Origin: Ktedonobacterales bacterium
Lineage (GTDB): Bacteria; Chloroflexota; Ktedonobacteria; Ktedonobacterales; JADMIN01
Direction: 5' to 3'
Assembly: GCA_036391835.1 (NCBI GenBank)
Contig: DASVZC010000114.1
Coordinates: 9,805 to 73,804, forward strand
Length of the DNA stretch: 64,000 bases
The notes beneath the pieces are model-generated. The model worked only from the letters and a program-made list of their open reading frames with translations, was not told where the DNA came from and ran no database searches. The stretch's first letter is position 1; the number at the start of each line of letters is the position of its first letter. The position numbers and the translations under genes are program-made. Below are positions 1 to 64,000 of this stretch, one piece after another.

Positions 1-1456
1 GATCTTCCTCGGTCAACACCAGCGGACGCTCAGCGCCAAGCTGGATGCGGTCAAGCGCGTCGAAGAAGCAGCGCATGTTCACCCGATCGAGGTTCCGGCG
101 CGCGGCCAAGAGCGCAGCCTCGTTGACGAGGTTCGCCAGATCGGCGCCGACCATGCCGGTCGTCGTGCGCGCCAGCAACTGGAGGTCCACGTCGGAGGCC
201 ATTGGCACACCGCGCGAATGGATGCTCAGAATCGCCTGGCGGCCCTTCCAGTCAGGGCGGTCCACGGTGACACGGCGATCGAAACGTCCAGGACGCAGCA
301 ACGCCTGGTCGAGGTTGTCGGGGCGGTTAGTCGCCGCGATCACCACGACTGCCTGACGCGAGTCGAAGCCGTCCATCTCCACCAGCAACTGGTTGAGGGT
401 CTGCTCGCGCTCGTCGTTGGTGGTCAGGCTGGTGCCGCGCTGGCGGCCAACCGCGTCAATTTCGTCGATGAAGATGATGCTCGGCGCGGCTTTCTTGGCC
501 TGGTCGAACAGGTCACGCACACGGCTCGCGCCGACGCCGACCAGCACCTCGACGAACTCAGAGCCCGACATCGAGAAGAATGGCACTCCTGCCTCGCCAG
601 CCACGGCTCGCGCAAGCAGCGTCTTACCAGTTCCCGGAGGGCCAACGAGCAGGGCGCCCTTCGGAATCTTGCCGCCCAATCGCTGGAACTTCTGTGGCGT
701 CTTGAGGAACTCGACGACCTCTTCCAGTTCAGACTTCGCCTCGTCCACGCCCGCCACATCGGCGAAGGTGGTATTCGGGCGATCCTCCATGATCAATTTT
801 GCGCGGCTACGCCCGAAGTTGAAGATGTTCTGCTGGCTCTGAGTCGCCCGCCGCGAGAACCAGAGGAGCAAGCCTACCAGCAACACGATCGGCACGACGT
901 TGATCGCCAGGCCAAACCAGAAATCGCTCGACCCAGTGCTCTTGTTGTTGTACTTCACGTTGTGCGCCGTCAGCGCATCCTGCAAGGGCGCGTCATTGGC
1001 GAAGTGTTCGAAAGTGTGGAATTTATCAGACGTGACAGTTGTTCCGTCCGCCTGTTTGTAGGTGATCTGTGTACTCAACTGGCCGTCAATGTTGCCATTG
1101 TCGTAGAGCGTGACGGATGTCACCTCATTCTGATTGACATAGCTGATGAAGTCGCTATAGCCCATGTCAATCGACGCGCCATTCGCGCTCTGGTTGAGCC
1201 AGTTGTAGAGTTCGACGCCGACCAGCACGATCAGCGCGAGCAGCAGCAGGCGCGAGATCCAGCTCAGGCTGGCGGAGCCACGCGGCCGGTTGCCGCCACT
1301 GCCAGCGGGGCCAGGCCCGCCGGCGTTGTTCGAAGGCCGGTTGGGTGGGCCTCCCTGCGGATTGTTCAGGGCATTAAAAGAAGGAATCAGCGCCGAGACG
1401 CGAGCGCGCACCGACTGAGATTCCTGCGTAGCCCGGAGCGATGATCGTTGATCCAT
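1..1456 (-). CDS. ftsH: ATP-dependent zinc metalloprotease FtsH, N-terminal ~485 codons (3' end lies beyond window start)
   Basis: Not in the ORF track because it runs off the edge. Reverse-strand translation from ATG (1456-1454) gives [11 protein letters not shown]..., a TM segment ([12 protein letters not shown]), then the AAA+ module [79 protein letters not shown] and RPGRFDRRV. The + ORFs 218-1444 and 393-842 are antisense shadows. Confidence 0.9.
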
Positions 1457-1786
1457 CTTCGCTCGCGCCTCGCTTTCAAATGGGATCGCGTGCGCGGGGG
1501 CGCCCCGGCGACGCAAACATGCGGCGTGGGGAATGTTCCAGCATCCGCCCACGCCAGAGACTTCTCGGATTATACCGCAGGAACGCGACCCATCCACCGA
1601 CGAGCGCGTCGCAGCAGCATCACTGTTCAGAGTGTATACGCGCCAGAGGCAAAAATGGCGCCTATATCCACGCAAATCCGTGTCTTTTCATGCGCCTCGA
1701 TGCATTTCTGTGTGTCTACAGATAACTACACGCGATGAACGTCGACGGAGCGATTGCGGCGACCTTCCAGCGTGGGGCATGGCGCG

Positions 1787-1795
1787 TGCTACAAT
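1787..1795 (+). promoter_or_regulatory. Candidate extended -10 promoter (TGCTACAAT) for the MoxR/VWA operon
   Basis: TGnTAnnnT motif about 65 nt upstream of the proposed GTG start at 1859, in an intergenic region divergent from ftsH. Confidence 0.4.
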
Positions 1796-1858
1796 ATTCC
1801 GCAAGCCGCAGCGCGCCTGCCTCCACATGCGCCACCCGGAGCCGAAGGAGTGTTTCTC

Positions 1859-2845
1859 GTGTCAGACAACGCCAGCGTCACGCCTGGGTCCACCTCGGCG
1901 CATCCGCACAACGCCTCACAGGCGCCATTCAATCCAGCGACGGTAGACGATGTCATGAAGGCGCTGGGCCATCACAGCTATATCGCTGACCGTGGACTGG
2001 CGACAGCCATCTTCCTCGCGCTCAAACGTCACAAACCGCTGCTGTTGGAAGGTGAGCCAGGCGTCGGCAAGACAGAGGTGGCGCGCACCCTCGCGTCGCT
2101 GCTGAACACCAAACTGATTCGGCTGCAATGCTACGAAGGCATCGACCAGTCGAGCGCGGTCTACGAATGGAACTATGCGCGCCAACTGCTCTATATTCGC
2201 CTGCTGGAGGCGCGCAATGCCGACAACGCGGCGGAAAGCTCAGCGCGGCTGCACGATGTCTTTGGCCCGGACTTCCTGATCCGCCGCCCGCTGCTGGAGG
2301 CGCTGGAATCCACGAACGATCATGCGCCTGTCCTACTGATCGACGAACTCGACCGCTCCGACGCCGAATTCGAGGCGTATCTGCTGGAGTTGCTCAGCGA
2401 CTACCAGATCACGATTCCAGAGATTGGCACCCAGCGCGCCGCGCGTCCACCGATTGTGGTCATCACCTCGAACCGCACGCGCGATATTCACGATGCGTTG
2501 CGCCGCCGCTGCCTCTACTACTGGATCGAGTATCCATCGCTGCAGAAGGAATACGCCATCGTGCGAACACGCGTGCCCGAAGCGCCAGATCTGCTGGCGC
2601 GGCAGGTAGTGGCATTCGTGCAGTTGCTACGCGGCGAAGATCTCTTCAAAGCGCCCGGCGTGGCGGAGACGCTCGACTGGCTGGGCGCGCTGGTGACGCT
2701 GGGCCAGAGCGAACTCTCCGAGGGCGCGGTCGAAGATGCGCTCGGCGCGCTGCTGAAGTATCAGGACGACCTGCAGAAGATCACCCAGGGTGGCGTGCTT
2801 GGCCGACTGGTAGAGCAGGCGCGCCAGTCGGCAGCCAAGGACTAG
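1859..2845 (+). CDS. MoxR/CoxD-like AAA+ ATPase
   Basis: ORF 1754-2845. Walker A LLLEGEPGVGKTE, Walker B VLLIDELDR, N-terminal YIADRGLATAIFLAL typical of the CoxD/MoxR family. Start placed at GTG 1859, 8 nt after AAGGAG; ATG 1955 would clip the conserved N-terminus. Start uncertain. Confidence 0.85.
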   Translation: MSDNASVTPGSTSAHPHNASQAPFNPATVDDVMKALGHHSYIADRGLATAIFLALKRHKPLLLEGEPGVGKTEVARTLASLLNTKLIRLQCYEGIDQSSAVYEWNYARQLLYIRLLEARNADNAAESSARLHDVFGPDFLIRRPLLEALESTNDHAPVLLIDELDRSDAEFEAYLLELLSDYQITIPEIGTQRAARPPIVVITSNRTRDIHDALRRRCLYYWIEYPSLQKEYAIVRTRVPEAPDLLARQVVAFVQLLRGEDLFKAPGVAETLDWLGALVTLGQSELSEGAVEDALGALLKYQDDLQKITQGGVLGRLVEQARQSAAKD

Positions 2846-2878
2846 CGCATTAGCGGAGAGGCGAAACAGGCGTAGCGC

Positions 2879-4204
2879 ATGCCGACACATCACGATGGCC
2901 CAATCCCCAATGCTGAAGAGCGAGCGCGCGGCGAATTGCTGCTCGCGCGCATCATCGACTTCACTCGCCTGCTCTGGGAGATGGGGCTCGACATCGGGCC
3001 GGGGCGCGTGGTGGAGGTTGCGCGCGGGCTATCGCTGGTCAACCTGGGCGCCCGCGAGGAGTTCTACCACTACCTCAAGGTGAATCTGGTGTCGCGCCAC
3101 GAGCACGAGGCGCTCTTCGACGCAGCGTTCGCGTGGTTCTGGCGGCAACCAGGGCAGGCCGGTACTGCGCCACCACCCGAGTTGGAGGCAGCGAAGGCCC
3201 GCCGGCGCTCATCCACGATGCTGCCGCCGGATCGCCAGCGCGAGGAAGACGCCGAGAACGCGCGCAAAGAGCAGCAGCCCAGCATGCAAACGCGCCATCC
3301 CGCCTCACGCCTACGCGACGCCCGCCGCAAGGAGAAGGCCGCCCAGCCAGAGGAGCGGGAAGAGCAGCAGATTGGCGTCTACAGCGCGGATGAAGCGCTG
3401 CGTCGCAAGGACTTCGAGGAGTTCTCGTGGGATGAGATGCGCCAGGCGCGTGAGATGATGGCGAAAATGCGCTGGCGACTGGGCATGCGCCAGACACGCC
3501 GCCTGCGTCCCGCGCGCCGTGGCGAATATCTCGATCTACGCCGCACCTTCCGCCGCAGTCTGCGTGCAGGTGGCGAGCCAGTCAGCCTCTCACGCCGCGA
3601 ACGCCGCCGCAAGCCGCGTCCACTCGTCATCATTTGCGACATCAGCGGCTCGATGAGCCTCTATTCGCGGCTGCTGCTCCACTTCATCCACACCGTCTCA
3701 AATGGGCGCGAGCATGTCGAGACGTTCGTGTTTGGCACGCGACTGACGCGCATCACACGGCAACTGGCGCGGCGCGATGTGGACGCGGCAGTGCAGGATG
3801 TGACGCGCACCGTGCAGGATTGGTCGGGCGGCACGCGCATTGGCGAATCGCTACGGACGTTCAACTTTCGCTGGGCGCGGCGCACACTGGGACGCGGCGC
3901 AGTCGTGCTGATCATCAGCGACGGCTGGGATCGCGGCGATACGACGGTGCTGGCGCAGGAGATGGAGCGACTGCAGCGCAACTGTCACCGTCTGATCTGG
4001 CTCAATCCGCTGCTCGGGCAAGAAGGATATCGTCCCGTCACCGCAGGCATGCGCGCCGCATTGCCTTACATCGACGATTTCCTGCCAGCGCACTCGCTCG
4101 ACAGCCTCATCGCGCTGGGCAAGCTCCTCGAATCCGTGGACGACACTGCACGTCCGGCCCGCGTCGCGCGCATCCAGCCGCCACCCACGCCCGTGCGGAG
4201 GTAG
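2879..4204 (+). CDS. VWA domain protein, CoxE-like (MoxR partner)
   Basis: MIDAS-type LVIICDISGSMSLYSR, FVFGTRLTRIT, VLIISDGWDRGD and LIWLNPLLG. Lies 33 nt downstream of the MoxR-like gene. Central R/E-rich linker. Confidence 0.85.
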   Translation: MPTHHDGPIPNAEERARGELLLARIIDFTRLLWEMGLDIGPGRVVEVARGLSLVNLGAREEFYHYLKVNLVSRHEHEALFDAAFAWFWRQPGQAGTAPPPELEAAKARRRSSTMLPPDRQREEDAENARKEQQPSMQTRHPASRLRDARRKEKAAQPEEREEQQIGVYSADEALRRKDFEEFSWDEMRQAREMMAKMRWRLGMRQTRRLRPARRGEYLDLRRTFRRSLRAGGEPVSLSRRERRRKPRPLVIICDISGSMSLYSRLLLHFIHTVSNGREHVETFVFGTRLTRITRQLARRDVDAAVQDVTRTVQDWSGGTRIGESLRTFNFRWARRTLGRGAVVLIISDGWDRGDTTVLAQEMERLQRNCHRLIWLNPLLGQEGYRPVTAGMRAALPYIDDFLPAHSLDSLIALGKLLESVDDTARPARVARIQPPPTPVRR

Positions 4205-4241
4205 CGAATCCGCCCAACGGCGACCGGCCGCGGGGTAGCGC

Positions 4242-5183
4242 TTACTCTGGAAAGTCGATCTCGTCGCGGGCGTGCCGCTCTTGTGGGAGCAGACTCGCGT
4301 AGAGGAACTCGTGGTGCGGTGCGCGCATGCCTATCACGTGGGCAGCGCGCACCACGGCGCCCACCTGTGTCTCCAGTTCGGATGGACGACCATCGAGGAT
4401 GTCACGCTGCATGGAGGTGGTGGCTTCTCCAGACTCGGCGTCCCAGAAGGCAAGAGTTCTGGTTACCACGTCGTCGGCCACATGCACCCCGTGCGCCCGC
4501 GCCACATGGAATACCTCAGTCATCACGCCTTCGAGCAGCGCGCGTGACTCGGAAATTGTGCGCACCACGCCAATCGGCGCGCGGGTGACAGCGCCAACCG
4601 CGCCGACCGGCGAGACGAAGAGCAGTTTCTCCCACAGCGCCACACGGATGTCGGGCGCAATTTTCGTCTGGAGACCCGCGGCGGCGAACACGGCATTCAG
4701 TCGCTCGATGCGCTCAGTATGCTTGTTGTCGAGTTCGCCGATAGTGATCCAGGGTCGGGGTTGGGTATTCTGGATGTGCGCTGGACCGACCAGGGAGCCA
4801 AAGAGGCCGCAGAGCCCGCCGATGACTCGGCGATCTCCAAATGCGGCCGCGAGTTGGTCAGGCGCTTCCACGCCATTGAGGAGCGGCGCGATGAACGTCT
4901 CCTCGCCGATCAGTGGGCGCATCGTCTCGATGGCGCCCGGAACCTGCCAGCCCTTCACCGCCAGCAAGACAACATCCACCGAGCCAACCTCGGCGGCGTC
5001 GTCCGTCGCCTGCGCGGGGTGGACGACAAAGTCACCGTCGGCGCTATCGACCCGCAAGCCTGACTCTCGTATCGCGCGCAGATGTTCTCCGCGCGCCAGA
5101 AATACGACATTCTCACCCGCCAGCGATAAGCGCCCCCCAAAGTAGCCGCCAACCGCCCCGGTTCCCACGACCGCGATCCGCAT
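4242..5183 (-). CDS. panE: 2-dehydropantoate 2-reductase family (ApbA/PanE) oxidoreductase
   Basis: ORF 4242-5267 trimmed to ATG 5183. N-terminal Rossmann motif MRIAVVGTGAVGGYFGGRLSLAG. Length and layout fit the ketopantoate reductase family. Confidence 0.7.
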   Translation of the reverse strand: MRIAVVGTGAVGGYFGGRLSLAGENVVFLARGEHLRAIRESGLRVDSADGDFVVHPAQATDDAAEVGSVDVVLLAVKGWQVPGAIETMRPLIGEETFIAPLLNGVEAPDQLAAAFGDRRVIGGLCGLFGSLVGPAHIQNTQPRPWITIGELDNKHTERIERLNAVFAAAGLQTKIAPDIRVALWEKLLFVSPVGAVGAVTRAPIGVVRTISESRALLEGVMTEVFHVARAHGVHVADDVVTRTLAFWDAESGEATTSMQRDILDGRPSELETQVGAVVRAAHVIGMRAPHHEFLYASLLPQERHARDEIDFPE

Positions 5184-5324
5184 AGCATCCCCCTGCATCG
5201 CCGCACAGGCGACACGAGCGCCCACAACATCTCTACTGCGCCAGATTGTAGCGCACGCGGGCCACATGTATAGTAAGGAGGCGACGCCGAGGACGACGTA
5301 TTGCGATCAAGGAGTCAATACACG

Positions 5325-6335
5325 ATGGAAGCAGTGAGTGATACACAGTGGTGGAATCCCGCGTATCTGCTTGGCAAATTCATGTTGTCTCCGACATTGG
5401 GCAGACGAGCATCGGCGACACTGATTGACCTGATACTCGTCTCGACGCTCCAGTACTGGGTGAGCCTGGTTTTCGGAGTCTATCAGCCTGTGGCGTCTGG
5501 AAGTGAAAACGCGCTCCTCAATGGCGATGGGATGTCCCTCTACGTGGGGCAAACCGCTACCCTCTCATATTTCTGGCTCGCCATCACCATCATCGCCTAC
5601 TTCACCTGCTTCGAGGCGCTCTTCGGCGCGACGCCCGGCAAAGGGCTGCTCAGGCTTCAGGTGATGAACCTGGATGGTGGACGACCGTCTGTACGAGCGA
5701 TACTCACGCGCAATGTCTTTCGGCTGGTGGACACACTGCCTCTGTTCTACATCGTCGGTGGGCTGGTCGCGCAGAGCACGATGCACGAGCAGCGCGTAGG
5801 CGACATCATTGCGAGCACAACGGTGGTTGCCCGCGAGACGGACACCCGCGCTGCCACAGGGGTGGGACGCACGCTACTGAAACTGCTGCTGGTGGGCGCT
5901 GTACTGGCGGCGCTGGTCGGTGGCGGAATCGCCTTTCAATACTACGAGCGGGCGCCACTGATCATCCAAAGCTGGGCAAACGCAAACAACGAATATCCCG
6001 AAAGCCACAACTCGACGAGTCCCACGAGCTTCAATTGTGGACCATCGCCTGTGTGGTATCCGGACGGCAGAACTGATACTCGCCCTATCATCGAATATGC
6101 CGTGGGCGCGCCCGAGTGGGGTCAGGGCATCGTCACCTACCCCATCCGCGTCTACGTCTGGAACAGCGCGACGAACGGTGGGCAGCCGCCAACCACGCCT
6201 AACCAGGTCAGCATGTCGATCATCAGTCCTGGGTCAGACGTCTTCGACGGCCATATCCGGTTCACTGACTTCAATCCGCTGAATGGCGGCTGGCGCATCG
6301 GAGGCGGCGACATGGGGTGCTCGCCCGCGAAGTAA
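5325..6335 (+). CDS. RDD family membrane protein with uncharacterised C-terminal extracytoplasmic domain
   Basis: ATG 5325 lies 10 nt after AAGGAG; the track start 5301 is TTG. RDD-like block RRASATLIDLILV...FEALFGATPGKGLLRLQV...RNVFRLVD with TM helices. Confidence 0.7.
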   Translation: MEAVSDTQWWNPAYLLGKFMLSPTLGRRASATLIDLILVSTLQYWVSLVFGVYQPVASGSENALLNGDGMSLYVGQTATLSYFWLAITIIAYFTCFEALFGATPGKGLLRLQVMNLDGGRPSVRAILTRNVFRLVDTLPLFYIVGGLVAQSTMHEQRVGDIIASTTVVARETDTRAATGVGRTLLKLLLVGAVLAALVGGGIAFQYYERAPLIIQSWANANNEYPESHNSTSPTSFNCGPSPVWYPDGRTDTRPIIEYAVGAPEWGQGIVTYPIRVYVWNSATNGGQPPTTPNQVSMSIISPGSDVFDGHIRFTDFNPLNGGWRIGGGDMGCSPAK

Positions 6336-6343
6336 GGCGCCAC

Positions 6344-6754
6344 TCAGCCCTCTGGTTGCGGGGATGGTGGTAGCGCGACGAGGCGGGTGTAGAGCGTGTC
6401 GAGCAGAGCGGTAGGCTCGGAGCAGAGGCCCGAGTGCGTGGGCGACGGCTGGATGATCGTGCTGCTGGGAGCGACGAGCCAGTGGAAGCGCTCAGCCTGC
6501 GAGAGCCGCGCGATGGGGCCAGCGGTGGGATCGCCTTCTGCGACGCGGCGCAGTCCTTCCAGCTGGCCAGCGATAGCCTCCAGATCGAGTGGTGGCCAGA
6601 GCGCGCGCAACCGTTCGAGGTCGTGCGTCAGGCGAATGCCGAGGTAGCGACGCTGGCGGCACAACAGCACGACGCCAACATTCATACACTCGCCGCGTTC
6701 AACCTCTGGCACGACACGAATCAGCGCATAGTCAAACGAGTTGCGTGCGGGCAT
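6344..6754 (-). CDS. DUF3037 domain protein
   Basis: FDYALIRVVPEVERGECMNVGVVLLC is a typical DUF3037 N-terminus. ATG 6754 overlaps the upstream kinase-like gene by 23 nt. Confidence 0.75.
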   Translation of the reverse strand: MPARNSFDYALIRVVPEVERGECMNVGVVLLCRQRRYLGIRLTHDLERLRALWPPLDLEAIAGQLEGLRRVAEGDPTAGPIARLSQAERFHWLVAPSSTIIQPSPTHSGLCSEPTALLDTLYTRLVALPPSPQPEG

Positions 6755-7511
6755 GCTCCGCCTCCTCGACGAACACGCTCGACGCATCGCGTCGGGTGAG
6801 CAGATAGTCTACATAGGCGGCGCGATGCCCGTCCGGGCTGGCGAATTGCGGCTCATCGCCCAGCCACGCCTCCGGAATCAGCGCGACGATGCTCTCCAGC
6901 GTCTCACGGGTTAGCGCATCACGCAGCCGCGCATCCACTGCGCGCAACTGGCGGGCCAGCGGCAGCAGCGCATGCTCCGCGATTTGCTTGAATGGCGTAC
7001 GTGCTCGGCTGAGATAGTCAGCCCAGGTGTGATGGAAGTAGAGTGACGCGCCATGGTCGATCAGCCAGAGACGATGATTCCACACGAGCATATTGGTATT
7101 GCGCGGCGTGCGGTCGATATTCGTCACGTAGGCGTCGAACCAGACAATCGCGGAGGCGAGTTCCTCATCTATCGGGAATGGAGCCGCAACGGTGTAGGGG
7201 AGCGAACCCGGCAAATAGTCCAGACCGAGATTGAGACCAGGGCTGGCCATCAGGAGGTCGCGCACCTCGAAGTCCGGCTCGTTGCGACCGAGCGCGGGAT
7301 CGAGGTCGATGAAGACAATCTCTGGCACCGGCAGGCCGAGCGCGCGGCCAATCTCGCCCGCGACCAGTTCAGCGATCAACGCGCGTGGCCCTTGCCCAGC
7401 GCCGCGAAACTTCAGCACGTACAGCCCATCATCGTCGGCCTCGACCAGACCGGGCAATGAGCCACCTTCGCGCAATGGTGTGACATAGCGGGTGGCAAGA
7501 ACGGTGCGCAT
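6732..7511 (-). CDS. HipA-like / PI3-PI4-kinase-fold kinase family protein
   Basis: ORF trimmed to ATG 7511 with AGGAG 9 nt upstream. Kinase-like catalytic motifs NIDRTPRNTNMLV and LIDHGASLYFHH. This family is the usual partner of DUF3037. Confidence 0.7.
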   Translation of the reverse strand: MRTVLATRYVTPLREGGSLPGLVEADDDGLYVLKFRGAGQGPRALIAELVAGEIGRALGLPVPEIVFIDLDPALGRNEPDFEVRDLLMASPGLNLGLDYLPGSLPYTVAAPFPIDEELASAIVWFDAYVTNIDRTPRNTNMLVWNHRLWLIDHGASLYFHHTWADYLSRARTPFKQIAEHALLPLARQLRAVDARLRDALTRETLESIVALIPEAWLGDEPQFASPDGHRAAYVDYLLTRRDASSVFVEEAEHARTQLV

Positions 7512-7562
7512 GACATGGACTCCTGAACAGCGAGGGCGCACGACGTCGCGCGAGCCGCCATC

Positions 7563-7571
7563 ATGATAGCA
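7563..7571 (-). promoter_or_regulatory. Candidate extended -10 promoter (TGCTATCAT on minus strand) for the kinase/DUF3037 pair
   Basis: Reverse complement of atgatagca, about 52 nt upstream of ATG 7511. Confidence 0.4.
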
Positions 7572-7673
7572 TGCCAACGGCATCGCACGAGCGCCATACG
7601 ACGCGCGAGGATAGGTGGGCGAGAGCAAGAGAAGAAGACAGTCTGGCGAAACGCCGCCCGCCCCAGCAACCCA

Positions 7674-8492
7674 CTACAACACGCCCTGCTTATAGAAGAA
7701 ATACGCCGAGATGAGCAGGCCCACGGCGATGACGAATCGGCGAACGTAGAGCGGCGGCACGCGGTGCGCCAGCGCGGCGCCACCATAGCCGCCCGCGACT
7801 GCGCCGACGATCATCAGTAGCGCCTGCGACCAGTAGATCGCGCCCGCGATGATGAAGGCGATGACTGCCACGCCGTTGATGACGCTGGCGAGCACGACCT
7901 TCAGCGCATTCATCGCGTGGATGTCGCGCATGCCGAGCAGCGAGAGGGCTGCCAGCATCATGATGCCGATGCCACCGCCAAAGAAGCCGCCATACATCGC
8001 GATGATGAACTGCACGGCCATCACGATGAGAAGCGCACGCGGCGATTGTCCGCTCATAATGGCGCCGTCGGTCGGCGTGGCTCCGTCAGCGGGCGCGGAA
8101 CCCTCACGACGGGCGCGCAGCCACTGACCAACGCTGCCGCCGAACGCAAAGATCAGCGTCGCGATGAGCAGCAGCCACGGAATCAGGTGGTCGAACAGCT
8201 TGGGCGGTGTCTTGAGCAGAATCACGGCGCCCAGCACACCGCCGACGACACTCACGGCAGAGAAGAGCAGGAGTTCACGCCGCTCGTGCGCGAAGTCCTT
8301 GCGATAGGCCGGAATGCTGGCGACGGAGCCGGGAAACATCGCGATAGTGTTGGTCGCGTTGGCGGGGATGGAGGGTACGCCAGTGAAAAGCAGCGTCGGA
8401 AAAGAAATGAAACTGCCGCCACCCGCGACGGAATTGAGCGCGCCCGCGAGCATAGCCGCAAGAAACAGCGCGGCCCCCTGGAGGATTGTCAT
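7674..8492 (-). CDS. TauE/SafE family sulfite/anion exporter
   Basis: Trimmed to ATG 8492 (MTILQGAALF...). Motif LNSVAGGGSFISFPTLLF. Polytopic membrane protein with a repeated half-structure. Confidence 0.85.
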   Translation of the reverse strand: MTILQGAALFLAAMLAGALNSVAGGGSFISFPTLLFTGVPSIPANATNTIAMFPGSVASIPAYRKDFAHERRELLLFSAVSVVGGVLGAVILLKTPPKLFDHLIPWLLLIATLIFAFGGSVGQWLRARREGSAPADGATPTDGAIMSGQSPRALLIVMAVQFIIAMYGGFFGGGIGIMMLAALSLLGMRDIHAMNALKVVLASVINGVAVIAFIIAGAIYWSQALLMIVGAVAGGYGGAALAHRVPPLYVRRFVIAVGLLISAYFFYKQGVL

Positions 8493-8660
8493 GCGTGTGT
8501 CCTGATCTCTGTGGCGCGGCGCCTCAACAGCAAGCGCCGCATGCTCCCTCGATCGTGTGTTACATCCTACCGCTTGTGTCACAAGCCACGCAACCTGAGG
8601 AGCGTGTCAGGCCACGCAGCGCCAGACGTCGCCATAATCTCGGCCAGACCCCTGCGCTGC

Positions 8661-8669
8661 TGCTATAAT
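8661..8669 (+). promoter_or_regulatory. Candidate extended -10 promoter (TGCTATAAT) for purL
   Basis: Perfect TGnTATAAT, 128 nt upstream of the GTG start at 8797. Confidence 0.5.
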
Positions 8670-8683
8670 GCAGTGTCCACTAC

Positions 8684-8703
8684 TGGATACTTTTGGATAC
8701 TTT
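8684..8703 (+). repeat. Perfect tandem direct repeat TGGATACTTT x2 in the purL leader
   Basis: tggatacttt (8684-8693) is immediately repeated at 8694-8703, about 15-35 nt downstream of the -10 element. Confidence 0.8.
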
Positions 8704-8796
8704 CCGATGACGCCACTCAACCGAACGCGCGCCGAGCGTTGTTCGTCATACAGCACACCCTTGCGGAGCATCACGCATGGGGAAAAGGAGCGCGCC

Positions 8797-11151
8797 GTGT
8801 CGAGCGATACGCCCACGCCATCAACTACCGAGCAGACAGCGCAGAACGCCGAGTTCTTGCAGATCGATCAGCGCGAACTCGATGAGGTGGCGCTGAGTCG
8901 CCAGGAATATCAGTGGATCGTCGAGTTGATGGGCCGTGCGCCGAACCGGCTGGAACTGGGTCTCTTCGGCGCGATGTGGAGCGAGCACTGCGGATATAAG
9001 AATAGTCGCCCGCTGCTCAAGCGCTTCCCTTCGACCGGCTCGCGTGTGCTGCTGAAGGTTGGCGAGGAGAACGCGGGCGCAGTGGACATTGGTGATGGGC
9101 AAGCGGTCGTCTTCAAGATCGAGAGCCACAACCATCCCAGCGCCATCGAGCCGTATCAGGGCGCGGCCACGGGTGTCGGCGGCATCGTGCGCGACATCTT
9201 CACGATGGGCGCGCGTCCAGTCGCGCTGCTCGATTCGCTACGCTTCGGTCCACTGACCAATCCGCGTAATCGCTACCTCTTCCATGGCATTGTCGGCGGC
9301 GTCGGCGGCTACGGCAACTGCCTCGGCATCCCCACGGTCGGCGGCGAGATCTACTTCGATGAGTCGTACAGCGGCAATCCGCTGGTGAATGCGATGTGCG
9401 TCGGGCTGATCGAGACGGATAAGCTGGTTCCTGCGAAGGCATCGGGTGTGGGCAATCCCGTGCTGGTGGTAGGTGCGGCGACTGGGCGCGACGGCATCCA
9501 CGGCGCGACGTTCGCTTCGGTCGAACTGGACGAGTCGTCCGAAGAGCGGCGGCCCGCTGTGCAGGTGGGCGACCCCTTCACCGAGAAGTTGCTGATGGAG
9601 GCGTGCCTCGAACTGCGCGACAAGGGCTGGATCGTGGGAATGCAGGATCTTGGCGCCGCAGGTATGACGAGTTCTACCGTAGAGAGCGCGCACAAGGGCG
9701 GCGCTGGCCTCGATCTGGACGTACTGGAAGCGCCGCGCCGTGAGTCGGGCATGACCCCCTACGACATCATGCTCTCGGAGTCACAGGAGCGCATGCTGGT
9801 CGTCGCGAAGAAAGGTCACGAGGACGACGTCGCCAAACTGTTCGCCAAGTGGGGCTTGCGCTCCGCAGTCGTCGGCCACGTCATCGAAGAGCAGGTCATC
9901 CGTGTGCGCGAGGGCGCGAACGTGGTGGCCGAGATTCCGACTGAGTATCTGACGGACAAGACGCCGAGCTATGTGCGCACAGGTGTCGAGCCAGAAGAGT
10001 TGCGCGGACTGTGGGCGTTCGACTATGCCACGCTGCGCGACACACTTCCGACGCCAGGCGATGCGCTGCTGCGGCTGCTCGGTTCGCCAGATCTCTGCAG
10101 CCGCGAGGATGTCACGCGTACGTACGATACGATGGTCGGCACGAACACGGCAATTGGCCCGGGCAGCGACGCGGCGGTGCTGCGTGTGCCGCCTGCGGGC
10201 GAGGAATCGGTGGCGACTGACGGCAAGTTGAAGCTCCTGGCGATGGCGACCGATGGCAATGGCCGCTTGACCTACCTCGATCCGTTCAATGGCGGGGCGC
10301 TGGCGGTGGCCGAAGCGGCGCGCAACTGCGTCGTGACGGGCGCGCAACCACTGGCGCTGACAAACTGCCTGAACTTCGGCAATCCGGAGAAGCCGAGCGC
10401 GTACTATCAGATGGAGCGCGCGATCGATGGCATGGCGGCTGCGGCGCGCCAGTTGGAGACGCCAGTCATCTCTGGAAACGTCAGCCTCTACAACGAGAGC
10501 TTTGGTCAGGGCATCTTCCCTACACCCGTGGTGGGGATGGTCGGGCTGATCGAGGGGCGGCTGCCAACACCGAGCGCGTGGACTCGCGAGGGTGATGTGG
10601 TAGCGCTGCTGGGCCACTGGTCAGCGAAGGTGGGTGATCTGGGTGGCAGCGCCTATCTGGCGACAATTCACGAGAAGGTGGCTGGTCATCCGGCGATGCT
10701 GGACCTCGACCGTGAGCGCAACGTGCAGCGTCTGACGTTGGCGGGCATCGAGCGCGGCGACATCCGCTCGGCGCACGACTGCTCGGATGGTGGCCTGGCG
10801 GTGGCCCTGGCGGAATGCGCGATCTGGTCGGGTCTGGGGCTGCGCGGCGAGGCGTCACTGCCAGGCACGGCTGGCGAGGATGCGCTGGGAACGTTGGCGG
10901 CGCTCTACGGCGAGGCGCCATCGCGCATCATCGTCTCGGTGGCGCCGGAGCGCTACGAGGCGCTGGCGGCGCTGGCGGCTGAGCATCAGACGCCAATCAC
11001 GCGGCTTGGCGTCGTCGAGGGCGACCGCCTGACCTTCGCCTCAGCGGTCGACGTGGAGATCAATACGCTGCGCGACACGTGGCGCAATGGCCTGCGTGTG
11101 GCGCTGGGCGATGACACCGAGCAGGTCGCCGAAGCGCTCGCCGCCGACTAG
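8797..11151 (+). CDS. purL: Phosphoribosylformylglycinamidine synthase subunit PurL
   Basis: [39 protein letters not shown] and [16 protein letters not shown] 8797 lies 6 nt after AAGGAG. Confidence 0.93.
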
Positions 11152-11335
11152 GGCGAAATACCCAGACAGCGGCTGGCAATCCGGCGTAGCGTCGGCTGGC
11201 GGCTGAAGCCGCGCCTGGATGGCCTGCGGCCACGAAGCCTGCCTCCGCAGGCTCGCAGTCCAGACTGCGGAGGCGGCCTTTGTGCAGGCAATGTCATTAA
11301 CCGTCAGCACGCCAGCGCTGGATGGAGGCGCGGCC

Positions 11336-12580
11336 ATGTATTCAGGCGATGCCAACGAGCAAACGCCTGATCCGGCGCCAGTGGTCGGCTCAGGCGCACA
11401 GAACGACGACACGTGCCTCACTCCAGAGGCTGATGATGAGGAGGCGCTGCGCCTGCGCGTGGCGCTCGTGGCGCGGCTGCAAGAGACGCGAGCGCTGAGT
11501 GATCCAGCGGTGACGCGTGCGTTGCTGGCTGTGCCGCGCCACCGATTCCTGCCTGGCCACACGCTGGCCGAGGCATACGAGAACGTCGCGATCACGACGA
11601 GTTGGGAGCGCGGCGCTCCGGTCAGTTCCGTCTCGCAGCCGGAAATCGTCGCGCTGATGCTGGAGCAGTTGCGCGCCAAGCCGGGGATGCGTGTTCTGGA
11701 AGTGGGCGCGGGTTCTGGCTATAACGCCGCGCTGTTGGCGGAACTGGTTGGCCCAATGGGGAGTGTCGTCTCGATTGAGATCGACCAGGAATTGGCTGCC
11801 GATGCGGCTGAGCGACTGGCGGCGGCTGGCTATCCACTGGAGCGGGCAAGAATCGTCGCGGGCGATGGATGGCGCGGCTGGCCTGAAGGCGCGCCGTTCG
11901 ACCGCATCGAACTGACGGTGGGTTCGACCGATCTCAGCCCGGAGTGGTATCAGCAACTCGCCGAGGGCGGGCTGCTGGTGGCGCCACTCTGGCTGGGCGC
12001 CACGGATGTCAGCGTGGCGCTGCGGAAGCGGGCGGGGGCGCTCGTCAGCGAATCGTGGGCGCTCTGCGGCTTCGTGCGGCTGCGCGGCGAGGGCGCGGAA
12101 TCGGCGCATATCGCGCGACTCTCCGACCACCTGACGCTGACCGGGCCGAATGCGTATTCGCTGGCGCCCGAAATCAATGCGTTGCTCGGCGGGCGGCCGC
12201 GACGCATCTGGTGGGGCCAGCACAACGCCAACTTCATCCAGTATCTGGCGCTGGCGTCGGGGCGTATGCTCTCGCTCTGGCAGACGAACGGGCGTCATTC
12301 CACCAAGGCGCGGGGACGCTACCTGCTGTATATGGATGGGCCAGATGGCCCTTCGCTGGTCATCTTCCCCAATCGCGCGCCTGCATTGCTTGCCTTCGGA
12401 GGTTCGACTGCCGAGCGCTTCACCCGCGAGCAATACGAAGCCTATCGCCAGCGTGGCGCGCCGACCGTCGAACACTGGCGGCTGGTGGCGCATCCACTGC
12501 CCGCCGATCTCCCGGCGCCCGCGCCCGGCGTGACCCGGCTGACCAAGCCCCACTGGGTCTACGACATCTCAGCGGATTGA
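11336..12580 (+). CDS. Protein-L-isoaspartate O-methyltransferase (PIMT)-like methyltransferase with ~180-aa C-terminal domain
   Basis: PRHRFLP and SAM motif I VLEVGAGSGYNAALLAELVG, followed by an extra C-terminal domain. ATG 11336 lies 7 nt after GGAGG; in-frame upstream starts back to 11219 are possible. Confidence 0.8.
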   Translation: MYSGDANEQTPDPAPVVGSGAQNDDTCLTPEADDEEALRLRVALVARLQETRALSDPAVTRALLAVPRHRFLPGHTLAEAYENVAITTSWERGAPVSSVSQPEIVALMLEQLRAKPGMRVLEVGAGSGYNAALLAELVGPMGSVVSIEIDQELAADAAERLAAAGYPLERARIVAGDGWRGWPEGAPFDRIELTVGSTDLSPEWYQQLAEGGLLVAPLWLGATDVSVALRKRAGALVSESWALCGFVRLRGEGAESAHIARLSDHLTLTGPNAYSLAPEINALLGGRPRRIWWGQHNANFIQYLALASGRMLSLWQTNGRHSTKARGRYLLYMDGPDGPSLVIFPNRAPALLAFGGSTAERFTREQYEAYRQRGAPTVEHWRLVAHPLPADLPAPAPGVTRLTKPHWVYDISAD

Positions 12581-12611
12581 ACGACGAGACGCAGGACGCC
12601 TCCACGCGGAC

Positions 12612-13748
12612 TCACTGCGGCGCCTGGGACCCATCACTGATGCTGTCGAAAAAGAGGCGCTTGAGCAGAGATCGCCTACCGCGCACGCCTACTTTGTCGA
12701 AGATGTGGGAGAGGTGTTCTTGCACGGTATATTCGGTAACATAAAGCGCCTTCGCGATCTCGCGCGTCGCCAGGCCATGCGCTACCAGTTCCACCACCTC
12801 TTGCTCGCGGGGAGTCAGATTGTAGGCAGTTCGGCGCAGCCAGGTGGCCTCGTGTGGTCCGAGTGGCTCGATCAGCACCATGGTCAGGGGCGGCGTGTCA
12901 CCTTGCGCGAGCGCGGCATCAGCCACCAGCGACAACCACCGACCCGAAGACGTTTGGACGCTGATTCGCGGAATACGCAGCGTATCTGCCTCGGACGAAG
13001 GCGCCAGCGATTGCCCGAGAGCACGCAAGAGCACGCGAACTGAGAGGGGCAATCGTGTGGCATCGTCTCGGTCGCTGGCGGGCCAGCCCAGCTCGCGCAG
13101 CCAGCGTTCGGCGGCGCTGGTGCAACTGACGATGCGCTGGCGTTGGTCGAGCGTGAGCATGCCTGGCATATCTCCCGGCAGCTCTGTGCTAGGCAAAGCG
13201 CCCACATCGGTCAGGCCACGCAACGCTGCCGACTTCAGGCCGACGCCCAGGTGTGGGGTTATCCGCGTCAGGAGCGCGACCTCGTCTGCGTCAAAGTCGG
13301 CGCGTTTGCGGTCGCGTGTGAGTTCCAACCCACCCCAGAGCTCCTGCCGGGTCATGAAGACACAGCGCGCCTGGTGCGCGTGGCCACGTGGCCGCAGGAT
13401 TTCCCGATAGCAGAGCGAACGGTCGAGATGGCCCCCAACGCCATCCGATAAGAGCGCGACCGGGCGTCGGCTGCGCACAATCCAGGTGTATTCGTTGATG
13501 TCGTCCTCAAAGCACACTTGCTGGATGAAGTGATCCAGCTCACTGAGTGTTCGCTCTCCGCCAAAGATGGTATGTGTGAAAAATTGGCTGATGGGATCAG
13601 CGGTAAAGCAGCAGTACGCGTCGAACTCCAGCCCCTGGCCCAGCCGCTCAACTGCCGCACTGCGCAGGGATTCCCCATCGAGACCGGCATAGCACAGCCT
13701 CTGGATATCGCGCGCGATGCGAGCAAAATCGCGCTGCTGAGCATCCAT
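12612..13748 (-). CDS. LuxR family transcriptional regulator with N-terminal GAF-like sensory region
   Basis: C-terminal HTH LTPREQEVVELVAHGLATREIAKALYVTEYTVQEHLSHIFDKVGV. Trimmed to ATG 13748. Confidence 0.85.
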   Translation of the reverse strand: MDAQQRDFARIARDIQRLCYAGLDGESLRSAAVERLGQGLEFDAYCCFTADPISQFFTHTIFGGERTLSELDHFIQQVCFEDDINEYTWIVRSRRPVALLSDGVGGHLDRSLCYREILRPRGHAHQARCVFMTRQELWGGLELTRDRKRADFDADEVALLTRITPHLGVGLKSAALRGLTDVGALPSTELPGDMPGMLTLDQRQRIVSCTSAAERWLRELGWPASDRDDATRLPLSVRVLLRALGQSLAPSSEADTLRIPRISVQTSSGRWLSLVADAALAQGDTPPLTMVLIEPLGPHEATWLRRTAYNLTPREQEVVELVAHGLATREIAKALYVTEYTVQEHLSHIFDKVGVRGRRSLLKRLFFDSISDGSQAPQ

Positions 13749-13849
13749 CGCGATACACCCTTTCCGCAGCACTGCAGAAGACGATGGGGCTTTGGCCGAT
13801 GCGCTGTGAAATACCCCAGCTTTCTGGGATAGGCAACGCACACATCCGT

Positions 13850-13858
13850 TGCTAGAGT
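13850..13858 (+). promoter_or_regulatory. Candidate extended -10 promoter (TGCTAGAGT)
   Basis: TGnTAnnnT about 72 nt upstream of ATG 13930. Confidence 0.3.
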
Positions 13859-13929
13859 CTACTACAGAATGTGGTGGGGTCGCGCAAGGCGGCTCTTGCC
13901 CAGCGTTGGCGTGCCGAAGAGGTGAACGC

Positions 13930-14214
13930 ATGGTCATTTTGCGGATTGAACATCGCGTCCCCGATTATGAGGGGTGGAAACGCGCTTTCGACAGTGATCC
14001 GGCTGACAGAAAAGGGTCTGGCGTCCGGCGCTACACGATTCTCCGCGGACTGGATGATGCCAACGATGTCATGATTGACCTTGAGTTCGACACGAAGCCT
14101 GAGGCCGATGCGCTGCTCGCCACGATGCGCCGGGTGTGGGAGCGAGTCGAGGGAACGGTCATGTGGAATCCGCAAGCCAGGATAGTCGAGGTAGCGGAGC
14201 ATCATGAACTGTGA
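13930..14214 (+). CDS. Conserved hypothetical 94-aa protein (paralog of 61007-61291)
   Basis: ATG 13930 lies after GAGGTGA. MVILRIEHRVPDYEGWKRAFDSDPADRKG.... Hand alignment gives 54/94 identical residues, ungapped, to the second copy. Confidence 0.7.
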   Translation: MVILRIEHRVPDYEGWKRAFDSDPADRKGSGVRRYTILRGLDDANDVMIDLEFDTKPEADALLATMRRVWERVEGTVMWNPQARIVEVAEHHEL

Positions 14215-14374
14215 CGGAACAGGCGGGCGCAATCCGATGTCAGCGCAGTGAGCGATGTTCAAAACAGTTGCGCGCCAATTCTGCTTATCAGCTATGCGTA
14301 CGTACGCCTGCGCACTCCTCCGTGTCGATCGGATGATCGGCTTCTAGAGTCAAACTCACTGTGAGAGGTGGATC

Positions 14375-14965
14375 ATGGAGCGTACTCTACTTTGGTATCA
14401 TCTCGCGTTGTTTCTGCATCTGTGCGCGCTGCTGGCGGCGATGAGTGCGTCAGGTATCTCCCACTTCGCTGACGTGCGCATGGGAAAAGCGCGCACGTCA
14501 GCTGAACTCCTTGAGTGGGCCACAATCATCAGCAGGGCGGGTCAGGTCTTTCCAGTCGTGCTTCTGACGCTGGTCGCGACGGGCGCCTATATGGTGTCCC
14601 CATTGTGGACCTGGAACACAGGTTGGGTAGACACGGCGTTTGGCGGCGTTGTCGTGCTATTTGTCGGCGGCATCATTACTGGCGTCCGGAACAAGGCCCT
14701 TCAGCGCGCACTGGCAGGCGACCCCGCCGCGCCCATCAGCGCACAGGCGCGGCAGATGGCAGACAACCTGCTCACTCGGGCTTTGTCGTATGGCAACACT
14801 GGGTTGGCGATTGGTATTGTCTTCATCATGGTGAATAAGCCTAACCTGTTGGGCTCGATCCTGTCGGTCGTCGTGGCATACACGATTGGCGTGGCGCTCG
14901 CCAACATGCTCGGCCGCAGCGCGGCTGCGGCGAAGTCGCAGGTGAAGGAATCGGGCGCGCAATAG
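14375..14965 (+). CDS. Hypothetical integral membrane protein
   Basis: GAGGTGG Shine-Dalgarno sequence and 4-5 hydrophobic helices. No recognisable catalytic motif. Confidence 0.65.
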   Translation: MERTLLWYHLALFLHLCALLAAMSASGISHFADVRMGKARTSAELLEWATIISRAGQVFPVVLLTLVATGAYMVSPLWTWNTGWVDTAFGGVVVLFVGGIITGVRNKALQRALAGDPAAPISAQARQMADNLLTRALSYGNTGLAIGIVFIMVNKPNLLGSILSVVVAYTIGVALANMLGRSAAAAKSQVKESGAQ

Positions 14966-15000
14966 GGTAGCCTCGACTGGTTCCGACAGCATGCAAAAAA

Positions 15001-15028
15001 CGCCCCTCTCCTGGCTGGGAGAGGGGCG
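15001..15028 (-). terminator. Intrinsic terminator hairpin (11-bp stem) for the minus-strand TPR gene; may act bidirectionally
   Basis: cgcccctctcc / tggctg / ggagaggggcg. It is preceded on the + strand by AAAAAA (14995-15000), which is a U-run on the minus strand. It sits between convergent genes. Confidence 0.65.
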
Positions 15029-15042
15029 CAATCTAGCTCGCT

Positions 15043-16293
15043 CTAGCTCGCTGCGCGTCCGCCGCCGTAGCGATTTAGCAGCATTGGCCACCCGTAGGCC
15101 GCCAACGATGCGAGAATCGCGCCGACGACGCCCGCGATCGTGACGCTCGTTTCGGTGAAGAGCGGCGGATTGTGGACGCCAATGCTGGTGATCAGGCGAA
15201 CCAGGAATAGCGTGACACCGGCGCCCAGGATGAACGCGGCGATAATCGCTGGAATCGTCGTGACCCACTGCGCGGGATTCGATGGCAGGATGCTCCCATT
15301 TATTTGGCGCACGCTGGCGAGGCCGAGGACCAGCACCGCGATGGTGATGAGTCCGGCGGCGATCCACTGGCCCGCGACGGGAATCAGCGAGATGGCGTAG
15401 ACGATGGCGAGGGCGATGGCCAGCACGACGCCGAGCATCACGTATGGGCCACGCTCACCGAAGAAGCCGAGGAACACCATATTCGCCCCAGCGAGCGGGG
15501 CAGCCAGGAATTTGGCGCGACCTGCCGACTGCTGCGCTTCAAGATGTGTGCGATACGACTCACCGTATTTGCGCTGCTTGAAGAGGATGCGTCCGCGGAG
15601 GCTCTGCGTCTGCGCCCCACCGAGCAGTGGATTGCCCTTCTCGGCGGCGTTGAGCGCCGTCAGCGCCTCATCATAACGCTTCACTTCGATCAACGCATTC
15701 GCGCGAACATATTCGGCCTGGGGCAGCTGCTTCTCGCGGTCGAAACGAATCGCGGAGTCAGCGGCGGCGACGGCGCCGTTGTAGTCTTTCTGGCGCATGA
15801 GGGTCAGCGCTTTGATGAAGTAGCCAGAGGGGCCGCGTGGCTCCAGCTTGATCGCCTCGTCCGCAGCCATGAGCGCGCCGACGTTGTCGTTGTTCGATGC
15901 CAGCACTTCGGCGAGTTGCACACGGGCGCGGGCCATCTTCGGCTGAAGCTGCACGGCGCGCTTGGCGGCTGTCTCGGCTTCGGCAGGCACGCGGAAACGC
16001 CCCTTCTGCAGCAGCGTGGCGGAGAGGGTCATGTGCGCATCGGCATTGGTGGGAGCGTCGCGGGTGGCTCGGCGCGCCTCGGCGATAGCTTCGTCCACCT
16101 GGCGCATCTGGAGCAGCGCCTGCGCGAGCAATACACGAGCGGCGGCGTCATCGGGCGAGCGTTCGAGGCGCTTGCGGGCGATGCGTTCCGCTTCATCGGG
16201 ACGGCCCAACGCCATCGCATAGCGCGCCTTACCGAGCGGGCCACCTGGAATCACGCCCTGTGAGCCAGCCCCGCGATTCATCATGCGGTTCAT
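15043..16293 (-). CDS. TPR repeat protein with C-terminal multi-TM region
   Basis: Repeated 34-aa TPR-like helices (ALGRPDEAERIARKRLE..., LLQMRQVDEAIAEARRA...) followed by 4-5 hydrophobic helices. Confidence 0.8.
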   Translation of the reverse strand: MNRMMNRGAGSQGVIPGGPLGKARYAMALGRPDEAERIARKRLERSPDDAAARVLLAQALLQMRQVDEAIAEARRATRDAPTNADAHMTLSATLLQKGRFRVPAEAETAAKRAVQLQPKMARARVQLAEVLASNNDNVGALMAADEAIKLEPRGPSGYFIKALTLMRQKDYNGAVAAADSAIRFDREKQLPQAEYVRANALIEVKRYDEALTALNAAEKGNPLLGGAQTQSLRGRILFKQRKYGESYRTHLEAQQSAGRAKFLAAPLAGANMVFLGFFGERGPYVMLGVVLAIALAIVYAISLIPVAGQWIAAGLITIAVLVLGLASVRQINGSILPSNPAQWVTTIPAIIAAFILGAGVTLFLVRLITSIGVHNPPLFTETSVTIAGVVGAILASLAAYGWPMLLNRYGGGRAAS

Positions 16294-16676
16294 ATCGAGA
16301 TCAATCCTTTACCCTGCTCGCGCCAACCAACGCGCCGCGGGGTCGTAGTGTGCACACATGCCGGGACCGCCTGTAGCTCAGGCGAATGATGCCATAACAT
16401 TAGTATACACCCAGTCAGCGCGCATGGCGTACAAGCGCCCCCAAGTGGATGCGGGCGGACGGAGAGATGGCAGGCGTGCAACACCAGCCGGCGCCCGCAG
16501 CGAACACGCCTTAAAGACCAGACAAAACACCACGACCCTCATCCACCCCCCCGCCTGTGAACAGTGGATAACCTGTCCATTCGCGTGGACAAGTGACGGT
16601 GAATGTGGAAAACTTGTTCTAGTTGCACAGGTCGGGCGAAGAGCGTGAAGTGGCGTTCGCAAGTGATGTCTGACGC

Positions 16677-17582
16677 CTACTCTGAAGGCTCGATCGTCTC
16701 TTCCGATAATTCCCACAGCCCGCCGTCAGGCTCTCGAAGGAGATTGCGCGAACTCACGACAACGCGGCCTGTCGCCGCCTCGATCTGCCGTCTCGTATCA
16801 CCGACGATCTTTCCCGCCACATCCACATCGTCGCTGATCTGTTTGAAGCCTTGCGAGTCATTCGAGACGTGTAGTTCCCGTGCAACGGTGCTCGCCAAGG
16901 CATTCAGGGCAAGCTCCGTCGCCGTCATCGCTGGCGGCAGATCTCCCTTATACAGGGGCTTCCTTCCGCGATAGGTAACCGCGAACTCCTTGAGCGCTTT
17001 GTGATCGGCAACCTTGAGCCCAAACGCGCCCATGTGCAGCCGATCGGTGAGGATGGGATACTCTTTCTCCGCGATACCACGCACATTCCACTCATGCGTC
17101 AGGGCATTGCGGGCGGCGATATCGTCCACGCGTCGCTCGGCCCACTCGGCGCTGTAGCCATGCGCCATGTAGGACAGGATAGCGCGTCGCCGCCACTCCC
17201 GATAGGCTAACTCGGGGTCAAGGAGCTGCTCTGCGTCATCGACTCGATCCGAGAAATAGGTGCGCGCCTGGGCTGCTATGGAGCCGGTTGTTTGCGCCGT
17301 CATCGTGATCAGGCGGCACGCATAGCGGGTAAGACGGTAGTCCTTTCCTGGTCTGCCAGCCGACTTCGCAGCATTTTTAGCCTTGGGGTTAAAATTCTCC
17401 CCTACATTACGGCCTGCCTTGGCGCAATCGGTCATCGCCCGCTGGATGGCTTCTTCGAACCGCTGCCAGCTGCTGTATTCGAGCAGCGGCATCAATTCGC
17501 GAGCGGTCCAGAAATCACCCGCCTCGTCAGTGTGACGGATCGCTTCAAAGGGACTGGTGGGAGCCGGAATCATGTCATCCAT
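16677..17582 (-). CDS. dinD: DNA damage-inducible protein D (DinD)-like
   Basis: Collinear with E. coli DinD as I recall it: FEAIRH...FWTARELMPLLEYSSWQRFEEAIQRA..C, YRLTRYACRLI, AQARTYF, TATELALNA. AGGAG lies 9 nt upstream of ATG 17582. Confidence 0.75.
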   Translation of the reverse strand: MDDMIPAPTSPFEAIRHTDEAGDFWTARELMPLLEYSSWQRFEEAIQRAMTDCAKAGRNVGENFNPKAKNAAKSAGRPGKDYRLTRYACRLITMTAQTTGSIAAQARTYFSDRVDDAEQLLDPELAYREWRRRAILSYMAHGYSAEWAERRVDDIAARNALTHEWNVRGIAEKEYPILTDRLHMGAFGLKVADHKALKEFAVTYRGRKPLYKGDLPPAMTATELALNALASTVARELHVSNDSQGFKQISDDVDVAGKIVGDTRRQIEAATGRVVVSSRNLLREPDGGLWELSEETIEPSE

Positions 17583-17733
17583 CGTGTCATGCTCCTAGCG
17601 CGAGGCGTGGTGATCTGTACGATTAACCTACTTCCCGTGCATTATGCTAGACCATTGCTAAGGACGACAAGCTAGCGAAAAATACCTGATACGCCTCTCT
17701 TCCGGAGGGAAGAATGCAGCGTCAGAATGCGGG

Positions 17734-19029
17734 TCAGATGCGGCGGCGGCTCTTGCTGAGGGCTTTGCGCGAGAAGCTGAGGCTCAGGCCCTCGCGCAAA
17801 GCGAATTCTTGGTAGAGCGCGTAGAACTGCATGCGGTCGGGCGCCGAGATGACAGCGACTGCGTCCGCCGCTTCGATGGAGTAGGGATAGCCCGTTCCAG
17901 CGATCACCTCCGAACGGACGACATCCATCACGCGGTCGAGCAGGCCCGCATCTAGCACCCAGCGCGGAAATTCGATGCGCGCAGGCGGTCGGTCGAGCGC
18001 GGCCTGGAAGTAGACGAAACAGACCTCGTCGCTCGCGTTGTAGCCCACGCGCTCCACATCGTAGCGCGCGGAGACGAAGGCAGGCGTGCGGTCACCCCAA
18101 CCCAGTTCGCCGCGCCAGAGCAACGCATCGCTCACTCCGCCAACCGCGCCAGATCGCGTGTCGGGGCGTGTCTGGTCGTCAGCGAGGGCGCGCAACATCG
18201 CCACGATGTCGCGGGCATAGCTCGTGTCGATGTAGCCGATCAGCGGCACACCGCAGCGCTGCGACGCCTCCAGCATGCTGCGAGATGCGTTCACATAGCG
18301 CTCGCGGTAGGGCGGCGGCGACTTCAACGCGAAGGAGACGAGCAGGCTGCCATCGTAGAAGGCAATGACCAGCGGGGAGACCTCCCCATGCGCCTCGGCC
18401 TCCGCGCGGCGCTGCTGGTGGCGCTCCATCCGCTCGATGACGGTCTTCGTCTCCAACTCGAATCGGCGCAACTGGACGTAGCGATTGGAGTAGCCGATGT
18501 CGTCACCACTCCGGGTATCGAATTCGTCGGGCGCATCGCCTGTCAACTCTTCTGGCGTGAGCAACTCAACCACGACGTCTTTGATGTAGGGCTGCGGCGG
18601 CTGATGCGGATTCTCGAAAAGGCCCGCCTGAACCAGAGCAATGGGCGCAGAGGCATCGCGCCAGGGCGGAAGCTGGCTGCCATCCACCGCGAAGGTCGTG
18701 ACGCCGCGCACACGCTCCGCCCACGAATGCGACTCCTCGTGGCTGGCGAAACGCTCGCCAAACCGCAGCGTGGGGAAGCGCTCCGTGGTCGCCGCCCAAC
18801 GGTCATATTCCGGCGTCGGCAATGCGCCGGACGGCTGCTCGGGCTCCGGCTGCCGCGCCTGCCGTTCGCGCTGAGCAGCATCGAGCAGCACGGCAGTGGG
18901 ATAGCGTTGGCGCAGGCTGGCGAGCGCCGCACAGGAGTCGTTCAAACGGTCACCGTGCCGCGCCTGGTAGCTCAACAGCGACTCACGATGTCGCGCCATC
19001 TCCTCACGCAACTTGCCTGTATGCAGCAT
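17734..19029 (-). CDS. NurA-domain 5'-3' nuclease
   Basis: NurA hallmarks: TFAVDGSQ (catalytic Asp), PLIGYIDTSYARD, GYPYSIEAADAVAVIS. GAGGAG lies 8 nt upstream of ATG 19029. Confidence 0.8.
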   Translation of the reverse strand: MLHTGKLREEMARHRESLLSYQARHGDRLNDSCAALASLRQRYPTAVLLDAAQRERQARQPEPEQPSGALPTPEYDRWAATTERFPTLRFGERFASHEESHSWAERVRGVTTFAVDGSQLPPWRDASAPIALVQAGLFENPHQPPQPYIKDVVVELLTPEELTGDAPDEFDTRSGDDIGYSNRYVQLRRFELETKTVIERMERHQQRRAEAEAHGEVSPLVIAFYDGSLLVSFALKSPPPYRERYVNASRSMLEASQRCGVPLIGYIDTSYARDIVAMLRALADDQTRPDTRSGAVGGVSDALLWRGELGWGDRTPAFVSARYDVERVGYNASDEVCFVYFQAALDRPPARIEFPRWVLDAGLLDRVMDVVRSEVIAGTGYPYSIEAADAVAVISAPDRMQFYALYQEFALREGLSLSFSRKALSKSRRRI

Positions 19030-19077
19030 CGCGCTCGCTCCTCGCTATTTCAAGCACTCGGCTCGCCCTGCCCCACT

Positions 19078-19204
19078 CTCGGCCTTGAAAGGCCGGAGCA
19101 CGCGGACGGGCTTAAAAGCCCAAGGCGCCTGCCTGAGGCGGCGCAAAAGAGGGCTTTAGCCCCAGGCGCGCGGTGCGCCGGCCATTGATGGCCGCGACCC
19201 TGCC
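19078..19204. repeat. Structured intergenic repeat, copy A (127 bp)
   Basis: Aligns with 54570-54671. Shares ctcggcNttgaaaNgccggagcacgcggacg and gtgcgccggccattNatggccgcg blocks. Contains palindromes ggccttgaaaggcc, gggcttaaaagccc and ggccattgatggcc. Confidence 0.75.
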
Positions 19205-19210
19205 TCTCGC

Positions 19211-20689
19211 CTAATATCCCATAGTGGGGAGGTCGGTTGAGCAGAGCGGGCCCACCTGGAAGGAATAGGGATTCCCCGTGTTGGTGTCCTTGTAATAGGT
19301 GAACGCCTCTTGCGTCGAGGAGATCGAGCGATAGGTCGTCAGGTAATACGTCCCCTGCGCCACGTTGGCGAAGCTGTACGCGCCCGTCTTGGGGTCGAAG
19401 GTCGCCTTGTAGTCGTGCGAATAGATATTCGCATTGGTGTCGATGTTCTTCGAAAGATAGAGCGTCGGCACAGGATTGCTTGGCGTACCTGTCATGGTCC
19501 CCTTCACGGTCTGCGGCGCGGCGAGGGCAGTCTTCGCCTGCTGCCCCTGGCTCGTATCACCGTAGCGCGACGCAAGCGTCTGGTAGAGTGGTATCGCGGT
19601 GATGCAGTCCTGGCCTAGCACCTCCTGGCCAAGTGACCAGTAGGCGACGGCGCCCGCTGTGTGTGCTTTCCCTACAAATGTGCTCTTGCCGAACTGCGAC
19701 TGCACCAGGTCAAATTCCACGATTGCCTGCTTGAATTGGTTGGCCTTCGCCAGTTGCTCACCATACTGATAGTGCGCCTGGCCCTGCAGGTTGACGATCG
19801 AGGTCTTGCAGGTGGCGTCGCAGGCGGCGTCGTTGCTATAGGCCGCCAGGAATTCGAGCGACTGCTTGAATGGAAGCGTGATAGCGCCCGACGCGATCCA
19901 CTTACTATAGACGGTGTACTGATCGGCGCGGGCTCGCGTCACCAAATCGCCACTGTCGGGATATTTCTGAATGACGGTGGTAAGTTTCTGGGTCGCGCCA
20001 GCATAGTCACCGTGCTGCATCAGCATCTCGCCCCAGCCAGTGTAGGCGCGCGCCAGATTCGTCGATGTAGGGGGGCGCTCGCCCGCCTGGGTATATTCGT
20101 TTACCGCGAGTTCCCAGTTCCCAGCGGATTCCGCCTGGCTCGCCTGCGCGCGCCGCAAGGGATTCGCCTGCACGATGCCGCCGACGCCAGACGCCACGAG
20201 TGTCAGCGCCAGCAGTCCGGCCAGCACGATGCTGCCAAAAGAGCGGCGGCCAAGCGCCACGCGCGCGATCATCAGGCCGATGGTCACCAGCGCCAACGCA
20301 AATGCAGTCAGGCTCACCGCGAGCGCGCCGGTCGCCCAATCGCCGCCGAGCACTGCCGTCTCGACGATGAAGACCGCCGCCAGCGTCAGCAGCAGCGCGA
20401 TAGGCGCGCCCAGCGTCAGCCAGCCGGGGAACGGAAGCGCGAGCATATGCGCCTCGGTCCACTCCGTCGCGTCAGGATCTAGCTCATCGTATTCTGGATC
20501 GTAGTTGAGGGCAGCGTTTACTTCCGCGAGTGACCGCCGCATGTAGGGCGCAGGCGCGACAGGCCCGGGATACGCCATCGTCGGGGCTTCCGAGTAATCC
20601 TCCACCATCGCATCCACCATCTCTGGTTGGGGCGTGTTTGGTGTCGGGCGGGGAGCTGCTGATCGAGTTCGTCGGGTCCGGTCGTTCAT
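19211..20689 (-). CDS. Membrane-anchored protein with TPR-like helical repeats and C-terminal beta-rich domain
   Basis: Three to four TM helices (residues ~95-180), then helical repeats (NWELAVNEYTQAG..., HGDYAGATQKLTTVIQKYP...), then a Y/T/N-rich C-terminal domain. ATG 20689 preferred; GTG 20710 possible. Confidence 0.7.
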   Translation of the reverse strand: MNDRTRRTRSAAPRPTPNTPQPEMVDAMVEDYSEAPTMAYPGPVAPAPYMRRSLAEVNAALNYDPEYDELDPDATEWTEAHMLALPFPGWLTLGAPIALLLTLAAVFIVETAVLGGDWATGALAVSLTAFALALVTIGLMIARVALGRRSFGSIVLAGLLALTLVASGVGGIVQANPLRRAQASQAESAGNWELAVNEYTQAGERPPTSTNLARAYTGWGEMLMQHGDYAGATQKLTTVIQKYPDSGDLVTRARADQYTVYSKWIASGAITLPFKQSLEFLAAYSNDAACDATCKTSIVNLQGQAHYQYGEQLAKANQFKQAIVEFDLVQSQFGKSTFVGKAHTAGAVAYWSLGQEVLGQDCITAIPLYQTLASRYGDTSQGQQAKTALAAPQTVKGTMTGTPSNPVPTLYLSKNIDTNANIYSHDYKATFDPKTGAYSFANVAQGTYYLTTYRSISSTQEAFTYYKDTNTGNPYSFQVGPLCSTDLPTMGY

Positions 20690-20751
20690 TGTTGGATCAC
20701 TCCATAGCACTTGCGCGGAATATCTGCTCTAGAGTAGACACGGAGTTCGCA

Positions 20752-23700
20752 CTAGTCTGCGAACAGTGCGCTGAAACTCTCGCTGACACTCTCTCTCGCT
20801 CGCTCGGCGACCCTGTCGCCGTCGAAGCCATCCGAAAATGGCGTCGATGTAGCGAATGACGCGTCATCATCGCACACATACGTCGCTCCGCCGCGCTTCT
20901 CTAGGTGAATTACGCTATCCAATCCTTGCTCAAAGGTATCGTCGTGGCTGATGACGATGAGCTGATCGAAGCCGCGCACACGGCGAATCTGCTCAGCTAA
21001 AGCGCTCCGACGCTCCGCATCCATGTTCTGGGTAGGCTCGTCGAAGAAGGCCAGGTCGAGCCCTGTCAGGCGCCGCAACAGCGCGAGCCTGGTCGCCAGC
21101 GCCGCCGCCATCTGCTCGCCACCGCTGAGCAATGCAAAGGTGCGAACACTCGAGCCGCGCTTCAGCACGATCTCATACTCATCCTGCCAGGAAAGTTCCG
21201 CCGCGCGATCACCCATGATCTCGCCGAAGATGGTATTCGCCTGCGCCGAGATGTCTTTCAGCATGCGCTGCGTGACCAGCGGACCCGCCTCCTTGATCGT
21301 CTCACGGAACTGGTCGAGCATTCTCTGCGTATCGCGTAAATCCTCGCACTCGATGCGGGCGCTCTCGAGTTCCAGCAACTGCCGCTCGCATTGCGCGATA
21401 TGCGCCTCCAGCCGTCCCAGCAATTCCTCAGTGTGGCGCTGGGTCTCCCAGAGTTCACCACGGCGCGAGCGCAGGCCATTCGCCTGGCCGTGCGCCGCAT
21501 CGAGCGCCTGCGGATCGAACCGCTTCCGCGCTTCGGCCAGCGCCTCAGCGGCCAGCCGCGCATCTTTTGCGGTCTCCGCGTCACTAGCGATGGCGGCGGC
21601 ATGCTCGCGTGTGCGCTCGTCGAGTTGCTCGGCGGCGCGCTGATGCTGAAGATATTTTGTATGACCTGGCTGTGTCCGCTTCATGGTTATGTCGAGTTCG
21701 ACCAGTTCCTGCGCCAGCGTCGCGAAGGGAGCGAGCGCCGCGTCGAGCCGCGCCAATTCCGCATCGCCAGTGGAGATGGCTGCACGCGCCTGCGCGAGTC
21801 GCTGCTCCACCGTGGGACGTTCGGACGCCAGCGCCTGCTTGCCCGCCACCTCGCCACGTGGATCACCCAGGCGGGTCAATGCGGCGATGGCGGCGCGTTC
21901 GGCTTCGGGCGCGCCCGCCAGATCGGCGCAGGTCGCCTCGATGCGCGCAAGCTCGTCGGAGAGGTCTCGCAAGCGCTCGCGATGATCGTCTAGCTCACGC
22001 TGGGCGCCAGCCGCCGTCGCCAACTTCTTGTCCGCGGCCTCGCTCTCACGCAATGCGCGGCGCGCCTCGGCCAGCCCTTCCGTATCACCCGCCAGCGCTA
22101 ATGCTTGCTGAATCTCAGCCAGTTCGGCGCTGAGGCGGCCCTCAGTGGTCTCGCAGGTGTCGAGTTGTTCATTGGCCTGACGCAACTGGTCGTTGAAGTT
22201 CTCGAGTTGGGCATAGACGGCAGCGGCCTTGTTGGCGTCCTCTAGCTGCTTGGCCGCAGCATTCCGCTTGGCCTGCGCGGGGAGCAGCGCCACCTCGTCT
22301 ACAGAGATCAGTCGGTCGAAGTAGGTCGCGAGACTATTCTCGCCGCGCTGGCGGATGTTCTGGCAAGGCTCGCGCAGGAATGGACAGAGGCCCATGCCAG
22401 ACTGCTCGCGCGATTGTCGGTGCTGCTGCAGCCGCGTCTCGATCTCGCGCGCTGCCTGGTCGGCAGCCTCATGCGTTTCGGTCAGTTCCGGGATGCGCTC
22501 GACCAGCGGGCGATAAGACTCAAGTTTTCGCAGATTCTGCTGTTGGCGCGCCTGCAGTGCTGTCGCCTTAGCGCGGGCGCTGGCCACTTCGGCGCGCTCG
22601 GTGGCGATGGCCGCGCGACGCTGTTCGTGTTGCTGCCGCTGCGCGGCGACCGCCTGCAGAGATTCGACCCGCTTTCGCCGCTCGGCAAGCGCTTCCGCCA
22701 CTGGGCGCGCCGCCTCGATCTCCGCCACTTCGCGCTGCCGTTCGGCCACGCGCCGTTCGAGCATGACCCGCTTGGCGCCGCGATCTTCTAGCTGCGCGCG
22801 GAACTCGTTCAGCCGTGCGACATTCTGATGCGCGGTATCGCGGGCGCTCTCCAGGCTGATCTGCTGGGCAAGCGCAGGTTGGAGTTCGGTGACGCGCCGC
22901 TCGGCCTGCGCGATCAGGTCGATGCGCTCCTGTGCGTGGCGTTCATCGGCTTTGGCGCGTTCGTGCCGCTTGGCTACCTCTGCGCGCTGATCGCTCAGCG
23001 TCTCACGCTGACGCACGCGCTGTTGAGCGTCGGCTCGCGACTTTTCAGATTGCAGATATGCATCGTGGTCGGCGCGCGTCTCTGTGAGGATCTGAGCCGC
23101 CGCGCGCGACTCGCCAAGTAACTGCGCCGCCTGCGCCAGTCGCCGCTCAGCCGCTGTGTGCGTCGCCTCAGCCGCAGTGGCCGCGCCCTCACGCTGTGCG
23201 ACTTCCGCCTTCATCTCGTTCAGTTGGTTCACCAGCGCCTCGATGCGTTCGAGGTCGGCGCCAAGCGCTTCGAGTTCACGTGCGGTCGCCACACGCGTCT
23301 GCTGTCGCTCGTCGCGCTCACGCCGCCACACATCGATCTGCGCGACATCGCGCTCCAAGCCGGCGATGCGAACCGCCTGATCAGCCTCCTGCTCTCTGAG
23401 GTATTTAGCGGTCTCAATTAGCTTCTTTGCCGCATCGCCGTAGTCCTCCACCTGCAAGAGTTTGTCGAACTTGGTCTTGCGAACAGCAGGTGTCAGCAAG
23501 AAGTCTGCAGTAAGCATGCCCTGTGGCGTGCCGATGGCGCTGGCAAAGAGATCATCTAACTTGATCGCTCCGTCGATCCGCATATGATGCTTGAGAAAGT
23601 CGGTGACGTCGGCGCTGGAGTCAATGCGCGTGCCTGTTAGTGGATTGAAGATATACCAGTCTGAAGAAGCGCCAAGGCGGCGTGTGACTTCGTATTCACA

Positions 23701-23934
23701 CTCGTCCACAGGGGAGACGAAGGCCACCATGACCTTGCCAGTATTTGCGCCCTCACGCACGAACTGCTTCTGCTTATAGGGTAGATGATCGAAAAGCGCC
23801 CAGCCTATGGCTTCGAGCAAGGTTGACTTGCCCGCGCCGTTATGGCCGCGAATGGCCGTCACGCCGTCGCGCAGTCGAATGGAAGCGTGTTCATAGCTTT
23901 TGATATTGGTGAGTTCTACGCGAGTGATATGCAT
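20752..23934 (-). CDS. Rad50/SbcC-like SMC-family ATPase (1060 aa)
   Basis: Walker A IRGHNGAGKSTLLEAI, Q-loop TPQGMLTADF, about 700 aa of coiled coil with a mid-coil Cys pair GLCPFLREPCQN, signature LSGGEQMAAALA, Walker B LAFFDEPTQNMD, H-loop VISHD. GAAGGA Shine-Dalgarno sequence upstream of ATG 23934. Confidence 0.85.
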   Translation of the reverse strand: MHITRVELTNIKSYEHASIRLRDGVTAIRGHNGAGKSTLLEAIGWALFDHLPYKQKQFVREGANTGKVMVAFVSPVDECEYEVTRRLGASSDWYIFNPLTGTRIDSSADVTDFLKHHMRIDGAIKLDDLFASAIGTPQGMLTADFLLTPAVRKTKFDKLLQVEDYGDAAKKLIETAKYLREQEADQAVRIAGLERDVAQIDVWRRERDERQQTRVATARELEALGADLERIEALVNQLNEMKAEVAQREGAATAAEATHTAAERRLAQAAQLLGESRAAAQILTETRADHDAYLQSEKSRADAQQRVRQRETLSDQRAEVAKRHERAKADERHAQERIDLIAQAERRVTELQPALAQQISLESARDTAHQNVARLNEFRAQLEDRGAKRVMLERRVAERQREVAEIEAARPVAEALAERRKRVESLQAVAAQRQQHEQRRAAIATERAEVASARAKATALQARQQQNLRKLESYRPLVERIPELTETHEAADQAAREIETRLQQHRQSREQSGMGLCPFLREPCQNIRQRGENSLATYFDRLISVDEVALLPAQAKRNAAAKQLEDANKAAAVYAQLENFNDQLRQANEQLDTCETTEGRLSAELAEIQQALALAGDTEGLAEARRALRESEAADKKLATAAGAQRELDDHRERLRDLSDELARIEATCADLAGAPEAERAAIAALTRLGDPRGEVAGKQALASERPTVEQRLAQARAAISTGDAELARLDAALAPFATLAQELVELDITMKRTQPGHTKYLQHQRAAEQLDERTREHAAAIASDAETAKDARLAAEALAEARKRFDPQALDAAHGQANGLRSRRGELWETQRHTEELLGRLEAHIAQCERQLLELESARIECEDLRDTQRMLDQFRETIKEAGPLVTQRMLKDISAQANTIFGEIMGDRAAELSWQDEYEIVLKRGSSVRTFALLSGGEQMAAALATRLALLRRLTGLDLAFFDEPTQNMDAERRSALAEQIRRVRGFDQLIVISHDDTFEQGLDSVIHLEKRGGATYVCDDDASFATSTPFSDGFDGDRVAERARESVSESFSALFAD

Positions 23935-24297
23935 AGTAGGGATATCCTTCAGCGTTGCGTAGGGTCACGACGCGCAGCAACGAAGCGGCAAGGAGCGCTG
24001 AGATGACTATTTGCGCATATCCTTCTCAGCCCGGCAAAAACGGAAAGGCCGCGACAACTTTCTCATTCTGTTGGGCGAGAGAATGGGCTTCGGCGTCACA
24101 TGAGCGCCCGCTGATGGCGCTCCATCCTCCAGCATATGAGATGAGGCGCTAAGTAGGACACCACTCGCCGCAGTATAGCCCTTCTGGATGGGCTCTTTAC
24201 CGTATGTGGGAGACTTGGGGGAGGGTTGAGAGGTAGTCAGCGCCAGGAGACGTCGACCACCAGGTAGGCGCCAAGCCAGGCGTGATGGGAATGCAAG

Positions 24298-24326
24298 TAG
24301 ACAGCTTGGGTAGTCTCTGTTAGAAT
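24298..24326 (+). promoter_or_regulatory. Candidate sigma-70 type promoter with extended -10 (TAGACA-17 nt-TAGAAT, TGT immediately upstream of -10)
   Basis: -35 TAGACA at 24298-24303, 17-nt spacer, TGTTAGAAT at 24318-24326. About 94 nt upstream of ATG 24420. Confidence 0.5.
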
Positions 24327-24419
24327 GCCCCCAATAAGTGTGGTGTGTGTTGGTACTCTCGTCCTATGCGACATGCGATAAGCTGCTAGACACAGGACAC
24401 GCACGAAGGAATGATAGAC

Positions 24420-25421
24420 ATGTGGCGTCGGGATAAGCGCCCCACGGGCACAGAAGCTCCCATGGACGAAGAGGCTCAGCGAGCGGCTCGGCAGGCGATA
24501 TGGCTTTCTCAACTCTATGCGCGAAACTGGATGTTCATCACTCCAGAGGTTCAGGCCGCCTTACAACGCAAAGTCTTGTTCGCGGCTGGCGTAGGAGGAG
24601 CCAGCCACATTGTCACGCTGGCGTGCCGCACGGGCTTGACGAAATTCATCGTGGCCGATGACGACACCGTAGAGACCACGAACCTCAATCGTCAGGCATA
24701 TCAAGTCGAGCACCTGGATCAAAACAAGGCAGCCGCCCTTGCGGATATCTTGCGCTCGATCAGCCCAGATGTGCAGGTCGAGGTCATGAGGGGCAAGATC
24801 AATGAGCAAAACTACATGGATGGTATCGCGCGCTCAGATTTTGTCATCAACTCGATTGATTTCGAGCAGCCAGCATTTTTACTGCTGAATCGAGTGGCGC
24901 AGGCGGCGGGGAAAACCGTGCTGCTGCCGCTCAATCTCGGATGGATCGGCGTGCTCCTGGTCTTTACGCCGGAGTCTCCAACCCTCGACCAGTTTCTGGG
25001 AATACGAACTGGCCAGGTAGGCGGCCTCGATGTCGCCAGCCGCCTGATCGAACGTGTCGTCACAGGCTTGCCACCGTCGGGCCAACAGTATCTAGCCGAA
25101 CCTTTGAAGCAGTTCGCCAAGCGCGACAAGGCGTGGCCCGGCGACCCACAACTCGGCGCGGCAGTCTATGCCACCGCCGCGCTCGCTGCGCGTGTGATTG
25201 TCGCAGCAACTGCGAATGAACCTGTACGGGTCGTGCCAGAGGTCGTCTATGCAGATCTTTTCGGGCAGGTGACGCCTGGCGAGACTACCGCGGGAGCGAG
25301 CCAACCAGCGGCGGCGCCTCCCAAAAGTGATCTATCTATCAGCACAAACGCATCAGACCAAGGCGGCGACGTCGCGAGTACGCCTGATGATCTCGAGGAT
25401 GAGGAACAGAAGGCAAGCTAA
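24420..25421 (+). CDS. E1/ThiF/MoeB-family adenylyltransferase-like protein (no CxxC zinc motifs; acidic low-complexity tail)
   Basis: VLFAAGVGGASHIVTLACRTGLTKFIVADDDTVETTNLNRQ is the ThiF/E1 nucleotide-binding signature. Only one Cys in the whole protein. ATG 24420 lies 10 nt after GAAGGA; ATG 24411 is an alternative. Confidence 0.85.
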   Translation: MWRRDKRPTGTEAPMDEEAQRAARQAIWLSQLYARNWMFITPEVQAALQRKVLFAAGVGGASHIVTLACRTGLTKFIVADDDTVETTNLNRQAYQVEHLDQNKAAALADILRSISPDVQVEVMRGKINEQNYMDGIARSDFVINSIDFEQPAFLLLNRVAQAAGKTVLLPLNLGWIGVLLVFTPESPTLDQFLGIRTGQVGGLDVASRLIERVVTGLPPSGQQYLAEPLKQFAKRDKAWPGDPQLGAAVYATAALAARVIVAATANEPVRVVPEVVYADLFGQVTPGETTAGASQPAAAPPKSDLSISTNASDQGGDVASTPDDLEDEEQKAS

Positions 25422-25539
25422 TCGCGCAAGGTGGCGGCGGGAAACATCCAGCAGAGCACACGCTCATGCATGGCTGGCGAAGGAATATTCTGTTCTCAAC
25501 CAACCAAACGGTTTTCAGCCGCATCGCACTCCAAGGTCG

Positions 25540-27027
25540 ATGCAGGAGAATAGATACGTGGCAGATCAACCCTCCGCACATGTACCAATGTCGCTCGTAG
25601 ACAGTAAAGCTACGAGACGGCAATCGCAGGGCAGCGCCTGGGCTCCTTACTCAGCCACACGAGATGATGGGGATAGTGCGCCTGGTGGCCTGACACGGCA
25701 TCTCGCGGCGCGCATCGCACGTACACTCGCCGTGTTGGCGCAACCTGAGGCTAGCCGCATCCTGGTAGTTGAGCCACATTCCTCCATTTTGCCCGAGGCT
25801 CTGCGCACAAGCGACCCTTCCTGTGATCTCTGGGCGTTGCGTCGGGAGTCGTCACACTCAGTTCCCGCATTCGACCACGAAGTCATGGGCGATTGGCTGA
25901 CTGGCGATGAGTCGCTAACGGAACGACTGGGCGAGTTTGATGTGGTCGTCGTCTCCGGGCTCGTACGTCTCGTCTCTCGCGCAGGCCTCCCACGCATCGT
26001 CGGGTGGCTGGCGCGGCTCGTTCGCGAGCGGGGTTATCTGCTGCTTTGTGAGCCCTCGCCACCACTCTCCGCAGACTTTCTCGAAGACCTCATCCGCGAG
26101 AACGACTGCATCGTCGCGGCCGACCAGGAAACGATCGATGACGGCTGGACATATCGCCTGATCGCGGGCCAACGGCACGCCAGTGACATGATCTCCCATA
26201 TCGCAGGCATTCAGTCCATCAATTGGGACGACCTTCAACGCGAGCCAAAACTTCGCAGCGCGCTAGTAAACGCCTACCGCATCGTCTTCGGCGGCAAGGA
26301 GTGGCGCGAATGGATGCGTTGCACGGCCACCGAATGTGGGCGCCAATACAGCCAGGAAGAATATGTAGCGGAGTGTCTGCCGCTTGGCGATCGCTGCCTC
26401 TGCGGGCGTAGCGGTACGCTGGTTCCCGTGCACGCGCCCGAGAAAGTGATCGAGATGCTGCGCACGGAACTGCTCGAACCTGCCGAGAGTTGCTGCTATG
26501 TCCGACTCAACGACAGCAGGCATGTAGAAGCTTTCTGTTGGGGTTATGTTGACAGTACCCGTTCGCTTGCGCGCTTGCTTGGGGCAAGCGATAATAGTGC
26601 ACGCCACGCGATTGAGCAAAGTCTGGAAGCCTACGTCGACGACTGCGAATTTGACACTCCAGATGCGCGTATCTATCGTTTGGCGGAAGGTGGGATCACG
26701 CAGGAGGCGCGCAACGGTCATCTGACCTATGCGCTGCTGCAACGGTTACTGCAATGGTCATATGATCACAATGTGCAGGTCGTCATCGGCCGTACATCGC
26801 CACGCACACCCATGTATGCGATCTTCCGCGGTCTCGGTATGGAAGTTATCTATCGGTATGACCAGGGCGCGGAGAACGGGGGGGATACCAGCCATCGGCA
26901 GAAAGATGACCGGGTGATCTTAGCGGGCTCTGTACTTCCAATGCTCCAAGCGGTAGCGACTGAATCGACTCGGCGATTATCCTGGCGCATAGCTCAACAA
27001 ATGCGCGTGGAACGTGGGGCCGGGTGA
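25540..27027 (+). CDS. Multidomain hypothetical: degenerate class-I methyltransferase-like N-domain + Cys-cluster + GNAT-like C-domain
   Basis: The N-domain resembles the SAM-MTase fold (FDVVVVSGLVRLVSRAGLPRIVGWLARLVRERGYLLLCEP), but motif I reads ILVVEPHSS with no Gly-rich loop. Centre: RCTATECGRQYSQEEYVAECLPLGDRCLCGRSG. The C-domain call (ALVNAYRIVFGGKEWREW ... GITQEARNGHLTYALLQRLLQW) is weaker. Start uncertain: ATG 25540, or GTG 25558 after AGGAG. Confidence 0.65.
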   Translation: MQENRYVADQPSAHVPMSLVDSKATRRQSQGSAWAPYSATRDDGDSAPGGLTRHLAARIARTLAVLAQPEASRILVVEPHSSILPEALRTSDPSCDLWALRRESSHSVPAFDHEVMGDWLTGDESLTERLGEFDVVVVSGLVRLVSRAGLPRIVGWLARLVRERGYLLLCEPSPPLSADFLEDLIRENDCIVAADQETIDDGWTYRLIAGQRHASDMISHIAGIQSINWDDLQREPKLRSALVNAYRIVFGGKEWREWMRCTATECGRQYSQEEYVAECLPLGDRCLCGRSGTLVPVHAPEKVIEMLRTELLEPAESCCYVRLNDSRHVEAFCWGYVDSTRSLARLLGASDNSARHAIEQSLEAYVDDCEFDTPDARIYRLAEGGITQEARNGHLTYALLQRLLQWSYDHNVQVVIGRTSPRTPMYAIFRGLGMEVIYRYDQGAENGGDTSHRQKDDRVILAGSVLPMLQAVATESTRRLSWRIAQQMRVERGAG

Positions 27028-27068
27028 AATGTCCGGCCGAGAGGCTGGGGATATGTGGAGAGTGAGAA

Positions 27069-28121
27069 ATGCGCCAAGTTCCAAATTCACCGCAGCAATA
27101 CGGATCACAGGTTCCGGCTGCGCTGAGCGGGTCGATGACAGACGACGTGGAGGAGACGAGGCCCAATATTTGGCTCCGTCTCACAAGTTGGGGCTGGAAC
27201 CATCGTCTAGTCACCGTTGAGGAACGTGAGCAGGCTCGCCGAAGCCGACTAGCCTCTTGGCTGATTCTCGGATTACTGGTGTTCGAGATTCTGCTGCTAC
27301 CGGCAGGTAAAGAAATCACGACGACATTCATCGCCGTAGTCGTGGCGATCATTGGCACACTTTTTGTCGCCTTCTTCGTCAACCGCGCTGGCTATGTCAA
27401 CGCTGCTGGCATCATCCTGGCGGTTCTCTTCTCGGGCGCGCTGATGGGCGCCGTGGTCGGCTCGCCGGGCGGCTACCTCGATACCGTGTATCTCCCCGCC
27501 TATGACCTGTTCGTGATTCCAGTCGGGCTAGTGGCTGCGATTGTGCGCCCGCGCTATGCGATCTTCCTGACGACACTCGGCTGTATCATGCTGATCGTCG
27601 GCGACTTCTACGCGCAACCCATCCGTGGCGATCTGGCGCACTGGATGATCATCGAAGGCGCGGTGCCATTGCTGGCTCGGCCTATCGCGCTGCTGACGTT
27701 TATGGGTATCCTCTCGTACCTGGTGGCTCGCAGTACTGACGACGCGATTCGCCGCGCTGACCGTGCGGAAGAAATCGCCCGCCTGGAAAGCGTCGTGGTC
27801 GAGCAGAAACGCGCGCTCGATCAAGGCGTGTACGAACTGACGCAGGCGTTCGTCCGCGCGGCCAACGGCGACTATAGCTCGCGGGTGAATATTCCCCGGC
27901 AGAACCCGTTGTGGAGTCTGGGCGCACAGATGAATACATTCGTCCAGCGGTTGCAGCAGGCGGGACAGTCGACATTTGAACTAGAGCGCACACGCCAGGA
28001 GGCGTTCCGGTTGGTGTCCGCGCTGGACGACTGGCGCGCCGGGCGCATGCCACTGTGGCCCGCGCCTTCTGGCACGATGCTCGACCCGATCATTCAGCGG
28101 TTGAGCGGCGGCAGGCAGTAG
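27069..28121 (+). CDS. Multi-TM membrane protein with cytoplasmic HAMP-like coiled segment (no output domain)
   Basis: GGAGAG Shine-Dalgarno sequence. Five to six hydrophobic helices, then ...IRRADRAEEIARLESVVVEQKRALDQGVYELTQAFVRAANGDYSSRVNIP...LGAQMNTFVQRLQQ, which is HAMP-like. Confidence 0.7.
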   Translation: MRQVPNSPQQYGSQVPAALSGSMTDDVEETRPNIWLRLTSWGWNHRLVTVEEREQARRSRLASWLILGLLVFEILLLPAGKEITTTFIAVVVAIIGTLFVAFFVNRAGYVNAAGIILAVLFSGALMGAVVGSPGGYLDTVYLPAYDLFVIPVGLVAAIVRPRYAIFLTTLGCIMLIVGDFYAQPIRGDLAHWMIIEGAVPLLARPIALLTFMGILSYLVARSTDDAIRRADRAEEIARLESVVVEQKRALDQGVYELTQAFVRAANGDYSSRVNIPRQNPLWSLGAQMNTFVQRLQQAGQSTFELERTRQEAFRLVSALDDWRAGRMPLWPAPSGTMLDPIIQRLSGGRQ

Positions 28122-28155
28122 CGGCAGGCAGTAGTAGCGGCAGGCGATAGACGCG

Positions 28156-28196
28156 ACGAGCGGGCTGGCGAGAGAGTGAGACGCCAGCCCGCTCGT
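28156..28196 (+). terminator. Rho-independent terminator (15-bp stem, T-rich tail)
   Basis: acgagcgggctggcg / 11-nt loop / cgccagcccgctcgt followed by TTTGTT. Lies 35 nt after the stop at 28121. Confidence 0.7.
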
Positions 28197-28206
28197 TTTG
28201 TTCGTC

Positions 28207-28971
28207 CTATTCTTCCTCGATGCCGGCTACTCCATCCTCTAGCGCTTCGGTGGGCAGTGGCGCAGTGGGCGCGCCAGCCGTCGCGCCATAGCCAGCGTCG
28301 AGCGACACCCACGCGAGTCGGCTGCCAGCGCCGATGTCGCGGACGTGCAGGTTGTCGTTGTAACGGCTCAGCCGCCAGGTCTCGTACCCGCCGATGCGCT
28401 CGCGTTCCCAATGGGTGATGGAGGTGTTGCGGGTGTGAAACTGACCCGGCGCGGGAGCCGTCGCCCCCACACCCAGTCCGATCAGCAACGATGCGTCGAT
28501 CACGCCGCCGTGGCAGACAACGGCGATGGTCTTCCCCGCATGCTGGCGCACCACGCGATACATAAAATCCCCGACGCGTGCAACGAAACCACCCCAACTC
28601 TCACCCCCAGGCGCAAAGGGATGATATGGATCTTCGCGGAAGTCGCTAAAGGCCCCGTAACGCTCGAGAAACTCGCGAACGCTCATGCCATCAGCCTCAC
28701 CTGGGCGCAACTCATGCGCATCATCATCGGGAATGATATCCAACCCCAGCGCAGGCGCGATGATCTCGGCAGTCTGGCGGGCGCGGGGTAGTGTACTAGC
28801 GATGAGGACATCAGCGGGAATTTCCCGCGTAGTGGCGAGTCGGTCACGCAGGCGCTCCGCCTGGAGAACTCCAAGGTCAGTCAAGCCAAGGTCAGTCTTC
28901 ATGCCCGCAAGTGTACCTTCGACATTGCAGACAGCTTCGCCATGCCGTATCAGATAGAGATGAGTAGCCAT
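28207..28971 (-). CDS. Histidine phosphatase (phosphoglycerate mutase-like) family protein
   Basis: LYLIRHGEAVCN (RHG motif) and VVCHGGVIDA. Confidence 0.85.
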   Translation of the reverse strand: MATHLYLIRHGEAVCNVEGTLAGMKTDLGLTDLGVLQAERLRDRLATTREIPADVLIASTLPRARQTAEIIAPALGLDIIPDDDAHELRPGEADGMSVREFLERYGAFSDFREDPYHPFAPGGESWGGFVARVGDFMYRVVRQHAGKTIAVVCHGGVIDASLLIGLGVGATAPAPGQFHTRNTSITHWERERIGGYETWRLSRYNDNLHVRDIGAGSRLAWVSLDAGYGATAGAPTAPLPTEALEDGVAGIEEE

Positions 28972-29051
28972 CCTGAGAATTATCCTTCAAATCCTTCGCA
29001 TCCACTCAGTCAGTCCGATGCAGCGCAACGGACCCTAATGCTGTTCGATCT

Positions 29052-29933
29052 CTACGCAGGGAACGCCTCTTCGATCGCCGCGATGAAGTCGCCGGGCTGT
29101 GTGAGTGCGCTCAGATGTCCCATTGTAGTCAGCAATCGCGTGTACGCAAGTGGATAGGCCGCGCGCAGAGCGGCGCGCTCCACCGCTTCGATGACATGAT
29201 CGTAGGCTGCATCGAGAATGAGCACGCGCCCAGGCTCGCCAGCCAATTTGGCGGGAGGAGCCGCGCGCCCGGCGAGAAATTGCTCGATGATGCGGCCGTG
29301 TCCGAGCATGGCGCGCTTGCTAATGCGCGCCGCCATCTCGATGAAGTAGCCGCGCCAGAAGAGGTAGTCTGCTGCAGAGAGACCAGGAGACTCGCGCCAG
29401 AGCGGCAATCCGGCGCCTGCGCGTAAGGCGCCACGCAGCAGTGAATCGGGAGTCGCGGCAAGCAATGAGTATTGCACACGCACCATGCGGAGGGCCGCCG
29501 GAGCAGGGCCGCCCGTGTTGCAGAGCACGAGGCGATCAACCAGATCGGGTCGACGCTCGGCCAACGCCTGCGCCAGATAGCCGCCCATCGAGTAGCCGAC
29601 GACGAGCGCGGGCGCGCCTACATGCTCCAGCAGGGTGGCCAGGCCAGCGCATACGTCATCTAGCGAGTTCAATTCGTCGGGGTAGGTGGGCGCGATGACG
29701 GTGTAGTGGCGTTCGAGCAGAGACATCGCGCCAAAGAGTGACTCGGCGTCGCTCTCACTACCATGCAGCAAAAGCGCCACGCGCTCGCCGCTGCCGCCAA
29801 TGAGGTACGTCCACGTATGCCAGCGCACATCGAGTGATGTTGGCGGGTGGCTGGCGCGAAACAGGCGAAGATGATCATGCCAGGAGGATGGCATGGAGAT
29901 AGGGTGAGCAGGAATCACGAAATCATTCACCAC
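29052..29933 (-). CDS. Alpha/beta hydrolase
   Basis: LLLHGSESD and nucleophile elbow VGYSMGGYLA. Start is GTG 29933 or ATG 29894. Confidence 0.8.
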   Translation of the reverse strand: MVNDFVIPAHPISMPSSWHDHLRLFRASHPPTSLDVRWHTWTYLIGGSGERVALLLHGSESDAESLFGAMSLLERHYTVIAPTYPDELNSLDDVCAGLATLLEHVGAPALVVGYSMGGYLAQALAERRPDLVDRLVLCNTGGPAPAALRMVRVQYSLLAATPDSLLRGALRAGAGLPLWRESPGLSAADYLFWRGYFIEMAARISKRAMLGHGRIIEQFLAGRAAPPAKLAGEPGRVLILDAAYDHVIEAVERAALRAAYPLAYTRLLTTMGHLSALTQPGDFIAAIEEAFPA

Positions 29934-30142
29934 CGCACCTCCCGAGGTCCCGCTTTACCCTTCGCCTGACGCCTGTTTCAGCCACACATCCAGCGTCTAT
30001 CATTAGCATATTACGTCAGGATAAGCAGATGCTGAGGAACTCGTCAACCCTTGCTTGTATCAACGCAGGAACCAGATGAGGCGTTTCCGCGTCATGGAGA
30101 TATGCGGCGCGAGATGCGCGCCACGAATTCAGGGGGAATGGC

Positions 30143-30676
30143 ATGATCCGACTTGGTAGACACGGCGCCCATCAAACATCGCGAATGTGGAACACGCTGG
30201 CGCTGGCAGGCGCGCTCACAGTGATGCTCGCGCTCGTCGCCTGTGGCTCATCTGGGGCCACTGCGGGAAAGTCATCCGCGGCTACAGCGACAACCCAGGC
30301 AGGTGGCTCTATTCCTGGCGGCGGAATGGCGATCAGGCCGTGCCCAGGGGCGCCCGGCGACGCTACCCAGGTTGGCGCGCTCGCGCTGGTGCTGACATCG
30401 GGCGTCGCATCGGGGACACTGCATGTGGGTGAGATGGCACAGGTACGTCTGCCCGCCTCGTTGCATTGGACCCTCGAAGGCCAGACAAATCACCTGAAAG
30501 GTGTCGGCAGCGCAGGAGCGCAAGATAGCGCACTCAATGTCTGCTACTGGACATTTCAGGCAGATTCTGCCGGAAGCGTGACCCTCCACTTCTCGGGTGT
30601 CCAGCCGTGCGAAGGGCCAACAGGTGGCTGCTCCAGCGCCGTCACCGAGCAAGACTTCACCATCACCGTGGCGTAG
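30143..30676 (+). CDS. Putative secreted lipoprotein
   Basis: Signal peptide with lipobox LALVAC-G. Beta-rich mature region with no recognised family. Confidence 0.6.
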   Translation: MIRLGRHGAHQTSRMWNTLALAGALTVMLALVACGSSGATAGKSSAATATTQAGGSIPGGGMAIRPCPGAPGDATQVGALALVLTSGVASGTLHVGEMAQVRLPASLHWTLEGQTNHLKGVGSAGAQDSALNVCYWTFQADSAGSVTLHFSGVQPCEGPTGGCSSAVTEQDFTITVA

Positions 30677-30705
30677 GCGAGGCGGGCGTCGCGGCCAGCA
30701 AGGAT

Positions 30706-30732
30706 GCTGGCATCGCTGGCATCGCTGGCATC
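30706..30732 (+). repeat. Perfect 9-bp tandem repeat GCTGGCATC x3
   Basis: 30706-30714, 30715-30723 and 30724-30732. Lies about 20 nt upstream of a TAGAAT hexamer (30751-30756) and about 95 nt upstream of ATG 30826. Confidence 0.8.
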
Positions 30733-30825
30733 GCGGTTGTGCGGTTGGGGTAGAATGGTGGCTAGCGCTGGCGGAACACGGGACGCTTGGCGCCCGACGC
30801 GCTCAACCTGCGGCAGGAGACACCC

Positions 30826-33219
30826 ATGCTCGCGGACACGCCGGCCATCAACACCAATCTGCCCACCCCAATCTCCACTTTCATTGGACGAGAGCGCGCG
30901 CTCGGCGAGATAGCACGGCTACTCACACGAGAACGCCTTGTCACGCTCACTGGCCCCGGCGGAACAGGCAAGACGCGCCTCGCCTTGCGTGTTGCGGCAA
31001 GCGAATTGGCCGCATTTCCTGATGGCGTCTGGCTGGTCGAACTCGCGCCCATCGCCACGCCAGAACTGGTAGCAGAGACCATCGCCAAAGTGGCGCATGT
31101 AACCGGAGATGGCGCCGCTCCCCTGCTGGAGGCGCTAGCGCATGGCCTCGCGAAGATGCGCCTGCTGCTCGTGCTCGACAATTGCGAACACCTGCTCGGC
31201 GAATGCGCGCGCATCGTGGCGTATCTGCTGGCGCGCTGCCCAGCATTGGCGGTGATCGCGACGAGCCGTGAGCCGCTGGCGATTGGTGGCGAGCGCGTCG
31301 TGCGTGTGCCACCGCTGGAACTGCCCGCTAGCTCAGAGCCATTGGACGAGGAGCGTTTGCTCACGTTCGATAGCATTCGCCTGTTTCTCGAACGCGCACA
31401 GGCTGCCGAGCCTTCGTTTCGTTTCTCAAGCGTGACAGCGCCTGCGGTTGTGGAGATTTGCCGCCGATTGGATGGCATTCCGCTAGCGCTGGAGTTGGCG
31501 GCGATGCGCGTGCGCGGGATGGGCGTCGCCTATTTGGGCGCGCGGCTAGACGACCGCTTCCGATTGTTGACGGCAGGCGCGCATGCGACGGAGCCACGCC
31601 AGCAGACGCTCAATGCGGCGGTCGCCTGGAGCTATGATCTACTCTCCGAACGCGAGCGCGTGGTCATGCGGCGGCTTGGCGTATTTGCTGGCGATTTCTC
31701 GCCGGAGGCCGCCGAAGCCGTCTGCATCTCAGCAGGTGAGGATACATCGGATGCCACCGGCAGCGTGTTCGACATCCTGACACGGCTGGTCGATAAATCG
31801 CTCGTGCAATTCGATCAGTCGACGGGGCTCTACCGCCAACTCGAAACGATTCGCCTGTATTGCCAGCATCAACTCGACGCCGCTGGCGAACAGAATCATC
31901 TGCGCCGCCAACACTTCGCGTACTACCTGAACCTCGCCGAAGATGGCGCGGCGCTCCTCGGTGGACCCGGACAACTCGGGTGGTTCGCGCGGCTAGAGCA
32001 AGAGCACGACAACTACCGTGCGGCGCTGAGTTGGGCGATTGCGGAAGAACACGCGGAAGACGCGGCGCGGCTCGCGCTGAGCCTCTGGCAATTCTGGCAC
32101 GCACGCACCTACCAGCGCGAAGGCATGCGCTGGCTGGAGCAGGCGCTTGCGTTGGAGCCACGCCATCCGCTGCCGCCAGCGATGCGCGCAAGGCTATTGA
32201 ATGCGCTTGGCTCGCTGGCGAATGTCGCCAGGCGCCTTGACCGTTCGAAGGCCTACCACGAAGAAGCGCTGCGCCTGTGGACGGCTGCGGGCGATCAGGC
32301 GGGCATGGCGCAGGCATTGTGCGACCTCGGCTGGGTCTTCTTCGAGGAGGTCAACATTGAAGAGGCGATGCGTTATGCCGATGAGGGCTTGCCGCTGGCC
32401 GAGGTGAGTGGGGATAAGAGGCTGCTCGCCCATGCGTTGTTGCTCAAGGGTCTGCTCGAAACGCAACACGATTTCACTGGCTCCGCGGATCCAGCACAGA
32501 TGCGCCGGGCAGCGGCGACGCTCGAACGCAGTCTCGCGATCTGGCGCGAATTAGGTGATCAGAGCAGCGAGGCTGCGACACAGGCGACACTGGCCGCTAA
32601 CTATGCGGGACTTGGAGATGACGAGCGCGCGAAACCGCTGCTGCTCGCATCGGCACGGTGGTATGTGCAGTCGGGCGATTCCGGCAACATCAATGGCACG
32701 CTGGTCATTCTGATGAACCTTGCAGGCAAATGGGCTGCCGATCCGCAGATGGCCCGCGATTCGGCGCGTATTCATGGCGCAATGCTAAGCCTGTTGGGCG
32801 CCGTCACCGAAGAACCCTCACCGTGGGAGACGTCAGAACCTGCTCTGGCGATGGAACGCCGACTGACGAAGACGTTGGGGACGGAGGGCTATGCGCAGGC
32901 GCTCGCCGAGGGCAGGCATATGACCCGCAACGAGGTGTTTGCGGTTGCAGAGCGCATCACCCGGCCTGCCAACCAGACCATCGCTCCCGCGACGCGCCCA
33001 ACGCCAATGGTTCCACCGACGCCGCATGCCAGCCTTACACGTCGCGAGCTCGATGTGCTGCGGCTCGTATCGCAGGGCATGACCAACGCCCAGGTGGGAC
33101 GCGAACTTGTCATCACTCCGCGCACCGTCAACGCGCATCTGACGTCGATCTATGGCAAGTTGGGGGTCGTCTCACGCAGCGGAGCCATCCGCTATGCGGT
33201 GGATCACGCGCTCGGCTAA
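30826..33219 (+). CDS. LuxR-family regulator with N-terminal STAND/AAA ATPase and TPR region
   Basis: Walker A LTGPGGTGKTRLAL, Walker B LLLVLDNCEH, TPR-like middle region, C-terminal HTH LTRRELDVLRLVSQGMTNAQVGRELVITPRTVNAHLTSIYGKLGV. ATG 30826 lies 5 nt after AGGAGA. Confidence 0.85.
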   Translation: MLADTPAINTNLPTPISTFIGRERALGEIARLLTRERLVTLTGPGGTGKTRLALRVAASELAAFPDGVWLVELAPIATPELVAETIAKVAHVTGDGAAPLLEALAHGLAKMRLLLVLDNCEHLLGECARIVAYLLARCPALAVIATSREPLAIGGERVVRVPPLELPASSEPLDEERLLTFDSIRLFLERAQAAEPSFRFSSVTAPAVVEICRRLDGIPLALELAAMRVRGMGVAYLGARLDDRFRLLTAGAHATEPRQQTLNAAVAWSYDLLSERERVVMRRLGVFAGDFSPEAAEAVCISAGEDTSDATGSVFDILTRLVDKSLVQFDQSTGLYRQLETIRLYCQHQLDAAGEQNHLRRQHFAYYLNLAEDGAALLGGPGQLGWFARLEQEHDNYRAALSWAIAEEHAEDAARLALSLWQFWHARTYQREGMRWLEQALALEPRHPLPPAMRARLLNALGSLANVARRLDRSKAYHEEALRLWTAAGDQAGMAQALCDLGWVFFEEVNIEEAMRYADEGLPLAEVSGDKRLLAHALLLKGLLETQHDFTGSADPAQMRRAAATLERSLAIWRELGDQSSEAATQATLAANYAGLGDDERAKPLLLASARWYVQSGDSGNINGTLVILMNLAGKWAADPQMARDSARIHGAMLSLLGAVTEEPSPWETSEPALAMERRLTKTLGTEGYAQALAEGRHMTRNEVFAVAERITRPANQTIAPATRPTPMVPPTPHASLTRRELDVLRLVSQGMTNAQVGRELVITPRTVNAHLTSIYGKLGVVSRSGAIRYAVDHALG

Positions 33220-33400
33220 CGCCACGTGCGCCCCCACTCCGTTGAACCTAACACTCTGCTCCCCTACGCGACAGCCGCAGAAAGACTGTTAGACCTAACG
33301 ATGCGCCCGCCTCTCCCGCCAAGTAGAGTTTGAGCAATCCCTGGAGCGCTCGGGTCCAGGTGACATCGCCAGTATGAACAGTGGAAGGGTGGGAGTAGGC

Positions 33401-33850
33401 ATGGCGACAATATCAGTCAGCGCGGTGATCTTGCGTCCGGTTGAAGAAGTGTTCGCCTACATGTCGGATGCGCGCAACAATCCTCAATGGCAGTCCAGCG
33501 GCGGCCTGGTGAAAATCCAACAGACACCGGAGAGTCCGGTCGGCGTAGGAACACGCATCGCCGAGACGCGAAAATTCATGGGCATGACGATTGAGGACAC
33601 GAGCGAGATCAGCGAATTCGAGCCAAATCGAAAACTGACCCGTGTGCCAGTCAGTGGCAAGAGCGGCCCCATCAAACGCGGCGAACTGACGTTTGAGCCA
33701 GTGGCGGAGGGCTGTCGTGTGACCTTCAATGGCCTCGTTGAGGCGACCGGGCTACTCTCCATCGCGGAACCTGTGCTGCTAGCCAACATGAAGCGCTCGT
33801 TCGAAACGAGTTTGGGCGAGGCGAAAGCTCACCTCGAAAGCCAGCGATAG
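33401..33850 (+). CDS. SRPBCC (polyketide cyclase/dehydrase-like) family protein
   Basis: About 150 aa. N-terminal ISVSAVILRPVEEVFAYMSDARNNPQW pattern typical of the SRPBCC/START fold. Family-level call only. Confidence 0.7.
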   Translation: MATISVSAVILRPVEEVFAYMSDARNNPQWQSSGGLVKIQQTPESPVGVGTRIAETRKFMGMTIEDTSEISEFEPNRKLTRVPVSGKSGPIKRGELTFEPVAEGCRVTFNGLVEATGLLSIAEPVLLANMKRSFETSLGEAKAHLESQR

Positions 33851-34036
33851 ACACTCTCGCGCCGTGCGGAACCTCGATGTGCTGTCCCACTTCAGTTTGC
33901 TCGCCTCCAGGGCGGCATAGCGCCAAGACGCCGGGAGTGTCTCGCAGGTGGCAGAGACGCGGGGCGGAGGGCGGGCGCTCTCCGGTGTCATTTCCGCTCA
34001 CGGGCGCACATTTGCGCCGAGTAGGGAGAACATCAC

Positions 34037-34867
34037 ATGGCGACAACTCAGATGTCCCCCAATGCCGTGGGGACAAGCACAGCCAAGCGTCGCTCATCGC
34101 TCGATTACGTACTCTTCGCCGCGCTGATCGTGGGCGCAATCCTTAACATCTTGCCGTCGCTCCTCAACGGACGACTGATTCCGCCGCCGATGATCATGGC
34201 GGTCGCGGCGTTGATCGCCGCCGCAGTGCTGGCGACACCCTGGCGCTGGGGCGTGAGTATCGCATTCATCGTGTCATTGATCACGTCCGCTGTTGATCTG
34301 GCGCCTGGGCAATTTCCGCTCTATACACTGCTCCATCCAGGTGGAACGACCTTCACAGTGATCTTGCTGGAGACACTATGTGCGCTGCTGGGGCTCGTCG
34401 CCTCTGCCGTGAAGTTGACGCAGGTCGCGCGACGTGAGACGCCGCACTCGACAACACTCTCCACCGCGTCACTCACACTCGTGGCGGGAATCGCACTCGG
34501 CGCTTTCCTAATCGGAACCTTCGGCCAGTCCTCGGGCACGAGTGGAAACGCAGCAAGCGTCACCTCTGGCACAGAGGTCGTGCATCTTACTTCGGACAAA
34601 TTCGCGCCCAATATCATCGCGTTGCATACGGGCGAAACGCTCACCGTGATCGATGACGTTCCCGTGCCGCATATTCTGGTCAACGGCTCGTGGAGCGCAA
34701 GCAACCCCAATCAGGCGCAACCCGCGACTGAGGCAGGCGCGCCTGTCATCAACAACGTGGAACTCAACAACAATACGAAGGTGGTCGGGCCATTCGCTAC
34801 GGCAGGCACATACCACATCTATTGCTCGGTGCATCCTGGAATGAACTTGACGGTTATCGTGGCATAG
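34037..34867 (+). CDS. Membrane-anchored cupredoxin (blue copper) domain protein
   Basis: Four TM helices, then a cupredoxin domain with type-1 Cu ligand pattern PVPHILV ... YCSVHPGM. Confidence 0.75.
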   Translation: MATTQMSPNAVGTSTAKRRSSLDYVLFAALIVGAILNILPSLLNGRLIPPPMIMAVAALIAAAVLATPWRWGVSIAFIVSLITSAVDLAPGQFPLYTLLHPGGTTFTVILLETLCALLGLVASAVKLTQVARRETPHSTTLSTASLTLVAGIALGAFLIGTFGQSSGTSGNAASVTSGTEVVHLTSDKFAPNIIALHTGETLTVIDDVPVPHILVNGSWSASNPNQAQPATEAGAPVINNVELNNNTKVVGPFATAGTYHIYCSVHPGMNLTVIVA

Positions 34868-35145
34868 CGTACCACCACAGCAAGACACCGCCAGCGTCAC
34901 CTCGCGGCGCTGGCGGCGGGCGCTGTAGCACGCACTGGTCCAGACAGAACATCCACAGCGTCGCCAGCGCCAGCCCACCCCTTTGTGGTCGCGGAACACC
35001 GCCTCCTCCCAGGCGCCTCCGTGTGTCAACGAGCGCTATTCCTGTGAATAGATGGCGCGCGGTCTACAATGGCGCACATGCTTGTCGCGTGTGGCGTGGC
35101 GCGCTACACTGCACGCTGACAGGTCACACTGGAGAAGGATCGATC

Positions 35146-36414
35146 ATGGGCTTTCTGCGCGTGTTGCTCCAGCGGCATCTGGCGATTTTGTGGACGAGTC
35201 AGGTCCTCTCAGCGATGGGCGACTATTTCTATGCCATCGCCGTGCTGTGGATCGCGGTGCGTGTAGCGGGGAGCGCGGCTGGCTTCGTCGCAGCGGCGGA
35301 GACAGGCGCGTCGTTCGTCTTCGGGCTGCTCGGCGGCGTCTACGCAGACCGATGGAACCGACGCCACATGATGATCGTGGCGGACCTGCTGCGAGGGGCG
35401 GCCGTGCTGACACTCCCATTCCTGGCGAGAACTGGGACGCTTCCACTCTGGTATCTCGTAGGCGTGGCGATCGTCCTGGGTGGGCTAGGGTCATTCTTCG
35501 ATCCAGCGCTACAGGCAAGCCTGCCGGCGCTGGCGGGTGACGCGCGAACGCTGCAGGCGACCAACGGCTTGATGGACATGACCCGGCGGCTCGCACGCGC
35601 TATCGGGCCAAGCCTCGCGGGTTTGCTGGTGGCCTTCCTCCCACTCGAACAATTCTTCACGCTCGACGCGGTCAGCTTCGGTGTCTCCGCGCTGGCCATA
35701 TTCATCCTCGGCGCCCGCTACGCCTGGAAACCTGAGCGAGCAGCAACGCCAGCGCAAACAGGCGTTCGCGGCATCGTACGTGAAATAGGCAGCGCGCTGC
35801 GACTTGTCCGGAGCCGCGCGGAGTTGACCTGGGCGCTGATCGGCCAGTGTCTGATCAACTTGCTCTGGGCGCTGGCATTCACGCTGGGCGCGCCAATCCT
35901 TGCCGCGCACAACCTGGGTCACAGCGTCGGCGCCTATGGTTTGATCGTCGGCGCCTATGGCGTAGGCAACGTGGCAAGCAACGTGGTCGTCAGCAATCTG
36001 CGCGTCCGACGACCGCTCGTCTGGCTGTTCGGTGGCAAAGTCGTGCTGGGGATGGGGTTCCTTTTGCTTGCCGCCGCGCCGTCGCTGCCAGTGGCGCTGC
36101 TCGGATCGGCGCTCGCCGCGACTGGCGGCCCCATGGGCGACATTCCCTTGCTGACGATGATCCAGCTCGACCTGCCACCCACGCAACTCGGCAAGATCTT
36201 CAGCCTGCTCGAAACGCTGGTCCACGGTGGGATGCTGGTGGGAACGCTGCTAGCTGTACCGCTCTTCGCTCGCTTCGACGCGCGGCTCGTCATCGGCGGC
36301 TGTGCGCTGCTGATGACGGCGATGGGCGTGGCGGGGCTGGCGCGCTTTGGCGCGTCGAAGCCGCCAGGCACACTGGACGCGGAGGCGCCGACGAGCGTTG
36401 AGGCGCTGCACTGA
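35146..36414 (+). CDS. MFS transporter
   Basis: ATG 35146 lies after GGAGAAGGA. About 12 TM helices. GGVYADRWNRRHMM is MFS motif A-like. Confidence 0.85.
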   Translation: MGFLRVLLQRHLAILWTSQVLSAMGDYFYAIAVLWIAVRVAGSAAGFVAAAETGASFVFGLLGGVYADRWNRRHMMIVADLLRGAAVLTLPFLARTGTLPLWYLVGVAIVLGGLGSFFDPALQASLPALAGDARTLQATNGLMDMTRRLARAIGPSLAGLLVAFLPLEQFFTLDAVSFGVSALAIFILGARYAWKPERAATPAQTGVRGIVREIGSALRLVRSRAELTWALIGQCLINLLWALAFTLGAPILAAHNLGHSVGAYGLIVGAYGVGNVASNVVVSNLRVRRPLVWLFGGKVVLGMGFLLLAAAPSLPVALLGSALAATGGPMGDIPLLTMIQLDLPPTQLGKIFSLLETLVHGGMLVGTLLAVPLFARFDARLVIGGCALLMTAMGVAGLARFGASKPPGTLDAEAPTSVEALH

Positions 36415-36445
36415 ACGTCGCGTAGCGACACTCCGCCGACGCCGC

Positions 36446-39400
36446 CTACCGCCCGGCTCCGGCCGCCGCGACGGTCGTGCGCGGGGCGGCGCCGACGATG
36501 ACGGGCAGCAGTTCGCGCAGACTATCGAGGAAGCGCGCTGGGTCGGCGTCGAGACGGCGACGCGGAACGCGCACTTCGCCAAGTTGGGCGCGAACGTCGT
36601 TTTTGAAGCGCTTGTAGAGGGCGACTCGGTCAGGCACGATGGTGCGACGCAACTTGAAGATGACATCGCCATCACGCGCGCTGATGCCTTCGTAGCCGAA
36701 CAGCGCCGCCTCCGTCTTGATCCGTGTGACGGCGAGCAGGTTCGCCACCGGCTCGGGCGGCGCGCCGAAGCGGTCGGCAAGTTCGCCCGCCAGCGCCTCG
36801 GCCTGCTCGGGACGGTCGAGATTCGCCATGCGCTGATAGAAATTCATCTTCAGCGCGCGGTCGTTGATGTAGTCGTCTGGGATGTAGGCTGTGACAGGCA
36901 ACTCCAGCGTTACCGCAACGGGGATGTCAGCCTGCTCAGGGCGCTTGCCTTCCATCTCGGCGATGCTTTCCGCCAGCAGACGGGTATACAGGTCGAAGCC
37001 GACGGAGTTCATGAAGCCAGACTGCTCCGCGCCGAGCAGGTTGCCAGCGCCACGAATCTCCAGGTCTTTCATCGCGATGCGGAAGCCCGCGCCCAGTTCG
37101 GTCGCCTCGAAGATGGCGCGCAGTCGCTTCTCGGCGACGGGTGTCAGCTTCGTATCCTTGTTGTAGAGGAAGTAGGCGTAGGCCTGGCGTCCGCTGCGAC
37201 CCACACGTCCGCGCAATTGGTAGAGTTGCGAGAGGCCGAAAAACGCGGCATTGTTCACGATGATCGTATTGGCGTTCGGAATGTCGAGGCCATTCTCGAT
37301 GATCGTGGTGCAGACGAGCACATTCGCCTCACCGGCTGAGAAGTCGAGCATCACATGCTCTAGCTGATCTTCGTGCATTTGGCCGTGGCCGACCACAAAC
37401 TTCGCCTCGGGGACGAGTTTACGCAGTCGGTCGGTCAACGCCTGGATGCCCTTGACTTTGTTGTGAACGAAGTAGACCTGGCCACCGCGATCTACCTCGC
37501 GCAGGATGACCTCGCGAATCATCGCATCTTCATACTCGCGTATATAGGTGCGAATCGGCAGCCGCTCCTGCGGGGGCGTCTCGATTACACTCATCTCGCG
37601 CACCTCAGAGAGCGCCATATAGAGTGTGCGCGGAATCGGCGTCGCTGAAAGTGTCAGTACGTCTACCTCGGCGCGCATCTGCTTCAAGCGCTCCTTGTGG
37701 GTCACGCCGAAGCGCTGCTCCTCATCGATGATGAGCAGACCCAGGCGATTGAACGCAACATCCTTCTGCAGCAGCCGATGCGTGCCGATGACGATATCCA
37801 CCGTGCCATCTTCTAGCCCCTTCAACGTGTCTTTGTTCTCCTTGTCTGACCGGAAACGGCTGAGGAGTTCCACGCGAACGGGATATGGTCGCAGACGCTG
37901 GCTGAAGGTATTGAAATGCTGGAGCGCCAGCACGGTCGTCGGCACAAGCACGGCCACCTGCCGCTGATCGAGCACAGCTTTGAAGGCGGCGCGCAGGGCA
38001 ACCTCGGTCTTGCCGTAGCCGACGTCGCCACAGACGAGGCGATCCATCGGGCGAGCGCGCTCCATATCAGATTTGACATCGGCGATGGCGCGGGCCTGGT
38101 CAGGCGTCTCGACGTACTGGAAGCCTTCTTCCATCTCTTGCAGCCACGGCTGCTGGTCGTCGGAGGGGAAAGGATGCCCCTGCACTGTCTCGCGCAGGCT
38201 GTAGAGCCGCAGCAAGTCGCCCGCGATCTCTTTGGCGCTCTCCTTCGCGCGCTGCTTGGCCCGCGCCCACTCGACGCCACCAAGCTTGCTCAGCGACGGA
38301 GCCGCGTCGCCCATGCCGATGTAGCGCGTCACGCGGTCAAGTTGGTCGGTGGGAATGTAGAGTCGGTCAGTACCCGCATAGCCAATCAGCAGATATTCGC
38401 GCTCCACGCCGTTGCTCTCCAGCTTGACGAGGCCATCGAAGCGGCCAATGCCGTGCTCCTGATGCACGACGAAGTCACCGGGGCGCAGTTCGGCGAGGAA
38501 GGCGGCGGGCGTAGTGGAGTGTTTGCGCTGGCTGGCGTCGTGGCCGCGCGCCCAGCCGAAGACCTCCGCATCGGTAAAGACGGTCAACGCCATCGAGCGA
38601 CTGTGCCACCCCTCGGGGAAGCGGCCATGCACCACCGCCAGCGTACCCGGCTCGGGCGACTCGGGGAGATCGGTCAGCGGCGAGACGATGACGATATTGT
38701 TATGTCCGAGCAGCGCCTCATCGCCGAAGACCTCGCACAGGCGACGCGCCTGCAAACTGGAGATGACCACGCGCTGCCGCTCACCCAACAATTTGCGTAC
38801 GTCCTGAGCGAAGGCGCGCAAGCGTCCACCGTAGGACTGCGCGGGCGTCAGGTCAGGGGCGAGCGCTGCGCCAATGCCGGTGACCTGCTCATCGGTGATG
38901 AGGCTGGCGAACCGCGCAGTCGGTCGGGCGTCGAGTAGAGGGCGCACATCGGCCCAGGCAAGGAACGACGGCTCGATGCCAGCGGGATGCTCGCCCTCTC
39001 GTTCGAGACGGTCACGCGCCTCTTCGCCCTGCTCGGCCAGTTGCTCGGCCACCCGCTGCGGCGCATCTTCGTCACCCAGCGCGACATAGCCACCCTGTGG
39101 CAGATAGGTCAGCACACTCGTCGGCTGGTGCAGATAGGGTAGATAGTAGGCGATGTCGGGAAATGACTGCCGGTCGCGCAACGATTGCAGATCATCTTGC
39201 CAGCGTTCGCGTGCGGCAGGGTTGAGGCCAATGGTATCGAGCGCAGCAAGTCGCTCGGCGGCTTCGCGTCCACGCGTGGCGAGCGCATCACGCGCGGGAG
39301 TGAGTAACGCTTCGTTGATAGCGTTGAGCGAGCGCTGCGTCTCGGGGTCGAATGTGCGGATGCTCTCGATCTCATCGCCGAAGAACTCGATGCGGATGGG

Positions 39401-40006
39401 TCGCTCCATCGCAGGGGAAAAGACATCGACGATACCGCCGCGATGGGTACATTGGCCGACCTCGGCCACCTCGGCCTCGAAGTCGTAGCCGAGCGTCATC
39501 AGTCGTTCCAGCAGGAGGCGTGGGTCGAGCCGCTGCCCCGGCGCGAGCGCGAGCAACGCGGCGCGAAACTCATCGAGCGGCATGATTGGCTGCGTGAGGG
39601 CGCGCGGCGAACAGACGACAATGGCGGGCTCCGTGGGAGCGTCGGCGGCGCGAGCCAGCAGAATCAGCGCATTCATGCGCGATTTGATCGTGTCGCGGTC
39701 AGGCAGCAGCCGCTCCCAAGGCAGCGCGTCGAGCGCGGGGAACGTGCGGATGGGCATGGAGCCGCCAGTGAGCGCCAGTAACGCCTGGGCCGCGCTCTCG
39801 ACCTGCTCGTCGTCGCGAGTGACGTAGAGTAGCGGCGCCTGCAACGATTCGGCGAGTCCAGCGATGAGATACGGACGGGCCGATTCGCTCACGCCAGAGA
39901 TGGCGGGCACGGAACCGCCGCCTGCTTTGACAGCCAGCAGGCGCTCACGCAGGCGGAGCAGTTCAGGACGATTCTCCAGCAGTGGCAGTAATCCACGCAG
40001 CGACAC
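36446..40006 (-). CDS. mfd: Transcription-repair coupling factor Mfd
   Basis: 1186 aa. Helicase motifs [39 protein letters not shown]. UvrB-homology N-terminus. GTG 40006 lies 6 nt after GGAGG. Confidence 0.95.
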
Positions 40007-40070
40007 GAGCGGCCTCCATCCAAATCAGCAGGCGGGGCGACCTCACGGCGCGGCGCCAGGACAGCATATG

Positions 40071-40694
40071 CTAGCCGTTGAACCGGTTCATCGCCGGTTC
40101 GATGCCCTCACCGACCCAGACGAGCGCGGCGTCGGCGGCGAGGGCGATAGCCTCATCGAGCTTGGCGCGCTCATCGCCACGCGGGGCGCTCAGCAAAAAG
40201 TCCACGTTCTCCCCACGGCCATGCACGGGCCGGCCGATGCCGATCTTGAGCCGGGGGAAGTCGTTGGTTCCCAGCAGGCGAATAGTGGACTCCAGGCCAT
40301 GCTGGCCGCCCGCAGCGCCACGCGCCCGCAGCCGCACACGCGCGAGGGGCAGATCGAGGTCGTCGCAGACGATCAGCATGTCGTGGAGATCGAGTTTATA
40401 GAAGCGGACGAGTTCGCCGACCGCGACGCCGCTGTCGTTCATGAAGGTCTGTGGCTTGGCGAGCAGGACTTTTTCCTCGCGCCATGTGGGCGCGAGTGGC
40501 GCAGCGCCGGGCTCCGCGACGGGAGCGGGCGTGGCGACGCGGACGAATCCGCTGGTGATGTGGGTTTTGCTGCGATGCGACTCCCACGACCACCCATTAC
40601 GGTTGGCAAGTAGATCAACGACATCGAAACCAACGTTGTGGCGCGTGCGGGCGTAGCGCGCCCCGGGATTCCCTAAACCGACGATGAGCCTCAC
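40071..40694 (-). CDS. pth: Peptidyl-tRNA hydrolase
   Basis: VRLIVGLGNPGARYARTRHNVGF. GTG 40694 gives a canonical N-terminus; ATG 40730 is an alternative. Confidence 0.9.
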   Translation of the reverse strand: MRLIVGLGNPGARYARTRHNVGFDVVDLLANRNGWSWESHRSKTHITSGFVRVATPAPVAEPGAAPLAPTWREEKVLLAKPQTFMNDSGVAVGELVRFYKLDLHDMLIVCDDLDLPLARVRLRARGAAGGQHGLESTIRLLGTNDFPRLKIGIGRPVHGRGENVDFLLSAPRGDERAKLDEAIALAADAALVWVGEGIEPAMNRFNG

Positions 40695-40811
40695 CGACCA
40701 GCCAACCTCTTCTCTCAAGCGTGGCCACATCGCGGCGCACAACAACAGACGGGGCGGCCGCAATCGCGACCCCCCTCAGCGCGGCCTGCGCGCGGCGCGC
40801 AGCCATCCTCT

Positions 40812-40820
40812 ATTTTACCA
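40812..40820 (-). promoter_or_regulatory. Candidate extended -10 promoter (TGGTAAAAT on minus strand) for pth-mfd
   Basis: Reverse complement of attttacca, about 118 nt upstream of GTG 40694. Confidence 0.35.
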
Positions 40821-41121
40821 CGCGAGCAACGGGCGCGGGCAGAGATGGAAAGATCGGCAGGCGCCCACGTGCTCGCGTGGTAGCTCAGACGCCATGGACA
40901 CAGGCCGCTAGCGCTCCTCTCGCTGTGAGAAGCAAGCGGCTCTACGCGTAGTTTATGGCAAATGGGCGTCGCGGGGCCGGGTGGATGCCAGAACGGCAGG
41001 GACGCGAATGGTCGGGGATCGGCGAACGCGCAGCAAGATCTGAAGATCATCGTTAGCATGCTCGCGCTGGCGCTGAGTGATCCGCCGGATACGTTTACGC
41101 GAGGGCAGGAGTCCAAGCACT

Positions 41122-42645
41122 ATGACGATTCGTGAGTTTTGGTTCGGCTCCGCTGTTGTGTGTTTCGTGGCCGCAGCGTCCGTGCTGGGTATTGTCCTCT
41201 ACGGAGTGATGCAACGGGCGCGGGCAGGGAATCGTCGCGCCTGGGCCGGACGCCTCCGCTGGGCCACGCCGATTATCACACTGGTTCTGCTAGGCGCATG
41301 TGTGCTGCACTTCCTGCCTCAGGAGCCGGGAAACCCAAATTTCGTAAATCGACCCGCGCCCGCCGATCCAGATGGCATCGTCGCATTTGTTCAACCAGAA
41401 CTATCCGCAGACCGCGATACCATCATCGCTATGAATGCGCGAACTGGGCAGATTCGCTGGCGGAATCAAATTCCCTTCGCTCTAGACCCATGGGGGCAGC
41501 ATTACAACCTCTTCAATCTGGACAGTGTGATGCGCCCGCTGCCACACGTCATCCTCGCAGTGGGCGATTATACTGGTATCTACGCATTACGAGCGTCGGA
41601 CGGCTCATTGCTCTGGAGCCAGCCCGACGTGCGGGGTCTCTCCATCAGTAACAGACCATTGCCATCCTTGATCGCCGTCGATGGCAAACAGATATTCATA
41701 GCGGAACGAAACGCTGATCCACCTGGAAGTTCGGTTACAATCGCGGCATTCGACGTGAGTACCGGGCATATCAACTGGCGCATCCAGGCGCCCAAGACGC
41801 AGCGCTACCTGACCGCGCTTACCGTGGCAGATGGGCAGGTGTTCGTCGCCGGTGGCGAGCAGGACAGCAGTAAGCCGCACCTGGTGTGGATGTCTGCGCT
41901 TGACGAAGCAGACGGCTCGCTCAAATGGACGGTGTCTCATGCGATCGCATGGCTGGCAGGCATCTCATCTCTGTTCGTCGTAGGAGGGAACGTGGTCATC
42001 GTTCCCAACATTGGCGAGGTGACAGCGCTGCGCGAGCGCGATGGCGCGCTCACCTGGCATACGCCACTCTTCGCTGGGAGTAATGATCGCATCATCTTAG
42101 CGGCGACGAGCGATGGCGCACGTGTATATGCGCTGGCTGAGCCTCAACTTTCAACGCACACAGTAGCAACCGTGGCTGAGCAGATCAGCCCACCTGCGGC
42201 GCTGGCGGCGCTCGACGCTAGCAGCGGGGCGATTCGTTGGCTGTTGAGCATTTCCCCATTCAGCGATCGGAGCACGCTCGTAGTGTCCGATGGTGTGCTG
42301 CTCCGCGGGGTAGGGATGGTTGGCTCGGACGCTTATGACGCCTATAAACCGAATGGAAGTCTGCTCACCGCCTATGACGCCGCCACCGGGCGAGCGCTCT
42401 GGCGTGACAACACGCCGTCCAGTGGCATCTCGTGGAATATACCCCTTCAACTGGCGCCACAGGGCAACAGTGGATCGGTGTATTTGGAGGGCATCCAGGC
42501 CGACCCATACGTTCGGGACAATCTCCTCTGTCCTCTCATCTACTGTCCTGGCTTCTCCTGGGTCTACGCCGTCAACATTCACACGGGCGCGCCTTGGTGG
42601 CGCACCGGCACAGGCAAGCTCACACTGGAGCAGCTCGGCGGCTAG
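41122..42645 (+). CDS. PQQ-like (BamB-type) beta-propeller repeat protein with N-terminal TM anchor
   Basis: N-terminal TM helix FGSAVVCFVAAASVLGIVLYGV. Repeated ...G.IRW / GSLLWS / GHINWR / GSLKWT / GALTWH / GAIRWL / GRALWR propeller blades. Confidence 0.75.
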   Translation: MTIREFWFGSAVVCFVAAASVLGIVLYGVMQRARAGNRRAWAGRLRWATPIITLVLLGACVLHFLPQEPGNPNFVNRPAPADPDGIVAFVQPELSADRDTIIAMNARTGQIRWRNQIPFALDPWGQHYNLFNLDSVMRPLPHVILAVGDYTGIYALRASDGSLLWSQPDVRGLSISNRPLPSLIAVDGKQIFIAERNADPPGSSVTIAAFDVSTGHINWRIQAPKTQRYLTALTVADGQVFVAGGEQDSSKPHLVWMSALDEADGSLKWTVSHAIAWLAGISSLFVVGGNVVIVPNIGEVTALRERDGALTWHTPLFAGSNDRIILAATSDGARVYALAEPQLSTHTVATVAEQISPPAALAALDASSGAIRWLLSISPFSDRSTLVVSDGVLLRGVGMVGSDAYDAYKPNGSLLTAYDAATGRALWRDNTPSSGISWNIPLQLAPQGNSGSVYLEGIQADPYVRDNLLCPLIYCPGFSWVYAVNIHTGAPWWRTGTGKLTLEQLGG

Positions 42646-43140
42646 CCGCGCTACGTCCACACCAGGGGTGGCAGAGCGACAGAGCGATTAACAATACCGC
42701 GTGCTAGCGCAGGCCAGACACACTGAAGTAGCTCGTGCTCGTATCAACCGGCGAGAGAGGGCTTCTTTTTCTCTCGCGGATGAGTGCGCCGCGACGTCAA
42801 TGCCCTGCTTGCGCGCTGCCATGTCGCTTGCGACCACTTTTTGCGTTATGATACACTTGTTCGTGATATGTCTCTCTCAGGGTACACTAGCTGGCCGATT
42901 CACCTATCGTCCGTTTATCGTCCGTTGCTCTTATTTCTGCGCGACCAATACTACTGTTCTCAATGGGTTGCGCTGTGGACACTGTCTGGAGCACTCGGCG
43001 AACGAGCGCAAGACCATCAATTCGCTGTGGGCTGATGGATCAGCTTGGGCGCGGCGAGTTGGCCATCGCATGACATAGGTACGAAAAACCTGCCTTAGAG
43101 ATGATTTGTATGTAGTTACCACTACCCAGGAGCGCATCCG

Positions 43141-44388
43141 ATGCAAGACGAAATTGCGTTGTTCATCGACTTCGAGAACATTCGCTACAGCCTTCTGAAT
43201 GTGCAGCGCCGCGAGCCTGATCCACAAGAGTTGATCTCTATCGCGGGCCGTTTTGGCACCGTCATGGTCGCCCGCGCGTATGCCGACTGGGGACGCCAGC
43301 CAGACTTCTTCAAAGGCAGCCTGACAGCGGCAATGATTGACCGTGTGGATTGCCCCGCCAAGGTGCGCGAGCGCTTCCGGCAGAATCAGAATCAGAGCCA
43401 GCAGTTCTATCAAAATGCGCAGGCGCCCTATGATCGACGCTGGGGCCAGGGCGCCGAAAGCTCCGGCGAGTATAGCTATGACGATGCGCGCGACGAGTCG
43501 CTGGATGAGCAGGAGATGCTGGCTGGCGATGAGGGCGAGATGGGGGACGAGTCGGGCATCGAGATGCACGACGGCGCCGGTAACTATGAGCAATCCCCCG
43601 ATGAACGTGGCGACTCCGCAGGCGATGATCGCCGACGTGGCGAAGAAGGCTATGGCTATCAGGGACAACCCTACTTCCCACCGCAGCAGCAGCCCCAACC
43701 CTCTACCATCATCACGCAGAGCACTGTTGACCTCAACATGCTGATGGACATCATCGAAACGGTGTTCGACCGACCCAACATCAACACCTACGTTCTGATG
43801 ACTGGTGACCGCGACTTCACCCGCATTTGCGCGCGACTCAAGCATCGGCTGAACAAGCGCGTCATCGTCTGCGGCATCCCCGGAACCGTCAGCCGCGATC
43901 TCATCAGCGCGGCAGAGCAGTTCATTCCGCTGGGCTTCGGCAATAGCCAGCCAAGCTACACCAGCGGCAGTCTGAACTCTGGCCCCATCGCTCCCAGCGC
44001 GCCTGGCTACCAGCGTCCGTATACTCCGGGCGCACAGTACAGCAACCAACTCGCGCCGGTCGAGCCAGATGAGCCAGGCTTCATCCAGTTCCTCGATTAC
44101 ATCGATCGCCACTGGTCGTGGCGCACGGTGGGCGGCGTCGCCAACTTCATCGGCGACCCATACAATCCGAAGAATCGCTTCCGTGGTCGCCTGACTCGCG
44201 ACACTGCGCGTGAGTTGCTGATCGCCTGCATCGAGCAGGACATCCTCGACGACGCGCCAGACGCACAGGGCAACCACAATCTGCGGCTCAATCGCGAGCA
44301 TCCACGTGTCGCTGAGGTGCTGAGTGATCTGGCCCAGCGCCAGAACTACCAGCCCTATCAGCAGTTCCAGCCGTACTCGCCGCAGTAG
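43141..44388 (+). CDS. NYN (LabA/DUF88-like) domain protein with internal low-complexity insertion and C-terminal helical domain
   Basis: IALFIDFENI ... ARAYADW ... [about 120 aa Q/E/D/G-rich] ... YVLMTGDRDFTRICARLKHRLNKRVIVCG. AGGAG lies 8 nt upstream of ATG. Confidence 0.75.
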   Translation: MQDEIALFIDFENIRYSLLNVQRREPDPQELISIAGRFGTVMVARAYADWGRQPDFFKGSLTAAMIDRVDCPAKVRERFRQNQNQSQQFYQNAQAPYDRRWGQGAESSGEYSYDDARDESLDEQEMLAGDEGEMGDESGIEMHDGAGNYEQSPDERGDSAGDDRRRGEEGYGYQGQPYFPPQQQPQPSTIITQSTVDLNMLMDIIETVFDRPNINTYVLMTGDRDFTRICARLKHRLNKRVIVCGIPGTVSRDLISAAEQFIPLGFGNSQPSYTSGSLNSGPIAPSAPGYQRPYTPGAQYSNQLAPVEPDEPGFIQFLDYIDRHWSWRTVGGVANFIGDPYNPKNRFRGRLTRDTARELLIACIEQDILDDAPDAQGNHNLRLNREHPRVAEVLSDLAQRQNYQPYQQFQPYSPQ

Positions 44389-44410
44389 TAGTGGTACGTG
44401 CGGACACATG

Positions 44411-44445
44411 AAACACCCCCGACTCGCTGTGAGTCGGGGGTGTTT
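44411..44445. terminator. Bidirectional terminator-like hairpin (15-bp stem) between convergent genes
   Basis: aaacacccccgactc / gctgt / gagtcgggggtgttt. Confidence 0.6.
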
Positions 44446-44449
44446 CGCA

Positions 44450-44995
44450 TCAGGCGGACTGCGAATCGTCGGCGCCACGCCAACGCAGGGTGAGCGGCTG
44501 CTCGTCCGCCATAGCGTCGGCGCCGCGTACCTCGACGGTGGGAAGTTGCGCAAAGAGCGCGAAGAGCCAAGCGACGCCCGATGCGCCTGTGCCGACTGCC
44601 TGAAATGCGGCGGTATCCACTGGTTCGCCGCGAAGGAGCATACCCCAGGCGACCCGCGCCAGCCTCGCCGGGATGGATACCTCGCGTTGCTCCACACCAT
44701 CCTTGGCAGGCGCATACCAGACGACGATTTCGCGCGCATTCGCGAAGAGAATGTCAAACGCGCCCTCGCCTACGGGCGGCGCGCATGGACCCGGAACCGC
44801 GCGCAGGCTACGCAACAGGTCTGCGAAGGCCGCATCGAGCGCATCGCTTGCATCCAGAGGCGATGTGTCGGGCGCGACGTCAGGGATGTCGTCACTGGCT
44901 CGGCCAGCGCGCGACGTGACGGCAGGCTCGTCGGGATAGCCTTCAGACGCGGCATCCCAGTCAGACCAGGCGGCATCATCGTGCATCGCGCTCAT
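44450..44995 (-). CDS. Hypothetical acidic protein
   Basis: ORF 44450-45034 lies immediately downstream of prs. No recognisable motif. Start uncertain: ATG 44995, ATG 44986 or TTG 45034. Confidence 0.45.
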   Translation of the reverse strand: MSAMHDDAAWSDWDAASEGYPDEPAVTSRAGRASDDIPDVAPDTSPLDASDALDAAFADLLRSLRAVPGPCAPPVGEGAFDILFANAREIVVWYAPAKDGVEQREVSIPARLARVAWGMLLRGEPVDTAAFQAVGTGASGVAWLFALFAQLPTVEVRGADAMADEQPLTLRWRGADDSQSA

Positions 44996-45037
44996 CGCAT
45001 TCTTCACAGACCAGCGGGACGGCGGCGCCCGCAAACG

Positions 45038-46000
45038 CTATTTCTCGCTCTTGCCGTGGCGGCCATCGAAGAGTTCGGAGACTGAACGCCCCTCGTGTAT
45101 GCGCTCGATCGCGCCCGCAATCAGTGGCGCGACGGAGAGCGTGGTAATGAACGGCAATCGCTTCTCCTCGGGAAGCGGCACGCTGTCGGTGATGATCAGT
45201 TCTTTCAGGCCTGAAGCACGCAGCCGGTCGATGGCTGGGCCACTCAACACACCATGCGATGCGCAGGCATAGACCTCTTTCGCGCCATGCTCCCGCACCA
45301 CGCCGATCGCCTGCATCATCGAACCAGCCGTGTCGATCTCGTCGTCCACGATCAGGGCATTGCGCCCATCAACGGCGCCAATCAGGCTCATAGCCTCGGC
45401 GTGGCCGCTGTTTCCCATGCGCCGCTTCTCGACAATGGCCAGCGGAGCATCGAGCAACTCAGCGATGTTGCGCGCTTTCTTCGCGAAACCGGCGTCGGTC
45501 GCCACCACGGTAAGATCGGAAATATGCTGGGCGCGAATGTACTCGGCGAGCAGGTTCTTGGCGGTCAACTCGTCCACGGGAATATTGAAGAAACCCTGAA
45601 TCTGTCCGGCATGGAGGTCCATCGTCAACATGCGGCCAGCCCCCGCAACGGAGAGGCAGTCAGCGATCAGGCGCGCGGTGATCGGCACACGCGGCTGATC
45701 TTTCTTGTCGGTGCGGCCATAGGCATAGTAAGGAATGACCGCAGTGACACGCTGCGCAGAGGCCCGCTTGAATGCATCCAGGATGATCAGCAATTCCATG
45801 ATGGAGGTGTTGACCGGAGATGTCAGCGGCTGCACGACGAAGACATCGCATCCACGCACATTCTCATCAATCTTGACGAAGATGTTCTCGTTGCTAAACT
45901 CGAATACTTGCGCCTTTCCGAGTGTGATACCCAATTCGCGGCAGATATCTTTCGCAAGTTGAGGATGCGCGTTGCCGGTGAATACAGCAAGGTCATTCAT
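45038..46000 (-). CDS. prs: Ribose-phosphate pyrophosphokinase
   Basis: Trimmed to ATG 46000 (MNDLAVFTGNAHPQLAKDICRELG...). DLHAGQIQGFF and LIVDDEIDTAGS (PRPP loop). Confidence 0.93.
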   Translation of the reverse strand: MNDLAVFTGNAHPQLAKDICRELGITLGKAQVFEFSNENIFVKIDENVRGCDVFVVQPLTSPVNTSIMELLIILDAFKRASAQRVTAVIPYYAYGRTDKKDQPRVPITARLIADCLSVAGAGRMLTMDLHAGQIQGFFNIPVDELTAKNLLAEYIRAQHISDLTVVATDAGFAKKARNIAELLDAPLAIVEKRRMGNSGHAEAMSLIGAVDGRNALIVDDEIDTAGSMMQAIGVVREHGAKEVYACASHGVLSGPAIDRLRASGLKELIITDSVPLPEEKRLPFITTLSVAPLIAGAIERIHEGRSVSELFDGRHGKSEK

Positions 46001-46070
46001 GCTGGCCTCATGGTAGAAGTTCAGAGGGGTTAAGTTCTCAGTCGCCGCGACAAAGCGCGCCGCATTCTTG

Positions 46071-46079
46071 AGTATAGCA
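46071..46079 (-). promoter_or_regulatory. Candidate extended -10 promoter (TGCTATACT on minus strand) for prs
   Basis: Reverse complement of agtatagca, about 71 nt upstream of ATG 46000. Confidence 0.4.
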
Positions 46080-46316
46080 CCCACGCCAATGCGGCAGGAC
46101 TGCCATGTGCCCCTGCGTTCCTCTATCTTCTCAGCAGGAGTGAAATCGGCAATGGGCATCCATGCTGGGTGCGGAGGTGGGGTGTGCAAGTGGATGCTGA
46201 GACACAACTGAGCGCGGGCGGCGCCTGTGATGTCACCGATTGACGACGCGCTCACCTATCATGTTCAATGTGGTGGAAGCGCACGGAAGCCGAGGTATTC
46301 CACGTATGGAGAACGC

Positions 46317-47060
46317 ATGATGTATGCGACATTTCGCTGGCTAACCATACTTGCGTTGTGGTTGGCGCCAGCCGCCATGCTCGGGCTTGTGGCGCTCGCC
46401 CTGCTCAGCCTGTTCACGCTGGGTGGCGCACGGCGCAACGCGATGGCGCTGCTGGCGTCGGGCGTCTGTTGCATACTGACCGGGGCAATCCTCCTCTATG
46501 GCTCAGTCGCGTCCTATTATGCTGCGCAGGATAACGCCTACCTGATCAATGTATATCTGGGGTTGCTGCTGATGCTGGTCAGCGCTGGCGTGATGCTCCC
46601 AGGCGGGCTCGCGGGTATGGGTCTGCATCGAATCATGGCCACGGCGCTGGCAGTGCTCGGGCTGGCGGGCGTGATCGGTGTCTATGCCTGCATCGGCCTC
46701 TACTTCCCCAAGGGTGGCGTCTTCGTCGTGTATGACGTCTTGGCGCAACTGGGCGTCGTGGCGCTGGCGCTGCTGGCGCTCAGACGTGTCGGTGTGCTGC
46801 TGGGCGCGCTCGGCCTGGGCGCTGTGGGAATAGTCGTTGCGCTGGCGCTCTGGTTCATTCCCGCGATGATGACGGGAACAGTCAATCTGGCGGTCTACAC
46901 ACAATTCGGTGTGGATCGGGCGCTGGCCGACAAGCCGCCGATCTTGGATGGCAACGGAGCCGCCACCACCATATTCGTCGCGGTGGCCGTGTTCGTCGCC
47001 GGTCGGCTGGGACACCTTCCGCCGCGTCCAGCCGACGCGCCTGCGACGGTCGCGGTGTAA
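46317..47060 (+). CDS. Hypothetical polytopic membrane protein
   Basis: Seven to eight hydrophobic helices rich in L/A/G. No motif recognised. Confidence 0.6.
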   Translation: MMYATFRWLTILALWLAPAAMLGLVALALLSLFTLGGARRNAMALLASGVCCILTGAILLYGSVASYYAAQDNAYLINVYLGLLLMLVSAGVMLPGGLAGMGLHRIMATALAVLGLAGVIGVYACIGLYFPKGGVFVVYDVLAQLGVVALALLALRRVGVLLGALGLGAVGIVVALALWFIPAMMTGTVNLAVYTQFGVDRALADKPPILDGNGAATTIFVAVAVFVAGRLGHLPPRPADAPATVAV

Positions 47061-47215
47061 TCTGAGAATTTCCTCACATTTCAGCAAACTTATGTAACAT
47101 TGGCGTTCCCTCTGCGCACTAACTCAGTAGATGGCTCACCTGAGCCGTTGGGATGCTCCTAGTTCGTGTGGCTTTTCGTGCGAAACACGTCTTCGTTGAG
47201 GTACAATCGTGACGA

Positions 47216-47235
47216 TTGGTGAACACGTTCACCAA
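47216..47235. promoter_or_regulatory. 20-bp palindrome TTGGTGAAC-AC-GTTCACCAA, likely TetR operator
   Basis: Perfect 9-bp arms. Lies 9 nt downstream of a TACAAT hexamer (47202-47207) and 73 nt upstream of the tetR ATG. Confidence 0.55.
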
Positions 47236-47307
47236 TTTACATGACACGCTATTCTCGCGACGGCAATCGCCGAAGCCAGCCACTAAAGAAATGGGATATC
47301 CGCGCCG

Positions 47308-47916
47308 ATGCGGCAAACGAAACGGGCCCTGAAGCATTCCGAGTTGCGGCAGCGTATCTTTGACGCCGCGCTGAAACTCTTTCGCAGCAAAGGGGTCGTC
47401 AACGCAACCATCCGAGAGATCGCGAAGGAAGCGCAGGTAGGCGTCGGCACGGTCTTCAACTACTTCGATGGCAAAGAGGGTGTCCTGGCGGAAGTGGGGC
47501 GTCTCCGGCAAGAGCGACTCGAAACACTGGTAGCCGACATGTGGCAGTCCGCCGAACCAACGCAAGCGCGTATTGAACGCATCTTGCGGGCGATGGTGGA
47601 AGACATGGAACGCGAGCCGACGCTGACTCGCGCGATGGTGCGCGCGTCACTGGCGTCGCCGTCGTTGTTCCATGGCGAGCGCGCACGCTACGTGGCGCTT
47701 TCGACGTTGCTGGCGGGGGTCATCCGCGAGGGACAGACGCGCGGCGAGGTGGCCGCCGACTGTGATGCGGATCTCGTAGCGCATCTGCTGATCTCCATCT
47801 ACGTCACGCTGACACTGGACTGGGCTGAAGGCGTGGAAGAGTATGCAATGTTGCCTACGCTGCTGATGCATGTCGAGACACTCTGGCGCGGCGTTGCGCC
47901 ACACCCGGCTGGCTGA
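47308..47916 (+). CDS. TetR/AcrR family transcriptional regulator
   Basis: N-terminal HTH RQRIFDAALKLFRSKGVVNATIREIAKEAQVGVGTVFNYF. Confidence 0.9.
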   Translation: MRQTKRALKHSELRQRIFDAALKLFRSKGVVNATIREIAKEAQVGVGTVFNYFDGKEGVLAEVGRLRQERLETLVADMWQSAEPTQARIERILRAMVEDMEREPTLTRAMVRASLASPSLFHGERARYVALSTLLAGVIREGQTRGEVAADCDADLVAHLLISIYVTLTLDWAEGVEEYAMLPTLLMHVETLWRGVAPHPAG

Positions 47917-47998
47917 TCGCTAGCGCTGCCAGCCATTCAAAGTCACACCTGGTCAGGCAAGCGCCGGGTAGATTTCCGGCGATCAACGAGGAAATACG

Positions 47999-50383
47999 AT
48001 GCAACTGCAGGATCGCTTAGACGGGTCCTCTAAGGAACTCGGCGAGTCAACAGATTCGGCGGCGCCTCCAGCGGCCGAGCCACCACACGATGATCAGCCT
48101 CACGGTCTGTATCGGCTGGGTGTCGGCTATGGACGCCTGATTTATAAGTTGCGCTGGCTCGTGCTGGCGCTCTGGTTGGGTGGCCTGGTCTTCGCAGCGC
48201 CATTCGCGGCGCAGGTGTCATCTGTGCTGACGGGTAGCGGCTACAGCTTTAGTGGCAGTGAAGCGGCCAAGGTTACCACCACCCTCTCGAACAAACTGAA
48301 GCAACCCGCCACGACGGTCGTCGTCGTGTTCCAGTCGAATAGCGCCTATGTCAACGATGCGGACTATCAACTGGAACTCAACAACTTCATCGACCGCGCG
48401 AAGGCATATCCGAACGTATCCAGTGTCGTGAATGGCGGCATTGGTCAGGACCAGAAGACAACCTACGTCGCGGTCAACTTCGACAAGATGCAGGGGTCCG
48501 ATCAGAAGTTCGTGAGCGACTTCCGCACGATCGTGCCGCAAGGCGCCGAAGCGACGCCCGCGAGCGCATACATCACTGGCGCCGCGCCGACCTACGCGAG
48601 CTTTAACCAACTCAGCCAGAAGGATACAGAGCAGGCGGAGTTGCGCGGGCTCCCGCTGGCGCTGGCAGTGCTGCTGATTGTCTTTGGGACGGTGGTGGCT
48701 GGCCTGCTGCCGCTGATCCTGGCCGCATTCGCGGTTCCCGTGTCGCTGGGCATCGTCTACGGCATCGCCATGCATGTCTCCACCAGCGTCTTCGTGCTGA
48801 ACATTGCGTCCATCGTCGGGTTGGGCATCTCGATTGACTACAGCCTGTTCATGGTGCGGCGCTTCCGCGAGGAGTTGGCGCGCGGCCGCAGTGTACGTGA
48901 CGCTGTCGGCTGGACGGTGGCGACAGCGGGCGAGGCGATTCTCTTCAGCGGCCTCACGGTGATGATCGGCTTCATTGGGCTGGTGCTGATCGGCATCCAG
49001 TTCATGACCTCGTTCGGCATCGGCGGCGCTGTGACGGTGGCGACCTCGGCGCTCGCGGCGTTGACGCTGCTTCCGGCTGTGCTGAGCATCCTTGGGCAGC
49101 GCGTGAATTCGCTGCGTGTGCCTGTGCTATGGCGACTGGTGGGCGTCGGCGAGACAGCTCATGTTGAGATCGAAGGGAAGGGCGGCTTCTGGCGCAAGCT
49201 GGCGCTCGGAGTGATGGCGCACCCCATCATCGTGTTGGTGTTGGTGACGACGTTGCTGCTCGGTCTGGGCTGGCCGCTGCTTTCGATCAACCTCGGCACG
49301 CCATCGCTGACGGGTCTGCCACGGACAGTCGAAGCGCGCAAGGGCAACGACATTCTGACCGCGCAGTTCCCTGATACGAACTCGAACCCGGTCATTGTGG
49401 TCGCGCAGACGAGCGACGGTTCCAGTATTCTGACGTCGGACAATGTGGCGAAAGTCAACCACCTGACGCAGTGGATCAACGCCCAGCAGGGTGTCGCGGG
49501 TGTTACGAGCATCACGCAGTTTGCGGGCGATCCGCGGGCGCCGGCGCCGACGCTGACACAGATCGAACAACTCTATAGCACGGGCGCCTATGCGAAGACG
49601 CCGGGGCTGGCGGAGCTGGTCGCGCAAACGACAAAGGACGACACGACCGTCCTCACGATCAAGAGCGACGCGCCAATCGACAGCGCGTCGAGCAAGGCGC
49701 TGATCGATCGCCTGCGAGCGGGCGACAACGCCAACGCTGACGGGTTGAAGGTGATGGTTGGCGGCGAGCAGGCGACCTCGCTCGACTTCTCGCGCTACCT
49801 GTATGGCAATTTCCCACGCGCGATTCTGTTCATTCTGGTGGCGACCTTCCTGCTGCTGCTGATCATGTTCCGTTCGGTACTGATCCCGTTGAAGGCGATC
49901 ATCGTGAACGCGCTGTCGGTGAGCGCGGCGTATGGCGCGCTGGTGTTCGTCTTCCAGTGGGGCTATGGGCAGAAGATTCTCGGCTTCGAGTCATCGGGCT
50001 TCGTGGATAGCATCATCCCGATCCTGATGTTCTGCATCCTGTTCGGACTCTCGATGGACTACGAAGTCTTCTTGCTCTCGCGCATCCGTGAGGAGTGGGA
50101 GAAGACCCACAACAATCGCATGGCGGTGGCGCGCGGTCTGGAGATGACCGGCGGCGTGATTACGAACGCGGCGCTGCTGTTCGTCATTGTGACGGGCGCC
50201 TTTACCTTCACCCAGTTGATGGTGACGAAGGAGATTGGCCTCGGCATGACGGTCGCCGTGCTGGTAGATGCTACGATCATCCGCACACTGCTGGTTCCCG
50301 CGACGATGCGCCTGGTGGGCCGCTGGAACTGGTGGCTGCCGGGTCGTGCGATTCCGCCAAAGCAGGTGGGCGAACGCGCCTAG
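47999..50383 (+). CDS. MMPL family (RND superfamily) transporter
   Basis: Two homologous halves with GISIDYSLFMVRRFREE and GLSMDYEVFLLSRIREE. 12 TM helices. Confidence 0.9.
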   Translation: MQLQDRLDGSSKELGESTDSAAPPAAEPPHDDQPHGLYRLGVGYGRLIYKLRWLVLALWLGGLVFAAPFAAQVSSVLTGSGYSFSGSEAAKVTTTLSNKLKQPATTVVVVFQSNSAYVNDADYQLELNNFIDRAKAYPNVSSVVNGGIGQDQKTTYVAVNFDKMQGSDQKFVSDFRTIVPQGAEATPASAYITGAAPTYASFNQLSQKDTEQAELRGLPLALAVLLIVFGTVVAGLLPLILAAFAVPVSLGIVYGIAMHVSTSVFVLNIASIVGLGISIDYSLFMVRRFREELARGRSVRDAVGWTVATAGEAILFSGLTVMIGFIGLVLIGIQFMTSFGIGGAVTVATSALAALTLLPAVLSILGQRVNSLRVPVLWRLVGVGETAHVEIEGKGGFWRKLALGVMAHPIIVLVLVTTLLLGLGWPLLSINLGTPSLTGLPRTVEARKGNDILTAQFPDTNSNPVIVVAQTSDGSSILTSDNVAKVNHLTQWINAQQGVAGVTSITQFAGDPRAPAPTLTQIEQLYSTGAYAKTPGLAELVAQTTKDDTTVLTIKSDAPIDSASSKALIDRLRAGDNANADGLKVMVGGEQATSLDFSRYLYGNFPRAILFILVATFLLLLIMFRSVLIPLKAIIVNALSVSAAYGALVFVFQWGYGQKILGFESSGFVDSIIPILMFCILFGLSMDYEVFLLSRIREEWEKTHNNRMAVARGLEMTGGVITNAALLFVIVTGAFTFTQLMVTKEIGLGMTVAVLVDATIIRTLLVPATMRLVGRWNWWLPGRAIPPKQVGERA

Positions 50384-50407
50384 CAGCGCCCGCAACACAA
50401 CTGAGCG

Positions 50408-50452
50408 CATGGGGCGAGTGGGAGACGTCGCTGGTCTTCCGCTCGCCCCATG
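50408..50452 (+). terminator. Terminator-like hairpin (11-bp stem, long loop) after the MMPL gene
   Basis: catggggcgag ... ctcgccccatg followed by TTTC. Lies between convergent genes. Confidence 0.4.
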
Positions 50453-50466
50453 TTTCTAGCTCGCGG

Positions 50467-51792
50467 CTACGTCGGCGTCGGCGGGATCGGGCGTTGCGCA
50501 GGTAGCGCTTCTTCAGTGTTGTGCGGAGTGCGCGACGGATGGTACGGAGCCAACCAGAGCGAGACATGCGCCGGGCGCATCGTGCGCTCGACCACAGCCC
50601 TCAGTTGCGAGCGCATCTCGGTGAGATCGACTTCGCTGCGGAGGGTCGCGCTGAAAGTCGCCAGTGTCTTGGCGGCATCGTACTTCGAACGGAAGAAGCG
50701 CCGATCGATGAACGTCTGGATGCGTGACCGCAGAGGCTGGAAGAGCGCGCTGATGGCCAGCGTGGAGAGGACGATCGCCAGCGATGAAGAGTTGGCATGG
50801 GCGAAGAGGCTCACGACGCGCTGTACGGCGATGACAAGTCCGAGGTAGACGGCGGCAAGTGTCGTCGTCAGCATGCCATAGACGGCGGCGCGGTTGATGA
50901 TGACATCGATGTCATACAGCCGATAGCGCAAGATGGCGACGCCAAACGAGAGCGGGATAAGCAGCACCACCAGATGGAAGAACGCTTCGGCGAGAATAGG
51001 ATAGAGCGCGTCGGGCGCGCTGAGCGCTGGCACGAATGCGTAGGGTTGATAGATGGCAATATCGACGAGCAGCGTCACCACCACGCCAAAGACAACCCAT
51101 TTGGTCTGCACGCGCTGCACAAGGCCAGAGACACGTCGATAGCGATAGATTTGCGCACCGATCACCGTGGCGAAGAACGCGAGATAGATGAGCGCCACGC
51201 TCCAGTCTGGCAGAGTGCCACTGGGTAGCAGCGCCACAGGCAACTGTATGACGAGCCACAACGGCGCCAGCGTGGCTGTCCAGCGCGGGATGAAGCGACC
51301 ATTTGGAAAGAGTGTGAAGACGAGCACAAGCAACGCCAGATCGACATTGTCAATGACAGTCGCGGGGACGCGCCAGAATGTCGAGGTGTTCCCCAGGAGG
51401 CTGGTGATATTGTTATTTCCCAGCGTCACCAGCAAGAGCCCCACGAGCAGCGCCATCCAGTCGTAGGGCGTGCGCCAGAAGATGAGCGCCGCGACACCGC
51501 ACGACACCAGCACGAAGAGTGCGCTGACTACCACGCCGCCCATCGCGTAGCTCCGCGCGCTGAAGCCAAGGCCAATGAGCGCCCGCGCCTGCCCTGGCGT
51601 AAGTTGGCATCCAGATGCGCAGACCTGCTGCAGGCCCGCGAAGTAGGCTGGCGTCATCGCGATGTAGAGCGTAAGGCTGAGCGCGCAGAGCGCAATCCAC
51701 CCGCCGCGCACGGCGAGCAGAAAACGCGGCGGCACGCTAGCGATGGATTCCCGTAGCGTCGGCGCATCGATCTCTTCGGACGTGAACTCCAT
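50467..51792 (-). CDS. Polytopic membrane protein resembling an N-terminal sensor module (no kinase domain)
   Basis: About 9 TM helices, then the cytoplasmic tail FIDRRFFRSKYDAAKTLATFSATLRSEVDL. Confidence 0.65.
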   Translation of the reverse strand: MEFTSEEIDAPTLRESIASVPPRFLLAVRGGWIALCALSLTLYIAMTPAYFAGLQQVCASGCQLTPGQARALIGLGFSARSYAMGGVVVSALFVLVSCGVAALIFWRTPYDWMALLVGLLLVTLGNNNITSLLGNTSTFWRVPATVIDNVDLALLVLVFTLFPNGRFIPRWTATLAPLWLVIQLPVALLPSGTLPDWSVALIYLAFFATVIGAQIYRYRRVSGLVQRVQTKWVVFGVVVTLLVDIAIYQPYAFVPALSAPDALYPILAEAFFHLVVLLIPLSFGVAILRYRLYDIDVIINRAAVYGMLTTTLAAVYLGLVIAVQRVVSLFAHANSSSLAIVLSTLAISALFQPLRSRIQTFIDRRFFRSKYDAAKTLATFSATLRSEVDLTEMRSQLRAVVERTMRPAHVSLWLAPYHPSRTPHNTEEALPAQRPIPPTPT

Positions 51793-51960
51793 ACCACCTC
51801 CACCGCCACCACGTTATGCGCGTCAGATCAGATGATTTGTTTCTGAGCGCCAGTATACCGGCGCCGCATTCCGTAAACGTTACGGTGGGCGTTACCGATG
51901 CGAGCGTAACGCACTGCGTGAGTCGCGATGTGGCCGAATGGAGTTCGCAGCGTCGGGATG

Positions 51961-52371
51961 TTATGTGCCCGCACGCAAGAGCAGTCCAGAGAAGATCGTG
52001 AGTGTCACGACGGCGAGCCCAGTCCCCGCGCAGCCAAGTGCGATGGTGTTCAGGCGTTTCATACGATAGCCGAGATAGAAGTCAGCGCCGTACGTCTGCT
52101 CTGCGCGTGCCCGCTGGGTCACACACAGCATGAGCGCGAGCATGGGACCAAAGAGGATCAGGCAGATGGCCAGGGTGAATACTGGCGAAGGGAGCAATAT
52201 CGCCCCCGCGCCAGCGCTCAGGTCACGTCCGGAGATCGCATGGAAGAGCGCGAGAGCCGCGGCGGTCGGCGGGGCTACCAGCGCGGGAACAGTCAGCGCC
52301 AGGCTTACGATAGGAACTGCAAAGTCGCGTCTTGGCGCATAAGGAGCTACAGATGTGGAAAGCCTCGTCAT
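51961..52371 (-). CDS. Small hypothetical membrane protein (136 aa)
   Basis: ATG 52371 lies 7 nt after GGAG. Four hydrophobic helices. Confidence 0.5.
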   Translation of the reverse strand: MTRLSTSVAPYAPRRDFAVPIVSLALTVPALVAPPTAAALALFHAISGRDLSAGAGAILLPSPVFTLAICLILFGPMLALMLCVTQRARAEQTYGADFYLGYRMKRLNTIALGCAGTGLAVVTLTIFSGLLLRAGT

Positions 52372-52539
52372 ATGGGCGCTCCAATCTCCGCACAGCCAAC
52401 GCACGCTCATCACCACGCCACCAAATCATGGTTCACACGCGCGCGCTGTATCGTTCTACATAACTATGAGCCAGAGGCATACGGCTCCGCAAGCGACGCC
52501 ATCACAGGCAGGTCACGAAATGCGCAGAGGCACGAGGAA

Positions 52540-52548
52540 TGCTATACT
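52540..52548 (+). promoter_or_regulatory. Candidate extended -10 promoter (TGCTATACT) for the CDF transporter
   Basis: TGnTAnnnT about 86 nt upstream of ATG 52634. Confidence 0.4.
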
Positions 52549-52633
52549 CTGCAGAGTAGAGAGGGCGCGTCCAAGTCCCGCAAAAACGGGATGGGAGGCG
52601 ATTGGGCGCCCTCGGAGAAGCGAGTAGGCAGGT

Positions 52634-53701
52634 ATGGCGACACAGGCAAGACGCGTACACGGACGACAGCCGACGCGACAGCATGTTCACACCCCACAGG
52701 GCAGACATACTGGGCATAGCCATACCCACCCTCATACCCATTCACATACCCTCGCGCGCGAGTCGTTACGGCTCGGGTTCTGGCTCACTGCCGCGATTCT
52801 GGTGATCGAGTTTGTCGGCGGGTTGCTTTCGCATTCACTGGCGCTGCTTTCCGACGCTGGCCACGTGCTGACCGATGTGGTGGCGCTGGGACTAGCGTGG
52901 TTCGCCATGGCGCAAGCCGAGCGGCCCGCCAATGAGCGGCGCACCTTTGGCTACCATCGCGTGGGCATCCTCGTGGCGCTCTTCAATGGGCTGTCGCTGG
53001 TGTTGATCGCGCTGCTGATTGGCTATGAAGCGTATCAGCGACTGCTCACGCCGGAGCAGGTGCATCCAGGCGTCATGGCGCCAGCGGCGTTGGTGGCCAT
53101 CGCCGTCAATCTCTTCATCGCGCGACGGCTCCATGAGGGCGGCGGACACCTGAATACGCGAGCGGCGCTCTTGCACACGCTCGGTGACATCGGCGCATCT
53201 GCGGCAGTGGTCGTGGGCGCAGGGGTGATCGCACTGACCGGAGCCACCTGGGTTGACCCCATCATCTCTGTCGCCATTGCCGCGCTCATCGCGTTTGGCT
53301 CCTTGCGACTAATCATCGAGACAGTCGATATTCTGATGGAATCTACTCCGGCGGACATTTCGACCGAAGCGGTGGCGCGCGATATCCTTCAAGTCAAGGG
53401 CGTACGCTCGGTACATGATCTGCATGTCTGGACCATCACCAGCGGGATGCGCGCGCTTTCGTGCCACGCGGTAATCAACGATATTCCGCCCAGTGAAAGC
53501 GCGACCATACTCGATCGCGTGACGGCGATGCTTCGCGACCGCTACACGATCACGCACGCGACGGTACAATTCGAGAGCGAGTCGCACGAGTCGCACGAAG
53601 GATTCTGCGCATGTGAGTCGGGCGCGGCGGGCAGCCTCTACTGCGCGATGAACGCCGACCAGTGCGTCGACCATAGCTACGACAGCGCACACCTCTCCTG
53701 A
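52634..53701 (+). CDS. Cation diffusion facilitator (CDF) family metal efflux transporter with His-rich N-terminus
   Basis: HTGHSHTHPHTHSH tract. TM2 motif LLSDAGHVLTD, TM5 motif HTLGDIGAS. C-terminal cytoplasmic domain. Confidence 0.88.
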   Translation: MATQARRVHGRQPTRQHVHTPQGRHTGHSHTHPHTHSHTLARESLRLGFWLTAAILVIEFVGGLLSHSLALLSDAGHVLTDVVALGLAWFAMAQAERPANERRTFGYHRVGILVALFNGLSLVLIALLIGYEAYQRLLTPEQVHPGVMAPAALVAIAVNLFIARRLHEGGGHLNTRAALLHTLGDIGASAAVVVGAGVIALTGATWVDPIISVAIAALIAFGSLRLIIETVDILMESTPADISTEAVARDILQVKGVRSVHDLHVWTITSGMRALSCHAVINDIPPSESATILDRVTAMLRDRYTITHATVQFESESHESHEGFCACESGAAGSLYCAMNADQCVDHSYDSAHLS

Positions 53702-53856
53702 TGCGCGTCAGATGCGCCAGAGCCTCAGAGCCTCATCCCACGCAACCCACAACGCCATCGCTCGTATGCTGAGAGATATCGCAGGAAATGCATCCTCGCA
53801 AGGGCGCGATGTGGCGCCAGCGCAGGAGGCGCGACAAGACCGAGAGGAGACGGGGC

Positions 53857-54552
53857 ATGTCTACGCATGATGAGGAATTCAACTGGCGCGAATCACTGGA
53901 GCGAATGGGGCAGGCGGCGATGGATCTGCTGACAGGACTCGGCGGGCGCGTGGGCAGCGGCGAAGGGGTCGCGCCGACGGGGAATGAGATAACAGAGTCG
54001 CGGGCAGTCAGCGGCTTCACGCAGATCAAACTCGCCGGCATAGGGACACTCAACATCGAGCAGGCAGATGCGGATTCGCTGAAGATCACCGCCGATGAAG
54101 CGCTCATGCCACATCTCACATCAGAGGTTGTCGGAGACACGCTGGAACTAGGCATGACTCCACACCTCACGCTCCACAGACGACCGCGCATCATCTACAC
54201 GGTGACAGTCAAGAATCTCACAGGCATCCAGTTGACGGGCGCGGGCATGGTGAATGCGCATGGCATCCACACGGACACGATGACCGTCACTATGTCGGGC
54301 GCGGGAGATATGACACTCAGCGGAGACGCACGGGTGCAGAAACTGAAGATCACAGGCGCGGGCAATTACCACGCGCACGAGTTCCAGACGGATGAGGCGG
54401 ATGTGCTGATCAGCGGGGCTGGCAATGCGCACATCAACGCCAACTCGACCCTCGACGCGACCGTAAGCGGCGCAGGCTCCGTGACATACTATGGTTCGCC
54501 ACGGATCTCGCAGCGCATTACGGGTATCGGCTCTGTCAAGCCAGGCCGGTAG
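53857..54552 (+). CDS. DUF2807 (head GIN domain) beta-helix protein
   Basis: Repeats LTGAGMVNAHG, MSGAGDMTLSG, ITGAGNYHA, ISGAGNAHI, VSGAGSVTYYG. Confidence 0.75.
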   Translation: MSTHDEEFNWRESLERMGQAAMDLLTGLGGRVGSGEGVAPTGNEITESRAVSGFTQIKLAGIGTLNIEQADADSLKITADEALMPHLTSEVVGDTLELGMTPHLTLHRRPRIIYTVTVKNLTGIQLTGAGMVNAHGIHTDTMTVTMSGAGDMTLSGDARVQKLKITGAGNYHAHEFQTDEADVLISGAGNAHINANSTLDATVSGAGSVTYYGSPRISQRITGIGSVKPGR

Positions 54553-54569
54553 AGGGCGGGTTCCCGGAT

Positions 54570-54671
54570 CTCGGCATTGAAAAGCCGGAGCACGCGGACG
54601 CGGCTTGAAAGCACTGGGGGCTTCTGCCCCAGCGTCGCCGTGCGCCGGCCATTCATGGCCGCGGCCCCGCC
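54570..54671. repeat. Structured intergenic repeat, copy B (102 bp)
   Basis: Same orientation as copy A (19078-19204). Lacks the central segment of copy A (about 25 nt shorter). Contains ggccattcatggcc. Confidence 0.75.
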
Positions 54672-54683
54672 ACCTGCTCCCTG

Positions 54684-55214
54684 TTACTCGACTTCGTCGA
54701 GGTGTGCGGCGTAGTAGGTGAGGGGGCGCTTGTAATAGATGAGCTTTTCGTCGGTGGTGGTCTCGATCAGGTTGGTGAGCAGGAGTTCCATCGCCTCAGT
54801 GTGCCGTTGGATGTTGTAGAGCGCCATCGCGAGGAAGACCTGGAGCGCGCGATTCCGCGGAAACTCACTCACCCCTGCGCGTAGGGTCTCTACCGCGACG
54901 TGGTATTCTCCCAGGCCGCGGTAGGTGCTGCCCGGGCCGAGCAATGCGCGTTCACGGTCGGCGCCACTCAACCCTTGCGCGAGCGCCCGCACATAGAAGT
55001 CTATCGCCTCGCGCTCCAATCCGAGATTGTCATGGGCAATCGCCGTCTGATATGTGATCTCGGCGTCTTCTGGATAGGCGGCGCCCAGTTCGAGCAGCAG
55101 CGTGCGCGCCTGCTCCAGCGTGGCCTCATCTTGCCGCGTGCGGCCATCCTCACGCAGGCGAATCGCCTCCGCGACACGCTCCCGGTTCATGCGTTCCCTT
55201 TCGATTGCGGGCAT
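54684..55214 (-). CDS. TPR repeat protein (176 aa)
   Basis: Three to four TPR-like helix pairs (YQTAIAHDNLGLEREAIDFYVRAL..., GSTYRGLGEYHVAVETLRAGV...). Confidence 0.75.
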   Translation of the reverse strand: MPAIERERMNRERVAEAIRLREDGRTRQDEATLEQARTLLLELGAAYPEDAEITYQTAIAHDNLGLEREAIDFYVRALAQGLSGADRERALLGPGSTYRGLGEYHVAVETLRAGVSEFPRNRALQVFLAMALYNIQRHTEAMELLLTNLIETTTDEKLIYYKRPLTYYAAHLDEVE

Positions 55215-55260
55215 AGAGGAGTGCGGCCTGAGCGATTACGCTGGCCGATTGACGATCGAT

Positions 55261-55773
55261 TTACTCCGCGTCCTGTGGGGCGTCGGCTGTCTTCGCCTGC
55301 GGAGCGCCAGTGGGCGACGCTGGCTTGAGTTCCTGCCAGCCCGCGACCGCTTCATCCATCAGGGTGATGAGTCGCTGGAGCCGCTCGATGACCATCATGA
55401 TGTTAGCGCGCTGGCGGGTGTAGCCATCGTCGGTCATTTCTTTCACCCAGCCGCGCAGGTCGTTGTCACTCAGGTCATACCACTTGAGATCAGCCAACAA
55501 GCGCACATGCACCTTGTAGGCCGGATCGAAGAGCTTGGGTTTGCCGGGCGCCCCTTCAGCGGGTTCGGCTTCGACGGACTCCTCACTCGCGCCGTGAAGT
55601 TCACGCGCCAGCGCCTCCACTTCGTTCAGGCGATAGAACGAACCCTTGCCGACACCGGGATAGGCTTTCAGTCGCTTCTCACGCACGAACCGCAACAGCG
55701 TATCGCGGTCCACGTCCATGCGCCGCGCCGCCTCGCCCTCATCAATGAACGAAAACTTACTCGGACGATTCAT
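55261..55773 (-). CDS. Helix-turn-helix (MerR/excisionase-type) domain protein
   Basis: IDEGEAARRMDVDRDTLLRFVREKRLKAY. Overlaps the rsmD 3' end by 17 nt. Confidence 0.65.
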   Translation of the reverse strand: MNRPSKFSFIDEGEAARRMDVDRDTLLRFVREKRLKAYPGVGKGSFYRLNEVEALARELHGASEESVEAEPAEGAPGKPKLFDPAYKVHVRLLADLKWYDLSDNDLRGWVKEMTDDGYTRQRANIMMVIERLQRLITLMDEAVAGWQELKPASPTGAPQAKTADAPQDAE

Positions 55774-56395
55774 CCTGTTTCTCCTGGGATTGTGGCTCGG
55801 GTTCCTGCGCCGCAGACTCCGAGGCGCTCTGCTCGCTGGTATGGACGTAGAACATCAACAGCGTGCTACCATAGACGCGCTCATCATAGAGGCGCAGGCG
55901 GGTGAGCGTCAGCGGCTCGAAGTCCACGCGCTCGCGTGGGTGCACCTGCACGACGACCATGCCATCAGGCTCCGTCAGTGGCTCACGGTCAAGCCATTCG
56001 AGCGCCTGCGCGGCCATCTGCTTATATTGTGGCGGCGCAACGTAGACAATGTCATAGATTTGCCGCTGCGCGCGAGCGGTCCGCAGGAAGCCGAAGGCGT
56101 CGGCACGGATGACCTCAGCATGAGCGTCCAACTTGGTCGTCGCCAGGTTCTCCTTCACCAACTTGACGATGTCTGGGCTGAGTTCGATGAAGGTGGCGGC
56201 GGCGGCGCCGCGACTGAGCGCCTCGATGCCAACGCTGCCAGCCCCGGCGAAGAGATCGAGGAAGCGCGAATCCACAATATCTGGCGCGAGGATGTCGAAC
56301 AACGCCGTCTTGACGCGATCGAGGATGGGCCGCGTATCGATGGTATCTGGCCCTTTCAGATGGCGACCCTTGGCGCTGCCCGCGATGACCCGCAT
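55757..56395 (-). CDS. rsmD: 16S rRNA (guanine966-N2)-methyltransferase RsmD
   Basis: MRVIAGSAKGRHL, FLDLFAGAGSVGIEALSRGA, VYVAPPQY. Acidic C-terminal tail. Confidence 0.85.
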   Translation of the reverse strand: MRVIAGSAKGRHLKGPDTIDTRPILDRVKTALFDILAPDIVDSRFLDLFAGAGSVGIEALSRGAAAATFIELSPDIVKLVKENLATTKLDAHAEVIRADAFGFLRTARAQRQIYDIVYVAPPQYKQMAAQALEWLDREPLTEPDGMVVVQVHPRERVDFEPLTLTRLRLYDERVYGSTLLMFYVHTSEQSASESAAQEPEPQSQEKQDESSE

Positions 56396-57802
56396 TTACT
56401 CGCCTCCCTGCGACCCATTTCGCGAGGAAGCCGTTCGCCCACGAGACGGCGTCGGGCGCTCAGTGGAGCCCTGCGTATCACGTGCGCTCTGCGCGGCGCG
56501 GCGTGTTGGCGGCGTATCAGTCGGCTTCGCGGCGGCTGGCGCCGATGGCTTGCCGGATTGCTTCGCAGCGTGTTCCGCGGCATATTCGGCGCGCAGAATG
56601 GTCAGCGCGGCCTCGACCTCTTCGGCGAACTCATCCTCTTTGCCCCAGCGAGTGAAGGCATCGTAGTGCTCTGGCCCGAGCCGATCAGGTGTGAGGTCCC
56701 AGATCGCCCGCACGACCTTCGCCGCCTGCGCCTCGCCGATCTGCTCGATGACGATATTCTGGTAGGCTGAGCGCTGATGCGGCGTCGCCTGCCCACCTGG
56801 ATGCGCGGTTCGCATCGTGGCGATCACCTCACGGGCGCGGGTAGCGATAACATCCTCGGCGGCCTTGCGGGCGCCACCATTCAGCAATTCTTCGAGATCT
56901 GGCACGTCGCTGATGCCCGCTGCGGGCGCAGGCTTGGACGGCGCGGCGGCTGGCGCTTCGAGCGGGGCAAAGTCTTCTGCGCCGTCGAAATCTTCGTCGC
57001 CAGGGAGGTCGTCCGGGTCAGGATACGACAACTCGAAGGTCGGGCTGTCGTCCTCTTCGTCGAAGCGGGGGGCGCCAATCGGCGCGGGCCGCTTCGCATG
57101 CGCGACAGGAGCCGCGGGCGTCGGTTCGTTGGGCGTCCCACCCTCGCGCACGACCTGACGGCGAAGTAAGTCGAGCGCCTCGCGCAGATTCAGGCCATTG
57201 AGTGAGCGAACGTTCAACCGCTCCATCACCGTGCGAGCGTCGAGTCCGAGCGCGCCAGCAGCCGTCAGAAACTCGGGACGTGTCAGGTCGGGCCCAGTAG
57301 CAGCAGACGATGCGGCGGCAGGCGAGGCGGGAGCGGTCGGACGCGGCGCTGGCTTCTCGGCTGGTCGTTCAGTTGGCTTCTCAGCTGGCGCAGCAGCGGC
57401 GGAGATAGGACGCGTTGGCGTGGCGGGACGCGGCGCAGGCGCAGACTCGGGACGTTCGGACCGTTCGGGCGCGCTGGCGGCTGGCGGCGCAACGGGCGCC
57501 GGGACGTTGGCGGCCGCGACTGGCGTCGCTCCGGTTACTTCGGCGAGGTGGGCGTCGAGTCGGCTGGAGAGACGACGCATGCCCGCGTCAGCCTCGTCGA
57601 GCAAGGCCTCCACCTCATCAGGCGTGGCGCCCGGGCGCAGCGGCAGCGCGAGTTCCAGCGTGCGTGTCTGGCCGTTCACCGAGAAGGTGACCGACTGCCG
57701 CAGCCAGATATGGTTGGGGTCCCGCGCGCCGCGGGCGTCTGATGATTCTTCGCGCACTGCCAGCCTCTCTTTCCGCGCCAGATACATAGGGTAGCGTATC
57801 AT
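56396..57802 (-). CDS. Hypothetical Pro/Ala-rich protein with conserved-looking N- and C-terminal globular segments
   Basis: Its stop codon abuts the rsmD ATG. Long PAPxP low-complexity linkers. No motif recognised. Confidence 0.6.
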   Translation of the reverse strand: MIRYPMYLARKERLAVREESSDARGARDPNHIWLRQSVTFSVNGQTRTLELALPLRPGATPDEVEALLDEADAGMRRLSSRLDAHLAEVTGATPVAAANVPAPVAPPAASAPERSERPESAPAPRPATPTRPISAAAAPAEKPTERPAEKPAPRPTAPASPAAASSAATGPDLTRPEFLTAAGALGLDARTVMERLNVRSLNGLNLREALDLLRRQVVREGGTPNEPTPAAPVAHAKRPAPIGAPRFDEEDDSPTFELSYPDPDDLPGDEDFDGAEDFAPLEAPAAAPSKPAPAAGISDVPDLEELLNGGARKAAEDVIATRAREVIATMRTAHPGGQATPHQRSAYQNIVIEQIGEAQAAKVVRAIWDLTPDRLGPEHYDAFTRWGKEDEFAEEVEAALTILRAEYAAEHAAKQSGKPSAPAAAKPTDTPPTRRAAQSARDTQGSTERPTPSRGRTASSRNGSQGGE

Positions 57803-58107
57803 ATCCGGTCATAACCGGCTTTAGGTCATGGTGATGAGTGCATCGAAAGGTGGGATATGCCCTATGCCGAAACTCCAGCCGACCTCACCAGTTCCTTCTC
57901 ACCATTTGGATGACGAACGGCAGGGGAGCGGTGGTCACGGCGTGGGGCAAGCGGCGACACGAATGCGCACGAGGCGCCCAACATAGGAGAGTTAGCCAGG
58001 TATAACAACTGACCGCACGCCCCGGCGTATCATCATTTAACATCCCCTTAACATGTGGTTCTGCGGGTACATGGCGTTTTTTGACGTGAGAGGACGAGGC
58101 AAGCGCG

Positions 58108-58881
58108 ATGGATGGGCTGCAAACGTTGCTGTCAACGGAAATGCGGGACAACTGGAAGCTATTTCTCGGCATCAACGGACTTGCGGGCCACTCGGCGCCG
58201 CTCGATAGCGCGATGATCTTCAGCGCGAATGATCTGCTGTTCGCGCTCCCAGTCGTACTGCTGGTAGTGTGGCTACTGCTGGCGCGGTGGTCGCCATTCT
58301 CGCGCTGGCTGACACGACGGGCTGACGCTTCGACGGCGGAGGGTGATCGCTGGCTGGGGCAGCGGGCGCTGCTCGCGGGCGCCCTCGGCGTCGGGCTCTC
58401 ACTCGGGCTGACGCTGCTGGTCGGCGCGCTGATCTTCGAGCCGCGCCCGTTCATTTCGCATCCCAGCGTGGCGCACAAGTTGATCGCCCATCCCGCCGAC
58501 GCGTCGTTCCCCAGCGATCACGAGACCGTCGCGATGGCCATAGCGCTGGCGCTGACATTCTATGCGGTCTGGCTGCTCATCCACATCGCTCGCGAGCGTG
58601 TCCGCCAGGGGAGCCAGCGCCGCAACGCCAATCTCGACCTGAAACGCGCGCCATGGCTTGGCCGGACGGCTCCCGCGCTGATCGCGGCGGCGCTGGCGCT
58701 CGTCATCGCAGTGACCATTGGCTTCGCGCGCATCTACGTTGGCGTCCACTATCCAGTGGATATCGCAGGCGGCGCCGTCAGCGGCTTCGTCGGCGATGTG
58801 ATAGCCTTCGCGCTGATGCCGCTTGCCCAGCGGGTCTACCGTCCACTGGTGCGGCTAGCCACAGTCCTGCGCTTGGCCTAA
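58108..58881 (+). CDS. PAP2 superfamily phosphatase (undecaprenyl-diphosphatase-like)
   Basis: PSDHETVAMA and YVGVHYPVDIAGG. Confidence 0.85.
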   Translation: MDGLQTLLSTEMRDNWKLFLGINGLAGHSAPLDSAMIFSANDLLFALPVVLLVVWLLLARWSPFSRWLTRRADASTAEGDRWLGQRALLAGALGVGLSLGLTLLVGALIFEPRPFISHPSVAHKLIAHPADASFPSDHETVAMAIALALTFYAVWLLIHIARERVRQGSQRRNANLDLKRAPWLGRTAPALIAAALALVIAVTIGFARIYVGVHYPVDIAGGAVSGFVGDVIAFALMPLAQRVYRPLVRLATVLRLA

Positions 58882-58960
58882 CGTCTCGCCAGCGACCACG
58901 CTAACCCGCGCGATGAAACAGCCCTTGCTTCTCTCTCAGTGGCCACGGGCTGTTTCCCAT

Positions 58961-58989
58961 TTGACAGAAGTTGCGGCGCGCTACAGAAT
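58961..58989 (+). promoter_or_regulatory. Candidate sigma-70 promoter TTGACA-17 nt-CAGAAT
   Basis: Perfect -35 at 58961-58966 and -10 at 58984-58989. About 117 nt upstream of ATG 59106. Confidence 0.4.
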
Positions 58990-59105
58990 ATGGCCACAAT
59001 CGCCAGTGGGAGCGGACGCAGTGACGCGCCGCCGCAAACGTTGGCCCAGGGATGAGCGATGTGTCGCGAGCGCGCCACTGTCGGCGCGGGAGGTGTGCCA
59101 CTTCT

Positions 59106-60851
59106 ATGCAGACATCCGCTGAATTCGAGACGGTTCCTCATGACCATAGCGCACACTCGCGGAGCTATGTGAGCGGGACGAGCGATACGCCACTGCTCGG
59201 CATGACGATTGGCGAGGCATTCGATACGACGGTGGCGCGCTTCCCCGACCGCGAGGCGCTTGTGGCGCGGCAGCAAAATCTGCGTTATACCTGGCGCGAA
59301 TTGCAGGAGGAAGTCAACCGCTGCGCACGTGGATTGCTGGCGCTGGGCGTCAAAAAGGGGGATAGGGTCGGTATCTGGTCGCCCAACCGCGCTGAGTGGG
59401 CGATCATCCAGTTCGCGACAGCCAAGATTGGCGCGATTCTGGTCAACATCAACCCGTCGTATCGGCTGCATGAGCTCGAATATGCGCTGAATCAGTCGGG
59501 CTGCTCGACGCTGGCGCTGGCGCCCAACTTCCGCACGACCGACTACACCGAGATGGTGTTGACGCTCTGCCCAGAGCTCAACCACAGCGCGCCGGGACAA
59601 CTCGACAGCCACCGCATCCCCAGGCTGCGCCACGTCATTCGCATGGGCGATACCCGCGCGCCGGGCATGTGGGTCTGGGGCGAGATGATGGCGCGAGCAG
59701 GCGAAGTGAGCGAGCAGACGCTGGCCGAACGGCAGGCCGAGCAGGAGTTCGACGACCCGATCAACATCCAGTACACCAGCGGCACGACGGGCAACCCGAA
59801 GGGCGCGACCCTCAGTCATCACAACATCCTCAACAACGGCTATTTCGTGGCTCGCCTGCAAAACTTCACCGAGCAGGACCGCTTGTGCATCCCCGTCCCT
59901 CTCTATCACTGCTTTGGGATGGTGATGGGCAATCTGGGCTGCGTGACGCATGGCGCGACGATGATCTATCCCGCGGAGGCGTTCGATCCTGCCGCGACAT
60001 TGGAGACGGTCGAAGCGGAGCGCTGCACCTCACTCTACGGCGTGCCGACGATGTTCATCGCCGAGCTAGCCTATCCAGAGTTCGGCAAGTACGACCTGAC
60101 GAGCCTGCGAACGGGCGTGATGGCGGGCTCACCCTGCCCGGTGCAGGTGATGCGCCAGGTGATCGACAAGATGCACATGAGCGATGTCGAAATCTGCTAC
60201 GGCATGACCGAGACGAGCCCGGTGTCATTCCAGACGCATACGGATGATCCGCTGGAGAAGCGAGTCGGCACGGTCGGGCAGATTCACCCGCATGTGGAGG
60301 TGAAGCTCATCGATCCAGGCACGGGCGCGGTCGTGCCACGCGGGGCGCCAGGCGAGCTAGCGACACGCGGCTATTCGGTGATGCTGGGCTACTGGGAGAA
60401 TCCCGAGGCGACGGTGAAGGCGATTGACAGCGCCCGCTGGATGCACACTGGCGACCTCGCGACAATGGATGCGGACGGCTATGTCAACATCGTCGGACGA
60501 CTGAAAGATATGGTAATTCGCGGCGGCGAGAACATCTATCCGCGCGAGGTGGAGGAGTTCCTCTATACGCATCCGAAGATCAGCGATGTGCAGGTGGTCG
60601 GCGTGCCAGACGAGAAGTATGGCGAGGAGCTGATGGCCTGGGTGAAGCTGAAGGAGGGCGAGACGGCGACACCCGAGGAGTTACAGGCGTTCTGCCGTGG
60701 ACAGATCGCGACGGTGAAGATTCCGCGCTACTTTAAATTCGTGGATGGCTTCCCAATGACGGTGACGGGCAAAATCCAGAAGTTCCTGATGCGCCAGCAA
60801 GCCATCGAGGAGCTTGGCCTGCACGCGGCGGCAGGTGTGCAGACGGCGTGA
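59106..60851 (+). CDS. AMP-dependent acyl-CoA synthetase/ligase
   Basis: [38 protein letters not shown]. Confidence 0.9.
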
Positions 60852-61000
60852 CCTCACCCCCCAACCCCCTCTCCCGCGAGGAGAGGGGGAAAGACCCGTG
60901 GCAGAGTGACTGAGGATGCGTAGGCATGTGCTCTTGCTCCCGTCTCCCTGTGGGAGGGGGACCCCGCGAGCTAGCGGGGCATGGGGCCGGGGGTGAGGTC
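60850..61000. repeat. 151-bp element bounded by perfect 12-bp inverted repeats, with three internal hairpins and G-runs
   Basis: gacctcaccccc (60850-60861) and gggggtgaggtc (60989-61000). Hairpins: ccccctctcc/ggagaggggg (60865-60889), ctccc-tgt-gggag (~60945-60957), ccccgc/gcgggg (60962-60979). Confidence 0.7.
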
Positions 61001-61006
61001 CCACCA

Positions 61007-61291
61007 TCACATATTCTTCGTTTCGACGACCTCGACGATGCGCGCCTTCGCGTTCGACATGACCGAGCCTTCAACACGACCCCAGAGTTGTCGCAGCGCG
61101 GCCAGCATGCGTTCCGCCTGCGGCAAGTCTTCGAACTCGAGATCGATCAGGACGTAGAGGGGATCGTCCGTCGCGCGCATGATGTGATAGCGCAGGACGC
61201 CAGCCCCTTTACGATCAACCGGATCGTTCTCGAACGCCTGTTTCCAGCCCTCAAAGTTGGGTACGGGATGCTCAATACGTACGATAAACAT
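61007..61291 (-). CDS. Conserved hypothetical 94-aa protein (paralog of 13930-14214)
   Basis: MFIVRIEHPVPNFEGWKQAFENDPVDRKG.... AAGGGA Shine-Dalgarno sequence. Confidence 0.7.
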   Translation of the reverse strand: MFIVRIEHPVPNFEGWKQAFENDPVDRKGAGVLRYHIMRATDDPLYVLIDLEFEDLPQAERMLAALRQLWGRVEGSVMSNAKARIVEVVETKNM

Positions 61292-61402
61292 AACTCATCC
61301 CTTCTTGGCGCCGCGTTCACGAGCGAATCAACCCTACCAATACGATAGACCACAAAGCCTCGGCAATGCGCCATCTCCGCATGCGTTCGGCCGGCGCATC
61401 AC

Positions 61403-61597
61403 TCAGAATTCCTGGGCGTCGATGGCGCTCTCGATCGCGTGGAACGCGATCAGGCGTGTCTGATTGTTGAGTTGCAGCACGACGGCATCATCGCCTACCC
61501 AGGCGACCATCCCCGAATAGGAGGCGCCCGTCTCACTGGGCGCCAGGGTATCAATGACGACGCGCTTGCCCTGCCGTGCCTCGAACCACTGTTTCAT
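61403..61597 (-). CDS. Small hypothetical protein (64 aa)
   Basis: Clean ORF with a weak Shine-Dalgarno sequence. The beta-rich pattern GMVAWVGDDAVVLQL is reminiscent of small Sm-like proteins. Low support. Confidence 0.4.
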   Translation of the reverse strand: MKQWFEARQGKRVVIDTLAPSETGASYSGMVAWVGDDAVVLQLNNQTRLIAFHAIESAIDAQEF

Positions 61598-61989
61598 GCT
61601 GATTCCGCCCTTTCCGCATCACTTGACGATCGTGCGGCAGTCGTCGGATGAGGGGCCGGGCTCCAGCGCCGCCACTACCACCTCATCACATCCACCCGCA
61701 TTCCGCGCTCAGAACACCGTACCCGCATTGTATACCGAACCGCCACTGATACTATGACCTGTTACACAGTTCGCCCGATATGCGAGACATCCGACTCCCC
61801 ACCACGTTCTACATCTCTCCTCAGCATGCGTCGGACACCCTCAGCGCCAGACGCCACCTTGCGCCATCAGCCGCAGGTTCGCGGCAAAACCTCTTGCGAA
61901 CACTAGAACGCCTGACCTACACTCTCTGCTACCCGACGGGAGGCGCGCAGGGGAGATGTCCGCCCGCCGGGAGTGAATAGGAGGGGCGA

Positions 61990-63124
61990 ATGAGTGAGCA
62001 GGCGAAACAGGCGACGGTCGCATCTGGCGTCGCGCGGGTGGGGTATGCGCCTATCACGCGAGTGGACGCCGAGCGGCGAGAGATCGAACTCTGCGCCACC
62101 AGTGAGGCGCTCGACGCGCACGGCACCATCTTCGACTATACCGCCAGCAAAGACGCCTTCACCCGCTGGGAGGGCAATGTGCGCGAGATGCACGAGCGGC
62201 GCGGTCGGGCGGCGGGTCGGCGTGCGCTGCGATGACGAGGCCCGGCGTGTCTTTGTGCGGCTGCGTATCTCGCAGGGCGCGCAAGACACGTGGGAGAAGG
62301 TGGTGGATGGCACTCTACGCGGCGCCAGCATCGGCGCGAGTGATGTCACCTGGCGGCGTGAGCGGCGCGCCATCGCCGGACGCACACGCTGGGTCAACAT
62401 CGCCACGCGCTACGACCTGGCGGAACTGAGTCTAGTAGACAATCCGAGCAATCCTGACGCGTTGGGAGTCGTTTTCGTGCGCGACGCCACACCAGATGTC
62501 ACATTGCTCGATCCACTAGACACAGCCGACGCGCAGGAGTTGGCGGCGAGAGATACGCGAACGCCCAGGGCAGAAGCTAGCGCTACACACGACGAGCGCA
62601 ATCCGCTGCACGAGGCCGCGCGGGCAGCGTTGGCAGGCTGCGGCTGCCTGTGTTGCGAAGTGGCGCTGGCCGCCCTCGCCGAGGATGCCGAGGAGGTAAA
62701 CGACGGCGCGCAACGAGCGGCGGATACACAAAACGATGCGCTGACACACGCGCTTGCGGCAGGACTTCGACTGAATGCGGCGCGACTGGAGCAGTTCGAC
62801 ACAACGCTCACGGCTGCGGTGACGGCGCTCCAGAGCCGGGCAGAGCGGCGGAGTCTCGCGCAAGCGTCTGACAGCGACGATGGGCAGGCTGCGCGGGTTG
62901 TCGAGGAATTGCGAGCGCGGGTGGCGCGGCTGGAGGCGCAACCCATCGCGGGCGGGCCAGCCGCGCGGCCAGTCGAAAAGACGCTTGGCGGCTACGGAGC
63001 GCTGGCAGCTGGCGACGAAGTGCGGGCGTTGGAGGCGCTGGCGGGGAGACTTCGCGATCCGCAAGCGCAGTTGGCAGTCGCAGCGGAGATGATTCGGCTG
63101 CAGCAGCGCCCGAATGGCGATTAG
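61990..63124 (+). pseudogene. Phage prohead (head-maturation) protease-like gene with C-terminal coiled-coil, disrupted by a frame change near 62197-62215
   Basis: AGGAGG lies 5 nt upstream of ATG 61990. Frame 1 gives ...LDAHGTIFDYTASKDAFTRWEGNVREMHERR and stops at 62235. The protein-like sequence continues in the +1 frame: AVGRRVGVRCDDEARRVFVRLRISQG...GTLRGASIGA...LAELSLVDNPSNPDA.... Confidence 0.65.
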
Positions 63125-63171
63125 CGCGGCGCGACATGTGACGACTAGGGGCGAGGAGGAGGATTTCAACG

Positions 63172-64000
63172 ATGACGAGCGAACTCTACACAACGGGAAC
63201 AGGCGCATCCACGATCTCAGATGAGAGTGTGACACTGGTACGCGAGGCGATGGGCGACGCAACCCGCGCCATCACGATGACGAGTGGACTGACTGGCTAT
63301 GAGCTCGAGCGCCCGGCAAAGGTGATCGTGCCGGTCATCACGCCGCTGATCAACATGCTCCCCCCGGCGACGCGGCGCGGGCGTGGATGTCGTCCACTGG
63401 AAGGCGATCACGAGCTTCGATACCTCGCGCAACTGGGGCACGCTGGCTGATGGCGCGCTGCCCAGCCAGGTCAGCTATGCCGTGGCGCCGCTGCAGAATA
63501 CCGTCCAGACGATTGGGCTGATGAATCAGGTGAGCTTTCAAGCGCAGTGGCGTGGGCGCTCGCTCGAAGCGGATGTGCGGGCGCGACGCATCGCCGAATT
63601 GCTCTATCAGGTGAAGATGACCGAGGAGCGCTGGGTGCTGGGCGTGTCGGCCTTGCTGATGGTTCCACCCGCGCCCGTGCTGTCGTCGGCGTCAAGCGGC
63701 GGAACGCTCGCGGCAGGAAGCTATTGGGTGAAGGTGACGGCCAAAAACGCGCAGGGTGAGACAACCGCATCCGCAGCCAGCAAAGTGACGACAACAGGCG
63801 CCACGTCAGTCATCACGATCACCGTGTTCACCGTGCCGAACGCGACGCAGTACAACGTTTATATCGCCAGCGGCGCGAGCTATCCCGGCGACGGCGCGGC
63901 ATGGCTGCAGGCAGGCATCTCAGGCGCAAACGCCGCGCAGCCTGCGATTGGCGCCGTTGTGACGCTTGCTGATGGTGTGACTACGCTCCCTTCTGGCGAG
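63172..64000 (+). pseudogene. Phage major capsid protein-like gene (partial at window end), frame change at a C6 run 63360-63365
   Basis: Frame 1 gives MTSELYTTG...VITPLINMLPP and terminates at 63450. The +1 frame reads on to the window end: RRRGAGVDVVHWKAITSFDTSRNWGTLADG...SYWVKVTAKNAQGETT...ATQYNVYIASG.... Confidence 0.65.

Follow-up and report, generated by a model that had tools for sequence, protein, structure and literature searches.

The stretch of DNA analysed here (64 kb, from a Ktedonobacterales bacterium; hereafter the window) carries a real but uncharacterised three-gene operon, with all three open reading frames on the forward strand (24411/24420-25421, 25327/25540-27027, and 27069-28121). 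The features of the locus are listed below.

24298-24326, forward strand: sigma-70-type promoter with a TG extended -10 element (TAGACA, 17-nt spacer, TAGAAT; 10 of 12 consensus positions)
24327-24419, forward strand: conserved 5' leader (alignment columns 92% identical) with a GAAGGA Shine-Dalgarno sequence
24420-25421, forward strand: gene 1, 333-aa ThiF/E1-fold adenylyltransferase (alternative ATG at 24411; the start at 24420 is backed by Shine-Dalgarno spacing and the L001 gene call)
24588-24605, 24657-24695, 24723, and 24849-24860, forward strand: gene 1 ATP/Mg motifs GVGGAS, DDDTVETTNLNRQ, NK, and NSID
24621-24635, forward strand: ACRTG, containing the sole Cys of gene 1 (residue 69), outside the crossover loop
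25263-25418, forward strand: C-terminal tail of gene 1, acidic and of low complexity (52 aa; 10 D/E vs 2 K/R)
25540-27027, forward strand: gene 2, 495-aa fusion protein (ATG at 25540 conserved in L001)
25687-26205, forward strand: gene 2 N-terminal domain, with the Rossmann fold of class I methyltransferases but a degenerate SAM motif I
25759-25785, forward strand: the degenerate motif I, ILVVEPHSS (family consensus RxLxxEPxS)
26206-27024, forward strand: gene 2 C-terminal GNAT-fold domain (profile against PDB GNATs; PF00583 matches in family members)
26320-26403, forward strand: four-Cys zinc-ribbon insert of gene 2 (C261-x4-C266 ... C286-x-C288)
27069-28121, forward strand: gene 3, 350-aa membrane protein with no output domain
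27243-27728, forward strand: approximately six transmembrane (TM) segments of gene 3
27834-27959, forward strand: HAMP-like region of gene 3 (weak match, E = 0.0014)
28050-28076, forward strand: conserved cytoplasmic C-terminal motif PLWPAPSGT of gene 3
28156-28203, forward strand: intrinsic terminator (16-bp perfect stem, 11-nt loop, TTTTGTT tail) between convergent genes

The promoter (TAGACA with a 17-nt spacer), the three co-directional genes, and the strong terminator reported in the initial annotation were all recovered at the same positions, and the promoter letters are identical in the related loci L001 and L002 (86-94% identity). The leader, which gave no matches in an Rfam search, contains a 7-codon mini-ORF (MRHAISC and a stop) whose reading frame is not conserved, its TAG being CAG in L001. 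The terminator hairpin (28156-28196; -40 kcal/mol, z = -6.3) was equalled by none of 200 shuffles, and was skipped by a consensus scan only because its loop is 11 nt long.

Gene 1 matches ThiF PF00899 (E = 1.7e-23), and its nearest solved structure is an uncharacterised 265-aa ThiF-fold protein (9egb/9egc), which aligns with it over all of its 265 aa (E = 4e-21). Profile and motif checks confirmed the ThiF/E1 signature, single Cys, and acidic tail previously described, together with the lack of CxxC pairs and of an RRE or peptide clamp; a crossover-loop Cys is likewise absent from the sequence, and only some 30 residues precede the adenylation core. R35, DxD, NLNRQ, K103, and D147 are invariant in the family, while the acidic tail is lineage-specific and absent from most homologues. 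Gene 1 is predicted from these motifs to be a competent adenylation-only enzyme. By E-value, the top NCBIfam match is the ThiF model PRK08644; the scores nevertheless fall far under every ThiF, MoeB, TcdA, and MoeZ equivalog cut-off (91 vs 159 for ThiF, 45 vs 449 for MoeB, and 33 vs 304 for TcdA), and gene 1 is not an orthologue of ThiF, MoeB, or TcdA.

A Pfam search with the gene 2 sequence alone returned no match. Profile, AlphaFold, and Foldseek searches bore out the proposed fusion of a degenerate methyltransferase fold, a Cys cluster, and a GNAT-like half: the model built from an alignment of 72 homologues reached a pLDDT of 89.4, its N-terminal half resembles class I SAM methyltransferases (Foldseek, E ~4e-7), and a search of the PDB with the family profile recovers GNATs (1vkc, E = 3e-8). 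Among the 72 homologues, 16 match Acetyltransf_1 (PF00583), three match Methyltransf_23, and some match zinc-ribbon models; the four Cys residues of the ribbon (C261 and C266 of Cx4C, C286 and C288 of CxC) are invariant or nearly so. The GNAT domain is of the classical type (Acetyltransf_1/7/10 matches in the family) with a conserved YRxVFGGxEWREW motif, and its CoA-pyrophosphate motif departs from the usual RxxGxG/A (R391-NGHLT here, RSLSL in the family consensus). The C-terminus is modelled as a helix with no flexible tail. Gene 2 diverges fast, with approximately 30% identity between genomes whose Mfd proteins are 86-88% identical.

Six hydrophobic segments were counted in gene 3, in agreement with the earlier view of a TM protein with a HAMP-like part and no output domain. 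HAMP is matched by 13 of 62 family members (best 9e-6), and no homology between the TM region and HisKA_7TM was detectable with hhalign (probability 0.1%). Relatives of gene 3 form at least 288 clusters, of which every organism-named one belongs to Ktedonobacterales.

Earlier hand counts of GC (29, 28, 30, 32, and 46 of 60) proved exact on recount, and windowed analysis places the GC minimum of the window in this region; however, at 59.0% vs 62.6% for the whole window, the region is not AT-rich in absolute terms, and that description was overstated. Relative to same-size windows (SD 1.6%), it lies ~2.3 SD below, among the lowest 2.3%. The dip is limited to genes 1 and 2 (GC3 of 0.64 and 0.62, compared to a typical 0.72 for gene 3), and several further genes of the window are equally low. 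The foreign origin suggested for the operon is a weak proposition: the slightly low GC3 of genes 1 and 2 speaks for it, as do the closest non-trivial relatives of these two genes, an actinobacterial ThiF and GNAT pair, whereas genes 2 and 3 lie within a conserved Ktedonobacterales chromosomal block.

Comparison across genomes, a point raised by the initial annotation, reveals that the trio is conserved as a unit, through linkage in several loci and through gene fusions. The order gene 1-gene 2-gene 3 is seen in four loci, namely the window, L001, L007, and L020; genes 2 and 3 occur without gene 1 in L006, L009/L015, L010, L016, and L012; and gene 1 is followed first by an unrelated family in place of gene 2 (alt-g2) and then by gene 3 in L003, L004, L022/23, and L031. 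Genes 2 and 3 overlap by 4 nt in L006, L010, L012, and L020. ThiF and alt-g2 are fused in single ORFs in L021, L024, L026-L029, and P0017, with gene 3 downstream. All close gene 1 homologues from the metagenome scan (at least 41% identity, sufficient downstream DNA) are followed by gene 2 or alt-g2 and then gene 3; the exception, found outside that scan, is Microbispora (L008), where gene 1 is paired with a GNAT-only gene 2 and gene 3 is absent. In sister genomes with conserved synteny, the place of ThiF beside genes 2 and 3 is taken by a real class I methyltransferase that matches PCMT (protein carboxyl methyltransferase) in Pfam. The locus is flanked by a Rad50/SMC-like gene on one side and housekeeping genes on the other, a chromosomal position conserved in many Ktedonobacterales, and gene 3 is its most widespread component, with assorted enzymes swapped around it. 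Some alt-g2 loci have neighbours with a link to acyl chemistry or signalling: 4HBT_2 thioesterases adjoin the ThiF/alt-g2 loci L003 and L026, with a same-size ORF at that position in L030 and L022, and in L018 the genes next to a gene 3 homologue and alt-g2 encode a soluble HisKA/HATPase kinase and its neighbouring response regulator.

Distant gene 1 homologues (28-39% identity) follow a parallel layout, in operons with amide-forming enzymes (FeeM-like or GH3) and sensor kinases. ThiF is followed by a GH3 acyl-acid amido synthetase and then a HisKA_7TM kinase in L038, L039, L042, L043, and L052, is found with GH3 alone on contigs that end early (L037, L040, L041, and L044), precedes a FeeM-like protein and then a 7TM kinase and response regulator in L019, and lies directly 5' of a kinase in L033, L049, L050, and L051. 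Leaving out alt-g2 and a 515-aa neighbour in L047/L056, the fold-identified ThiF partners (GNAT, FeeM-like, and GH3) come from enzyme families that couple acyl groups to amines, including amino acids. The other recurring neighbour of ThiF loci is a multi-TM signalling-type protein.

To our knowledge, a flavin-dependent oxidase belongs to all characterised oxazolone pathways, and no such oxidase (nitroreductase family) has a counterpart in or next to the present operon. The likeness to these pathways is a ThiF-fold enzyme beside an acyltransferase: ThiF-like cyclases acting on N-acyl amino acids are paired with adjacent N-acyltransferases in OxzAB (bioRxiv 10.1101/2020.06.11.147165), TyzACB (PMC10404671), and TrzAS (PMC12856293), and clusters in which a ThiF protein is encoded together with a methyltransferase and an N-acyl amino acid synthase have been described (PMC12479983). 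OxzA and TyzA are of a FeeM/NAS/LuxI-like subfamily while the gene 2 GNAT is classical, gene 1 is likened to OxzB and TyzB by described chemistry, and against the family model of Rv1355c (TrzS) it reaches only 33.5 bits. The earlier statement that gene 1 has no known E1 partner holds insofar as no E2/JAB, Ubl, or RiPP partner was found in the operon surroundings, nor any GG-ending frame (Ubl candidate) at 20-32 kb of the window; it is too strong in omitting a fourth known partner class, the N-acyltransferases, for which gene 2 offers a natural candidate in its GNAT half.

The uncharacterised adenylation-based small-molecule pathway proposed at the outset is the best reading of present evidence, and from genomic context we tentatively infer an oxazolone-synthetase-like pathway without the flavin oxidase, linked to a sensor-like protein in the membrane. 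In the first step, gene 2 would N-acylate an amino acid or similar amine-carboxylate through its GNAT domain, with the pseudo-methyltransferase domain and zinc ribbon probably serving as substrate- or partner-docking modules; in the second, gene 1 would adenylate the free carboxylate of the N-acyl product at the expense of ATP. Since gene 1 lacks a catalytic Cys, transfer of the acyl-adenylate to a thioester or persulfide would be impossible; an intramolecular or second-substrate nucleophile could resolve it, yielding a cyclised, charge-neutral product in the way that OxzB, TyzB, and TrzS form oxazolones. In sister genomes the methyltransferase present instead of ThiF would neutralise this carboxylate through methyl-esterification. 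The six-TM, HAMP-like gene 3 protein would sit in the membrane and sense or transduce the product, or possibly handle it, a putative role based on position, HAMP-likeness, and one kinase-adjacent case (L018).

It is unlikely that the enzymes instead act on gene 3 or another protein, with ThiF adenylating or the methyltransferase methylating a carboxylate (cf. CheR on chemoreceptors), GNAT acetylating a lysine or N-terminus, and a HAMP-type transducer being tuned. Most characterised ThiF-family enzymes have macromolecular substrates, and the prevalence of gene 3 amid diverse swapped enzymes, the PCMT matches, and the PLWPAPSGT motif are consistent with such modification; however, the Microbispora pair dispenses with gene 3, distant ThiF proteins are paired with GH3/FeeM-like enzymes whose characterised members use small molecules, the complete kinases of distant operons end in catalytic domains and are poor E1 substrates, and the helical gene 2 C-terminus offers no flexible tail. 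By the same enzyme logic as the small-molecule pathway, genes 1 and 2 could make an N-acyl amino acid-type membrane lipid, with gene 3 (six TM segments, no output domain) as scaffold, flippase, or acceptor. Oxazolones and N-acyl amino acids are partly cell-associated, with an unsettled role (PMC12856293, PMC10404671), but a HAMP-like domain is a signalling module, the neighbours of distant ThiF relatives are bona fide sensor kinases and not transporters, and L018 adds a kinase and response regulator; we consider this alternative improbable.

The conflict system also suggested initially, in which an E1-like enzyme would act in the manner of CBASS Cap2 or Bil, is very unlikely. Generic E1-domain similarity of gene 1 to PADLOC E1-E2 models, rapid gene 2 divergence, and cassette swapping between genomes would suit it, but E2, JAB, Ubl, effector, and cyclase are all absent, genes 2 and 3 have no PADLOC or PHROG matches, the conserved chromosomal surroundings are not a defence island, and a plasmid collection yielded no gene 2 match and only distant ThiF-family matches to gene 1. 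A microcin C-like or other RiPP pathway is scarcely credible: the adenylyltransferase, MTase-fold, and GNAT immunity inventory superficially recalls MccB, MccD, and MccE-CTD (PMC12250964) and the leader holds a short ORF, but gene 1 has neither RRE nor peptide clamp, the last residue of the mini-ORF is Cys and not Asn, its stop is lost in L001, and transporter and peptidase are absent. An ordinary ThiF, MoeB, or TcdA with partners elsewhere in the genome is least probable of all, as despite the PF00899 and PRK08644 matches gene 1 scores below the cut-offs, lacks the crossover-loop Cys, Zn site, and rhodanese domain, and is tightly linked, even fused, within its operon.

The trio is a conserved functional unit with interchangeable parts in Ktedonobacterales, to which ThiF is dispensable, a methyltransferase standing in for it in sister genomes. 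As part of the small-molecule reading, and with like caution, it may be a chromosomal three-component system in which membrane gene 3 partners with interchangeable cytoplasmic enzymes. The evidence suggests that the ATP-using ThiF enzyme and the acyltransferase make a small acyl-amino-acid-type molecule, and that the membrane protein encoded beside them may be its sensor or handler.

Conserved gene linkage across genomes and metagenomes indicates that a ThiF-fold enzyme (gene 1), a predicted pseudo-methyltransferase/zinc-ribbon/GNAT fusion (gene 2) and a membrane protein (gene 3) very probably form a single system. In the window they are encoded by three open reading frames in the same direction:

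Genes of the operon
24411 or 24420 to 25421, + strand, gene 1, ThiF-fold enzyme
25327 or 25540 to 27027, + strand, gene 2, pseudo-methyltransferase/zinc-ribbon/GNAT fusion
27069 to 28121, + strand, gene 3, membrane protein

The gene 2 frame opens at 25327, and its likely start codon is 25540, because the ATG is kept in L001, one of two loci (L001/L002) that are 86-94% identical to the operon; gene 1 likely starts at 24420, given the spacing to GAAGGA and the L001 gene call. A promoter (TAGACA-17-TAGAAT with an upstream TG, 24298-24326), every base of which is kept in L001/L002, precedes the genes, and a terminator (28156-28196; perfect 16-bp stem followed by UUUUGUU, -40 kcal/mol, z = -6.3) ends them, so that promoter, co-directional genes and terminator were all recovered where the initial annotation had placed them. 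Its hand counts of GC were exact on recount and the operon region is the GC minimum of the window, but its description as an AT-rich outlier was overstated: the dip is mild (59.0% against 62.6% for the window, approximately 2.3 SD under windows of equal size) and limited to genes 1 and 2 (GC3 of 0.64 and 0.62, versus 0.72 for gene 3).

Several features of the operon ends were also recorded. The 13 nt with which gene 3 ends, stop codon included (CGGCAGGCAGTAG), occur as three tandem copies (28109-28121, 28122-28134 and 28138-28150) directly 5' of the terminator stem. The leader contains a mini-ORF, MRHAISC* (24366-24389), which shares the gene 1 frame; in L001, CAG stands in place of its TAG and the upstream ATG reads through into gene 1, and a microcin-like heptapeptide was ruled out on account of this missing stop codon. 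Leader alignment columns are 92% identical, more conserved than would be expected of a spacer, and an Rfam search of the leader returned no RNA element.

Close gene 1 homologues were collected by protein search and metagenome scan and mapped with HMMs. In the metagenome scan, all homologues with at least 41% identity and sufficient downstream DNA are followed by gene 2 or by alt-g2, a family unrelated to gene 2 that replaces it in some loci, and then by gene 3. The exception, found outside that scan, is an actinobacterial ThiF and GNAT pair (L008, Microbispora rosea), in which ThiF adjoins a GNAT-only version of gene 2 and gene 3 is missing; genes 1 and 2 have no closer non-trivial relatives than this pair (57% and 41% identity, respectively). 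ThiF and alt-g2 are fused in a single open reading frame in at least six distinct loci (L021, L024 and L026-L029) and also in P0017; in L018 alt-g2 follows a gene 3 homologue and ThiF is absent. All three pairwise gene associations therefore occur independently, which strongly supports a functional system whose modules can be swapped. The proposal that the trio is a conserved unit was thus borne out across genomes, with the qualification that alt-g2 can stand in for gene 2, and a methyltransferase for ThiF. The alt-g2 family has no Pfam match, no PDB match and no profile relationship to gene 2; its FRLRQYxLCGLYD motif is only a lead towards a NAS/LuxI-like identity.

The surroundings of the alt-g2 loci vary. 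In L018 (4346-10074), alt-g2 and a zinc-ribbon protein come after the gene 3 homologue (42% identity). Divergently upstream lie a soluble HisKA/HATPase kinase of 306 aa that has no sensor domain and an OmpR-type response regulator; this may represent a split sensor-kinase arrangement. In L026 (2869-4420), a radical-SAM-like gene (339 aa) and a 4HBT_2 hotdog thioesterase lie divergently upstream of the ThiF::alt-g2 fusion. Open reading frames of the same size occupy these positions in L030 (3078-4649) and L022 (72-1561), where the radical-SAM-like frame, the only one scanned, gave a weak match; in L003 (6050-7374, - strand) a thioesterase lies beside an unrelated 246-aa frame with no Pfam match. 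These neighbours hint at acyl-chain chemistry.

The closest public relatives of the window are Ktedonobacterales (Chloroflexota) MAGs, in which a chromosomal block is conserved: NurA, a TPR membrane protein, a Rad50/SMC-like gene (- strand), a variable enzyme, gene 2, gene 3, His_Phos_1 (- strand) and, later, Mfd.

Occupant of the variable position
Window, L001, L007 and L020: ThiF (+ strand), with gene 2 and gene 3
L006, L009/L015, L010 and L016: bona fide class I methyltransferase (- strand), with gene 2 and gene 3
L017: unknown domain fused to a methyltransferase, followed directly by gene 3, without gene 2

That ThiF and a class I methyltransferase trade places at a single chromosomal position is an unusual natural swap. 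Synteny of gene 2 with E1-like genes holds in L001, L007, L020 and, for the GNAT-only version, L008, and fails in the loci where a methyltransferase stands instead. The replacing methyltransferases (L006, 4319-5689; L009, 4386-5651; L015, 3695-4996; all - strand) carry acidic Ala/Glu/Pro-rich low-complexity N-terminal regions of 150-200 aa; together with the acidic C-terminal tail of gene 1, this places acidic disordered extensions on both enzymes found at the variable position.

Upstream, the window carries a DNA-repair-like block spanning 17734-23934 (- strand):

Genes of the DNA-repair-like block
17734-19029, - strand, NurA
19211-20710, - strand, TPR membrane protein
20752-23934, - strand, Rad50/SbcC/SMC-like ATPase of 1060 aa

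The SMC-like gene also lies upstream of the gene 2/gene 3 position in L006, L009/L015, L016 and L017, followed by a frame similar in size to the TPR gene (with a faint TPR match in L015) before the fetched stretches stop short of NurA; no SbcD/Mre11 was found among the frames scanned. Downstream, Mfd (36446-40006 in the window) directly follows gene 3 in L006 and L010 and is separated from it by approximately 8.3 kb in the window and 7 kb in L015. The genes found in this interval of the window (28207-36445) are His_Phos_1, an alpha/beta hydrolase (none was seen in L015), a small protein that looks exported and an NB-ARC/TPR/GerE regulator; the interval is an indel hotspot beside the operon. 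No functional tie of these neighbours (Rad50/SMC-like, NurA, His_Phos_1, alpha/beta hydrolase) to the operon was found, though synteny is kept.

Gene 1 matches PF00899 (Pfam, E = 1.7e-23), and R35, DxD, NLNRQ, K103 and the Mg-binding D147 are invariant in an alignment of 21 family members. Its closest full-length matches are the PRK08223 model (E = 6.6e-25 over residues 34-284; 88 bits, under the cut-off of 266) and PDB entries 9egb/9egc/9egd (E = 4e-21, residues 32-283 versus chain residues 16-263). This group is likewise short and free of Zn and RRE, at approximately 30% identity, and a literature search on 9EGB, 9EGC and 9EGD returned no publication or function. As initially annotated, gene 1 has a single Cys (residue 69, in ACRTG, in the helix after the P-loop and outside the crossover loop), no CxxC pairs, no RRE and an acidic tail, which comprises the C-terminal 52 aa and is lineage-specific; the adenylation core begins near residue 30. 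From the lack of a crossover-loop Cys, CxxC pairs and RRE we infer that it adenylates without going through a thioester or persulfide. At 20-32 kb of the window no open frame was found to end in GG, as a ThiS/MoaD-type partner would. Gene 1 is quite probably an adenylating enzyme that would need neither a Ubl nor a sulfur carrier. A plasmid search with gene 1 was uninformative: its matches in Riemerella and Vibrio are all ThiF genes that stand alone.

Gene 2 is very rare, with 72 matches among 1.84 billion protein-cluster representatives; exhaustive HMMER was required to find them, as a word-index search gave a single match. A single-sequence AlphaFold model (pLDDT 40) was discarded, and the 72-sequence alignment yielded a model with pLDDT 89.4 and pTM 0.88. 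Foldseek on this model assigns the N-terminal half to the class I SAM methyltransferase Rossmann fold (E ~4e-7; target-normalised TM ~0.58). The Gly-rich motif I (E/DxGxGxG) is missing, with ILVVEPHSS in its place (family consensus RxLxxEPxS), and the domain is a degenerate methyltransferase predicted to have lost its SAM motif. Profile matches identify the C-terminal half as a GNAT of the classical Acetyltransf_1 type, including the beta4-alpha3 region, with an inserted conserved 4-Cys ribbon. The canonical R/QxxGxG/A CoA-pyrophosphate motif is missing, R391 is kept, and the loop reads RNGHLT (family consensus RSLSL). Model, structure search and profiles together uphold the degenerate-methyltransferase, Cys-cluster and GNAT-like folds read from the sequence at the outset.

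Gene 2 is evolving far more rapidly than the genes around it, judging by identities between the window and syntenic genomes (Mfd 86-88%, gene 3 57-61%, SMC-like 60%, gene 2 29-34%). A chimeric origin, with a resident N-domain and a foreign C-domain, gave no clear signal, both halves being 25-42% identical to all relatives, and a plasmid search returned no match. Many homologues in the gene 2 alignment (A1) end in or just past a Gly-rich R-x-x-R-G-x-G tail (27004-27024 in the window; variants RGAG, GQQG, RGEG, RQRG and RQGG), which recalls E1 substrates; yet it is modelled as a helix, and many gene 2 loci lack ThiF. In a gammaproteobacterial MAG (L011, 3239-8319), a standalone zinc-ribbon GNAT, a distant relative at 23% identity, lies in an amino acid metabolism setting (aromatic amino acid ammonia-lyase, M20 peptidase and histidyl-tRNA synthetase).

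Gene 3 has approximately six TM segments and a HAMP-like segment (19.4 bits, below the Pfam gathering cut-off of 25); HAMP is matched at E <= 0.01 in 13 of 62 homologues (best 9e-6). No output domain (HisKA/HATPase, MCP signal, GGDEF, etc.) was found by Pfam, in keeping with the architecture first described. Its profile has no match in the PDB, and homology of its TM region to HisKA_7TM was rejected (hhalign probability 0.1%). The family comprises at least 288 clusters; among those listed none is functionally named and every organism name is Ktedonobacterales. A sensor role for gene 3 is hypothetical.

The initial annotation had found no known E1 partner for the operon, but overlooked a documented one: small-molecule ThiF enzymes that act with an N-acyltransferase. 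OxzB (10.1101/2020.06.11.147165), TyzB (PMC10404671) and TrzS (PMC12856293) use ATP to cyclise N-acyl amino acids to oxazolones, each working alongside a neighbouring N-acyltransferase and a flavin-dependent oxidase, and stieleriacine clusters add a methyltransferase (PMC12479983). PMC12856293 also describes an oxazolone cluster of 2,416 sequences. These systems (OxzA/OxzB of Pseudoalteromonas rubra, TyzA/TyzB/TyzC, and TrzA/TrzS of Mycobacterium tuberculosis) resemble the operon in that a ThiF without Ubl, E2 or RiPP partner, which can be a standalone protein of approximately 300 aa (TyzB, P95234, 318 aa), adjoins an acyl-CoA-type N-acyltransferase of the GNAT superfamily, in the operon a predicted one. 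The architecture of gene 1 suits a ThiF-like cyclase that would act without a protein partner. The operon differs from them in that (i) a flavin-dependent oxidase (nitroreductase superfamily) was found neither fused nor adjacent in genes 1-3, their immediate neighbours or the related loci examined, (ii) the acyltransferase here is a classical GNAT with zinc ribbon and pseudo-methyltransferase, not a FeeM/LuxI-like synthase, (iii) gene 1 is not a TrzS orthologue (33.5 bits against the Rv1355c model, cut-off 476), and (iv) a dedicated 6TM/HAMP-like protein accompanies the enzymes here, and ThiF is replaceable by a methyltransferase. The first three differences set the operon apart, and it probably works like the oxazolone systems without being a member.

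In those systems the carboxylate of a small molecule is adenylated by ThiF, and cyclisation follows without Cys chemistry; we propose similar chemistry for gene 1. The GNAT domain of gene 2 would first acylate the amine of an amino acid or comparable compound, and gene 1 would adenylate the remaining carboxylate. Because gene 1 offers no Cys, the adenylate would either cyclise or pass to another nucleophile. In sister genomes, the methyltransferase standing in for ThiF would instead remove the charge of this carboxylate by making an ester, and gene 3 would sense or handle the product at the membrane. Taken as a whole, this mechanism is tentative.

Two rivals, both unlikely, deserve most weight. 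The enzymes might modify the gene 3 protein; equally, they might synthesise an envelope lipid with gene 3 as scaffold. A defence system is very improbable: PADLOC E1-E2 models match gene 1, but only its E1 core (approximately residues 50-166), genes 2 and 3 have no match in PADLOC, and PHROGs gave nothing specific. The E2, JAB peptidase and Ubl of E1/E2/JAB conjugation systems (CBASS Cap2/Cap3, Bil, Bub) were found neither in the operon nor in the Pfam content of its neighbours. A RiPP or microcin C-like pathway is scarcely credible. The microcin C cluster has a similar fold inventory (E1-like MccB, class I methyltransferase-like MccD and GNAT MccE), and RiPP ThiF-like enzymes (MccB, PaaA, GrcB, EnfB) carry an N-terminal RRE/peptide-clamp domain of approximately 90 aa (PMC12250964), which gene 1 lacks; the operon has neither a conserved precursor peptide gene nor an MFS exporter or peptidase, and its methyltransferase-like domain has lost the SAM motif. 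A housekeeping ThiF/MoeB/TcdA role is the least likely, as gene 1, despite its ThiF fold, scores far under the curated cut-offs (ThiF 91/159, thiF_fam2 75/152, MoeB 45/449, MoeZ 29/647 and the TcdA ct6A dehydratase equivalog 33/304 bits; also far under that for UbaA).

Neither gene 2, alt-g2 nor gene 3 accompanies the more distant gene 1 homologues (28-39% identity), but their loci follow a parallel plan. In five loci (L038, L039, L042, L043 and L052) ThiF is followed by a GH3-family acyl-acid amido synthetase and a HisKA_7TM histidine kinase, and in four truncated contigs (L037, L040, L041 and L044) GH3 alone is visible; the PDB matches of these GH3 neighbours are JAR1 and GH3.x amido synthetases. 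Elsewhere ThiF precedes a FeeM-like protein (weak FeeM match), a 7TM kinase and a response regulator (L019), an unknown 515-aa protein and a kinase (L047 and L056), or a kinase directly (L033, L049, L050 and L051). N-acyl amino acid conjugates are the products of GH3 enzymes and of FeeM-type N-acyl amino acid synthases; GNATs, being N-acyltransferases, could form them too. No description of operons combining ThiF, an amide-forming enzyme and a membrane sensor was found in the searchable literature. A signal synthase and membrane sensor kinase cassette is represented by the PhcB methyltransferase and PhcS kinase of Ralstonia, in which an enzyme that neutralises a carboxylate produces a diffusible acyl signal, and the membrane sensor encoded with it detects that signal. 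The same logic is hypothetical here; the distant gene 1 relatives likewise share operons with 7TM histidine kinases, whereas there is no sequence relationship to PhcB/PhcS and gene 3 has no kinase domain.

A broader reading, which we regard as possible but rather doubtful, is that the operon is one branch of a phylogenetically wide, unrecognised class of signal synthase-receptor cassettes. These would combine a ThiF-type cyclase, or an interchangeable carboxyl methyltransferase, with an amide-forming enzyme (GNAT, FeeM-like, GH3 or alt-g2), and their products would be N-acyl amino acid derivatives whose charge is neutralised, for instance oxazolones or esters. A co-encoded multi-TM protein would sense them; in several phyla this would be a 7TM histidine kinase, in Ktedonobacterales the kinase-less 6TM-HAMP protein. 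The locus brings together a pseudo-methyltransferase/zinc-ribbon/GNAT fusion family with approximately 70 representatives among 1.8 billion protein clusters and a large membrane-protein family without known function, named so far only from Ktedonobacterales. That ThiF/E1 enzymes can act on small molecules came to light only in 2020-2025 and, according to the authors of PMC12856293, what their oxazolone products do physiologically is unresolved. The repeated grouping of ThiF-family genes with amide-forming enzymes and membrane sensors in shared operons turns the purpose of oxazolone lipids into a testable synthase-receptor hypothesis and, if it is true, oxazolone-type lipids would gain a physiological role as signals.
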